64,000 nucleotides of DNA from Macrostomum hystrix (GCA_950097015.1 CATNEN010000011.1:6200001-6264000); one strand, 5' to 3'. Shown: positions 1 through 64,000, counted from the stretch's first letter. The notes: generated by a model from the sequence alone, not told the origin. Numbers and translations: made by a program.

Positions 1-1031
1 CACGGAACTGTGAGTGTGAATGGTGTCATGGAACAGTGAGTATGAATGGTGTCATGGAACAGTGAGTATGAATGGTGTCACGTAACTGTGAGTGTGAATG
101 GAGTCACGGAACTGTGAGCGATAATGGAGTCACGGAACTGTGAGCGTGAATGGTGTCACGGAACTGTGAGCGTGAATGGTGTCACGGAACAGTGAGCGTG
201 AATGGTGTCACGGAACAGTGAGCGTGAATGGTGTCACGGAACAGTGAGCGTGAATGGAGTCACGGAACAGTGAGCGTGAATGGTGTCACGGAACAGTGAG
301 CGTGAATGGTGTCACGGAACTGTGAGCGTGAATGGAGTCACGGAACTGTGAGCGTGAATGGAGTCACGGAACTGTGAGCGTGAATGGTGTCACGGAACAG
401 TGAGCGTGAATGGTGTCACGGAACAGTGAGCGTGAATGGTGTCACGGAACTGTGAGCGTGAATGGTATCACGGAACAGTGAGCGTGAATGGTGTCACGGA
501 ACAGTGAGCGTGAATGGTGTCACGGAACTGTGAGCGTGAATGGAGTCACGGAACTGTGAGCGTGAATGGTGTCACGGAACAGTGAGCGTGAATGGTGTCA
601 CGGAACTGTGAGCGTGAATGGTGTCACGGAACTGTGAGCGAGAATGGAGTCACGGAACTGTGAGTGTGAATGGTGTCATGGAACAGTGAGTATGAATGGT
701 GTCATGGAACTGTGAGTGTGAATGGAGTCACGGAACTGTGAGCGATAATGGAGTCACGGAACTGTGAGCGATAATGGAGTCACGGAACTGTGAGCGATAA
801 TGGAGTCACGGAACTGTGAGCGTGAATGGTGTCACGGAACAGTGAGCGATAATGGAGTCACGGAACTGTGAGCGATAATGGAGTCACGGAACTGTGAGCG
901 ATAATGGAGTCACCGAACTGTAAGTGTGAATGGAGTCACGGAACTGTGAGTGTGAATGGAGTCACGGAACTGAGCGTGAATGGAGTTATGGAACTGTGAG
1001 CGTGAATGGAGTCACGGAACTGTGAGTGTGA
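1..1031. repeat. 26-bp minisatellite (CACGGAACTGTGAGCGTGAATGGTGT), intronic, continues off the left edge
   Basis: About 39 near-identical 26-bp units, downstream of the ankyrin exon donor at 1116. Confidence 0.97.
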
Positions 1032-1116
1032 AACGTTATATAATTATCCCGTTAAATTCAAACCACTTAATCCCATTCTAAAAAATCAGTTCTAGTTGCT
1101 AAGCAGTCAAACTCAC

Positions 1117-4100
1117 CCGTGTTTAATGTAAACAGACGGATTGGCTCCGAACTGGATGAGCAGTCGGACCAGCTCCAAGTCGGCCTTGATGATGCTGAGG
1201 TGTAGCGGAGTGACGCCGTCTCTGTTGGCCAAGTTGGGATTGGCGCTGCGCTCGAGAAGCAGGCGAACGCAAGCCGGCTGAGCGAAATGGCAGGCCCAGT
1301 GCAGCAAGCTGTTCTGCTGACTGTCTGTGCGGTCCAGACTGTTCACCGAGATGCCGATTTGGAGCATGCGGGACAGGCCTTCGGTGCTGCGGGCGAGAGC
1401 GGGTGGAGCGTCACTGACTACCGACATTCAGGTGAAACATTACCGACATCCAGGTGAAACTTTACCGACATCCAGGTGGAACATTCCCGACATTCAGGTG
1501 GAACATTACCGGCATCCAGGTGAAACATTACCGGCATTCAGGTGGAACATTCCCGACATCCAGGTGGAACATTCCCGACATTCAGGTGGAACATTACCGA
1601 CATTCAGGTGGAACATTACCGACATTCAGGTGGAACATTACCGACATTCAGGCGGAACATTACCGACATTCTGGTGAAAAATTACCGACATTCAGGTGAA
1701 AAATTACCGACATTTAGGTGAAACATTACCGACATCCAGGTGGAACATTACCGACATTCAGGTGAAACATTCCCGACATTCAGGTGAAACATTACCGACA
1801 TCCAAGTGAAACATTACGGATATTCAGGTGAAACATTACCGACTTCCACGTGAAACATTACCGACATCCACGTGAAACATTACCGACATTCAGGTGAAAA
1901 ATTACCGACATTTAGGTGAAACATTACCGACATCCAGGTGAAACATTACCGGCATTCAGGTGAAACATTACCGGCATTCAGGTGAAACATTACGGATATT
2001 CAGGTGAAACATTACCGACATTCAGGTGAAACATTCCCGACATTCAGGTGAAACATTACCGACATCCACGTGAAACATTACGGACATTCAGGTGAAAAAT
2101 TCTTTACATTGGCAAGACATATTATCGGTACCATGTGAAACATAATGGACGTTTAGAGTTTAGCCAATCCAAATTAGCATAATAAGAATGATTAAGTTTA
2201 ACCAGCATCTTATTAACCCATAGGTGCTAAGAACGCCAACATACACGCGGATTCATAACACTAAAGCGGAAGATAATAAATCACTGCAAATCAGCGTATT
2301 ATATACCTAATATATACTCGTAATTTATTAGTACACAAACCAACGATTAGCAAAAGTGCATGTGCATGTAGGCGGTATTTTCATCACTGTAATCGGGTCT
2401 GAGAAGGCTTAGCTAGCAACAAAGTCCCGGCTAAGTACGTGGGAAAATATAATCGCCTTTCTCATTGGTACAAAAACATGTTTGAAAAGCAGCCCATACA
2501 CTTATCAAGTGAGAGTGGACTCACTTAGCCTGAGATATGAGCTGTATGCAGTGCTGCAGAAATACTGCCACAATGTCCGGATGAAAGTTAGACTCAGCTA
2601 GAGCAGTCTTTTGGGCGTCGTTTAATAGCCGAGGATCGACGCCTGAGTTGAGCAGGATTCGAATACCGTCCAGCATTTTGCGCTGCGAATTGAGGCGAAT
2701 AATTGAATAATTGCTGGTTAGGTAGACAGATACTATAGAAACTTATGGCAAGGTGACAATTGTATTGATAGGAGAGTGACCTGGATATTTATTGGAGTGA
2801 CCTGGATATTTATTGGAGTGACCTGGATATTGATTGGAGTGACCTGGATATTTATTGGAGTGACCTGGATATTTATTGGAGTGACCTGGATATTTATTGG
2901 AGTGACCTGGATATTTATTGGAGTGACCTGGATATTTATTGGAGTGACCTGGATATTTATTGGAGTGACCTGGATATTTATTGGAGTGACCTGGATATTT
3001 ATTGGAGTGACCTGGATATTTATTGGAGTGACCTAGATATTGAGGAAAGAGTGACCTAATATTGAGGAAAGAGTGACCTAATATTGAGGAAAGAGTGACC
3101 TAATATTGAGGAAAGAGTGACCTAATACTGAGGAAAGAGTGACCTAGAGATAAAGGAAAGAGTGACCTAATATTGAGGAAAGAGTGACCTAGAGATAAAG
3201 GAAAGAGTGACCTAATATTGAGGAAAGAGTGACCTAGAGATTGAGTAAAGAGTGACCTAGAGATTGAGTAAAGAGTGACCTAGAGATTAAGGAAAGAGTG
3301 ACCTAGAGATTAAGGAAAGAGTGACCTAGAGATTGAGGAAAGAGTGACCTAGAGATTGAGTAAAGAGTGACCTAGAGATTAAGGAAAGAGTGACCTAGAG
3401 ATTAAGGAAAGAGTGACCTAGAGATTGAGTAGAGTGACCTAGATATAAAGACTTAAATATAATTGAGAAATTTACTAAGATGAGAATAAGGTAATACATA
3501 TCCATTGATATAAATCGAAATATAATTTTACCAACCACAAGTTCAGCCAAAAAATCTAAATCACAAACGCGAATACTGCGAAATTGGCTTTAGGACAAGC
3601 CGAACCTATTCTCAACAAATTAACCCAACTTTGATCCTTCTTGTTCAATCCAAACATTAGGAATAATTAGCCTAGAAAAACTACACACAACGCAATAAGT
3701 GGCGCCAATTCAAGTGCGCACACCGAAGACTGAATTAAACAACACCAGCTACAATTGCTTTTCTCACCTGGCAGGCAATGTGAAGAAGCGAGCCCTCGTT
3801 AGTGGCAAACTGCATCAGTTTGCGCAGCTTGTCCTTGTCGGTGCTTTCCACTGGAAAATTAATTCGAATAAATATTCATTACTTTCGCAAGTATTCCACA
3901 TTTGGCATTTCCATGCTGACTCCGTGTCTCACTGTCGCACCCCAGTGTCTCACTGTCGCACCCCAGTGTCTCACCCCAGTGTCTCACTGTCGCACCCAAG
4001 TGTCTCACTGTCGCACCCGTGTCTCACTGTCGCAGCCCAGTGTCTCACTGTCGCACCCCAGTGTCTCACCCCAGTGTCTCACTGTCGCACCCAAGTGTCT

Positions 4101-4998
4101 CACTGTCGCACCCGTGTCTCACTGTCGCAGCCCAGTGTCTCACTGTCGCACCCCAGTGTCTCACCCCAGTGTCTCACTGTCGCACCCAAGTGTCTCACTG
4201 TCGCACCCCAGTGTCTCACCCTCAGTGTCTGTCTCATCCTCAGTGTCTCACTGTCTCATCCTCAATATCTCACTGTCTCATACTCAGTATCTCACTGTCT
4301 CATTCTCAGTGTCTCACTGTCTCATCCTCAGTGTCTCACTGTCTCATCCTCAGTGTCTCAGTGTCTCACTGTCTCATCCTCAGTGTCTCACTGTCTCATC
4401 CTTAGTGTCTCACTGTCTCATTCTCAGTGTCTCACTGTCTCATCCTCAGTGTCTCACTGTCTCATCCTCAGTGTTTCACTGTCTCATCCTCAGTGTTTCA
4501 CTGTCTCATCCTCAGTATCTCACTGTCTCATCCTCAGTGTCTCACTGTCTCATCCTCAGTGTCTCACTGTCTCATCCTCAGTGTCTCACTGTCTCATCCT
4601 CAGTGTCTCACTGTCTCATCCTCAGTGTCTCACTGTCTCATCCTCAGTGTCTCACTGTCTCATCCTCAGTATCTCAAGTCTCATCCTCAGTATTTCAAGT
4701 CTCATCCTCAGTATCTCAAGTCTCATCCTCAGTATTTCAAGTCTCATCCTCAGTATCTCAAGTCTCATCCTCAGTGTCTCACTGTCTCATCCTCAGTATC
4801 TCAAGTCTCATCCTCAGTATCTAACTGTCTCATCCTCAGTGTCTCACTGTCTCATCCTCAGTGTCTCACTGTCTCATCCTCAGTATCTCACTAACTGATG
4901 AAAGCCAGTATATTTAAAAAGCATTTGATTACGCTCTCACCAGCAGAGATCATTGCTCTCAGAATATCTGATCGGCATTCCACAATGCATTGCTTGAG
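1117..4998 (-). CDS. Ankyrin-repeat protein, partial; exons 4998-4941, 3850-3768, 2682-2525, 1413-1117
   Basis: All four exons have AG acceptors and GTGAG donors with matching phases (1, 0, 2). The joined reading includes GSLLHIACQRKMLDGIRILLNSGVDPRLLN and NSLLHWACHFAQPACVRLLLERSANPNLANRDGVTPLHLS (ankyrin consensus). The start is not found; 6029-5983 is a tentative upstream exon. The 3' end is off-window. Confidence 0.85.
1419..2100. repeat. 22-bp minisatellite (TACCGACATTCAGGTGAAACAT), intronic
   Basis: About 31 units, starting a few bases from the acceptor at 1414. Confidence 0.97.
2776..3445. repeat. Compound minisatellite: 21-bp GTGACCTGGATATTTATTGGA switching to 23-bp GTGACCTAGAGATTGAGGAAAGA
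   Basis: The unit switches near 3030 and the GAGTGACCT core is shared. Confidence 0.95.
3915..4890. repeat. Compound ~21-22-bp minisatellite (GTCTCACTGTCGCACCCCA to GTCTCACTGTCTCATCCTCA)
   Basis: Tandem units containing a CACTG..CAGTG inverted pair. It fills most of the 1090-nt intron. Confidence 0.95.
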
Positions 4999-5236
4999 CT
5001 GAATAAACAGCGACTCAACTGAACCGGTGTCCATTCTTTTAGTTTTAGGACCGATTGAAGGCTGTTAATTAGTTTAAAAAATTGTCTGACTACACAACGA
5101 CTAGTCAATAATTGTACGATTGCCGGTCAACTGAAAGTAAAAAAAATTAATAAATATGATAGCTACAACACAATAGAACATAACTCAATACAACTAAGCA
5201 TAAGGCTGTGTAGAGTGTAACAATCAATCATTAAAA

Positions 5237-5543
5237 GAGGGATGCGGGCAATGGCACATCATTTGGTGACACTAGACCTGCAGCCAGCGAGGAGGCAATT
5301 CTGCCCATTTCGCTGACTCCTGAGCACACACGCACACAGATATTGTACGTAGGCACACGCTCACACAGGTGTGTACATCTGCCCTGACTTTCTCATAGTC
5401 AGGCAGTGTACACTCTCATTGTGCCCCCAAGCCCTCTCTCCGCGGCTGCGTTCCAAATGAATGTGGCTTCGCCGCGGAATCGAGCTCAGGGACCTCGGTG
5501 CGAGAGGCAGACGAGTTAGACTGGTCTGCCACTCACCCGGCCC
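5237..5543 (-). mobile_element. tRNA-derived SINE family 1 copy, internally deleted
   Basis: Reverse complement of the element at 21225-21590, with the A/B-box head at the right end and the GCCATTGCCCGCA tail at the left end. Confidence 0.85.
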
Positions 5544-6399
5544 TAACCAATGTTACAAGCTCATTGAGTAGTAATTTTCTAGCTTATCTCAGCTGTTCAA
5601 TACACAAAATGATTGAAGCAAACAACAACAATTTTCAAATTGTTGCTTTATTAGAATGGAATAAAATGAGCATATGATGAGCAGCAATAAGTAAATATCA
5701 AAACAGAGCATTAGTAGAGCTAACTAACACTAACACAATACAAGCACGGTACGTGCTAGTTATTATTTTTTATAGAAACACGTGTTTTTGTATTTTACTA
5801 CTGCAATATCGAATTGAAGGTATTAAAAAAACAGTGCACGATATCTGAATAACAATATTATATTAGCTAATAAAGGTTTGAATTTAATTAGCGAGACATT
5901 GTAAACATTATATGCTGATAATTAATTAGATTCGTGCAGCTTATTAAAATAACTTTCATAGCACTATCATTAATATTTGTACCAAAATTCCTGGTGCAAT
6001 TTCTATATTCTCACTGTCATAGATACGAGCTATTATTAATTACAATGCAGAGGTACATTATAGAACCTTATTAGAAACAACTAATTAGAAGTACTAATTA
6101 GAAACAGGCAGGTGAAAATAGAAGAGAATTAACAACAGCTGACTCTGGTCTGCAGTTTCTGGTCTGGTTTAGTCAACAAGCGTTTTAAAGTTAATGAAGT
6201 GGAATAGACTATTTCTAATATAAAACAAAGGCTAAAATTAATTTTACCGCAAATGAAGACTTTATGTTCAATTGGAAACATTTTTTCAAACGACTGTTCT
6301 TATTATGAACTATGTGCAAATAATCATGACGCATTAAGGCGTGTCTGCTAATTTAAATGTCGGTCAAGTTTAATAATCAAGTTGGAAATTAACTAAAGG

Positions 6400-7020
6400 C
6401 TGCCGATCGATAATTATAAGTAACTAAAGACCGTCGGTCGATAACAGATCGATAACTATAACTATCTAAAGGCCGCCGATCGATAACAGATCGATAACTA
6501 TAACTAAATAAAGGCCGCCGATCGATAACAGATCGATAACTATAACTAAATAAAGGCCGCCGATCGATAACAGATCGATAACTAAAACAGACTAAAAGCT
6601 GCCGATCGATAACAGATCGATAAGTATATGTAACTAAAGACCGTCGGTCGATAACAGATCGACAACTATAATTAACTAAAGGCCGCCGATCGATATCTAA
6701 AACTGACTAAAAGCTGTCATCGATAACAGATCGATAACTAAAACTGACTAAAAGCTGCCGATCGATAACAGATCGATAAGTATAAGTAACTAAAGACCGT
6801 CGGTCGATAACAGATCGACAACTATAATTAACTAAAGGCCGCCGATCGATATCTAAAACTGACTAAAAGCTGTCATCGATAACAGATCAATAATTATAAC
6901 TAACTAAAGGCCGCCGATCGATAACAGATCGATAACTAAAACTGACTAAAAGCTGTCGATCGATAATAGATTCGATAACTATAATTAACTAAAGGCCACC
7001 CATTGATAACTGCAACCCGA
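6400..7020. repeat. ~42-bp degenerate minisatellite rich in CGATCGAT/ATCGAT
   Basis: Repeated GGCCGCCGATCGATAACAGATCGATAACTATAACTAA-like units. Confidence 0.9.
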
Positions 7021-7453
7021 CGATTAATAATGAACAGACCGATAAACAAAAGACAATTAGATGATAGATAAGCAATACTCGATCATCGAAAAGTTACAAC
7101 AAATAAAAAGCAACCGTTAAAAATCATTGTTAGAAGTTATTTTCGATTAGCTCAAAACAGAAAATAATATTTATAAAAAATCGAATGCTTTAAGTTCAGA
7201 AAAACACACGCAAAATATGAATGAATAAGTACTTATAGACGTTGTAGTTTACAGACAAGCAAGCGGCGACAAAGATCGCAGTTTTAATTTTACTGAGTAC
7301 GGAGATACACCCGAAATAGTAGTAGTAAAAACTAAAATTATTAATCGTTTAAAGTCATTTTTACCATAAAAAAAAATAAAAAAGCTGCTGTCGCATTTTC
7401 GCTAGAGAAAAACAAACAAAACTTGCCCAATTTTCTACGTAAATGTTAGCCCA

Positions 7454-9420
7454 TCAATGTACGCCGGCCCCATTGTTGCCAATGCCACCGGTGCCGCTCT
7501 CGCCTAGCAACAGCCGGGAGTCGTCCATCAGGCTGGGCTGCGGTCTCTTAGCAACCAATGCGCGAGGCAGCTTGTCGTGGTACAACTGATAGACGTCACG
7601 GTCGGCCGGACAGCTACAGCGGAAGGCCTCACATTCGTACATGGCCGAATAATAGGCTTGCAGATGCTGCAGCTCTGATGGCACATCGAAGTCGCGATAG
7701 AACTGAAATGTATCGGCGATGTGAACAATTGAATCACCCCTGTCTCATCTCTCCCATCTCACCCCACCTCTGTCTCATCTCTCCCATGTCACCCCACCTC
7801 TGTCTCATCTCTCCCATGTCACCCCACCTCTGTCTCATCTCTCCCATGTCACCCCACCTCTGTCTCATCTCTCCCATGTCACCCCACCCCTGTCTTATCT
7901 CTCCCATCTCACCTCACCCCTGTCTCATCTCTCCCATGTCACCCCACCCCTGTCTCATCTCTCCCATCTCACCTCACCCCTGTCTCATCTCTCCCATCTC
8001 ACCTCACCCCTATCTCATCTCTCCGATCTCACCTCACCCCTGTCTCATCTCTCCCATGTCACCCCACCCCTGTCTCATCTCTCCCATCTCACCTCACCCC
8101 TGTCTCATCTCTCCCATCTCACCTCACCCCTGTCTCATCTCTCCCATCTCACCTCACCCCTGTCTCATCTCTCCCATCTCACCCCACCCCTGTCTCATCT
8201 CTCCCATGTCACCCCACCCCTGTCTCATCTGTCCGATCTCACTTCACACCTGTCTTACCTCTCCACTGTTACATCTCACCCCTGATTCATGTCTTCCCTG
8301 CCTTATCTTCTGTCCTATCTCTCCTCTGTATAAATCTCTGCCGTGTCTTACATCTTCCATGTCACATCTCTCCCTTGTCTCATCTCTATCCCGTCTCATC
8401 CCTTTCATAACTGATTTTACAGTCAATGCCGGCCCGCATTCATTTTGGAATCTGTCTTTAGCCCGTTGGAGCTAAATAGTCTGAAATTAAAAAAAAAGTT
8501 TAAACCCTGGCAGACAAACAGAATTCTACCTTAGCGGCCATTTTCAGATGATGCAGTTTTGGCATGAGTTGGCAATCCGCGTAGGTGAGCTCATCTGAGA
8601 GCAGGTAACGGCAACCGCGCGAGCCTAGAAAGGCGTCAATTTTGCGCAGGTCGTTCAACAATGGCGCAGCATTCTCAGTCTTGAGCATGAGGTTGAGGTT
8701 CTTGTACAGATCGTAGAAGGCCTTCTCGGCCTCGCCTTCGTCCGCCGATTCTCTGGGCAGGGCCAGGCACGGACACTTCCAGATGTCCATCAGCTGTTCG
8801 ATTTCGTCGTTAGTGTCGAAGATGGTGTTGGACAAGTCGCTGCCGCGCGGATCGGCGCCCTTGATGACGCGAGCCACTGGCAGGTGACGACCAACTCCAA
8901 GCGATTGGTAGGCCTCGGGCGGCATGTCCGGATTCACAGTGGTGACAAACAGATTCAGATATTTCTTCTCGGCTAGAACGTAGAACACCATGAACCATTG
9001 CTGACTGATCGGACAGGGACCTTTGTCCTCCTTGCAGATTGGGGAGGCCTGAATAGGCGGAGGGGAAATATTTAATGGTTTGTTGCAAAGACGGTAAATT
9101 CATCTGTAGGGTACGTAGTTTGAATGTCATTGTAAAAAAATGATGAAAGTCATGAAAATAGTTTTTCATTGCAGTCCCTTAACTATTGAATTAAGTCTAT
9201 GCTTTACAATTCTTTATTCTCCAATTTTTTCTTAATCATTAAACTCTTTAAAACTGAAAACTGAAGTACTGACACTTAATAAACTAAAAAGCAAAAATAA
9301 AAACTTTTGAATGATTAATCTGTGCATTCAATATTCATATTCATTCCTTACCTTAATGAAGAGTTCCACAACAGGCTTTCCATCTTCAACATCATTTTCG
9401 AATCCATTTGTGTCTGCCAT
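7454..9420 (-). CDS. CLIC: Chloride intracellular channel (CLIC/EXC-4 family, GST fold), 278 aa; exons 9420-9352, 9048-8530, 7702-7454
   Basis: Phase-0 GT-AG introns. It reads VELFIK|ASPICKEDKGPCPISQQWFM, LTYADCQLMPKLHHLKMAAK|FYRDFDVPSEL and AFRCSCPADRDV, all characteristic CLIC motifs. Confidence 0.93.
7735..8470. repeat. 30-bp minisatellite (CCCTGTCTCATCTCTCCCATCTCACCTCAC) within a degenerate hAT-MITE remnant, CLIC intron 2
   Basis: About 17 units at 7735-8240. The right flank (TACAGTCAAT..CCCGC..TCTTTAGCCCG) resembles the reverse complement of the MITE at 29201-29551. Confidence 0.85.
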
Positions 9421-10519
9421 AATTTAAACTTGCAGCTTTATATTACTGATAATATAGGATCTGAAATTTAGTCAATAGTAAAATAAATACAGAGAATCAA
9501 AATAGTGGTATGAGTTCTGGCACCCATTTTACACATAGTTTTCAAGGAGAAGGCTGTGCAACTGCTGCAGCAACATCTTTCTAAACTAGTATCTATATTT
9601 TAGCATATTTTGGTTAATCTGTCAATAATTATCTTAACTGTAGTTTTAAATATGAGTTCTTTATTTAGTTTAGGCAAGCTACTATTGCAGTCTACATTTT
9701 AGTGGAGCTTACAGTACAAGGAAGTAGGAAGAAGTCCCTAACACAGAATAAGACAATAGGCGATTTTTAACAACAAATACAAAAAATAATTAAGTGAATT
9801 GTTAATATGCCTCTTGAATTTTTTCCTTGCAACATTGACTATTACAATTATTTAGATAAAAAACAACACTACAGAGTGATATAATACTCATTTGTTTAGT
9901 AAACTTGACATTTACCTCAATACAAAGAAGAAAATATACAAAAAGTAAAATTGAATAAAACTATTATCTGGATTGTTGGTCAAAAATAGAAGGGAAAATA
10001 TAGATTTAGATAAAAACTAGGACACCTGTTCAGACTTTAGAAAAAAATAATTCTTAATTTTCATAGTCTTTAGAATTTAGACTTCTTACAAAATTATTGA
10101 TATATTTTATTACTGTTCTGACAAATTTATTACAAAATGTAAGAGGTGTGAACACACTTCACACTCTAAATTGTCAAACAGAGGTGTCAAAACTGATTTC
10201 ATTGTAAGAGTTGCCAACACAATGTGATGAGGTGGGGAGGGTTGGTTCTGTTCTAACTTTGAAAACTTTTGTTTTATAGATGACAAAGTGTCCACAAGTC
10301 TAAGTCTCTTTGTCATCCACCCTCTGAGATATTGGACAGATTGTCATCTGGATGACAAAGTTGTAAGATGACAAAGTGTCCAGGTACCTTTTTAAGAGGC
10401 TTATTACATGTTACATCCACATCAGTGGGGCTTGTCCCTTATCTAGCAATGAATAAGCATTTAGGATATATTAGGCCCCTATTAAATAATTTTTTGTGAA
10501 AGGACAATGTTTAAAAAAA

Positions 10520-11185
10520 GGCAGAGCTTATTCCCACGGTCCCGTGCCGATAATTTTAATTTTATCCACACGGATCCGTGCCGATAATTTTCTGCTTATC
10601 CACATGGCAGCTTCTATGAATAGGTCTACAACTCTTTATATATGCGATGCCGTTAATTTCAATTTTATCCTCACGGTTCTGTTTTTTGAAACAAAGCCCT
10701 TTCGGGTTTGAACGTGAACCCTTGAGCCAATAGATCGACAAAGTTGCCAGTGTGTTACGACTGTGTTCTACATTTCGACCTACACATTCATTAACCAACA
10801 TTAATGTCATCCTTTTTAATTATTGTAATAACAACTTACTAAATCTTTTGTCATCGTTACATGTTTTCATTCAAATTGTATTGACTTAAAAAGTAAGAAG
10901 TCTATCAAAGAAAATCATACGAGTCAACCAGCAGAATTCTAGTCAGCACCAAACTCGTCACACATTATCACACATCACTGTTATTATTTTACACTACGCA
11001 TTGATAGTGTACACTATACACTATACCCTGAAGCAAAAGCCTTATGCTCAGAGAATAATAGGTAGGGACTTAAAAGTAGACATATTCATACAAGCTGCCG
11101 TGTGGATAAGCAGAAAATTATCGGCATGGATCCATGTGGATAAAATTAAAATTATTGGCACGGGACCGTGGGAATAAGCACTTCC
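10520..11185. mobile_element. MITE/non-autonomous DNA transposon with ~85-bp terminal inverted repeats
   Basis: 10527-10613 and 11092-11179 are near-perfect inverted repeats containing an internal GTGCCGATAATTTT direct repeat. The ends are GG..CC and the flanks are TTAAAAAAA / TTTAAAAAA (possible imperfect 9-bp TSD). Confidence 0.75.
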
Positions 11186-12728
11186 TTTAAAAAATAGTAT
11201 TTTCTTGTTTCCTTGGGACATTGGATGCCTTGTGCCTATTTCAGAACTACATCCATGAATTAATGAGGTGCTGAATGATTGATTGGGAATGACAATCAGG
11301 CCTTTAGTAACATACTTTAGGCCTACTCAAGAATTTAACAGTAATTTAATAGTGTAATATTTTGTAATTATTAAAGCTAATTCACGAACTGACCAATTTT
11401 TAAGAAATTTAACAAGCTTCTTAAAAAGTAAAAACGGTTTCAACCCTCAGTCACAAACGATCAATAATCAGTTTGTAAATAGACAAAATGATGAAGGCAA
11501 TAGGCATAGCCATGACAATATGGCAATAAAAATAAATGTAGCATTGTAGCTGGCATAAGGCTTAGTTGACTTTTGTGAGGTTCATACTGATTTATTCGTA
11601 TTTTTTTTTAAATAGTCAAAAGAAAATACATTTTCTTTGAGCTCGTCAACTTCGCACCACTCTGTCGATTCATTTAGGTCGAATACATGTCGGGTGTAGC
11701 AGCAACAACTGGGTTTCGTGGATTTATGCAAATTCTGATCAGTAATTTTTGATGAATGTTTAAAATTTGAATTTTTTAATTAACTTTATCTAAAGAGTAA
11801 AACAAAGGTATAAATGTAACACATTTTTAATGCAGGCAATTTTTTTAATTAACGTCTTAAATTCTTGCAAATGAATATATTCACTATTGAGTCTTATAGC
11901 TTTACTTTATGATTTTTTACTCCTAGTGTTGATGATCAGTAACGTGCCTAGCTATCAGTCAAATATTTTCAGTAGCACAAATTAAATAGTTACACTGATT
12001 GCAAGCACATATGACTTGAAGAAACGGTTAAACAGTATTTTTAATTATAATTTTAATACCAGTGCTATTAAGTTTTAGTTGCCTAGCGATAATTGTAATA
12101 TAGGGACGCAAACAAGAACTTTAATACGTACTTTATTGGTCGTTATAACTCATTTTCACTTGTAATTACATATTTTTCATGGAAATACATATTTGGCTTC
12201 TGCTGGATGATAGACTTACCGGTTGGAGAAGCAAGCGGTGAATAAATGAGACATTAATTAAATGGTTGCGACGACATTTGTATTAGGAAAGTCTCAATTG
12301 TCACCAGCAAATTCATTATTACGAGCGTATTTTAAACATTCGGGACAAACAATTTTTCGAGTAACGTAATTCTCTTATAGAAAATATTTCAGTATTTTTT
12401 TTTATTTGAAATAAAACTTTGTATTATTTGCGCTTTGTTCTTTCAGAGTTTTGGAGTCTAAGACTGATATACCGGCAACACAGCTACTTTCTTTAAGATA
12501 TTTAGTATATTGCGATTTTCGGCAACATAATAAAGGTACACAAGTGCTAAAAGTAATATTAAAAAAATTGTAAATTAGTAAATTAGTAAAATTAGTAATT
12601 TATTAGTAAATTAACAAAAGTAATGTTGTTAACTTTCATTGAACTTTATTTTTATTGCATTCTGAGAGTACTTAATAAGTGAGTGTGTTAATTATATCAT
12701 ATATAATTAACAGACAATATAAACATCA

Positions 12729-15700
12729 TCAACCGCCTGCAGGTGCCACTAAAGTTCCATTGCACCAGCAGTTGCAGACAGAGGACTGGTTGAACTGCAG
12801 CAGCACAATGAAGTAGGTCGCCAGCACACTGAACATCTGGATTGGATTGGATTTGGTAATATATGAAATGTGAATTGTTTGCTTTCTTTTCACTAAACCT
12901 AGCTGCAGTAAGCAACCGCTTAACCCCATCTTCGATTCTTAATTAAGGGACCACCGCTTAACCCCATCTTCGATTCTTGAGGGACCACCGCTTACCCCAT
13001 CTCTCGATTCTTGAGGGACCACCGCTTACCCCCTTCTTAGATTCTTGAGGGACCACCGCTTACCCCCTTCTTAGATTCTTGAGGAACCACCGCTTACCCC
13101 ATCTCTCGATTCTTGAGGGACCACCGCTTACCCCATCTTAGATTCTTGAGGGACCACCGCTTACCCCCTTCTTAGATTCTTGAGGGACCACCGCTTACCC
13201 CCTTCTTAGATTCTTAAGGGAACACCGCTTACCCCCTTCTTAGATTCTTGAGGAACCACCGCTTACCCCATCTTAGATTCTTGAGGGACCACCGCTTACC
13301 CCATCTTAGATTCTTGAGGGACCACCGCTTAACCCCATCTTCGATTCTTAATTAAGGGACCACCGCTTAACCCCATCTTCGATTCTTGAGTGACCACCGC
13401 TTACCCCATCTCTCGATTCTTGAGGGACCACCGCTTACCCCCTTCTTAGATTCTTGAGGAACCACCGCTTACCCCATCCCTCGATAATGGAGGGACCACC
13501 GCTTAACCCATCTTAGATTCTTAAGGAACGACCGCTTACCCCCATCTCTCGATTCTTGAGGGACCACCGCTTACCCCCTTCTTAGATTCTTGAGGGACCA
13601 CCGCTTACCCCCTTCTTAGATTCTTGAGGAACCACCGCTTACTCCATCTCTCGATTCTTGAGGGACCACCGCTTACCCCCTTCTTAGATTCTTAAGGGAA
13701 CACCGCTTACCCCCTTCTTAGATTCTTAAGGGAACACCGCTTACCCCCTTCTTAGATTCTTGAGGAACCACCGCTTACCCCATCTTAGATTCTTGAGGGA
13801 CCACCGCTTACCCCATCTTAGATTCTTGAGGGACCACCGCTTACCCCATCTTAGATTCTTGAGGGACCACCGCTTACCCCATCTCTCGATTCTTGAGGGA
13901 CCACCGCTTACCCCCTTCTCTCGATTCTTGGGAAAACATCACTAAACCAAACCCAGTGCTGACTCTGGGGCTTTTATTTTAATAATTAACCCACAATGCC
14001 CCAGCGAACTTCAATAGAACGATCGTCAGCTCACCGTTAGCAATGTCTTTCTCTCGAGAAGCAAAATTCTCCAATTGGTGATGCCGATATTTCTTTCTTT
14101 AGACAACTGGATGCAGAACTGTATCTGCTGCACATCTGTCACTTTCAGTGCCGTCAAACATTCTATCGCTTCTTCTAGCTGTTAAAAGTGAATCAAAATG
14201 AAAATCAAGGTTTTATTTGATCTTTGTCTTGACATTTTGTCAAGCTAAATACATTTCGCTCGACAGTTTGAAGGCAAGCTTGTTAGAAATCAATGTCAAT
14301 GATCGATAGAACTCAGCCATTAGGCAAACTCGTCAAAGGGTAATTCCTTTTCCTTTCAGATACCTTATTTGTCTGACATGCAAATCTAATTGTCTCACCC
14401 AGAACCATTTGACAAGCACTTCAAAGCCAATAATTTGACTTCAAATCAAGAAAAAGTGACATCTGTTCTTTAGAAATTTGAATAATGGCACTGTCAATGA
14501 CAACAATGCATGGTGGGACAATAGTCTGAGTCGATCTGTACCCCCTATCGATCGAAATTTCTGTTCCCAGGTGGGCAAAGCAATTTGGACTGAGTGGGAA
14601 GATATGAAGCCAATCCCTTTTGGTTTTGCCATTATTTTGGTACCGTCATCCGAGAAGAGTTTGCAAGTGCGCGCTCAAGTTTAGGCTCCGATGGGTAAAA
14701 TTGGCAACAGCATCACGGATTCTGACAGCTTGACACTTATCATTTTTCTTACAATGCCAATTGTTTTTGTTTTATAAGTCGTAGTTCTTCTTACATAAAG
14801 CCTTGTGTACGATATCTACGTATTTAAGCTCGTAGTAATTAATTCTAATAAACTGAATCAATGGAGAGTTAAACGCCATGCTAAATGACGCAAAAATGTC
14901 ACTAGTGAGTGGGAATCGAACCACCGACCTTCAAGTCGTGAGTCCGACGCCCTAACCACTAGGCTACAACCCCTGCCTTGTATGCTCGTAGAGCAGTTGA
15001 TAAGGACGGCAAAAAGACTGCCGTGGCATTTTCCTCTACAAATATCAATAAAAGTACACAGTTTCTATACCACCAGTTGCTACGTCTTGTTGCTGGTCGT
15101 CTGGTTACCGTTGTCTAAGGGAGCTGTGAGTGGCAGAGCGGTTATCGCGTTTCCCTCTCGCACCAAGGTCCCTGAGCTCGATTCCGTGGCGATCGAGGCC
15201 ATATTAAATTTGGTTGCAGCCACGAAGAGAAGGCTTGGGGGCTTGTCGTGCAATTTACGCCCTTAATGGGCCCACCTCCAAGGCACAGTGAAAGTGTACA
15301 CTGCCTGACGATGAGAAAGTCAGGGCAGATGTATCTGAGTGCGCGTGTGCTCAGGGGTAAGCGGAATGGACAGAATTGTCTCCACGCTGACTGCAGGTCT
15401 AGTGTCACCGAATGGTGTGCCATTGCCCACAGCCCTCCTGTAATTATTAACGGAATTTTCGACCCAAATTCTTTCCATATTGCTGCGCGCTCCCTGGTTC
15501 TAAGTCAAGCAGTTCAAAGGACCCCGAGCACATGACTCACCCTATCATTGAGTCTCGCAGCGCGCCACATGACCAGAAACATTTTAGCTATAGCCATTCC
15601 AAGCCACAAAAGTAGTTGAGTCTTCTCAAACCACGTGACCCAATCAACGCCCAGAACTCGAACCACGGCGTACATGATCAGCGTGACATAGACGGTGCAG

Positions 15701-17162
15701 CAGACAATGCTGGCTGCAGCCAGGGCGGAGAACAAAGAGTCAAACTCAGCGGCCAACCTGCTCAGGTCATGGTACATTGTTTGAAGAGAGCTGGTCAGTT
15801 CAGAGCGCTTCTTAACGCAACGAGCAAAAGCTGCGGCAGCACAGCCCAGGTGTTCTATGCTGATGAAGTAGAAACCTGTGGCCGAGAACCAGACTATCAC
15901 CTTGGGATGCGGGGGATCGTTGGCAGAGCGGTTAACGCGTTTGTCTCCCGCACCAAGGTCACTGAGCTCGATACCGCCTTGGAGAGAAGGCTTGGGGGCT
16001 TGTCTCGCAGTTTACGCCCTTGAGGGCCAACCTCCAAGGCACAGTGATAGTGTACAGTGCCTGACGATGAGAAAGTCAGGGCAGATGTACACACCTGTGA
16101 GCGTATGCCTGCGTACAGTATCTGTGTGCGTGTGTGCTCAGGAGTCAGCGAAATGGGCAGAATCACCTCCTCGCTGGCTGCGGGTCTAGTGTCACCAAAT
16201 GATGTGCCATTGCCTGCAGCCCTCCCATGCACTTATTATCAATGTTATTATCACCTGAGGATGCAAAATTTGAGAATAGAAAATGGTTCAATGGAATACA
16301 CTGGAACGATTTACGTCCTTTAGCAAGACAATTCGCTTTGAATTGCTTCAGTTCACCCAGCTGTTAGCGTGATGGCTACAAGCGTGAGCTTGGGAAATAA
16401 TGGGTTGGGTGTGTCGTCCCTCAGACATGGACTGAACAGCCATATGCAGCCTTCAGATGCGCCAGCTGTCGCCAACACATGTGGCCCGATTGGGCAGGTG
16501 TTATAGAATTCTATACTCACCTGTCCGCTGAAACTGATGCACTTCAACGCCTTGACTGTAGCCGTCGCTGCGAAGCCCAGCTGTGAGCTTAGCAGTTCAA
16601 TCATTTGAGTCCGCTCGCCATCGAAGGCAAACTGCACGGCCAGGTAGTAGATCGGTACCAAGCCGGCGCAGCCCAGGGAGCCAATCAGAGCCACTCGAGT
16701 CGGCCTTTTACGAAGATGGGCCACCTCACCGTCGATTTTTTCGCCGAATTTAAGCAGGCAGTCAAGCGATTTTGAGAACCCGGTTGAGCAGAACTGAACA
16801 ACGGCGTGCGTGGCGAGGCATTCCAAACTGTAGAGCAGCATCACCACCGCCATCAGCATGGTGGGCCGCAGAATATCCGACCTACCTGAAGGCGACACCA
16901 ACTCGACGAGTAGTTCCGTCAGGCGTAATACGATAGCTGCGAAGGACAACACGGAGATAGCAGGAACTGTAATGCGTCTCATCCATCTGCAGAACTGACT
17001 CGGTACACCTGTTGCTGCCGGCATTCCAGAGAGAGCGTACAGGCAGGCCTCAGAGGTTGGCAGAGCATTGCGAACTGCCTCAACGCGATCAGCCTGCTGC
17101 GAATCGTTCGGCAAAGTCATTGTGGAGCCGCGGAACTCTGGGCTGACGGACGCCCGAGACAT
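12729..17162 (-). CDS. Gustatory-receptor-like (7tm_7/Grl) chemoreceptor, ~424 aa; exons 17162-16521, 16300-16255, 15875-15541, 14178-14035, 12836-12729
   Basis: Splice phases are consistent (0,1,0,0) and there are several hydrophobic segments. The C-terminus reads IGITNWRILLLERKTLLT|MFSVLATYFIVLLQF, matching the TYhhhhhQF TM7 signature of the Gr/Grl family. Confidence 0.85.
12915..13930. repeat. 33-35-bp minisatellite (GAGGGACCACCGCTTACCCC[C/A]TCTTAGATTCTT), last intron of the Grl gene
   Basis: About 30 tandem units. Confidence 0.97.
14905..14975 (-). mobile_element. SINE family 2 tRNA-like head
   Basis: The minus strand reads TAGCCTAGTGGTTAGGGCGTCGGACTCACGAC..GGTTCGATTCCC (A and B boxes), the same head as 63055-63122. 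Confidence 0.7.
15119..15450 (+). mobile_element. SINE family 1 copy
   Basis: A box TGGCAGAGCGG, B-box-like GAGCTCGATTCC, central CCTGACGATGAGAAAGTCAGG hairpin and GCCCTCCTGTAATTATT tail. Confidence 0.88.
15912..16240 (+). mobile_element. SINE family 1 copy
   Basis: Same head, body and tail as the other copies. Confidence 0.88.
16343..16500 (+). mobile_element. SINE family 2 body, headless
   Basis: CTTCAGTTCACCCAGCTG is shared with 45136-45152. CATGGACTGAACAG..CACATGTGGCCC..GGGCAGGTGT is shared with 53452-53560. Confidence 0.7.
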
Positions 17163-18296
17163 TGGTGTTGTAGTCAAGCAGAGGATAGGGGCTAGATGTA
17201 ATATTTGTTGTCAGTTGTTCACTGTTTTTCGCGCTCCCAATAGTCACACAAGAATTGTCAATATCCTTCAGAATAAAACACTCTATGAAGCTTGAGAATA
17301 AGCTTGAGATCCTCATTTCTAAAGTACATTCATTTCACCAATCCCTGATGATTGGTTTACAGTTTTGCCTGGCTTGGATTAGATGGGAATAAAATAATTG
17401 AGACAACAATTGTGGCAGGTCCCTATTGGAAGGCTTCCTAATCGACGTTTTAAAATGCAAATCAAGTAAAAATAACAGTAGCGTCTTATACTACTAGTCA
17501 GTTTCATCGCAGTAGTGTCTAAAGTAAAACTCAATATTGTCTTTTTGTTGTGAGGACAGATTTCCCTGTTGTTTACAATAGCCAAGGGTTAGTCATCAAC
17601 AATGCAGCTTGTGTGCCAATGGCTGAGGGTGAAATGGGGTCAACTAAGGCGCGTTCCATTGTGCTGAGCTGTGTTTTTATTTCTATGCTAAGGCTTCCAT
17701 TGTGTATCTCTAGTGAAATGATGAGTTTTTTAGTTACTTTTTTCTGACGCAGCTGGGTGTCTGTTGACGACCTACTGCAGCTTTGCTGTTATATTTAGCA
17801 ATGCAAAGTTTACTAGCAATAATTGTTGTTTACGCTTTGTTTTAATGGGTTTTGTTTTTTGTTTTTTTGCACAATTGTTGTTATACTGAAACTGCGACAT
17901 ATTTACTAATAACTTTTAGACGCATTATAGTTTTAGACGTACGAAATTAAACTAAAATAACTAAAGCAAAAGAAATTCAGAATACAAGCCGAAAGAATCG
18001 ATTTCACTTAAAAGTGCAACTTGCAAGACGCAGGTTTTCTCAAGCTCAGAACGCGCACAGGAAAAATGTTGAGCACTATCTTTTAGAGACAGCTGTTACA
18101 ATCCTCCAAAGCCGAAATTCGCACAAAAGATCAAGATAAGCGTCTGTACCAACAACTGTGAAACTGTTAAATTATTATGCTGTGCGCTGTGATAAAGCTT
18201 TTCACAGATATAATATGCATGGCAGAGCATTGCTTGATTCTATACTCACATTTTAGTTAATTTACGATGTACGTGAAGCACTTTCATTAGAAAGTT

Positions 18297-18878
18297 CTCT
18301 ATCTTTATCTATTTGCAGGGGGCCCGGGGCACTTGTCGCACAAGCGACTGAGCGCCCCCAGACCGGCGAACTAGGCGCTTAGCGCCCATCGCGCCGCCTC
18401 CCCTGAGCAGGCACCACACACAGCAGCACAGACCAGCCGGGGAGGGCAGGAGGCACCCAGAATAGGCAGCAGCGCCCCCCACCCCAGCCCCACACGCATA
18501 GAGCAGACCAAGCCGGGGGGGAAAGGCTGATAAGAAATCAGTCCTCAGGTCCTGTGTTCACTGGCGCTGGGGCGGGTGATGAGTGTACACTTATCCAATC
18601 GCGCTGACGGAAATCCAGAGAGCGCGCGGCGGTGTACACCCGCCCCCAGCCACCCCAGCGCCAACGCACACAACTCACACAACGCAGAACAGGCACACAG
18701 AAGATAGGAGCGAAGCTATTATTTCAAGCTTTGATTGCACGAAATATGGTGCACCTCCGCCGGTCGCTACTGTCCAAACCCACCCACCCACGAAATTAAT
18801 CGTGACTTGAAGGGAGAATCGAACTAGCGTCCATTGGAGTGCGAGGCAGCGACGCTAGCCGCTGACCCACTCGCCCCC
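18297..18878 (-). mobile_element. Full-length tRNA-derived SINE (family 3), 582 bp, with 13-bp TSD
   Basis: A perfect direct repeat TCATTAGAAAGTT lies at 18284-18296 and 18879-18891. The minus strand starts GGGGGCGAGTGGGTCAGCGG..GCCTCGCAC..AGTTCGATTCTCCC and ends CCCCTGCAAATAGATAAAGATAGAG. Confidence 0.8.
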
Positions 18879-20037
18879 TCATTAGAAAGTTAAACTTTTA
18901 AAGTTAAAGCAAACTTTGCGCGGTTCTAATATTTGTAATATTTCTAATAGCCATATTGCACAGTGAATTTAAACATTGAAACATTGAAGTTAAAGCAGTT
19001 GCTTTAGTCATATATATATGCGCAGAAAAAAAGGTTGGTTTCTCCTGTGTTTGTGCGTGCATAAAAAACAGTCTATGCATTTGAGTCGAGCTGTATAGCT
19101 TTGACCATTGTTTAGCATAAATGGTCTGAGTAAACAATATCCAAGAGTATTTATTTCATGCACGTACAACTAAGCCTTGCAAAAATTCTTCGCTTTTTTG
19201 CTATAAGCTTGGATCTACAATTTTTTCTCAACTCGGGGCGTAAACAATACTGCAGATTTCCACTGGCCAAGTTGACAGTATGAATGCAAATGAAAGAATC
19301 TTTACTTCATATTTTAGGACTGAGGTAGTTTTGTGTGTCAACACTGGCTGGCAAAGAATGGGTTGAGCTGAAAAAAAACATTTTAGAACCAGATAATGGG
19401 TACTGCTGGCTTGGTCAAGACAGCTTGAGTTTGAGTCTAAATCTTGAGCACAGATGAGCAGCATGAGACGTGCGTGTGGCCACAACTGTATTGTCTGTTT
19501 GGCAGAGCGAGTGTAAACAACGGGAGCTCTTGCTGCCCATTCAGGTGTGCCTCAGTGTGTACTTTCTGTCAATTCATGATCGCACGCCATTGAAGTTTGT
19601 GTTTTTTAAGCTGCATTCTTCTTGATCCCTTGATCCCTTGATCATGAGCCGTGTATGCTAAAGCTATTAGGCCTGGAGCAATTCAATGAAAACTTTTTTC
19701 GCGAGCTGGTCGCTGAGAGGCAGTGCCTCAGTTATCGTGCCTTCGTATTTTGGTGCGTGAATAATAAATTACACTCTCTTCTCTACTGTACTCTCTGAAA
19801 CAGCAAACGCGAATACAGGTAGCGCTAGACATTCAAGTAGAGGGGCTTATGGGCAAAGTAAAAAGCGAGACAATTGGGAGAGAGGAAGAGAGAAGTGCAA
19901 GAACAGATAGACTCAAGCCGCGCCGAGTCCCTGGAAGGGCTGCTAATTTCGAGGAATGATGCGATTGTACAGTCAATTTGCGCGCACATCGAGAATAGAA
20001 AAAAGAAGTTCGTGTGTTAGGCATGGTTGCCGGGGAA

Positions 20038-20736
20038 TCACTTCTTGTCATAGGTGTCCATGCCCTTGTAGCCGCCAACGTAGCCCTCCGAGGCCTTCTT
20101 GTCGGCGACGTACTCGCGTCCCTCCTTGCCCTTGCCTTTGCCAGTCTCGGCGTCGAAGCGTTCCTTGTGAGCGCCGGTGTAGCCGCTGACGTCTGTCAGG
20201 CGGGAGGTGGCGGCGTCCTTGCTGGCGCCCTGGAATGGTTTGCCAGGTAATAAAACTATGTCGGGTTGTCAATTTGAAGTCCTATAAGTGGCAATTCTAT
20301 CAGTTTAAGTGGGCTTACAGTAGTGCCGTGCCCAGTTGGCTTATTGCTTGCAATCAGCTTTTTCACTTCCTCTTCCGCTTTCGCGGCGTCGGCGACCTTC
20401 TTCTTGGTGGCCGCCTCGGCGCAGAAGTGGGTGATGAACGCACAGAAGTTGGTGTAGTCGAGGTCGCTGGAAACAGTGACGGGTCATTTACTTCACTGAT
20501 TGTGATGCGAATTAACACAAAGTATGCAGTCAACATAGCGTATATCCTTACCCCTTGAGCTTAGCCTTTCCCTTGTAGGACGAGATGGAGATGTCCATGT
20601 CATTGGAGGTCATCTTCAACGCCGGAAATACCTTGCAGTCAGTGAAGATCTTCTTTACGGTCTTGTCGCTGGCCTTGTCTGAGCCCTTCTTTGTGGCGTC
20701 GCAGAAGGCGAGAAAACTGGACTTGGTATCGGCCAT
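20038..20736 (-). CDS. TPPP: Tubulin polymerization-promoting protein (p25-alpha family), 174 aa; exons 20736-20552, 20466-20319, 20229-20038
   Basis: GT-AG introns in phases 2 and 0. The C-terminus [37 protein letters not shown] is the TPPP signature. Confidence 0.95.
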
Positions 20737-21224
20737 GGCTGGCTTGCGATAGTTAGCAGGTTGTGACTGACGGAGGGCTTGGTCGGCAAACTCTGCTTGG
20801 ATCTATCTGGGGCGCCTTGGCGTTCGCTTTTATCTCCAAGGCTTGGTCAGTGGGTGCGCCCGCTTGGTCTACCCACCCTCAGCCCAATGGCTGCCCGGCG
20901 TTTGTCCAAAAGTCAGAGCGGCAATTCTGCGGAGCGTGGGGCAGAAGGATTTGTGTGCACAAGTCGCGTTGCCATGGCCAACAGTACTTGGCCAGTGATT
21001 GTTTGGTCTGGCGTCGTATTGGCTGAAAATAGCTCTCCTTAACCGCGAGTAAACAAGCGTGCGACACTTGGCGTTCTGCTTCACATACACTGACTTGCAT
21101 TTATTTTCATCCAAAGTAAACATTCTCTACTTACGTTTGTACTACTTAAGTAGGAGGCAACGCATTTTATGATTCTGGACGATAATTTTCTAGACTGTAT
21201 TTTCACGATTTTCTAACTATGCCA

Positions 21225-21590
21225 TCTGTGAGGGGAGTTGCAGAGCGGTCTAACGCGTCTGCCTCTTGTACCAAGGTCCCTGAGCTCAATTCCGCGGCGA
21301 GGCCACATTTATTTGGGGCGCAGCCGTGGAGAGAAGGCTTGGGGGCTTGTCGTGCTACGCCCTTGAGGGCCAACCTCCAAGGCACAGTGACAGTGTACAC
21401 TGCCTGACGATGAGAAAGTCAGGGCAGATGTACACACCTGTGTGAGCGAGTGCCTGCGTACGGTATTTGTGTGCGTTTGTGCTCAGGATTCAGCGAAATG
21501 AGCAGAATTGCCTCCTCGCTGGCTGCAGGTCTAGTGTCATAAAATTATGTGCCATTGCCTGCAGCCCTCCTGCAATTACCATTATATTAA
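21225..21590 (+). mobile_element. SINE family 1, near full-length reference copy (~360 bp)
   Basis: tRNA-like head, GGAGAGAAGGCTTGGGGGC body, central hairpin and ATT-rich tail. Confidence 0.9.
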
Positions 21591-22065
21591 TAACCATGCC
21601 ATGTCGCACCTAAAAAAGTCTGTCCAGTGTGCTTTTATTCTTAAATTTCAATGTCTTCGTAGTTACGTAGCTTATCTTGATTTGACCTTACAAAAGGTAG
21701 AGCGCATGAAAAGCAAATAGTGTACTCAGCAAAAGCCCTCTTGCTGCGCTATCACTCTGTCTAACCCCTGACGAACTCAAAATTATGTTCTCTAAACTCT
21801 TTTCTTTGTTGACTGTCTGTCTCAAAAGAACAGTTCAACCAATGCGGCGTAGAGAAAGACGCGCAAGGTAGTTTTTACCAGACCTGAGAAAACTTAGCTT
21901 AGACAAACATTGGTACTGGCACTAGCTTGTTGTACTTTGGTCTTTCTTTCCACGTTGAAGCGACGTATTTGTGCAACATATATACTCGTATAATTCGTGA
22001 GGTGGAGAACAGAGGTTCATAGTGTATACCAAATACTTTGCTCTACAATAGCTCTTCTTGCAAGC

Positions 22066-23659
22066 ATGCTAGAAACTATCGCCATCATTATCGCCGCACT
22101 TGGCTTGGCTCTCTTCATCTATGCGTTCGTCAGCCGAGCCATCAGCCGGTCGCCCCCAGGACCTGTCGGCGTGCCAGGCTTCGGCCTGCTGCCTTTGATT
22201 ATGTGGCGCAGCGCCACAGACAAGCGGCACCGGCTGTTCCTGCTGATGCAGGAGATCCGAAAGAAGTACGGCGATTTGGCTTCCTTCAGGCTGGGCACGC
22301 AGGAGTTTGTGCTGATCTCTGGTTACGAAACTCTTCGTGACTTCTTCGTCACGAATGGCGAAAAATTCAACGCCAGGTCGAACAGCAACTTTCACAAGTT
22401 CCTATTCAAGGAAGCCGGCATTGTTGGTTCTGAGGGTGCTCTGTGGCAGGAGCACCGGCGCTTCGCTCTGCGCGTTCTGAAAGACTTCGGCTTCGGTCGC
22501 AACGAATCCGAACTGCAGATCCAAGATGAAGTGACGCAAGTTGTGGCCTTCCTGCGCTCCAAGGACGGCCAGCTGGTCAACTCCAAGGAGTTCGTCAGCA
22601 AGGCCGTAGCCAATGTCGTTACCCGATTCATCTTCTCCAACTTCAGCAGCTACGAGGACCCGGAGTTCAATGAGTTCCTTGGCAAGCTTGACAGCCTCAC
22701 TAACCAGAACATTGTCGGCTTGGTAACGGCCTTTTACCGGTTTATGCCAGTGGAAACTGCACTGGCCATCTCGCCGGCCAATAAGAGGCAATTCAGTGCC
22801 ATCACCTGGGTGGAAGACGTCAGCAGGCGCAAGATTGAAGACATTCGCAGCAAGTACAACGTAGATGACGAGCCTAGCAACTACGTGGAGGCCTACCTGC
22901 AGGAGCAGCACCGGCGGGGCAGCAACCTCGGAACATTCACCGACTTCCAGCTGGTCAAGACAATCTGGGAGCTGTACATCGCAGGCGTTGACACCACCAG
23001 CAACAGTTTGTGCTGGGCCCTGATCTACGCGGCCCTCCACCCGGACCTCCAGGACCGCTGCCATGCTGAAATCGTGGCCAAAATCGGCAAGCGACCAGTC
23101 AGTCTGAAGGACAAGAAGGAGCTGCACTACTGCCAGGCCTTCCTAGACGAGGCGCAACGAATTTCTACGCTGGCCCCAATGTCCGTGGACCATCGCGCCT
23201 TTGAGGTTCGCAGCACTCTGATTTTATCTCACATGCAGAACAAACGTAGAACATGAGCTTGCAAATTAAAGTGATCTAGCCTAAACGCAGGACACGGAGT
23301 ACCGTGGCTACAACATCTCGTCTGACGCCATTCTGTTCGTGAACCTGTACGGCCTGCACCACGACGAGGGATGCTTCTCGGAGCCGGAGAAGTTCAATCC
23401 TGACAGGTTCCTCTCGCCAGAGGGCCAGTTCAAGCCGTCGGATCGTCTGTCCCAGTTCGGCATTGGCAAGCGCTCCTGCCTCGGCGAGGTGCTCGCCCGC
23501 ATGGAGCTCTTCATGTTCTTCGTCACCTACATGCAGCACTTTCGCTTTCTGCCCGACTCCTGGTCGCAGGATGAGCTGGAGCAGGTCCTGCTGGGCACTG
23601 AGGGCGTTGTTCACGCGACCGTTAATCATCGCCTGAAGGTGACGAATCGCGAGGTCTAA
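22066..23659 (+). CDS. Cytochrome P450, clan 2 (CYP2-like), 502 aa; exons 22066-23205, 23291-23659
   Basis: N-terminal anchor followed by PPGP, I-helix AGVDTT, EAQR (ExxR), PDRF and heme motif FGIGKRSCLG. There is one 85-nt phase-0 GT-AG intron. Confidence 0.96.
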
Positions 23660-24093
23660 CAAGTTTGGTGTGAAATTCGAAGCGCGACGGACGAACGACA
23701 CGAGCTTTAACAAAGAAACAAATAATTTATTTTAAACATTTAGCTATAGTACCCGATTAAGAACTTTGAAAATAAATCAAGCATAGAAACAAAACACTTA
23801 TGCAGAAACAAGTGCGAGTACAAAGAGAAGCGTTTGTTTATTTCACACGGCTGTCATTGCCTTTTTAGGAATGTCAAATCGGAGCAGTTTGGAAGTAATT
23901 CGGTGCGATGTGACTGCAAAATAGACACGAGACACATTTGTAGGATTCTATTGCTATCTGGTTTTAATAGAAGCATCTATCTCGAAAATGTTATTCTTCT
24001 CTGATGTTATGGATGAATTCAGAATTGTGAAAAAAAATATGATAAACAATAAAGGAAATTATTGGCACATACGAGCGTATCACTCAATTTGAA

Positions 24094-24432
24094 TCTCGCA
24101 CCAAGGTCCATGAGCTCGATTCTGCGGCGAGGTCACATTTATTTGGGGCGCAGCCGCGGAGAGAAGGCTTGGGGGCTTGTCGTGCAACGCCCTTCAGGGC
24201 TAACCTTCAAGGCACAGTGACAATGTACACTGCCTGACGATGAGAAAGTCAGGGCAGATGTACACACCTGTGTGAGCGTGTGCCTGAGTACGGTATCAGT
24301 GTGCGTGTGAGTTTAGGAGTCAGCGAAATGGGCAGAATTGCCTCCTCGCTGGCTGCGGGTCTAGTGTCACCAAATGATGTGCCATTGCCCGCAGCCCTCC
24401 TGAAGCTATTATTATTACTATTAATATTATTA
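24094..24432 (+). mobile_element. SINE family 1 copy, 5'-truncated
   Basis: Starts at CTCGCACCAAGG and ends CCTGAAGCTATTATTATT. Confidence 0.88.
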
Positions 24433-24474
24433 ATATGTACGGGCTACAAAAATACAGCCATTGAAGTTTGTAGG

Positions 24475-27400
24475 TTAGGATATAAAGGCAGTTATCGTGG
24501 CCAGGACGTGTTCTTGACACACTGGACATTTGCTCGAGGTTTTCAGGCACACGTTGCAAGCGGCAAGATGGCTGCAAGGTAGTGTGACTTGGTTCTTCGT
24601 TCTAGACTTGCAGACAACACATTTGTCACTATTTTCGAGCCGCTCTGCGTCACAAGATGAGTCAGGCTTGCGCCTAGCATCTAATGTTTCAGAGGCCGAT
24701 CTGGAAATATGCCGAAAGTGACTGTACCTTCATAAAAGAAACTCAACGAGAAAACTTCTCACGAAGCGAGGTAAACATGACAGATTGAGACTTCCGTAAG
24801 CGCTTAAATTCGCTCAACAATCCACACTGAGCCATAAGAACAGACATCGAAGAGAGGGCTACGAAGGTGAAGGTAGGGGAGGGTAAGGGTCACACATGCT
24901 CGCTGACACGGTATCCTCAAATACACACGAATAAAGGTACATCTGCACTATCGTTCTCATCGTCTTGGGGAATTTTCTTTCTCAGGGGCAAATATTTTTT
25001 ACTTTTTCGAACTCCTAACCCGACACTCATAAGTCTGTAGCGCAAACAAATGGACTACAGGCTGACTATGACAGCAATCAATTTCCAAAACACCAGGCAC
25101 CAACCTTGGGACTTCGCCAGCAAAGTCGGGTTTCCTTCCAGTGGGAGCCGCAGCGTCTGTCTGCTGCAGAGTACTGCCTGCCATACACAGCAGCAGCAGC
25201 TTCACCAGCTCAGCAGTTGTCACCAGGCTGGCCACAGCAGCCAGGGCCGACTCGCTCAGAGCCTGTACCCGCTGCATCAGTCGGCCAGCCGACGCTGGTG
25301 GCCGCATCTCGGAAGCGTCGGCGAGGAACTCCTGCAGAGCGGCGAAGTCCACCAGATGGCGCGAGAAACCGAAGCTGTGAACCAGGTTGGGCGCGGAGCT
25401 GTTCAGGTAGTTGTCCAGCACAGCTGCTTGACTCGCTGACAACGACTTGGCGAACTTCCTAACTCTCCCGGGCTTCGCCTCGCCAACCGCTTCGTCCAGC
25501 ATGCTGAGCAGGTCTTCGTAGATGCAGCCGTCAGTGCAGTGCCGGCCAACGGACGCCGATCTGCAGTTTCAATGTGACCACACGTGTACAATCGTGTGAT
25601 AGGAATAACCCGATGTAATAAGGACTAGGGGGATTAGGCTTTCCTTGACACCGTATTTCAGGAAATGGGTAATTTAATGTGTTCTGCCTCGGTCTTTTGA
25701 GAATTTTATTGCGACCCGGGTTGTCCACTTTTTTAGCCCGCGTAGTGCGCCAGTTGGCTGGCAATAATAATAATAATAGCTTCAGGAGGGCTGCGGGCAA
25801 TGGCACATCATTTTATGACACTAGACCTGCAGCCAGCGACGAGGCAATTCTGCCCATTTCGCTGATTCCCGAGCACACACGCACACTGATACCGTACTCA
25901 GGCACACGCTCACACAGGTGTGTACATCTGCCCTGACTTTCTCATCGTCAGGCAGTGTAAACTGTCGTGCCTTGGAGGTTGGCCCTCAAGGGCGTTGCAC
26001 GACAAGCCCCCAAGCCTTCTCTCTGCGGCTGCGCCCCAAATAAATGTGGCCTCGCCGCAGAATCGAGCTCAGGGACCTTGGTGCGAGGCAAACGCGTTAA
26101 CCGCTCTGCCACCGACCGAAGGTCTGCCTTCGAGTGCTGACTTCCCCAGATCGTACAGGTTTCGAGGACACATGCAGCAGAAGTGGCGCACGCCGATTTC
26201 CAACGCTAATTTCGGAGCGGACGCCCACACTGGCTAGTCCATCTGGCTTTCTCAGAGTGGGCGCCGTGCGCTCTCAGTGCGCTCCGCATTTTGAAGATAA
26301 TCGGCGACACACAAAAGCTTCAAGCTGGTTTTCTGCAGAGCCTGCGACTGTAATTGCTGCCACATTTAGCTTAACTGAGCTGCGAGCTTCGTTCCTTGTT
26401 AAATCATACGTACCCTTTAACGCCTGGTCTCTAAATTAAGAGAATGAAATTTCCAAACAATTTTAACACCGATAGGATTTTCCGGCTAAACCGTCCAGAG
26501 GAGGAGGGTATTCAAGACCGTCTTGGTGGACAATACTGACCCTAATTTAAGATATTCAAGACCGTCTTGGTGGACAATACTGAACCTAATTTAAGATGTT
26601 CAAGACCGTCTTGGTGGACAATACTGACCCTAATTTAAGATGTTCAAGACCGTCTTGGTGGACAATGCTGACCCTAATTTAAGATGTTCAAGACCGTCTT
26701 GGTGGACAATACTGACCCTAATTTAAGATGTTCAAGACCGTCTTGGTGGACAATACTGACCCTAATTTAAGATGTTCAAGACCGTCTTGGTGGACAATAC
26801 TGACCCTAATTTAAGATGTTCAAGACCGTCTTGTGGACAATACTGACCCTAATTTAAGATGTTCAAGACCGTCTTGGTGGACAATACTGACCCTAATTTA
26901 AGATGTTCAAGACCGTCTTGTGGACAATACTGACCCTTATTTAAGATGTTCAAGACCGTCTTGGTGGACAATACTGACCCTAATTTAAGATGTTCAAGAC
27001 CGTCTTGGTGGACAATACTGACCCTAATTTAAGATGTTCAAGACCGTCTTGGTGGACAATACCGATCCTATTTTATGATGTTCAAGACCGTTTTGGTGGA
27101 CAATACCGATCCTATTTTATGATGTTCAAGACCGTCTTGGTGGACAATACCGATCCTATTTTATGATGTTCAAGACCGTCTTGGTGGACAATACCGATCC
27201 TATTTTATGATGTTCAAGACTGTCAGAATCTTAACAGGACTTAGAATGCCGACCCAAATTGATGACGCTAAAAACCGTTTTATTATAAAACTTTGATATG
27301 TTAACGGCACCAAGCGTTGGGACTGTTCAGTACCCACACCCACAGTTCATTGGTCACGTCATTGGATCATAAAAGCAATACGGTGCAGAGGGTACAGTAT

Positions 27401-28702
27401 GCGGGGCGGGTTATGTTCTACCCTGGCCTGGTTTGGTACGATTGCATGCTTACGATTTGCTAAATGCAACGCCAGTGACAACTAAAATTATTCACCCCAG
27501 CTGCTGACACTGCTTCAGCGATTGTATCGAAATGTAGTCGCAGCAGAAACAGAATTCCGTCATTTCATCGCCGCTAGAACTTCTCAGAGACCATCCGGTG
27601 CGGGCTCTCTGAGCAGCCAAGGCAGCTGGCAGCCCAGAGCGCTGATAGCTGGCTAACCGCTTGCTGAACTCCACAGCACGAGGCTGCGCCATGGTAACCA
27701 GGAGCATCAGAACCGTGGCTAAAGAGAGCGAAATCGGTACTGAAGAGGGTCGAAGACTCGGGCCTTGGTCAGAAGCATCAGTACAGCAGTTGGAGGGAGC
27801 CAAATCGGTACTGAAGAGGGTGGAAGACTCGGGCCTTGGTCAGAAGCATCAGTACAGCAGTTGGAGGGAGCCAAATCGGTACTGAAGAGGGTGGAAGACT
27901 CGGGCCTTGGTCAGAAGCATCAGTACAGCAGTTGGAGGGAGCCAAATCGGTACTGAAGAGGGTGGAAGACTCGGGCCTTGGTCAGAAGCATCAGTACAGC
28001 AGTTGGAGGGAGCCAAATCGGTACTGAAGAGGGTCGAAGACTCGGGCCGTGGTCAGAAGCATCAGTACAGCAGTTGGAGGGAGCCAAATCGGTACTGAAG
28101 AGGGTCGAAGACTCGGGCCTTGGTCAGAAGCATCAGTACAGCAGTTGGAGGGAGCCAAATCGGTACTGAAGAGGGTGGAAGACTCGGGCCGTGGTCAGAA
28201 GCATCAGTACAGCAGTTGGAGGGAGCCAAATCGGTACTGAAGAGGGTGGAAGACTCGGGCCTTGGTCAGAAGCATCAGTACAGCAGTTGGAGGGAGCCAA
28301 ATCGGTACTGAAGAGGGTGGAAGACTCGGGCCTTGGTCAGAAGCATCAGTACAGCAGTTGGAGGGAGCCAAATCGGTACTGAAGAGGGTCGAAGACTCGG
28401 GCCGTGGTCAGAAGCATCAGTACAGCAGTTGGAGGGAGCCAAATCGGTACTGAAGAGGGTCGAAGACTCGGGCCTTGGTCAGAAGCATCAGTACAGCAGT
28501 TGGAGGGAGCCAAATCGGTACTGAAGAGGGTGGAAGACTCGGGCTCGAACTCACCTACAACCCTTTGGGTCAGCTGCGAATCGATCCTAAAGCGTGGATT
28601 GGAAGCGGCCTGATCATCCAGTTGACGCCTGAGCATTTCAGTTAGTTCATCAGACAAGAGCCAGGTGATTGAGCTAACTGTTTTTAGTAGAATAGCACTC
28701 AT
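24475..28702 (-). CDS. Putative RING-HC E3 ubiquitin ligase, ~368 aa; exons 28702-28522(?), 27739(?)-27496, 25560-25105, 24700-24475
   Basis: The last exon is absent from the ORF track. It reads KCVVCKSRTKNQVTLPCSHLAACNVCLKTSSKCPVCQEHVLATITAFIS*, a C-terminal C3HC4 RING of the IAP/Mib-like type. Junctions 27496|25560 and 25105|24700 are both phase 2 with GT-AG. The first junction across the 71-bp array and the exact last acceptor (24700, 24721 or 24727) are uncertain. Confidence 0.7.
25760..26112 (-). mobile_element. SINE family 1 copy, near full-length
   Basis: Reverse complement of the family consensus with an (AAT)n tail at 25763. Confidence 0.9.
26511..27220. repeat. 44-bp minisatellite (TTCAAGACCGTCTTGGTGGACAATACTGACCCTAATTTAAGATG)
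   Basis: About 16 units. The last four share the variant ACCGATCCTATTTTATG. Confidence 0.97.
27731..28543. repeat. 71-bp tandem array (11 full units plus a partial unit) interrupting the RING gene
   Basis: AAATCGGTACTGAAGAGGGT recurs from 27731 to 28512 with an exact 71-bp period. Confidence 0.97.
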
Positions 28703-29200
28703 TTTCGCTGCACTTACTGGCTTGTGTTTAAGGGCGGATCACAGGCTGGCACAGTGATTTACATTAGCGACCTCAGGGTACCTGCGTCTTATACCTGTAT
28801 ATCTGGCTTATGTACACTTGTAGAGATTCGAGCATTTATTGTAAAGTGTTCACGATATCAACTTGAAGATTAAAAAATGCCCTTTGTCGCAAACTAGGCC
28901 TGTTGCCTTCGAAATCTTAAATTAAGCATGACGTGACTTGGCGACAGACAAATTCTCCACTTTTACGAATAAAACTGATCAAACTTCTGTTTTTAACTAC
29001 AAGGTCGACTATACACAAAAAAGATATTATCTGAAGTATCATATGCTATTTATATTGATTACAAGAAACTGTGAAACCTCACGGCCACAGTTGATGGAAA
29101 TTAGGTGGTACTAAGTGACGTCACACCTAAAATGTTTACTTTTAGTTTTTTAATAATTATATTTTACTCTTTTTTTAGGAAACAAATTCTTGCAGTAAAG

Positions 29201-29551
29201 CAGGGGTCGGCAAACTTATTAGCAAGCGGGCCAAAGAGAGAACCTAAAATACGACAGCGGGACGTATTGACTGTAGAAATATGAGATAGTGGAGAGATGA
29301 AACACGGGAGAGACGAGACATGGGAGAGATGAGACAGGGGAGAGATGAGACACGGGAGAGGACAGATAAGACACGTGAGAGGAGAGATAAGACACGTGAG
29401 AGGAGAGATAAGACACAGGAGAGGAGAGATAAGAGATATGCGACAGGGAGAGATGAAACAGGATACTGCAGGTGTCGGAAGGGGCAACGGACCAGATTTG
29501 GGAGCTTCGAGGGCCGCATCTGGCACGCGGGCCGGAGTTTGCCGACCCCTG
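29201..29551. mobile_element. hAT-superfamily MITE (351 bp) with an internal GA-rich repeat
   Basis: Perfect 16-bp TIRs CAGGGGTCGGCAAACT. The 8-bp TSD is CAGTAAAG / CAGTAAAT (7/8 identical). Confidence 0.88.
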
Positions 29552-29984
29552 CAGTAAATACTATAACCGATACTAAAATAAAAAAGGCTACATTTCGAAT
29601 AATTAAGGTCAGACTGAAGCTGCAAATTTAAAGTACTCTCGAATATTAGTCCAAATATGTAGCCGAGATTCTGTAACAAACGCCTTGCAATTAGTTTTTT
29701 TAATTATGACAGCAAAAACACATCTATGAAGTCAAACAAGCATATTATGACCAGAAAATATAGTACAATGTAGTAATAACTAACAATAAGCATGACTAGG
29801 ATTAAAACAATGACTGCAAAATATATATGTAGCAAGTCGCTAGAAAATGATGACCTATCTTTGTGACCAATTGGAGATGACTTTTATGAATAGTTATTAT
29901 TGTTATTACAGTTTTTATGACTAGTTTACAGTTCTTATGACTAATGTAAACACTTCTAAATGACCAACACAGACAATGACCAAT

Positions 29985-30720
29985 GACCAATATAGACTAT
30001 TTTCAATGACCAATCTAGACACTTTACTATGACCAATCTAGACACTTTACTATGACCAATCTAGACACTTTACTATGACCAATCTAGACACTTTACTATG
30101 ACCAATCAAGACACTTTACTATGACCAATCTAGACACTTTACTATGACCAATCTAGACACTTTACTATGACCAATCTAGACACTTTACTATGACCAATCT
30201 AGAAACTTTACTATGACCAATCTAGACACTTTACTATGACCAATCTAGACACTTTACTATGACCAATCTAGAAACTTTACTATGACCAATCTAGACACTT
30301 TACTATGACCAATCAAGACACTTTACTATGACCAATCAAGACACTTTACTATGACCTATCAAGACACTTTACTATGACCAATCAAGACACTTTACTATGA
30401 CCAATCTAGACACTTTACTATGACCAATCTAGAAACTTTACTATGACCAATCTAGACACTTTACTATGACCAATCTAGACACTTTACTATGACCAATCTA
30501 GACACTTTACTATGACCAATCTAGACACTTTACTATGACCAATCTAGACACTTTACTATGACCAATCTAGAAACTTTACTATGACCAATCAAGACACTTT
30601 ACTATGACCAATCAAGACACTTTACTATGACCTATCAAGACACTACTATGACCAATCAAGACACTTTACTATGACCAATCTAGACACTTTACTATGACCA
30701 ATCTAGACACTTATTAATAA
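29985..30720. repeat. 23-bp minisatellite (GACCAATCTAGACACTTTACTAT)
   Basis: About 31 units. Confidence 0.97.
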
Positions 30721-31379
30721 CCACTATGGAAACCTAGACAAAGACCTATATGAACCAATAAAGACCTATAAAGAATGAAGACATAAAACACTTCTATAAA
30801 AAGTGTGTGACTAGAAGTTTAGCAACTGATATCATTAAGTTGAAAAGGAAAAACATTAAAAGGAAAAACAGCAATCCTCAAAATGGTCAGGCTAACAATG
30901 GTCAGTGAGTCGGAAATAAAAAAGACGATTTTACAAAGACAATGCGTCAAAAAGCAGGGAAAATTGCACAACAGCTGACAGAATAACAATATTGTCTTGT
31001 AAAAAAAATGGTTGCTGTCCTTTGAAACAAAAAATAATAAAAAGCAATCAGGCCAGGCAAGATACTTCAGTACACTTTAAATTTCTAATTAAAAGTGCCG
31101 GTTATAGTCAGGGCAAGGAATGGACAATAGGAAAGTTAGAAGCTTAGAAATCGAGAGAAAACTTAAAACAGCTATGATATAAAGCGAAAAACACTCAGTT
31201 AAACTTTTAAAACAAAAACAAAAACGAGACCAGTCAATTGAGGCTTCCTTTCAAGCTTAGAGCATGTATAGAGCTCGAGTCTTCTTACTCAAAGGTTATA
31301 TTTTTCTAGGAAATACAGGGAATCTAAGACAAAAATATTATGAGCTACAGCTTTCACCGAATAATTCTTAGGGAAATCC

Positions 31380-31980
31380 CAGTCTATCAATCAAAAAAGG
31401 GGAATCCCAGTCTGCTAATCAGTGATAAAAAGGGGAATCCCAGCCTGCTAATCAGTGATAAAAAGGGGAATCCCAGTCTGCTAATCATGATAAAAAGGGG
31501 AATCCCAGTCTGCTAATCAGTGATAAAAAGGGGAATCCCAGTCTGCTAACCAGTGATAAAAATGGGAATCCCAGTCTGCTAATCATGATAAAAAGGGGAA
31601 TCCCAGTCTGCTAATCAGTGATAAAAAGGGGAATCCCAGTCTGCTAATCAGTGATAAAGGGGAATCCCAGCCTGCTAATCAGTGATAAAAAGGGGAATCC
31701 CAGTCTGCTAATCAGTGATAAAAGGGGAATCCCTCTCTGCAAATCAGTGATAAAAAGGGGAATCCCAGTCTACAAATCAGTGATAGCTACATGATTGAGC
31801 AAAGGGAGATCCCAGTCTACCAATCAACCAATCAAAAGGAGAATCCCAGTCTGCTAATCAGTGATAAAATAGGAATCTGAGTATAAAAATCAGTGATAAA
31901 AAGGGAAATCCCAGTTCACGACCAGTGATTTAAAAGGGAAATCCCAGTTCACGACCAGTGATTTAAAAGGGAAATCCCCG
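31380..31980. repeat. ~33-bp minisatellite (AAAAAGGGGAATCCCAGTCTGCTAATCAGTGAT)
   Basis: About 18 units, degenerating at both ends, immediately 3' of the PPxY gene. Confidence 0.93.
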
Positions 31981-32080
31981 ACCTTCATAACACAATCAAC
32001 GCGGGCAGTCCCAGTGTACTACAGAGAATCCCAATCGACGCGCAAGACTGGGAAATCCCTGCCGCGGGTGCCAGACCGGA

Positions 32081-32872
32081 TCACAGAGCGGTCCGCTCCG
32101 GATGCATGCAGGAGGCGTAGGACGGCGGCATTGTGGTGGACACGTCCTCCCAGGGCCCGCTGCTGTCATGCTGGCCGCTCCTCTGCCCGCCGGCTGCCCG
32201 TCCGCCGTACCTGGAGCCGCCGCCGCCGCCACGTCGAACAAAGATTGGCCGTCTGGAGCCGGGCGAGCTGCCAACACCGCAGGCGTAGCCACCGCCACCG
32301 GCGCCTCCTCCTCCGCCGCCGCCGCCAGCACCGAAGCTCAGCGCTGGCTCCAACTCGGCGATAGAAGCTCCGGCAGGATGTCCGCCGCTGCCGCTGGCGC
32401 TGGCGCTGCCGCCCACGCAGCCGTTGCTGCACCAGCGGCATCTCTGACCTTGCTGCTGCTGACGACGGCGTCTCTGCTGTTGGTCGTCTCCTAGAGGCGG
32501 CGGCCGCTGCATGTACCACTGGTCCTCCTCGCCCTGTTCGCGCCGACCGTCAGGACTGACGGGTCGCCGGCAGCAGCGGCGCATACAGGCCACACGCTGG
32601 CGCCGGAACACGCTGTCCAGAGCCAGGGCCAGTAGCACAATTAGACCGGCGCCAAGCACTGCCACAAACACATGAGTCTGCGAGATCTCCGTCAGAGCTC
32701 CGCCGCCTCCGCCTTCTCCTCCTCGACTGTGGCCGCCCGACTCGGTGATTGAAATCGCGGGCGAAGGAGTCGAAGATGAAGCTGGCGATGAAGAGACAGG
32801 CATTGTTGCGCTGACATTGGCGACTGCAGTATCAGCAGCGGGTGCGCGACTGACGGACACCAGCGACACCAT
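32081..32872 (-). CDS. Putative single-pass membrane protein with Ser/Thr-rich ectodomain, juxtamembrane Cys/Arg and a C-terminal PPSY motif
   Basis: GC-rich 263-codon ORF. It has one hydrophobic stretch (VFVAVLGAGLIVLLALALDSVF) followed by RRQRVACMRRCCRR, a Gly/Gln-rich tail and MPPSYASC. No family was recognised. Confidence 0.6.
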   Translation of the reverse strand: MVSLVSVSRAPAADTAVANVSATMPVSSSPASSSTPSPAISITESGGHSRGGEGGGGGALTEISQTHVFVAVLGAGLIVLLALALDSVFRRQRVACMRRCCRRPVSPDGRREQGEEDQWYMQRPPPLGDDQQQRRRRQQQQGQRCRWCSNGCVGGSASASGSGGHPAGASIAELEPALSFGAGGGGGGGGAGGGGYACGVGSSPGSRRPIFVRRGGGGGSRYGGRAAGGQRSGQHDSSGPWEDVSTTMPPSYASCMHPERTAL

Positions 32873-33012
32873 CACTGCAGTGGCCTGTCACAATACTGGC
32901 TGGCCTAGGACAGCAAAAAACTGGAGCCGCCGGCTTCTGGCCGAACTGACGACACAGCCTTGAAAACAATGTGGAGTATAATCAGCGGATAGATTAGCAA
33001 TCCATTTTAAAA

Positions 33013-33385
33013 CTACACCTGTGCGCATAGACTAGCAATCCATTATTATACTACACCTGTGCGCATAGACTAGCAATCCATTCTTATCCTACACCTGTGC
33101 GCATAGACTAGCAATCCATTATTATCCTACACCTGTGCGCATAGACTAGCAATCCATTCTTATCCTACACCTGTGCGCATAGACTAGCAATCCATTCTTA
33201 TCCTACACCTGTGCGCATAGACTAGCAATCCATTCTTATCCTACACCTGTGCGCATAGACTAGCAATCCATTATTATCCTACACCTGTGCGCATAGACTA
33301 GCAATCCATTCTTATCCTACACCTGTGCGCATAGACTAGCAATCCATTCTTATCCTACACCTGTGCGCATAGACTAGCAATCCAC
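33013..33385. repeat. 38-bp minisatellite (CTACACCTGTGCGCATAGACTAGCAATCCATTCTTATC)
   Basis: About 10 units. Confidence 0.97.
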
Positions 33386-34044
33386 TTAAATTCTACATTT
33401 TAAACAAACGCCATAGCAACTCACCCTCGGGTAAGGCAAAATCAGATAAAAAGAAAGGACAGGTAAGAAATTTAGCTGTCTGGCAAAGCGCCGGGTTACA
33501 TTCAAGCAAGCATTTTATCCGAGTCTATTCCTTGTCGTTTTTCATCATTGACGAATGGGATAACGTCGAATGGGAATTTTCCGAGCATGGATAGAAGGGC
33601 TTGTTAGGAAAGATAGAATTTATCTGTGCGTTTTTATATTAAAAAATCTAAAAGCAGACAGGAGGCAGAATTGAGGCGAAGAAACGAGGAGTCAGTCAGA
33701 TGTTCCTTTCAAGCAGTCGCTGCATGGAGACAAGACGGGCACAGGGCATCCTTTTATCCCTGGATTTCTATCCCCAGTGTCCACACCCAATTTCCCCTCT
33801 TTTGCAAAGCTGAGGGCCTAGCAATGATGCAGCCTCGCAGCTTTCAAAAAAGACGATTTAAATTTTGAAATGCTACCTGCCCCAACCAGAAAATCTCCCC
33901 AAAGGATTGGAACCCTATAGGTACAGGCTTGGAATGAATTCCTATGTTTGTGTGGATAAGATGCGGATAAGTTCAGAAGCGGAAACAGGATTTAAAGTTC
34001 ATTGCCTTCTACTCTTAGAGATAACTATATATTTCAAGGTCAAC

Positions 34045-34712
34045 TGAGTCAATGAGTAAATGAGTGAGTGAGTGTGTGAGTGAATGAGTGGGTGAGTGAG
34101 TGAGTGAGTGCGTGAGTGAGTGAGTGAGTGAGTGTTTGAGTGAATGAGAGAGTGAGTGAGTGAGTGAGTGAGTGAGTGAGTGACTGAGTGAGTGAGTGAG
34201 TGAGTGAGTAAGTGAGTTAGTGAGTGAGTGGGTGAGTGAGTGAGTGAGTGAGTGACTGAGTGAGTGAGTGAGTGAGTGAGTGAGTGAGTGAGTGAGTGAG
34301 TGAGTGAGTGACTGACTGACTGAGTGAGTAAGTGAGTGACGGGGTGAGTGAGTGAGTGAGTGAGTTAGTGAGTGACTGAGTGAGTGAGTGACTGAGTGAG
34401 TAAGTGAGTTAGTGAGTGACGGGGTGAGTGAGTGAGTGACTGAGTGACTGAGTGAGTGAGTGAGTGAGTGAGTGAGTGAGTGAGTGACTGAGTGAGTGAG
34501 TGAGTGAGTGAGTGAGTGAGTGAGTGAGTGACTGAGTGAGTAAGTGAGTTAGTGAGTGAGTGAGTGACTGAGTGAGTAAGTGAGTTAGTGAGTGAGTGAG
34601 TGAGTGAGTGAGTGAGTGAGTTAGTGAGTGAGTGAGTGAGTTAGTGAGTGCGTGAGTGAGTTAGTGAGTGAGTGAGTGAGTGAGTGAGTGAGTGAGTGAG
34701 TGAGTGAGTGAG
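34045..34712. repeat. (GAGT)n microsatellite
   Basis: Long tetranucleotide run with GACT/AAGT/TAGT variants. Confidence 0.97.
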
Positions 34713-35173
34713 TAAATTAATGAAAGAGATAGGTTTGAGTCTGTGAAGGACACGAAGCTCCGAAAAGCAGGGTGATAGTGTCTGTTAGAGACAGCTTCAG
34801 TAACACAGGCAGACAGGTAAATAAATTTGATAAAATGTTTTGAACTGAGGGTCAGAAAAAAATGATTAGACTGATAAAGACAAAACAGAGAGATGCAATA
34901 GAAAATGTGGGATTTTTCCAGAATGAAAAATGCTGGCAAACACCTGCCCACCACCCAACTAGATAATTTCCAATGACCATCTAAAACTAGCATCTTCTAA
35001 AAGAAAAACGATGAAATAAATAAGAAGCAATCACTTATAAATAACAGGTTAGTGAATAATATTTACGGTTTTTTACTTTCAAATTACATGCAATTGTGAG
35101 TTGTTATTAAACAATAAATTAACCAGTCTGTGTTGCATAAATATTTTCTCGCGTTTATTCAGTTGAGTATACA

Positions 35174-35595
35174 CCCTGTAAAAAATTCGGCTGCTTCTAC
35201 GGCGGGTTTTTTGTGCAAAATAGGAGTGGAATCTACCAAAATCCCCCCTATCTCGCAAGAGTTAAAGAAACCACCCAGGAAGCAGCCGATGTAGCCGTAA
35301 ATTGTGCGGAAACCGCCGAAGAATCACCCGAACCAGTGGCCCATGGGACAACCAGAGAATTATTTACGGGCGATTCCTCGGCGGTTTCTGAGCATGGAAT
35401 CTTCCGAACTGGAGGATTCTTTGGGTGATTCCAATTCGCCACCAAGAAGCACCGAGAAAACGCCCAGTTGGGTAGATTCTAAGCATGGAATCATCCGATT
35501 GGTATGTTTCCAGCGTTCGGCTGTTTCTTTTTCTGGAAACACCGCAGATTCCAACTGGAATCACCCAAAGAAACATCCCTATTTTTTTTAGCGGG
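35174..35595. mobile_element. Possible non-autonomous CMC/EnSpm-like DNA transposon (422 bp)
   Basis: The ends CCCTGTAAAAAA / TTTTTTAGCGGG are 10/12 inverted and CA is duplicated on both sides. There are many internal GGAATC/GATTCC motifs and a 19-bp inverted pair (TCTTTGGGTGATTCCAATT). Confidence 0.5.
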
Positions 35596-35867
35596 CAGTA
35601 ACAAAAGTGCAGATCTAGAATAATGTTTTATTGATCTCGCGTATAAACGAATTACAAGCTTGCAATAAGCAGTGTTTTTTAAGACAAAGCAATCAACAAA
35701 TTGGTGTATCGAGAGACTCAAAAAACTTTTTTGAGATGGGATTGATCTCAGGTATGGGACACTACTTAATCGATGATTTGGGTCAAACTAACTAAAAAAA
35801 CAAATTTCCTTTCTGGGCTCATAGCAACAACTAATTTATCAGTAAAACTGAATTTATCTACCAGTAG

Positions 35868-36012
35868 ACTGAACTTATCTACCAGTAAGACTGAACTTAT
35901 CTACCAGTAAGACTGAACTTATCTACCAGTAAGACTGAACTTATCTACCAGTAAGACTGAACTTATCTACCAGTAGAGTGAACTTATCTACCAGTAGAGT
36001 GAACTTATCTAC
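35868..36012. repeat. 22-bp minisatellite (GACTGAACTTATCTACCAGTAA)
   Basis: About 6 units. Confidence 0.9.
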
Positions 36013-36294
36013 TAGTGATTATATAAAGTAACAATTTATTAACTCACAGAGAGTTCAAACAAATTTTTTCTTATAGAAAGTTAATAACAAACGTAAAATT
36101 CGGAAAGGCAGCCTACACGATATGTATCGAAAAAAACACAAAATAAAATGAGCCGGCAATAGTGTAGTGAGCTGGTTGAGAGTTACAAAGAAGGCGGAGG
36201 TGGGTACTACAGAAACACCACACGAAAATAACAGCTTAATTAGAATGGGACTTCAGCAGGTCAGGTGTGAATAGTTTCAATCCGAATTGGGCAA

Positions 36295-39200
36295 TCAATT
36301 ATAGCCCTCCTCCTTCTTGCCGTGTTTGATCATCTTGGTGAACTCGGTGTAGTTGAAGCGGCCGTCCTGTACGGGGGCGCCGTGCAGCAGTTCGTCCACC
36401 TGATCGTCTGTCCAACGATCGCCCATTGTGGTGAGGATCTCTCTCAGGCGGTCCTCCGAGATATGCCCGGCTCCCTCCGGATCGAAGCAGCCGAAGGCAT
36501 TCTTGATGGTGTCCTCCGGATCGCTGCCGGACATCTTCTCACCAAACAGAGTCAGGAACATTGTGAAATTGATTGGTCCGGGAGCCTCGCTAACCATCTC
36601 CTCGGCGTATTGTTGAAGGCCAACTTCGTTCTTGCCAAGGGAGACAAGGATCTCAGAGAGGTCCTCGGCATCGATGAAGCCGTCCTTGTTGATGTCGATC
36701 ATGTTGAACGCCTCCTGCACAGTGGGTTAGCGAGTTTGAAAAATTTGAAAAATATGAATAAATAAACGCTTTCACACTACTGACACGAGTAGTTGACTGG
36801 GGAACGGCAGCATCGGAACTTTGCCAAGTCATTTTTAGTGATTAGTCATTTAGTCAATTCAAGTGATTACTGACACTAACTAAACTATCCAGCAAACTAT
36901 CGGGAATTTATCCAGCAAACAATCTAGAATTTATCTAGCAAACTATCTAGAATTTATCCAGCAAACAATCTAGAATTTATCCAGCAAACAATCTAGAATT
37001 TATCTAGCAAACAATCTAGAATTTATCTAGCAAAATAGTACGTTGGTTTCATAAAAGATTCTACAAAAAGCACATAACAGAATCCAGACCCAATGCTGCA
37101 ATTTTCAGTCACTGACAGAACAAGAAATTTTAAAAAAATAGACAGAAAAAGAAAAACGCGTTGCTGCTTATAATTGACTTGCTGAAGAACCAAGTATAGA
37201 GTAGGAGAGAGGCGTGGCAATGAATGAGCAGTTTATTTCTGCAACAGCTTTACGACATTCGCAGTTTAAGGACAGAAACACGCAGTCAATGGAAATTAGC
37301 ACTAAATGCGCATATGCAAGAAAAAAAATAGTCAAAGACCTAGTCCTGCTTTATAGTGTTGAACTATAAGGCCTTAATCTTATGAAATTAGATAGTTGAG
37401 CTAAAAAGCTTATAGGCTATAGACTTACTTAGACATTTCAAAGAGTCAGATTATGGTATATACAGAAAAGCTGACAGACAGTTACAGACAAGCCGACAGT
37501 GACAAACAGACAGTTGCAGACAAGCTGACAGACAGATACAGACAAACTAACAGACAGATACAGATTAACAGAGACAGACAGAGATAGTATGCCAGACAGA
37601 GTACAGTACCGACAGACAGATACAAACAAGCTGACAGTAGCAAACAGACAGGCTTACAGACAGATAAAGACAAGCTGACAGACAGATACAGACAAGCTGA
37701 CAGACAGATACAGCCAAGCTGACAGACAGATACAGACAAGCGCTGACAGACAAGCTGACAGACAGTTACAGACAAGCTGACATACAGTTACAGACAAGCT
37801 GACAGACAGATACAGCCAAGCTGACAGACAGATACAGACAAGCGCTGACAGACAGATACAGACAAGCGCTGACAGACAAGCTGACAGACAGTTACAGACA
37901 AGCTGACAGACAGTTACAGACAAGCCGACAGACAGACACAGCCAAGCTGACAGACAGATCTACAGACAAGCGCTGACAGACAAGCTTACAGACAGATAAA
38001 GACAAGCTGACAGACAGATACAGACAAGCTGACAGACAGATACAGCCAAGCTGACAGACAGATACAGACAAGCGCTGACAGACAAGCTGACAGACAGTTA
38101 CAGACAAGCTGACAGACAGTTACAGACAAGCTGACAGACAGATACAGCCAAGCTGACAGACAGATACAGACAAGCGCTGACAGACAGATACAGACAAGCG
38201 CTGACAGACAAGCTGACAGACAGTTACAGACAAGCCGACAGACAGATACAGCCAAGCTGACAGACAGATCTACAGACAAGCGCTGACAGACAAGCTTACA
38301 GACAGATAAAGACAAGCTGACAGACAGATACAGAAAAGCTGACAGACAGATACAGCCAAGCTGACAGACAGATACAGACAAGCGCTGACAGACAAGCTGA
38401 CAGACAGTTACAGACAAGCTGACAGACAGTTACAGACAAGCCGACAGACAGTTACAGACAAGCTGACAGACAGATACAGCCAAGCTGACAGACAGATACA
38501 GACAAGCGCTGACAGACAAGCTGACAGACAGATACAGACAAGCTGACAGACAGATACAGACAAGCGCTGACAGACAGATACAGACAAACTGACAGACAGT
38601 TACAGACAAGCTGACAGACAGATACAGACAAGCTAACAGACAGATACAGATTAACAGAGACAGACAGAGATAGTATGCCAGACAGAGTACAGTACCGACA
38701 GACAGATACAAACAAGCTGACAGTAGCAAACAGACAGGCTTACAGACAGATAAAGACAAGCTGACAGACAGATACAGACAAGCTGACAGACAGATACAGC
38801 CAAGCTGACAGACAGATACAGACAAGCGCTGACAGACAAGCTGACAGACAGTTACAGACAAGCTGACATACAGTTACAGACAAGCTGACAGACAGATACA
38901 GCCAAGCTGACAGACAGATACAGACAAGCGCTGACAGACAGATACAGACAAGCGCTGACAGACAAGCTGACAGACAGTTACAGACAAGCTGACAGACACT
39001 TACAGACAAGCCGACAGACAGACACAGCCAAGCTGACAGACAGATCTACAGACAAGCGCTGACAGACAAGCTTACAGACAGATAAAGACAAGCTGACAGA
39101 CAGATACAGACAAGCTGACAGACAGATACAGCCAAGCTGACAGACAGATACAGACAAGCGCTGACAGACAAGCTGACAGACAGTTACAGACAAGCTGACA

Positions 39201-41225
39201 GACAGTTACAGACAAGCTGACAGACAGATACAGCCAAGCTGACAGACAGATACAGACAAGCGCTGACAGACAGATACAGACAAGCGCTGACAGACAAGCT
39301 GACAGACAGTTACAGACAAGCCGACAGACAGATACAGCCAAGCTGACAGACAGATCTACAGACAAGCGCTGACAGACAAGCTTACAGACAGATAAAGACA
39401 AGCTGACAGACAGATACAGAAAAGCTGACAGACAGATACAGCCAAGCTGACAGACAGATACAGACAAGCGCTGACAGACAAGCTGACAGACAGTTACAGA
39501 CAAGCTGACAGACAGTTACAGACAAGCCGACAGACAGTTACAGACAAGCTGACAGACAGATACAGCCAAGCTGACAGACAGATACAGACAAGCGCTGACA
39601 GACAAGCTGACAGACAGATACAGACAAGCTGACAGACAGATACAGACAAGCGCTGACAGACAGATACAGACAAACTGACAGACAGTTACAGACAAGCTGA
39701 CAGACAGATACAGACAAGGGGTAAGAAGTCAGACGGCAAGTGTTGATTATCAGTCGGGCAAGTTCTCTACGTATTCCGTCCAGCAAAGGTGCTGATAAAA
39801 ACAGTAAGTTTAAATCGCCTTTTAGGTGCTTCAAAAAAGGATAAATCTAAGAAAAAACAGCAAACTTAAAAATGAGATCTCGCAGGACGAAAGGCGTAGA
39901 GAACGATGCCCAATAGTTCTTTGGCTGCTGAATCACAATAGACTGTAGATTTGTAATTTCAATTTTTCAACAAAAGATAATGCAGATCAGAAACAGGCAT
40001 CTGGCTTGAGTCGGCAAGTGGGCTCTTATAGGCGCGAGAATTTTTTTCCAATTAAAAAACGTCATTAATCTAACATTTAATAGATCCCACAAAATTGCTT
40101 TCCTAATCCGACGATATCAGATTATAAAAACGTTTTCAAGGAAAAAATTTCTTCCTAGAAGAAAAAACGAAATAACTAAATCCCAAAGCAATAAACAGAA
40201 GTCACGAACCATTTTTATGGTTCAAAGAAATAAATTCTAAAAAAAATAGAGCCCGTCTTGATTCACATCCGAGTTTTATAACATAATTTCTATTTCTTTA
40301 AAAAAACCTATGATTTGCCCCTAGATCAGACGTAAATAAGTAGACAGTATGTCAGACAGAGTACAGACAAAGAGACAGTATGTCAGACAGAGTACAGACA
40401 AAGAGACAGTATGTCAGACAGAGTACAGACAAAGAGACAGTATGTCAGACAGAGTACAGACAAAGAGACAGTATGTCAGACAGAGTACAGACAAAGAGAC
40501 AGTCTGTCAGACAGAGTACAGACAAAGAGACAGTCTGTCAGACAGAGTACAGACAAAGAGACAGTATGTCAGACAGAGTACAGACAAAGAGACAGTATGT
40601 CAGACAGAGTACAAACAAAGAGACAGTATGTCAGACAGAGTACAGACAAAGAGACAGTATGTCAGACAGAGTACAGACAAAGAGACAGTATGTCAGACAG
40701 AGTACAAACAAATAGACAGTATGTCAGACAGAGTACAGACAAAGAGACAGTATGTCAGACAGAGTACAGACAAAGAGACAGTATGTCAGACAGAGTACAG
40801 ACAAAGAGACAGTATGTCAGAGAGAGTACAGACAAAGAGACAGTATGTCAGACAGAGTACAGACAAAGAGACAGTATGTCAGACAGAGTACAGACAAAGA
40901 GACAGTATGTCAGACAGAGTACAGACAAAGAGACAGTATGTCAGACAGAGTACAGACAAAGAGACAGTATGTCAGATTGACAAGATGAGTCATTGTAAAA
41001 GACAAGAAGACAGTAATGTTTATAAACATGGGGTAGAAACAAAAAAGCATACTGATAAAAAACAGATAGGAACTATTTTTAATTATGGTATGAAGAATGA
41101 TGAAAATAAATTAAACAAACCTTAAATTCCTGAACAGACTGTTCAGAGAACATGCTGAACACATTGCTAGTGTAGCGCTGGGTGCGCTGCCTTGGTCCAC
41201 GACGCTTAGCAGCAGCCTTGGACAT
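36295..41225 (-). CDS. MRLC: Myosin II regulatory light chain, 174 aa; exons 41225-41121, 36714-36295
   Basis: It reads [35 protein letters not shown]|[19 protein letters not shown] (EF-hand) and includes [15 protein letters not shown]. There is one phase-0 GT-AG intron of 4.4 kb. Confidence 0.95.
36880..37032. repeat. 23-bp minisatellite (AATTTATCCAGCAAACAATCTAG)
   Basis: About 6 units in the MRLC intron. Confidence 0.9.
37470..39717. repeat. Complex GACA-based satellite with a 1086-bp higher-order duplication
   Basis: Modules include ACAGACAAGCTG, GATACAGCCAAGCTG and GTTACAGACAAG. Matching spurious ORFs recur exactly 1086 bp apart (37565/38651, 37654/38740, 37892/38978, 37986/39072). Confidence 0.95.
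40343..40976. repeat. 31-bp minisatellite (GACAGTATGTCAGACAGAGTACAGACAAAGA)
   Basis: About 20 units in the MRLC intron. Confidence 0.97.
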
Positions 41226-42230
41226 TTTCTATTTGTTTTGTTTAATAAGATTTGACACTTTTTATACAGTCCAAATTAAATCTTGGCTGATAAAACACTG
41301 GAATAAAAAGCATTTTGGTCAGGTGAGCTCAAAAATTGCCTGCATAGAGAAAATTTTGGCATTTCTAATACATAAGTGTGCTTTTACTTAGGAAGGAAAA
41401 TTTTTAATCACTTTATTAACTAAATAAGTTATCTAATGCATATCCAGTGCAAAATAAACAGGGCCATTTAGATTTTTCAACATTTTTATGTACTTCCCAC
41501 ATAGCTTCCCATGACATTTTGCAACAAAATAATTGAGATGAGTGGTACTCCAGAGTCACATGGACCTTGCAACTTGCTAATTCCTTATTCCTTAATATAT
41601 ATTACATATAAAAAATGAAACCCATTAGATAGCAGTCTTAAAACTGTGCAATGGGCATATAGTCTTATCAGGTTCTGATCAAGTATACATGCAGTGGACA
41701 CTGAAAGTATACAAAAGCAGTACATATCTCCTGGCACTTCTAATCTCCTGACTTGTATGCATGATTTTGTAAATAAATTAAAACAAAGCCATTAGCCAAT
41801 AACCAATCTCAAAATTACAATTAGTGAATGTTTTTGGTGTCATCGGAAGTTCAAATTTCAATTTCAATTTTTATAAAAAAACTTTAGCTTTTAATTTTAA
41901 ATTCTTAAAACGATTTGAAGTTCAAATCATCACTAGACTATAGCATATCATTTTAGCAATACACCCTTTAGCTTTTAGGGACATATAATAACCAACAGCT
42001 AGTAGGTAAGTGCCTACATCATTGCCTACAATTTTTGGACCTCAATGACCTATGAACCTATTTTGCATACTAATTCAAAACTTTAACATTATTGAGGGAT
42101 TGTGGGCAAATTATCTAGAGGATGTATAGTCTGTGTAAACACTGAAACTGACTGCTATTGTTGCAAACCTGCATAGATAGAATACTCAAATTGCAAGTTA
42201 TTTAAATAAATAAAATTAAACAAACACAAC

Positions 42231-42416
42231 TTATTGCTTAGCTAGGCCTAGCCAGTAATATAGGCCCTATGAACTTTGTATATTAATATTGACTTAAGTT
42301 ATAAAAACTTAATGACATCACACTTATTGCTTAGCTAGGCCTAGCCAGTAATATAGGCTCTATGAACTTTGTATATTAATATTGACTTAAGTTATAAAAA
42401 CTTAATGACATCACAC
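42231..42416. repeat. 93-bp direct tandem duplication (2 copies)
   Basis: TTATTGCTTAGCTAGGCCTAGCC..CTTAATGACATCAC starts at 42231 and again at 42324. Confidence 0.9.
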
Positions 42417-44029
42417 CTAAAAGCAATATAACATTGTTTAAGTCTAACAATTTTCTAAAGGCCTAAAATTTCTTGGGTTGGCTAAGAGGTTAAGATTAAG
42501 AGTTATGTATAATGAATAATACATAGTTTTTATTGAAAAGCAAGTCATTTTGTTGACAGTTGTTACTGTGACAGTTGGTTTGGTCTGGTAAGTCAAGTTG
42601 GTTTGTTCAGTAGATCAAAAAGTAAACAAATGCAGAAAGTGGGTTGCATGCCAAAAATTATTGCGTCGTATTTTTGGCTTACATTCGTATAATATAATTT
42701 ATTTGGCCGTCACTGGTAAGCAAACTGCATAGGGAAAGTTATAGTTCATTTGCCTTGCCACTTAAGGAGACTATTCTGTGAGCCTATGCCACTGCACTGC
42801 TTACGGAATACCTGGGATAGTGTGTAAAAATCCCAAGCCAGTATACCCCTGGCTGGCGCACATCAGTAAATAAGTTACTCTTCCGCAAAATAAAAAATTA
42901 CAAAGTTAGCTCTTCTTTTGTGACTCGTTGTTTTCACAGGAAATCGGATAAATTTCATAAAAAGTTTCGAGTCATTTAAGCATTTAAACAAACTAAGTTC
43001 TAACATTCCGTAGAATGAAAATGAATATTTTATCTTTATTGGTTTAATCACAATTCTGTGTAATTAAACATGCTGTAATATGCTTATATAAAATAACTAC
43101 ATCATAATTTTAGTGCTTTCTATCCTGCGACAGAAAAACACCAAGTATCTGCATGCTATATGTATGCTCGAGTGAACTAAAGCGATAGGGAAAATTAAGT
43201 GTCGTGCACAAGCAAGGAAAACTTTGAAATAACTACAGTGGTTAACTAGAATTAACTAGTCCTTGACTTAGTATTGAACAGTATGTAGCCACGATTCGAA
43301 CTCGAGACCTCTTTTTATCTGCTCGACGAAGCTGATGAGCAATAACCACTTATCAAACATCTGCTGAACCGTACACTCTGTGCGTAAAGTTGGCGTCATT
43401 GACGCCATAAATTCTTCAGTCGAGATCTTGAAAAACGTGGCAATCTTAGAATTCGTCGAAACATGTCATGCACGCGTCATCATGCACTGCACACTGCACA
43501 GGCTACAGTCCTTCCAGTTCACTTGGCTATATAGTAGTAATTCCTATAAATTGGGTACAGGAAATCTTTCTTTGCTTGGCCAAGTTTTCGCAGTTCGCAT
43601 TGCTAAATGCCGAATCCGCACGCTACAGCATTTCCTAACTGAAGCCTAATGAGCCCGCGAAAACAGACTATTACGATGGAGGATTTAGATGGGATAATCT
43701 GCTTTGTCACTGCATGCTCTTGGGAACAACAGAACAACTTACTGCTGAACCTATCTCTCTAGCAGTAGCTTTTTGGCCTCGGAAATTTATGGAAATTTCG
43801 CTGGCGCAGACTTTTATACAAAGTGACTTGCTAAATATAAGAAAATTTGGCTTGACGACTGTCATAAAGATGGCATTTTTTGCCCCGGAATTGTCGATGA
43901 CGCAAATATACCGTGGACTTTTAGTTTGTCGCCGTATTTTGGCTTAATAATGATAACGTGCAATTTCATTGGTCCCATGATTAGTTTACGCTGGAGTAGA
44001 ATTTCAGTTAAGCTTTCATGATGTCCTCA

Positions 44030-44100
44030 AAGTCCATGGACTGAACAGCAGTACACTGCCTTTGGCGCCACGCAATATAGCTGCGGCTGTGCCACTGCAT
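44030..44100 (+). mobile_element. SINE family 2 body fragment
   Basis: AGTCCATGGACTGAACAGCAGTACAC..GCAATATAGCTGCGGCTGT. Confidence 0.65.
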
Positions 44101-45054
44101 ATTATAAATATGATCTATATAGACTCCATGGCTACTAACCGAATGTCCTCTGCAGCTAAATGGATAAATGTTTACATTAACCTTTATAATGGGATTACAG
44201 TAATATCGTGATATATGAAATAGATCTATTACCAAACTGTTCCTATACGTGTCAATAGGATTTTCTTTATCCGTCCACTGTTTATCTTGATCTGTTCCGT
44301 TCGGTTAGAAAGTCTGTACGCAGCGACCAAAGCTAACAGACGAATGATCCATGGCACCCATTTGACAGCCAGTAGAATTGAAATAACGTGGAAAATAATT
44401 TCTTCCTCGAGGACTATTAAAAATAGCTCAAACTCTGATCTTCGACCTCTAAAAATTCTACAACATCAGCACATACATGCATAGTACATATATTACATAG
44501 ATATATGCATCACAGTCAGTCTACACACCTTTTCAGTATCTGTATTCATCTGTTATATATTTAAGGCGACATTCGACATTTAACAGCCGACAGTTAACGC
44601 TCTTGTTTTGCTGCTTGGTAACTTTGGTAACTCGAACACGCGCATGCCGAAAGTCTTGTTCGGTTGCACCGCAACAGATGCAGAAGGCAGCTGAATATCA
44701 ACTAGTTTTTTTCTTTTCTTACCTTTCTCGGTGAAGAGGCCTAGAAAACAGCGACCTTTTCACTTAAAAAGTGTCGCAAGATGTACTTTCTAGCGTGTTA
44801 TATTTATGTATCTAGGATAGACCAAGAATTTGATATACTAATTTCCATTTGCTTAAATGTTGCTATTTCTATAACACATTTTCTTGAGACGCATGTCTGT
44901 CTGTCTTAGCTAGCTGCATCATTGACAGGAATGTAGAAAGATTTTACATTTAATCGGAAAAATTATTCAGACTGACAAATATGACAATAGGTGAGATCCG
45001 TGTTGAATGACTGCTGTTTCTGATGAAAGCTATAGGCCAGATAATAGTGCATGA

Positions 45055-45235
45055 GTTTTGAAGGTCGGGAGTTCGATTCCCGACTCCACTATAACAATAT
45101 GTGTAATTTAGCAACACACGTAACTCTGCATTCCTTCAGTTCACCCAGCTGAACTGATACGAGTATTTTCTGGTGTCATTGAGGGTGTACACAGCCTTCA
45201 CTGCTCATCAGGCACAATCTGGACAGGTAAAAATA
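45055..45235 (+). mobile_element. SINE family 2 copy, degenerate
   Basis: GAAGGTCGGGAGTTCGATTCCCGACTCCACT head followed by CTTCAGTTCACCCAGCTG. Confidence 0.65.
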
Positions 45236-45252
45236 GAAATTAATTTTTTCAT

Positions 45253-45932
45253 TACTGCAGGGCGGCTGCGGGCAATGACACATTATTCGGACCAGCTTGC
45301 AAAGGCTGGCGCAGCCAGCTCCCTGATGGGCCCGGGCCCGGAGGCCCCGATCCCAGCCTCTGTGGTCAACTCCAACATCAACCGCTGGATGGAGACCCGG
45401 AGGAGGTGGTCTAGCACCCTGAACTGTCGCCAGTCCAGGGCTGTAGTGCCAACCCCCTCTAGTAATCTGCGTAAAGCCTTGCTCAGGCTAAATCGCAGAG
45501 ACCTGAGAGCAGTCACCATGGCCCTCTCGGGACATGGCTGCTTCACCAGACACCGCTACCTCCAAGGCCACGTGCCTGAGGAAATGTGTCCTTTCTGCTG
45601 CTCCGGACGTGAAAACGCCGAGCATTTCATCTGCCACTGCCCGGCCTTCACCCGGGCTAGGCTAAAACATCTCGGGCCGGCACCGACCCTTGTCGAAGCC
45701 TGCTCACCCGATAACATTCCACAACTCGCCCACTTCCTACGGGATACCGGCCGAGCTGAGTTCTTCCCAGCCTATGGCGAGGAAGATCACGCGGCGGATT
45801 CGACCGACGGACCACCCTGAGCGGCACCGCCTCGCTGGAGGCCGTCTGGCTGCTAGGGGTTAGCGATATGGGCGGCATCGGCCGCCTCCTCGCTGCGTCC
45901 GTCATGGAGGCTCCCTGCCGCTAAGTAGGTGT
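45253..45932 (+). mobile_element. 5'-truncated non-LTR retrotransposon (RNase H end plus CCHC knuckle, I/R1/LOA-like) with an inverted 3' tail
   Basis: ORF 45290-45820 reads [57 protein letters not shown]. The 3' UTR runs to 45932, and 45253-45290 is an inverted tail. Confidence 0.85.
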
Positions 45933-46059
45933 ATTGATGTTTTTATAGGTAGGATTGTTAAGTCCTACTTGGTAAGTACAGCTCGCTAATATAGCAAAAC
46001 AGGCAGACAAAGTTAAGCTTCAGCTAAAGTAGAGAATTTAGAGAGAAGAACCTATTTAA

Positions 46060-46263
46060 CTAAAATAGGCAGGTAGCAACAAGTGCAGCGATGAGTGTAT
46101 GGCGATGGCCCTTCAGTTCATCCACCCCAGACATGTGCAATATGTGAAATTCTTTCTCCCCTGATGCGCCCACTTTCAGATAAAAATCTGCATATTCATT
46201 CAATTGCAACAATGCCAGCAAACGCATATTTTCTGTTTCCATATCAGTCGGCGCATGCCGCAT
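46060..46263 (-). CDS. Possible small SAM-domain protein or exon
   Basis: LLALLQLNEYADFYLKVG..LHMSGVDELKGHRHTLIAAL resembles the SAM pattern L..L.L..Y...F...G..GHR..I..AL but is slightly short. The start is uncertain. Confidence 0.4.
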   Translation of the reverse strand: MRHAPTDMETENMRLLALLQLNEYADFYLKVGASGEKEFHILHMSGVDELKGHRHTLIAALVATCLF

Positions 46264-46560
46264 GACAATGTACACCGCAGCCCATGCAATATAGATAGCA
46301 ACAGTTTTTGACAGGCACACACGCGGAAAACAGGAAAACAGGAAAACATGCCTAATCGCTAGGCATGCAGGCACTAGAGCAGCTAGCTAGCCTCCCATTG
46401 GTCAGGAGTAAATGTCTTCCTAACCGTCCACGAAGCCCGGGTCCGCTCTCTGGGATAGGGATATATCTTGGGGAAACGAAATGGGCATGCAGGCACCGAT
46501 TCTAGCGATTTCTACGGAGAAAATCCCCTCATTCACGTCGGTGAAAACTGTCGGCAGGAG

Positions 46561-47199
46561 ATGGGAGCATTTTACTCGTCCCCAGTGCGTGTTCTCCTGC
46601 TGGGTCTTGACAGCTGTGGGAAGACCACGCTGCTCCGTCAGCTCACCTGTCGCTACGGACTCGGCTGTTCGCGAGCTGCTAAGCAGACCAACGAAGTTGA
46701 AGATGACGACGACGATGTTGCAGACGAAGCCGCGGCAGCTGAGGCCGCCGATTCCGACCGAATCCAGCCGACATTCGGCTGCGTCGGAGCGGAGATTCGG
46801 CTGCCGTGCGGCGGCCCAGTTCTGGCGCTAGTCGAGATCGGCGGCCGGCGTTTGTTCCGCGACTTCTGGCGCTACCACACAGCCGGCGCCGAGGCGGTGC
46901 TTTTCGTGGTGGACAGCAACGACTCGCGACGTCTGGACGAGGCTCGGAGCTTCCTGTTCGAGGTGGCGACCAGCTGGGAACTGCTCGGAGTTCCAGTCAT
47001 TGTGCTGGCCAACAAGCAGGACATGCCGATGGCGCTGCCTAGCTGGCGAGTGGCTGCCGGTCTGCAGACGGAGCTTCTTGAACGTCTGGGACACCCGCTG
47101 CATGTTCACCGGACCATCGGTAGTACTGGCGACGGCCTCCTGACAGCGTTGCACGTCCTGGCTCGTCTAGTAAGGCAGCGGCGAAGGAGAGGCTGCTGA
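46561..47199 (+). CDS. Arf-like small GTPase, 212 aa, no intron in the CDS
   Basis: MG start, G1 GLDSCGKTT, G2 QPTFG, G3 EIGGR, LFVVDSND, G4 NKQD and a C-terminal TGDGL. Confidence 0.9.
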   Translation: MGAFYSSPVRVLLLGLDSCGKTTLLRQLTCRYGLGCSRAAKQTNEVEDDDDDVADEAAAAEAADSDRIQPTFGCVGAEIRLPCGGPVLALVEIGGRRLFRDFWRYHTAGAEAVLFVVDSNDSRRLDEARSFLFEVATSWELLGVPVIVLANKQDMPMALPSWRVAAGLQTELLERLGHPLHVHRTIGSTGDGLLTALHVLARLVRQRRRRGC

Positions 47200-47589
47200 G
47201 ATGGCACAATGATACTGTTTGGCTGATTCGGCTGTGAGAACTTTCAGGCTGTGCCTGAATTTTGACGGGTCATTCTTTCTGTACAGTCGGGATGAGATAA
47301 AATTGCAATAATTATATCATATACTAAATAGGAATTATTTCTGATTACTATTATGCTATTTAATAATCGCATTTTTGTTAACTTGTAAACTAGCTCGTAA
47401 TGAAAAGATTTGCCCACAAAACCTTGCAAAAATAGTACAAATGAAGGACTTGTATATATAGCTGGTGTACAGCAGTCTAAAGTAGCTACTTGATTCCGTT
47501 CTGATACAAATATGTTTTTTGTTTTTTTCATCAATTAGAAAGTGGAAATCTTGAGTGGTTTGTCGTAAGTCCCCAAAACTGATAAATCT

Positions 47590-47722
47590 ACAATGGATAT
47601 TGAATGTACAATGAATCTACAATGAATGTACAATGGATGTACAATGGATGTACAATGGATCTACAATTAATGTACAATGAATGTACAATGGATGTACAAT
47701 GGATGAACAATTGATGTACAGT
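47590..47722. repeat. 11-bp minisatellite (ATGTACAATGG)
   Basis: About 12 degenerate units, the same family as 54178-54432. Confidence 0.88.
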
Positions 47723-48289
47723 TTGAGTAAACATAGAGGCCATTCCAATGTACACGATAGCACACATTAATTCAAAATATGTTTGCACCCAGTTTTACTA
47801 CTTAAAGCAACGGAGAGAATGAAATTTTGCTTTTGTAGCAGCGCGAAAAGCACTGAGCATATTGAATTATAAAAATGTAGACTAATTAAAAGCCGGATGC
47901 ATGTATCGGACCAAAGCACACGTCAACAATAACATCCAAGCCATTAGGGGCATATAAATCGAGATGCATAATGAAACTTCCCTTTCCGATGCTGCTATAC
48001 AAAAGAAATTTAGTAAGTATGGACGGAAAAAAGTAGGCATAGCGGAAGAGAAAGGGTTGGCTAGAAAATGAAAGATCGTCCCTTTCAATTTGGGCTTGAT
48101 CGCGATGCGAGTTTTGAGAATATAAAAAACTAAAAAGCCTTTAAAAGGCCACGAATATGCAAAAGAAGTTTTCCACCGAAGAAGGTCAAAATAATTTAGC
48201 GGCATAAATTAGCTTCATTATATTGAGTCAAAAGTGCAAAATTAAGAGCTGTGGATATTGCTCAAAGACTTTTCGTACATTGGACGTAC

Positions 48290-48455
48290 TCGCACCAAGG
48301 TCCATGAGTTCGATTCCGCGGCGAGGCCTGATGATGAGACAGTCGGGGCAGATGTACACGCCTTTGCGAGTGTGCCTGTGTGTAGTATCTGTTCGAGTAT
48401 GTGCTCAGGAGTCAGCGGATTGAGCAGAATTGCATCCTCGCTGACTGCGGGTCGA
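48290..48455 (+). mobile_element. SINE family 1 copy, deleted and diverged
   Basis: CTCGCACCAAGGTCCATGAGTTCGATTCCGCGGCGAGG is joined directly to CCTGATGATGAGACAGTCGGGG. Confidence 0.8.
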
Positions 48456-48974
48456 CGGTTACCGACAGATGGCACAATTTATAGGACAGGGCGTGGGTGT
48501 TGCCAGGTTTCAGGACTGGCTTTGGTAGGCTGATTTATATATCCAACAGGACTTCAGATTTCAAGGACGACAAGCGAGGTTGCTCAAAGTAGAAACTCTC
48601 GCTTTCTCTCTTCACATTCCTCAGAAATATTTCTATACTTTGTTGTTAGATTTGGATGAACTTTTAGACAGAGAATGACTGCACTTTAAGTGTGATTAGA
48701 GAATCGCATGGATATATCAACTACAAAAATTGAATTGCATGTAATGGCTTCTTTCCCATCTTGCCTATTAGTGACAGATATCAAATACAAGAGCAGCTGA
48801 AAGCCAAAGCGAGAAGAGTGAGTACACTACTCAAAAGCATTGCGAAGCACTCATCTCAATAAAATGTGAAGGCTTAGAAATACTATTTTTGTTAAATATA
48901 TCGAAGAACATATGATCGAAGCTTGCATTAGCGGCACAAATGGTTTTGTCTCACCAAAAAGTCTGTCATGAATG

Positions 48975-51900
48975 TCTATCTCACAGTCTCTATCTCACAG
49001 TCTCTATCTCACAGTCTCTATCTCACAGTCTCTGTCTCACAGTCTCTATCTCACAGTCTCTATCTCACAGTCTCTGTCTCACAGTCTTTATCTATCTCAC
49101 AGTCTCTATCTCACAGTCTCTATCTCAAAGTCTTTATCTATCTCACAGTTTCTATCTCACAGTCTTTATCTATCTCACAGTCTCTATCTCACAGTCTCTA
49201 TCTCACAGTCTCTATCTCACAGTCTCTATCTCACAGTCTCTATCTCACAGTCTCTATCTCACAGTCTCTATCTCACAGTCTCTATCTCACAGTCTCTATC
49301 TCACAGTCTCTGTCTCACAGTCTCTGTCTCACAGTCTCTATCTTACAGTCTCTATCTCACAGTCTTTATCTCACAGTCTCTATCTCACAGTCTCTATCTC
49401 ACAGTCTCTATCTCACAGTCTCTGTCTCACAGTCTCTATCTTACAGTCTCTATCTCACAGTCTTTATCTCACAGTCTCTGTCTCACAGTCTCTGTCTCAC
49501 AGTCTTTATCTATCTAACAGTCTTTATCTATCTCACAGTCTTTATCTATCTCACAGTCTCAATCTATCTCATAGTCACTATCTCACAGTCTCAATCTATC
49601 TCATAGTCACTATCTCACAGTCTTTATCTCACAGTCTTTATCTATCTCACAGTCTTTATCTATCTCACAGTCTTTATCTATCTCACAGTCTTTATCTATC
49701 TCACAGTCTTTATCTATCTCACAGTCTTTATCTATCTCACAGTCTCTATCTAACAGTCTTTCTATCTCACAGTCTTTATCTATCTCACAGTCTTTATCTA
49801 TCTCACAGTCTCTATCTCACAGTCTTTATCGATCTCACAGTCTTTATCTATCTCACAGTCTCTATCTCACAGTCTCTATCTCACAGTCTTTATCTCAAAG
49901 TCTTTATCCATCTCACAGTCTCTATCTCACAGTCTCTATCTCACAGTCTCTATCTCACATTCTCTGTCTCACAGCCTCTATCTCACAGTCTCCATCTCAC
50001 AGTCTCTATCTCACAGTCTGTATCTCACAGTCTCTATCTCACAGTCTCTATCTCACAGTCTCTATCTCACAGTCTCTATCTCACAGTCTCTGTCTCACAG
50101 TCTCTATCTCACAGTCTCTATCTCACAGTCTCTATCTCACAGTCTCTATCTCACAGTCTTTATTTATCTCACAGTCTTTATCTATCTCACTGTCTTTATC
50201 TCACAGTCTCTATCTCACAGTCTCTGTCTCACAGTCTTTATCTATCTAACAGTCTTTATCTATCTCACAGTCTTTATCTATCTCACAGTCTCTATCTCAC
50301 AGTCTCTATCTCACAGTCTTTATCGATCTCACAGTCTTTATCTATCTCACAGTCTCTATCTCACAGTCTCTATCTCACAGTCTTTATCTCAAGGTCTTTA
50401 TCCATCTCACAGTCTCTATCTCACAGTCTCTATCTCACAGTCTCTATCTCACAGTCTCTATCTGACAGTCTCTATCTCACAGTCTTTATTTATCTCACAG
50501 TCTTTATCTATCTCACTGTCTTTATCTCACAGTCTCTATCTCACAGTCTCTGTCTCACAGTCTTTATCTATCTCACAGTCTTTATCTATCTCACAGTCTC
50601 TATCTCACAGTCTCTATCTCACAGTCTCTATCTCACAGTCTTTATCTATCTAACAGTCTTTATCTATCTCACAGTCTCTATCTCACAGTCTTTATCGATC
50701 TCACAGTCTTTATCTATCTCACATTCTCTATCTCACAGTCTCTATCTCAAAGTCTTTATCTCAAAGTCTTTATCCATCTCACAGTCTCTATCTCACAGTC
50801 TCTATCTCACAGTCTCTATCTCACAGTCTCTGTCTCACAGTCTTTTTCTATCAAACAGTCTTTATCTATCTCACAGTCTTTATCTATCTCACAGTCTCTA
50901 TCTCACAGTCTTTATCGATCTCACAGTCTTTATCTATCTCACAGTCTCTATCTCACAGTCTCTATCTCACAGTCTTTATCTCAAAGTCTTTATCCATCTC
51001 ACAGTCTCTATCTCACAGTCTCTATCTCACAGTCTCTATCTCACAGTCTCTATCTCAGTCTCTATCTCACAGTCTCTATCTCACAGTCTCTATCTCACAG
51101 TCTTTATCTCACAGTCTCTATCTCACATTCTCTGTCTCACAGCCTCTATCTCACAGTCTCCATCTCACAGTCTCTATCTCACAGTCTCTATCTCACAGTC
51201 TCTATCTCACAGTCTCTATCTCACAGTCTGTATCTCACAGTCTCTATCTCACAGTCTCTATCTCACAGTCTCTATCTCACAGTCTCTATCTCACAGTCTC
51301 TGTCTCACAGTCTCTATCTCACAGTCTCTATCTCACAGTCTCTATCTCACAGTCTCTATCTCACAGTCTTTATTTATCTCACAGTCTTTATCTATCTCAC
51401 TGTCTTTATCTCACAGTCTCTATCTCACAGTCTCTATCTCACAGTCTTTATCTATCTCACAGTCTTTATCTATCTCAAAGTCTTTATCCATCTCACAGTC
51501 TCTATCTCACAGTCTCTATCTCACAGTCTCTATCTCACATTCTCTGTCTCACAGCCTCTATCTCACAGTCTCCATCTCACAGTCTCTATCTCACAGTCTG
51601 TATCTCACAGTCTCTATCTCACAGTCTCTATCTCACAGTCTCTATCTCACAGTCTCTATCTCACAGTCTCTGTCTCACAGTCTCTATCTCACAGTCTCTA
51701 TCTCACAGTCTCTATCTCACAGTCTCTATCTCACAGTCTTTATTTATCTCACAGTCTTTATCTATCTCACTGTCTTTATCTCACAGTCTCTATCTCACAG
51801 TCTCTGTCTCACAGTCTTTATCTATCTAACAGTCTTTATCTATCTCACAGTCTTTATCTATCTCACAGTCTCTATCTCACAGTCTCTATCTCACAGTCTC

Positions 51901-53430
51901 TATCTCACAGTCTTTATCTATCTAACAGTCTTTATCTATCTCACAGTCTTTATCTATCTCACAGTCTCTATCTCACAGTCTTTATCGATCTCACAGTCTT
52001 TATCTATCTCACATTCTCTATCTCACAGTCTCTATCTCACAGTCTTTATCTCAAAGTCTTTATCCATCTCACAGTCTCTATCTCACAGTCTCTATCTCAC
52101 AGTCTCTATCTCACAGTCTTTATCTATCTAACAGTCTTTATCTATCTCACAGTCTTTATCTATCTCACAGTCTCTATCTCACAGTCTTTATCGATCTCAC
52201 AGTCTTTATCTATCTCACATTCTCTATCTCACAGTCTCTATCTCACAGTCTTTATCTCAAGGTCTTTATCCATCTCACAGTCTCTATCTCACAGTCTCTA
52301 TCTCACAGTCTCTATCTCACAGTCTCTATCTAACAGTCTCTATCTCACAGTCTTTATTTATCTCACAGTCTTTATCTATCTCACTGTCTTTATCTCACAG
52401 TCTCTATCTCACAGTCTCTGTCTCACAGTCTTTATCTATCTCACAGTCTTTATCTATCTCACAGTCTCTATCTCACAGTCTCTATCTCACAGTCTCTATC
52501 TCACAGTCTTTATCTATCTAACAGTCTTTATCTATCTCACAGTCTCTATCTCACAGTCTTTATCGATCTCACAGTCTTTATCTATCTCACATTCTCTATC
52601 TCACAGTCTCTATCTCACAGTCTTTATCTCAAAGTCTTTATCCATCTCACAGTCTCTATCTCACAGTCTCTATCTCACAGTCTCTATCTCACAGTCTCTG
52701 TCTCACAGTCTTTTTCTATCAAACAGTCTTTATCTATCTCACAGTCTTTATCTATCTCACAGTCTCTATCTCACAGTCTTTATCGATCTCACAGTCTTTA
52801 TCTATCTCACAGTCTCTATCTCACAGTCTCTATCTCACAGTCTTTATCTCAAAGTCTTTATCCATCTCACAGTCTCTATCTCACAGTCTCTATCTCACAG
52901 TCTCTATCTCACAGTCTCTATCTCAGTCTCTATCTCACAGTCTCTATCTCACAGTCTCTATCTCACAGTCTTTATCTCACAGTCTCTATCTCACATTCTC
53001 TGTCTCACAGCCTCTATCTCACAGTCTCCATCTCACAGTCTCTATCTCACAGTCTCTATCTCACAGTCTCTATCTCACAGTCTCTATCTCACAGTCTGTA
53101 TCTCACAGTCTGTATCTCACAGTCTCTATCTCACAGTCTCTATCTCACAGTCTCTATCTCACAGTCTTTATCTATCTCACAGTCTTTATCTATCTCACAG
53201 TCTTTATCTATCTAACAGTCTTTATCTATCTCACTGTCTTTATCTCACAGTCTCTATCTCACAGTCTCTGTCTCACAGTCTTTATCTATCTAACAGTCTT
53301 TATCTATCTCACAGTCTTTATCTATCTCACGGTCTCTATCTCACAGTCTCTATCTCACAGTCTCTATCTATCTCATAGTCACTATCTATCTCATAGTCAC
53401 TATCTCAAGTCTTTATTTCACAGTCTCTGT
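48975..53430. repeat. 4.5-kb satellite of 14-bp (TCTCACAGTCTCTA) and 18-bp (TCTCACAGTCTTTATCTA) units with a 1868-bp higher-order duplication
   Basis: Rare variants recur 1868 bp apart: AAGGTC 50391/52259, CAAACAG 50852/52720, CTCAGTC 51054/52922. Confidence 0.97.
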
Positions 53431-53451
53431 CTTAATTTATTCATCTCCAGC

Positions 53452-53580
53452 CCCCCAGTCCATGGACTGAACAGTAGTACGCAGTCTTCAAATGTTCCGC
53501 GCAATAGTTTCGGCTGTGCTGTGTGGCTGCACATCTGGCCCAATGGGGGCAGGTGTAATTAAATATTATTATTACTTTTA
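53452..53580 (+). mobile_element. SINE family 2 3' part with ATT tail
   Basis: CAGTCCATGGACTGAACAG..CACATCTGGCCC..GGCAGGTGTAATTAAATATTATTATT. Confidence 0.75.
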
Positions 53581-54177
53581 GCCGCTAAATAATAATCTAT
53601 AGCAAATAATAATATTATTTTCAGTCCTCTCTGAGCACTGCAGCTCAGCAAACAAAATCAAAGTAGAGCAGAGTGAGCAAACGAAAAGGAACAAGATTAT
53701 ATTTAGAGAATGTAAGTTGCAGTAAGCAGGGGGGTAGTTTAGTTGCCCTAATCGGGGGTGAGAAATTACGGTTAGCAATCCTCTCTCGTAGGAGAATAAA
53801 AATACTTTGGCAAAGAGCGGAATGGAATAAGAAGTTAGGTCAATTGCACATCGAATCTCGTTTGTGCGTAATTAAATTTTCGGACATTGTAATGCATGTA
53901 TATGGGAGCATGAGTGTCTTTTTGCACTTGTGTGTTGGGCGTGGCTGTAGGTTTATAGATTGTAGATTATTGGTATTGGAGAGAAAGCACTTTAGCAAAT
54001 CATTCATTTTTAAAACGCCTATTGAACAACTGCCCTTGTCCTAGGCTCTCATGATAATTATTGGCTCTCAAGTAATGAGCGATTATCACTCGACTGATCA
54101 ATTCGAGCGAGATAAACTTAATTCTTTATTCTCATCGGAACCAATTTGCTTCGTTTTTTTAGATTGTGAAACTATCG

Positions 54178-54432
54178 AGATGAATGTACAATGGATGTAC
54201 AGTGGATGTACAGTGAATGTACAATGGATGTACAGTGGATGTACAGTGAATGTACAATGGATGTACAGTGGATGTACAGTGAATATACAATGGATGTACA
54301 TTGGATGTACAGTGAATGTACAATGGATGTACAGTGGATGTACAGTGAATGTACAATGGATATACAGTGAATGTACAATAGACGTAAAGTGAATGTACAA
54401 TGGATAAACAGTGAATCTACAATGAATGTACA
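54178..54432. repeat. 11-bp minisatellite with a 33-bp higher-order unit (GAATGTACAATGGATGTACAGTGGATGTACAGT)
   Basis: Direct inspection of the tandem units. Confidence 0.93.
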
Positions 54433-54444
54433 TTTAAAGATCTA

Positions 54445-54640
54445 ATTAGGCCAGATGTGCAGCCGACAGCACAGACGAAACTATTGCGCGGAACATTTGA
54501 AGACTGCTTACTACTGTTTAGTCCATGGACTCGGGAGATGCCACACACCCACCCTTAATTACCCCTGGTATTTTGATTCAAGAATCGAACCCCCGACTTT
54601 CACATCGTGAATTTGACGCTCTAATGACTAGACTAAAACT
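54445..54640 (-). mobile_element. SINE family 2 copy, near full-length
   Basis: The tRNA-like head is at 54575-54640 (GGGGGTTCGATTC on the minus strand) and the body is inverted relative to 53452-53545. Confidence 0.75.
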
Positions 54641-55431
54641 CACTAAAGATGGCAAATATTTACTAACTATTTCGCCAAGAAACAGCTAAGTTACACTCGA
54701 AAAACCAAAAGTCCAGAGTCAAGCCGAGTGCCGTATTCCAAAGTGCCGTATTCGAATAATCTAGCCAATAAAGCAACTCTATTGGCAGTTTTCACTGACA
54801 GGAAGCTCGCTAAAAGCCGATTCAATCAATCCAAATCAATCGATTTCAACTCCTAATAAAATAAGCCTCGAAATTTCTATGAAAAATGCAATGGCACTGG
54901 ACTATAGAGTTACTCTGTGGGTTTTTTAATTTCTCGATTCCAACAGATAAGCGCCCTCCGATACGAATCAATCTTCCGCTCTTCCTCAAACGAAAAACGC
55001 AGTAAAGATCCTCTTTTAGAGGATCAAAAAAAGGCGAGGATTTCAATTTGGCCGCAATTTCACTTTCCAATGAGGAAAGAGAGGCTGCGCCGTTTCCTGG
55101 GGATTAAAATTGGCGCTGTCTGGAGAAGATTTTTTCCCTGGATCAGTGAAACCCAGCTGAGGACGCTTTCCAGGAAATTGCTGATCCCATATCCCGATTG
55201 GCGCAGTTGCCGGGGGCGGTGGGATTATTGTTCGGGTAGGCAGGCAGGCCCTCTAGGAAGAAGTCAAGCGGATAAAAGATCAAAGGCGCAAATTTGTAAA
55301 ATCTGGGACTCGACCCGTGAAGGCGACCTGGTCGACTGATCACTTCATGGGTAAATGTACTTTTCAATTGATAAACGAGCACTTCGTGTTTTATCAGTCC
55401 TGTCTGCTCTGCTCGTTCTCTCTGGATGAAA

Positions 55432-55434
55432 GGC

Positions 55435-55510
<76 letters not shown>

Positions 55511-55594
55511 ATTGTGTCTGTCTGTCTGTCTGTCTGTCTGTCTGGCTGTCTGGCTGTCTGTCTGTCTGTCTGGCTGGCTGGCTGGCTGTCTGAC

Positions 55595-55668
<74 letters not shown>

Positions 55669-55683
55669 TCTGGCTGTCTGTCT
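55432..55683. repeat. (CTGT)n/(CTGG)n microsatellite
   Basis: Tetranucleotide run. Confidence 0.97.
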
Positions 55684-56542
55684 GAAGTGCGCATGATAGT
55701 ACAGTCACAGTTGATAATGCAGTTGACGCATTTAGAGAATTTCAAGCAAATAATTCTAAACCAACCGATTAGTATCGAAGCAATTCCCTATGGATTCAAG
55801 CCAGCACTTGGCCAGATACTGGGGCACTGAGAACATTGAACAGCTGCGAAATTCAAGGCTGGTAGAAGTGTGGGAACATTGGAAACAAAAAAAACGAAAG
55901 TTTTCTGCTGGCAGAACTGTGGAATTCGTTTCAGCCGAGACAGTAGCTGTTGATGCACTCGAGCAAGCTTGCATTAGAATTCTAAATTAGCTTTTTCGCG
56001 TTTATCATAGCAACAGCAGCAGCAGCATTAACTGTTACTATTTCCAGAGTCCCTGTTGCAAACTAAACGGTCAAGACAAATATTCCCAAGCACCCTCCGA
56101 AACCCTGTTGCTGGCATAAACTTCTGCGTAAGCAATGCTCCCATAGTTCGTCATTGCCCGTTCGCTTTTTCCTTCCTTCTTGTCAGTTATCTCCAGCAGC
56201 CGAGGTCTGCTCTCTAGCCAAGGAAGCAAGCAATTAAGTGCTTCAGCTGCCAACCGCAACAGAAATAGGAGCCGCCTGTTTTGGTGAGGGAAACAGAGGC
56301 TTATATAAGTGGACTCCAACCCACAGTCTTTTTCTCCTGAAAAAAACTTAATGAGACAATTTCATTCCCTATAGCCCTATAGGGCAGAGAAGATTTTGCC
56401 GATTGCTTTTGATACAACCTTTGATTCTTTCTAGGGATGAGCTTAATTAGGCTTAGAGTATCAGCTTGTGAGTTCGCAGCTGTGAGCACAAACAACTTTT
56501 ACTACTGTGTCTATTGTACATATTAGTTCACCCTTTAGTCAC

Positions 56543-57289
56543 CTCTCTGATCTACTCTATGATCTACTCTCTGATCTACTCTCTGATCTACTCTCTGATC
56601 TACTCTCTGATCTACTCTCTGATCTACTCTCTGATCTACTCTCTGATCTACTCTCTGATCTACTCTCTGATCTACTCTCTGATCTACTCTCTGATCTACT
56701 CTCTGATCTACTCTCTGATCTACTCTCTGATCTACTCTCTGATCTACTCTCTGATCTACTCTCTGATCTACTCTCTGATCTACTCTCTGATTTACTCTCT
56801 GATCTACTCTCTGATCTACTCTCTGATCTACTCTCTGATCTACTCTCTGATCTACTCTCTGATCTACTCTCTGATCTACTCTCTGATCTACTTTCTGATC
56901 TGATCTACTCTCTGATCTACTCTCTGATCTACTCTCTGATCTACTCTCTGATTTACTCTCTGATTTACTCTCTGATCTACTCTCTGATCTACTCTCTGAT
57001 CTACTCTCTGATCTACTCTCTGATCTACTCTCTGATCTACTCTCTGATCTACTCTCTGATCTACTCTCTGATCTACTCTCTGATCTACTCTCTGATCTAC
57101 TCTCTGATCTACTCTCTGATCTACTCTCTGATCTACTCTCTGATCTACTCTCTGATCTACTCTCTGATCTACTCTCTGATCTACTCTCTGATCTACTCTC
57201 TGATCTACTCTCTGATCTACTCTCTGATCTACTCTCTGATCTACTCTCTGATCTACTCTCTGATCTACTCTCTGATCTACTCTCTGATC
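56543..57289. repeat. 12-bp minisatellite (CTCTCTGATCTA)
   Basis: About 62 units with one phase slip near 56895. Confidence 0.97.
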
Positions 57290-57961
57290 CAATCATGTTT
57301 TGCTTGTTTGCACTTTTGGCAGATCGCTTCCACCCACACAGCTGAGTAACAGGATCTGGCAAGTATTTGGAAAGACACTGAAATTTAGTTGCAAAAATGT
57401 AGACGTAGCAGTGCCACGCAGGGATTGATTGCAGGTCAATATTTTCCCAAGCCGTGGCCTCACAAAGCTTATGTTTTGGCTTTTGCCTCCAACGATTGAG
57501 GACAGAGGAACCAGATCTCGATATTTAATCCTTAAATCCGTTAAGAGCAGCTGAAAATATTGTTTTCCGCTAGGAATTTTCTGTCAACAAAATTTATAGA
57601 ATCGTGCTACTTAAAGTAGAACACAATATGCTAAGCCACACAAAACTTTTTTTGCGAATTTTTAAGTAGCAAAGCGACGCTGATATTGCTATTGACTAAT
57701 GAAATAAAAAATAGTGTAAGAAAAGTGATTTCTATTGGCTAGTCTACTAAAACTAAATTTGACGGTACATTGAAGTACTTGTGCTAATATTTCCTGAAAT
57801 AAATAAGTATTTTGTGCGAAAAATGCTAGTCTATGTTATTGAGAATAAGTAGCATGTCGTGCGAAGAAAAAAGGCATCCGATACTGCAGTTAGATAGTTC
57901 AAGTGGCCTTTAAAAACATAATTTCCTACTAAATAAAATTATTAAAACGCCACTTGAAATT

Positions 57962-60370
57962 TTGGAGAGTGTCCTGAAGGGTTGGAGTGAGTCCTGAAGA
58001 GTTGGAGTGAGTCCTGAAGAGTTGGAGTGAGTCCTGAAGAGTTGGAGTGAGTCCTGAAGAGTTGGAGTGAGTCCTGAAGAGTTGGAGTGAGTCCTGAAGG
58101 GTCGAAGGGTTGGTGAGTGTCCTGAAGGGTTGGAGAGTGTCCTGAAGAGTTGGAGTGAGTCCTGAAGAGTTGGAGTGAGTCCTGAAGAGTTGGAGTGAGT
58201 CCTGAAGAGTTGGAGTGAGTCCTGAAGGGTCGAAGGGTTGGTGAGTGTCCTGAAGGGTTGGAGAGTGTCCTGAAGAGTTGGAGTGAGTCCTGAAGGTTCG
58301 AAGGGTTGGTGAGTGTCCTGAAGGGTCGAAGAGTGTCCTGAAGAGTTGGAGTGAGTCCTGAAGGGTCGGAGAGTGTCCTGAAGGGTTGGAGAGTGTCCTG
58401 AAGGGTTAGAGAGTGTCCTGAAGGGTTGGTGAGAGTCCTGAAGGGTTGGAGAGTGTCCTGAAGGGTTGGAGAGTGTCCTGAAGAGTTGGAGTGAGTCCTG
58501 AAGGGTCGAAGGGTTGGAGAGTGTCCTGAAGGGTTGGAGAGTGTCCTGAAGAGTTGGTGAGAGTCTTGAAGGGTTGGTGAGAGTCTTGAAGGGTTGGGGA
58601 GAGTCTTGAAGGGTTGGGGAGAGTCTTGAAGGGTTGGAGTGAGTCCTGAAGGGTCGAAGGGTTGGTGAGTGTCCTGAAGGGTTGGAGAGTGTCCTGAAGG
58701 GTTGGAGAGTGTCCTGAAGGGTTGGGGAGAGTCCTGAAGGGTCGAAGGGTTGGTGAGTGTCCTGAAGAGTTGGAGTGAGTCCTGAAGGGTCGAAGGGTTG
58801 GAGTGTCCTGAAGGGTTGGAGAGTGTCCTGAAGGGTCGAAGGGTTGGTGAGTGTCCTGAAGAGTTGGAGTGAGTCCTGAAGGGTCGAAGGGTTGGTGAGT
58901 GTCCTGAAGGGTTTGGGAGAGTCTTGAATGGTTGGAGAGTGTCCTGAAGGGTTGGTGAGTGTCCTGAAGGGCTGGAGAGTGTCCTGAAGGGTTGGGGAGA
59001 GTCTTGAAGGGTTGGGGAGAGTCTTGAAGGGTTGGGGAGAGTCTTGAAGGGTTGGGGAGAGTCTTGAAGGGTTGGGGAGAGTCTTGAAAAGGGCTGGAGA
59101 GTGTCCTGAAGGGTTGGGAGAGTCTTGAAGGGTTGGTGAGTGTCCTGAAGAGTTGGAGTGAGTCCTGAAGGGTCGAAGGGTTGGAGAGTGTCCTGAAGGG
59201 TTGGAGAGTGTCCTGAAGAGTTGGTGAGAGTCTTGAAGGGTTGGTGAGAGTCTTGAAGGGTTGGGGAGAGTCTTGAAGGGTTGGGGAGAGTCTTGAAGGG
59301 TTGGAGTGAGTCCTGAAGGGTCGAAGGGTTGGTGAGTGTCCTGAAGGGTTGGAGAGTGTCCTGAAGGGTTGGAGAGTGTCCTGAAGGGTTGGAGAGTGTC
59401 CTGAAGGGTTGGAGAGTGTCCTGAAGGGTTGGAGAGTGTCCTGAAGGGTTGGGGAGAGTCCTGAAGGGTCGAAGGGTTGGTGAGTGTCCTGAAGAGTTGG
59501 AGAGTGTCCTGAAGGGTCGAAGGGTTGGTGAGTGTCCTGAAGAGTTGGAGTGAGTCCTGAAGGGTCGAAGGGTTGGTGAGTGTCCTGAAGGGTTTGGGAG
59601 AGTCTTGAATGGTTGGTGAGTGTCCTGAAGGGTTTGGGAGAGTCTTGAATGGTTGGAGAGTGTCCTGAAGGGTTGGTGAGTGTCCTGAAGGGCTGGAGAG
59701 TGTCCTGAAGGGTTGGGGAGAGTCTTGAAGGGTTGGGGAGAGTCTTGAAGGGTTGGGGAGAGTCTTGAAAAGGGCTGGAGAGTGTCCTGAAGGGTTGGGA
59801 GAGTCTTGAAGGGTTGGGGAGAGTCTTGAAAAGGGCTGGAGAGTGTCCTGAAGGGTTGGGAGAGTCTTGAAGGGTTGGGGAGAGTCTTGAAGGGTTGGGG
59901 GGAGTCTTGAAGGGTTGGGGAGAGTCTTGAAGGGTTGGGGAGAGTCTTGAAAAGGGCTGGAGAGTGTCCTGAAGGGTTGGGAGAGTCTTGAAGGGTTGGG
60001 GAGAGTCTTGAAGGGTTGGGGGGAGTCTTGAAGGGTTGGGGAGAGTCTTGAAGGGTTGGGGAGAGTCTTGAAGGGTTGGGGAGAGTCTTGAAAAGTTGGG
60101 GAGAGTCTCGAAGGGTTGGGGAGAGTCTTGAAGGGTTGGGGAGAGTCTTGAAGGGTTGGGGAGAGTCTTGAAGGGTTGGGGAGAGTCTTGAAGGGTTGGG
60201 GAGAGTCTTGAAGGGTTGGGGAGAGTCTTGAAGGGTTGGGGAGAGTCTTGAAGGGTTGAGTTTTAAAAGCGTCTAAGGAGAGTCTTGAAGGGTTGGGGAG
60301 AGTCTTGAAGGGTTGGGGAGAGTCTTGAAGGGTTGAGTTTTAAAAGCGTCTAAGGAGAGTCTTGAAGGGT
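57962..60370. repeat. 2.4-kb G-rich ~19-20-bp satellite (GAGTCCTGAAGAGTTGGAGT to GAGTCTTGAAGGGTTGGGGA)
   Basis: The unit drifts from left to right toward GGGTTGGGG-containing forms. Confidence 0.97.
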
Positions 60371-60506
60371 GCCTGGGCAAGATTGGTCAGTGAGTCAAAA
60401 AGTACAAATAGGTTCCGAGAGAAAAGCTACAAAAGGACTCAGATTTCGCGAACAGAAAAGTGTTCACAGCGAGTCAAGTCAACACGCTTCAATGTCTCAG
60501 TGGACA

Positions 60507-63500
60507 CTATTTCTTGTGAGGACTGTCGGGAGTCTGAGGACGCATGGACTCCAGCTTGGCGGACACCTCGCTGACGTGGCTGATGTTGGACGCGTTCCTT
60601 GACGCCTCGATCTCACTCCAGCCGTGCGCGTTGGCTGAGGAGCTGACGTTGCCGGCGAGTTTCTGGCGCTCCCTGTCCAGAGCCGAGAGCAGCTTGGAAA
60701 CGCCGGTGTCAGTGTTGCCCGATGGCCGGCCTTCCAGCCAGTAGGTGGTCATCTTGCCCTTTCCCTGGTTTTCGGGTTTCGACATTTTATAATACTGACT
60801 TACATACACTCGAACACTGACTTAAAGACCATAGGGGCCAACCTCCAAGGCACAGTGAGAGTGTACACTGTACACTGTACACTGTACACTGACGATGAGA
60901 AAGTCAGGGCAGATGTACACACCTGTGTGAGCGTATGCCTGCGTACAGTATATGTGTGCATGTGTGCTCAGGAGTCAGCGAGTAGGGCAGAATTGCTTTC
61001 TCGCTGGCTGCGGGTCTAGTGTCAGTAAAAGATGTGCCATTGCCCGCAGCCCTCCTGCAATTATTATTATTATTATAACCATGTTGGCTATTATTGTTTA
61101 TTACACTGTTAATTCTTTTTAATCTATCTACTGTTAATTACTGTTAATTACTATCTACTGGTCTATCTACTGTTAATTACACAAGCTCATGTTGGTACAC
61201 ATTTAACGGCTTGGCGACCGGAAGCCATGCAGTGTTAGGAGTAGGCCTCATTGCTAAAGGACACAAATTTTTCCAGTGGAGTATAGGGAATCGAAACCCC
61301 GATAATAATGGTGACATTATCTACACAGGTAGATAAACGTGCTAAACAAGTAGAACGCATTTCTTCCGCCAACCTTGATATCGACTTCGCCGCGGGGAGC
61401 AGTCTGGTAGACTTTGTACTGGTCCAAGCGAGTTTTCGTAGCTTCACTGATGTGTATCTTCTGGCTAGCGCTGTTCGACTCCATCCGGGATGCCGTGTTC
61501 ACGACGTCGCCGAACAGGCAGTAGCGCGGCAGCTTCAGGCCAACAACCCCAGCTATGACAGTACCGCTATGCATGCCTGGGGTTTGTGCGATGGTTGGTG
61601 TTAAGAAAGCGTCAATCAATCAATCGATCAATCAATCAATCAATCAATCGAAAACCATAACAAGCAGAACTGTTCAAACCCACTGACCAACTCGAATCTT
61701 GATGTGGTTCTTGTTGTCCGACGGGTCGATGATTGAAGTCACAGCCGAGATCATCTCCAGGGCCATCTCGGCCATGATGGCAGCGTGGTACTTGGTCACA
61801 GTCGGGATCCCGGAAGCCACCATGTAGACGTCGTTGACCGTCTCGACTTTGTAGACCCGGTGCTTCTCCGTGAGCTCATCGAAGCAGGCGTAGATTGTGT
61901 TGAGCAGGGAGACAACCTGAGTCGGCGTGATCAGATTGGCAATGTCCTTGAAGCCAGAGACGTCACTAAACTGTATGGTGGCATCCTCGAATGTTGAGCA
62001 AGTGTTGGCGGACGAGCCTTCCGTGCGAATCTTGTCAGCAACCTGGATATATCATTATTTGGCAATTGCTTAAATCTCTTCTAGCAGTTTTTAATGATGA
62101 AAAGCATTTAACACTCAACCGCTGTGACTCGCCTGTTTCGGTATCATCTGGTAGAGCAGCTCGTCCGATCGCTGCCTCTCCTGGTCGAGCTTCTTGAGCG
62201 CCTCCTGGAACCGTTTGCTCTTCTCCTCCTGCTGCTGGAGGGCCAGTTTGAGTTCGGCCTGCTGCTGCTCACCAGCCAGGACCATGTCGCGAGAGGAGTC
62301 ATGCATGCTCAAATCGTTGACAAACAGGCCAGCCTTCTGCATCGTGTCGACGTCCTGCAACTGCGGCGTGCCAAGGAACACGATGGCGTCCCAACCCTCC
62401 ATGTACTTCATCTGGCCACGAAGGCGCAGAGCGCCAGAGATGGAACTCAAACTTTTCTTGTAGCTGTCCTGGTTTGTTGCTCCTGTAAAAAGACATGATG
62501 AACGAATGTTAGGAGTAGTAATGTTTACCGATTAAAGCGCTGATTTCGGTCATAGTGACCACCTCCAGGCGTAGTCTTCAAATGGGCAAAGGCGATATAG
62601 TAGGATGGTAGAAGTGGTGCGAATTTGAGTACCCATTTTTAGAGCTAACAAAGGTCCGTACTTTAAAATTGAGCTCACATTACGCATCAACGATTAGCTG
62701 CTTGTCTGTAAATAAGCTACTCATTTAATCAGTAACTCATTCGAGAGAAACTCACCACTGCCCTTTCGCTTTTTCTCCTCCATTATAAGGCGAAGGGCTT
62801 CGAGATCTTTTTCGTCCAGCTTCTGAATGGCCATGATCTCGAAGACATTGTTAGTGTGCAGCATCACCTTTGACGCAAGTTTTTACAGGACGAATATAAA
62901 TTTATATTTTATTAAATAATCACGGATTACACCCAATTACGCCAGATGTGCTGCCGACAGCCGCAGCTATTGCGCGGCCAATCTGAAGACTGTGTACAGC
63001 TGTTCAGTCCATGGACTGTGGAGACGCCACACCCACCCACAAATTGTTTCAGTGGAGTCGGGAGTCGAACCCCCGACCATTAAGTCGTGAGTCCGACACT
63101 CTAACCACAAGGCTACAACCTCTCCAGCAAGCTACAACATTTAACAAAGTTTTATACTCAGAAACTTTTATCGGAATATTTACAGCGTCCCAGGTGAAGG
63201 GTATCATCGGACGGTTCAGCAGGAAGGCCTCGTTCACCATCTTTCCGACGATGTCTGGCAAAGCGTTCAGCATACCATCGCCAACGTCCACAATAATGAG
63301 GCCGCGGTTGAAGACGATGTTGAATGGGAAAACCTCGAAGAATACTTCGGAACGAACTGGAAATTCGTCTTGCAGTTTCTGAAATGCGACATTCAATTTA
63401 TTATCTGACGTTTATAAGAAGGTTTGAGGGACAAATTCGCGCATTTATTGTAGTCAACACTCCAAGATTCTAGCCTTAAATCCAAGATTGTTGAAGTGCA

Positions 63501-64000
63501 GTCGCATGATGCAGTTGGTCATCTCGGATGACTCCTCCAGGCTGATGATGGTGATGTTAATCTTTGTCTGGTAGAAGGTCTTGCCTATTTCAGTGATCAT
63601 GCCCTGAACGTATGGAGTGTAGCCCTGTCTGCGGGTTCGGTACTGCAGCGTTATGCCCGTGGAGCTCTCGTTCATGCAGAAGAACGACGGCGGTTTGAGC
63701 TTCTTGTAGCTCATGCGCAGGTACTCGTGAAGATTATCCAGCCCGTTGAGAAAGTCGCGAAGGTTGCGACCCAGAACACGAAGGATGCCGTCATAGCCAA
63801 ACTGCGATAGATAATTTACGAAGTACACTCCGTTGGCGTACGTCAGCGTGGTGGCATCGATGTTTAGATTCTTGGAGGCTGTTTCAACGATTCGCGGAAT
63901 AATCGTCTCACTGTAGACTTCATGCGTAGAGAAGCTCTTGACTTCCAAGTTGGCTTTGCGCACCAGAAAGTACCACATGTCCTCGCCATAGTTTTCCTTG
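60507..64000 (-). CDS. Atypical soluble guanylate cyclase (Gyc88E/GCY-35-like), 5'-partial; exons >64000-~63460, ~63378-63184, 62867-62756, 62482-62133, 62042-61688, 61576-61374, 60764-60507
   Basis: H-NOX ([24 protein letters not shown]), PAS/H-NOBA ([18 protein letters not shown]), coiled coil ([21 protein letters not shown]|VAD) and cyclase ([30 protein letters not shown]). Phases are consistent except for the first intron, whose boundaries are ambiguous. Confidence 0.95.
60832..61080 (+). mobile_element. SINE family 1 copy, 5'-truncated, last intron of the sGC gene
   Basis: GGGCCAACCTCCAAGGCACAG, an internal (CTGTACA)n expansion and a CCTGCAATTATTATT tail. Confidence 0.88.
62915..63122 (-). 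mobile_element. SINE family 2 copy, near full-length, in an sGC intron
   Basis: Minus-strand head GTAGCCTTGTGGTTAGAG..GGTTCGACTCCC followed by the CAGTCCATGGACTGAACAG body. Confidence 0.8.

Follow-up and report, generated by a model that had tools for sequence, protein, structure and literature searches.

SINEs and LINEs that form a stringent-type pair have a common 3' tail, as described by Ohshima et al. 1996 and, for the eel pair UnaL2/UnaSINE1, to the extent summarized in PMC3747384. LINEs of this type require their own 3' UTR for retroposition and their SINEs carry LINE 3'-end sequence; UnaL2 terminates in repeats of TGTAA, and these are probably involved in starting reverse transcription (PMC3747384). 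Inverted segments within an insertion are described for mammalian L1. Twin priming was reported by Ostertag and Kazazian 2001 (as cited in PMC13174262 and PMC5389967); in its classical form, as these citations convey it, the 5' part of the same RNA is inverted and there is one 3' terminus. Antisense Alu/L1 chimeras flanked by target-site duplications (TSDs) have been reported as well (PMC13174262, Cell Genomics 2026), and deletions of target sequence upon LINE insertion were documented for L1 by Gilbert et al. 2002 (as cited in PMC13174262).

The locus described here lies in the window, i.e. the whole 64-kb stretch of Macrostomum DNA that was analysed. A reading of 44900-46300, together with the ORF listing, revealed a GC-rich block at 45253-45932 embedded in A/T-rich DNA. 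A LINE piece on the plus strand and a piece of the repeat SINE1 on the minus strand stand there head-to-head, in opposite orientation and with zero bases between them. With moderate confidence, we take the locus to be a composite of two different retroelements, and not the single twin-primed LINE that a sequence-only reading had proposed.

On the plus strand lies the genuine C-terminus of a LINE ORF2. It is 5'-truncated and extends (45290-45820) from the last RNase H residues, DQLAKAG, over a knuckle CPFC...HFIC to the TGA at 45818-45820. The stop-free translation of 45293-45817 comprises 175 residues, begins with QLAKAG (45293) and contains CPFC...HFICHC, a Cys/His knuckle of the form CX2CX8HX2C; the Pfam zf-RVT match (E=0.026) was below the family cut-off. 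Judging from the domains of its relatives, the truncation falls right where the RNase H domain ends, at ~45290, which leaves the C-terminal 176 codons and the 3' UTR. A 215-aa ORF at 45173-45820, which reads through the inverted SINE1 piece, was considered and rejected as a chance upstream extension of the LINE frame.

Six relatives with 58-71% amino-acid identity to the window LINE were retrieved by a word-based protein search (59-72% for P0001-P0006 by alignment), and two of these six related fragments reach upstream into the RNase H domain PF00075, which was present in P0001, P0002 and P0008. A second word-based search with the last 116 aa yielded no relative above 72% identity, and an exhaustive representative protein search with P0001 as query returned relatives in the thousands. 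In the full-length protein P0010 (1235 aa, 50% identity), Exo_endo_phos (APE endonuclease), RVT_1 and RNase_H were recognized, and the window fragment aligns with its C-terminus. The LINE family is built of an APE endonuclease, an RT, an RNase H and, at the C-terminus, a Cys/His knuckle; this domain order places it, at group level, with the RNase H-bearing APE-type LINEs (I / LOA / R1 / Tad-like group). The closest proteins were gene models of Macrostomum lignano in UniRef, with 70-76% identity over ~100 residues. Scanning metagenomes with the protein alignment recovered only the distant L007 (42% identity), which was left out of the analysis, and tblastn detected no second copy of this LINE within the 64-kb window. 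The relatives used here share 50-76% protein identity and stem from metagenome contigs or UniRef models. As a side observation, the flanks of two of them, L002:1203-1366 and L008:878-965, are tandem arrays with units such as CCGTCTCTCCCGCTTCTGTA and CTGCCCGCATCTGCG, so that these two LINE copies sit in satellite-like DNA of their source organisms.

Across its 175 codons, the window fragment shows 0 stops and 0 frameshifts, and of the 44 residues invariant in at least 10 relatives it has retained 42. Its neutral divergence came out at ~5% or less in simulations. The LINE piece is a young copy, 5'-truncated and 3'-complete.

Completeness of the 3' end was assessed by comparing the sequence 3' of the stop codons in contigs of related fragments from public data. 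The 3' UTR of the window LINE (45821-45932, plus strand) is delimited by end-to-end alignment with those of L001-L006 and L008-L010, by the table of its modules and by RNA folds. It aligns with its relatives from the stop codon to CTAAGT at 45921-45926 and continues with AGGTGT. All eight relatives with complete ends (L001-L005, L008, L009 and L010) finish in ...[A/T]CC[C/T]TGCAG[C/T]TAAGTCAAG, i.e. in the shared terminus ...CCCTGCAG(C/T)TAAGTCAAG..., sometimes with one or a few extra TAAGT-type units, and past this terminus or tail their flanks are mutually unrelated. In the window LINE, CCCTGC.GCTAAGT is found at 45913-45926, and TCCCTG-CCGCTAAGT-AGGTGT spans 45912-45932, with the terminus CCGCTAAGT at 45918-45926 and the tail-like AGGTGT at 45927-45932. 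The tail of L008 is TAAGTCAAG alone; short tails are therefore normal for the family. Since the window copy ends in the canonical terminus of its family, it is 3'-complete and nothing is missing. The statement that the fragment stops at TAGGTGT without a tail was thus mistaken: the terminus is the one seen in 8/8 relatives, and the 3' ends of these LINE copies carry a different tail from the one that reading had supposed, an outcome it had itself named as contrary.

The other partner, SINE1, is the dominant repeat of the window with eight copies, as had been stated. According to within-window blast and an alignment of the eight copies, it is ~330 bp long, carries A-box and B-box motifs in a tRNA-like head and ends in ...CTCCTGCA followed by (ATT)n-type repeats. 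The reference copy at 24070-24426 (plus strand) shows the tRNA-derived head, the body, a Y-shaped 3' domain at 24314-24402 and the (ATT)n-type tail; further copies lie at 26087-25763(-), 21264-21592(+), 15940-16251(+), 5505-5237(-), 15156-15449(+), 60835-61076(+) and 48289-48471(+). Two peculiarities were seen among them. The copy at 60835-61076 carries a 7-nt unit, ACTGTAC, four times at 60866-60890 where the other copies have a single GTGTACACTG. The copies at 24094-24426(+) and 25763-26087(-) are 93.6% identical, have a common tail variant CTGAAGCT and face each other with their tails ~1.3 kb apart; they may have arisen by inverted duplication or have inserted separately as members of one young subfamily.

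Homology between the LINE 3' UTR (45851-45895) and SINE1 had been put at 35 of 41 ungapped positions, a count that was exact, and within-window blastn gave 76% identity (E=0.002). Splitting the sequences part by part and folding the RNAs showed the same architecture in LINEs and SINE1: a closing stem, hairpin 1, hairpin 2 and a tail. The closing stem reads CAGGGG/(A/T)CCCTG in LINEs and CAGGAG/CTCCTG in SINE1, hairpin 1 is conserved (AGCGRAATGGGCRG, loop, YGCCTCCYCGCT), and hairpin 2 measures 15-20 nt in LINEs and 45 nt in SINE1, where it consists of GGCTGCGGG, a loop and CCCGCAGCC. The plus-strand parts in the window LINE are the closing-stem 5' strand TAGGGG (45854-45859), hairpin 1 (45862-45894), the short hairpin 2 (45895-45911) and the closing-stem 3' strand TCCCTG (45912-45917).

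Several lines of evidence support the fold. The SINE1 3' domain folds with z=-3.7. For 17 pairs in a 15-sequence alignment, 91% of the 255 pair cells were paired, compared to at most 62% when the partners were slid, and none of 500 shuffles reached the observed score. GC/AU double changes distinguish LINEs from SINE1 at three pairs (5/91, 13/39 and 21/32 in alignment A8); these compensatory changes represent few independent events, essentially the LINE lineage versus the SINE1 lineage. At the basal pair, the window LINE and SINE1 have the A-U form in common, unlike most metagenome relatives. As a non-circular test, a covariance model was built solely from seven external LINEs. It matched the window LINE at 45851-45897 (E=1.9e-7), and next after it ranked SINE1 copies, matched at the position homologous to it (best E=0.0065). 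Apart from the LINE and the eight copies of SINE1, no Y-module was found in the window. As judged from alignment and predicted folds, the entire SINE1 3' domain is the Y-shaped module of the LINE with an expanded hairpin 2.

The shared Y module indicates that SINE1 would be reverse-transcribed by the RT of this LINE clade via stringent recognition of its 3' end, and we infer that SINE1 derives from, and is mobilised by, this RNase H-bearing LINE clade. The link between the two elements that had been proposed from their 3' homology thus proved stronger than claimed, since it comprises the whole module, compensatory pairs and the covariance model; the further statement that this very LINE mobilises SINE1 was overstated. 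The terminal repeats differ, with CTCCTGCA(ATT)n in SINE1 as opposed to CCCTGCAGCTAAGTCAAG(TAAGTCAAG) in the LINE clade. To our knowledge, tail repeats are common to both partners in the known stringent-type pairs; UnaL2 and UnaSINE1 both carry TGTAA repeats. As tails and hairpin 2 differ between SINE1 and the LINE, a sister lineage is a likelier partner than this exact LINE, and the true mobiliser of SINE1 is probably such a sister lineage.

In its main traits, the Macrostomum pair resembles the stringent-type pairs: SINE1 is tRNA-derived; the genome that harbors it also contains a LINE to whose 3' UTR end its 3' domain is homologous; compensatory changes preserve pairing in the conserved stem-loop that the two have in common; and both elements end in short tandem repeats and not in poly(A). 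Unlike in UnaL2/UnaSINE1, the shared unit is a three-helix Y module, whose hairpin 2 goes from 15-20 nt to 45 nt in SINE1, and the tails are different, (ATT)n in SINE1 and TAAGTCAAG in the LINE. The host is a macrostomid flatworm, and the partnership is one predicted from sequence. No paper on SINE/LINE pairs of Macrostomum turned up in a literature search.

We now turn to the inverted piece at the other end of the composite (45253-45290, minus strand). Its reverse complement matches the SINE1 3' terminus, as had been noticed, at 31/38 positions of the consensus, and five SINE1 copies were matched by blastn at 82-89% identity, the best with E=1e-4. The 38 nt contain some of the hairpin-2 loop, the hairpin-2 3' strand CCCGCAGCC, the closing-stem 3' strand GCCCTG and CAGTA. 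The piece is the 3' half of the SINE1-specific 45-nt hairpin plus the SINE1 terminus. Its hairpin-2 sequence was absent from all nine LINE 3' UTRs examined. It differs from the SINE1 consensus at 7/38 positions, the other copies, by hand count in the alignment, at 2-5, which suggests an older piece or a different SINE1 subfamily. A 12-nt exact identity (TGTCATTGCCCG) was also seen between the reverse complement of 45263-45274, i.e. hairpin-2 loop and stem, and L004:535-546 and L008:590-601, where it encodes CHCP; it is probably due to chance. An origin of the piece as inverted LINE coding sequence was rejected, given that SINE1 matches all 38 nt and the coding match ends after ~15 nt.

These data bear directly on the proposal that one LINE RNA was twin-primed, that the 38 nt are its own missing 3' end and that the breakpoints are adjacent in the RNA. 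The opposite orientations and a flanking 11/14 repeat, discussed below, fit such an event, and so does a superficial likeness between TAGGTGT in the LINE and TAGTGTC in SINE1, on which that reading had based its alignment. This alignment, however, pairs a post-stem tail with a hairpin-2 loop, i.e. non-homologous positions; the structural alignment sets the LINE end opposite the SINE1 end and not opposite the hairpin-2 loop. The inverted 38 nt are SINE1-specific and the LINE fragment has a 3' terminus of its own; one RNA would therefore need two successive 3' termini. Self-twin-priming further implies a LINE 3' UTR that runs past CTAAGTAGGTGT into ...CACCGAATAATGTG...CCCTGCAG, and the relatives end otherwise. 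We consider this origin very improbable.

One feature of the 38 nt points in another direction: the closing strand GCCCTG-CAG is nearer to the LINE form (CCCTGCAG) than to the CTCCTGCAA of SINE1. It might speak for a LINE lineage with a SINE1-type long hairpin 2, which would be the true partner, and the composite could also stem from a later deletion or inversion or from an assembly artefact. The window is dense in transposable elements, so that breakpoints would often fall inside repeats. We nevertheless regard these other origins as unlikely, because neither the window nor the relatives yielded a LINE with a long hairpin 2, the apparent youth of the LINE leaves little room for a much later rearrangement, and the sequence bears no sign of misassembly.

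What surrounds the composite matters for the way in which its two pieces were joined. On the left lies a diverged copy of SINE2, a second tRNA-derived family (44990-45252, plus strand), with 67-85% identity to other window copies in blastn. Such copies were found at 14851-14934(-), 61175-61302(-), 16294-16363(+), 63038-63083(-) and 54554-54602(-). The head of SINE2 resembles GTAGCCTAGTGGTTAGAG...GGTCGGGGGTTCGATTCCCGACTCCA and its tail is A/T-rich; SINE2 gave no match with model R1 and is thus without the Y module. Its alignment to the copy at 63k continues through the AT-rich tail to ~45247. The composite is bordered on its left by this A/T-rich 3' tail, in which the left one of two 14-mers lies, ATTAATTTTTTCAT at 45239-45252. 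The right one, ATTGATGTTTTTAT at 45933-45946, lies inside a TAAGT-rich stretch (45922-45977). Both are putative TSD copies and agree at 11/14 positions, in line with the earlier count.

How much weight can this repeat bear? Its longest exact run is 4 nt. An agreement of 11/14 was reached by 0.00025 of composition-matched flank pairs at fixed positions, by 0.009 of such pairs when the element boundaries were allowed a realistic slip, and by 0.0025-0.0085 of pairs of AT- or T-rich 14-mers. In simulations, a true 14-bp TSD as little diverged as the LINE had at least three mismatches in only 0.3-17% of cases. No other TSD was found around either piece, which leaves the 11/14 repeat as the only candidate direct repeat between the flanks, and TRF and a repeat finder reported nothing relevant. 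The outcome was ambiguous when the empty site was rebuilt from other copies of SINE2, whose tails are too diverged. On the right, at 45922-45977, three TAAGT motifs lie within 60 nt of each other, a clustering seen nowhere else in the window (chance ~0.001). This cluster consists of the LINE terminus and two downstream motifs, with the right 14-mer between them. L004 likewise has TTAAGT ~20 nt beyond its tail. The cluster may reflect a target preference for tail-like sequence or the remnant of an older tail, and its position around the right 14-mer further lowers confidence in the TSD. All in all, the 11/14 repeat is weak evidence for a target-site duplication. Elsewhere in the window, blocks at 38001-40000, 50001-54000 and 58001-60000 have an extreme strand composition, with an AT skew of 0.55 and GC skews of -0.39 to -0.63 and of +0.66; they are probably satellite or low-complexity arrays and inflate the same-geometry TSD control.

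Two explanations for the junction deserve weighing at greater length. According to the first, to which we give an even chance, the LINE and the SINE1 piece arrived separately, in two events, and the remainder of SINE1 was lost together with target DNA. An older minus-strand SINE1 would have been present in the A/T-rich tail of the SINE2 copy. Later, LINE integration would have been primed at 45932/45933 and the LINE 5' junction resolved within the older SINE1, possibly on a microhomology of 1-3 nt (CGG); the remaining SINE1 and the intervening target DNA would have been lost during integration or soon afterwards, and the similarity of the flanks at 11/14 positions would be due to chance in A/T-rich DNA. 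The complete LINE terminus of the window copy, as in 8/8 relatives, agrees with this sequence of events, as does the nature of the inverted piece, a SINE1 whose hairpin-2 loop sequence occurs in no LINE UTR. So do the apparent ages, with a little-decayed LINE next to a 38-mer diverged at 7/38 positions, and the improbability, at the divergence of the LINE, of three or more mismatches in a true TSD. Within-window blastn found no SINE1 remainder to the right of the LINE, which fits a deletion. By a rough estimate, the contrast in age speaks for separate events by a factor of a few; the divergence of the 38 nt could, on the other hand, reflect a SINE1 subfamily and not age. The LINE relatives compared are only 50-76% identical in protein, none of them from the same genome. 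If independent, the abutting pieces require a target-site deletion or a coincidence, and the 11/14 repeat flanks the composite exactly, which, again roughly estimated, favours a single TSD-flanked event ~3-10 fold. The possible CGG microhomology (45288-45290) is compatible with two-event and single-event routes. The prior rates, for target deletions associated with LINEs as for antisense chimeras, are of similar size and poorly known; both were taken from mammalian L1.

Target-site deletions in L1 offer the nearest parallel to the two-event course. There, as here, a truncated LINE borders at its 5' junction on unrelated upstream DNA, a clean TSD is missing and target sequence is lost. Unlike in L1, the deletion at the Macrostomum locus is inferred only, from the missing 5' ~290 nt of SINE1.

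The second explanation is a single integration event, in which twin priming used two different RNAs, those of the LINE and of SINE1. We hold it tentatively, as a possible but somewhat doubtful course of events. The bottom-strand nick would have primed LINE RNA at its tail and so produced the stretch from 45932 back to 45291, and the staggered top-strand 3' end (...TTTTTTCAT, 45252) would have primed the 3' end of SINE1 RNA, giving 45253-45290. SINE1 RNA would have been bound, via its Y module, by the same kind of RT; the two cDNAs would then have been joined, leaving a 14-bp TSD. Such an event would account for the opposite orientation of the pieces and the zero gap between them, and for the arrangement of their ends, the SINE1 3' terminus adjoining the left 14-mer and the LINE 3' terminus the right one. 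The only direct repeat found flanks the composite exactly, and both RNAs carry the same recognition module. A mechanism of this kind has, moreover, already been proposed for antisense chimeras of tRNA, 5S, U5 and mRNA with L1 (PMC13174262). Three mismatches in a 14-bp TSD, however, fit poorly with a LINE decay of ~5% or less, and the 38 nt (7/38) are more diverged from the SINE1 consensus than other copies. The 14-mers are low-complexity and A/T-rich, the left one lying in the SINE2 tail and the right one in the TAAGT-rich stretch. Chimeras of this kind are rare where they have been counted, in mammals, and the evidence comes from a single locus.

Twin priming on two RNAs would have its relatives in L1 biology. 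With L1 twin priming, as PMC13174262 and PMC5389967 cite it, the locus has in common two opposite reverse-transcribed segments between possible target-site duplications; unlike there, each segment has its own 3' terminus and comes from a different element. In antisense L1 chimeras with tRNA, 5S, U5 or Alu, which are attributed to twin priming on a second RNA, a non-LINE RNA has likewise been copied in antisense at the 5' side of a truncated LINE, and TSDs, putative ones here, enclose the entire structure. Those chimeras, however, are made by mammalian L1 with its relaxed poly(A) recognition and are known from many loci with clean TSDs of 7-17 bp (PMC13174262), in contrast to one locus here, with an imperfect 11/14 repeat and a stringent-type flatworm LINE, where the second RNA would be the SINE parasite of the LINE clade itself.

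In conclusion, the Macrostomum flatworm harbors a clear pair of SINE and LINE 3' modules, which fold into a defined Y-shaped RNA and include naturally occurring compensatory variants. That SINEs borrow the 3' module of a LINE is a principle known since 1996, and the Macrostomum pair is another example of it; its natural variants provide ready-made mutants with which stringent recognition of the template by an I/LOA-like LINE could be tested. Self-twin-priming would have carried a mammalian L1 mechanism to a distant clade and does not hold as stated. The variant with priming on two RNAs would be of moderate interest and rests on one imperfect 14-bp repeat. It is conceivable, though we lean against it, that one integration complex copied LINE RNA on one strand and SINE1 RNA on the other and left a TSD-flanked chimera. 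If true, this two-template event would be the first beyond mammalian L1, and it would directly record the presence of SINE1 RNA in the integration complex of this LINE.
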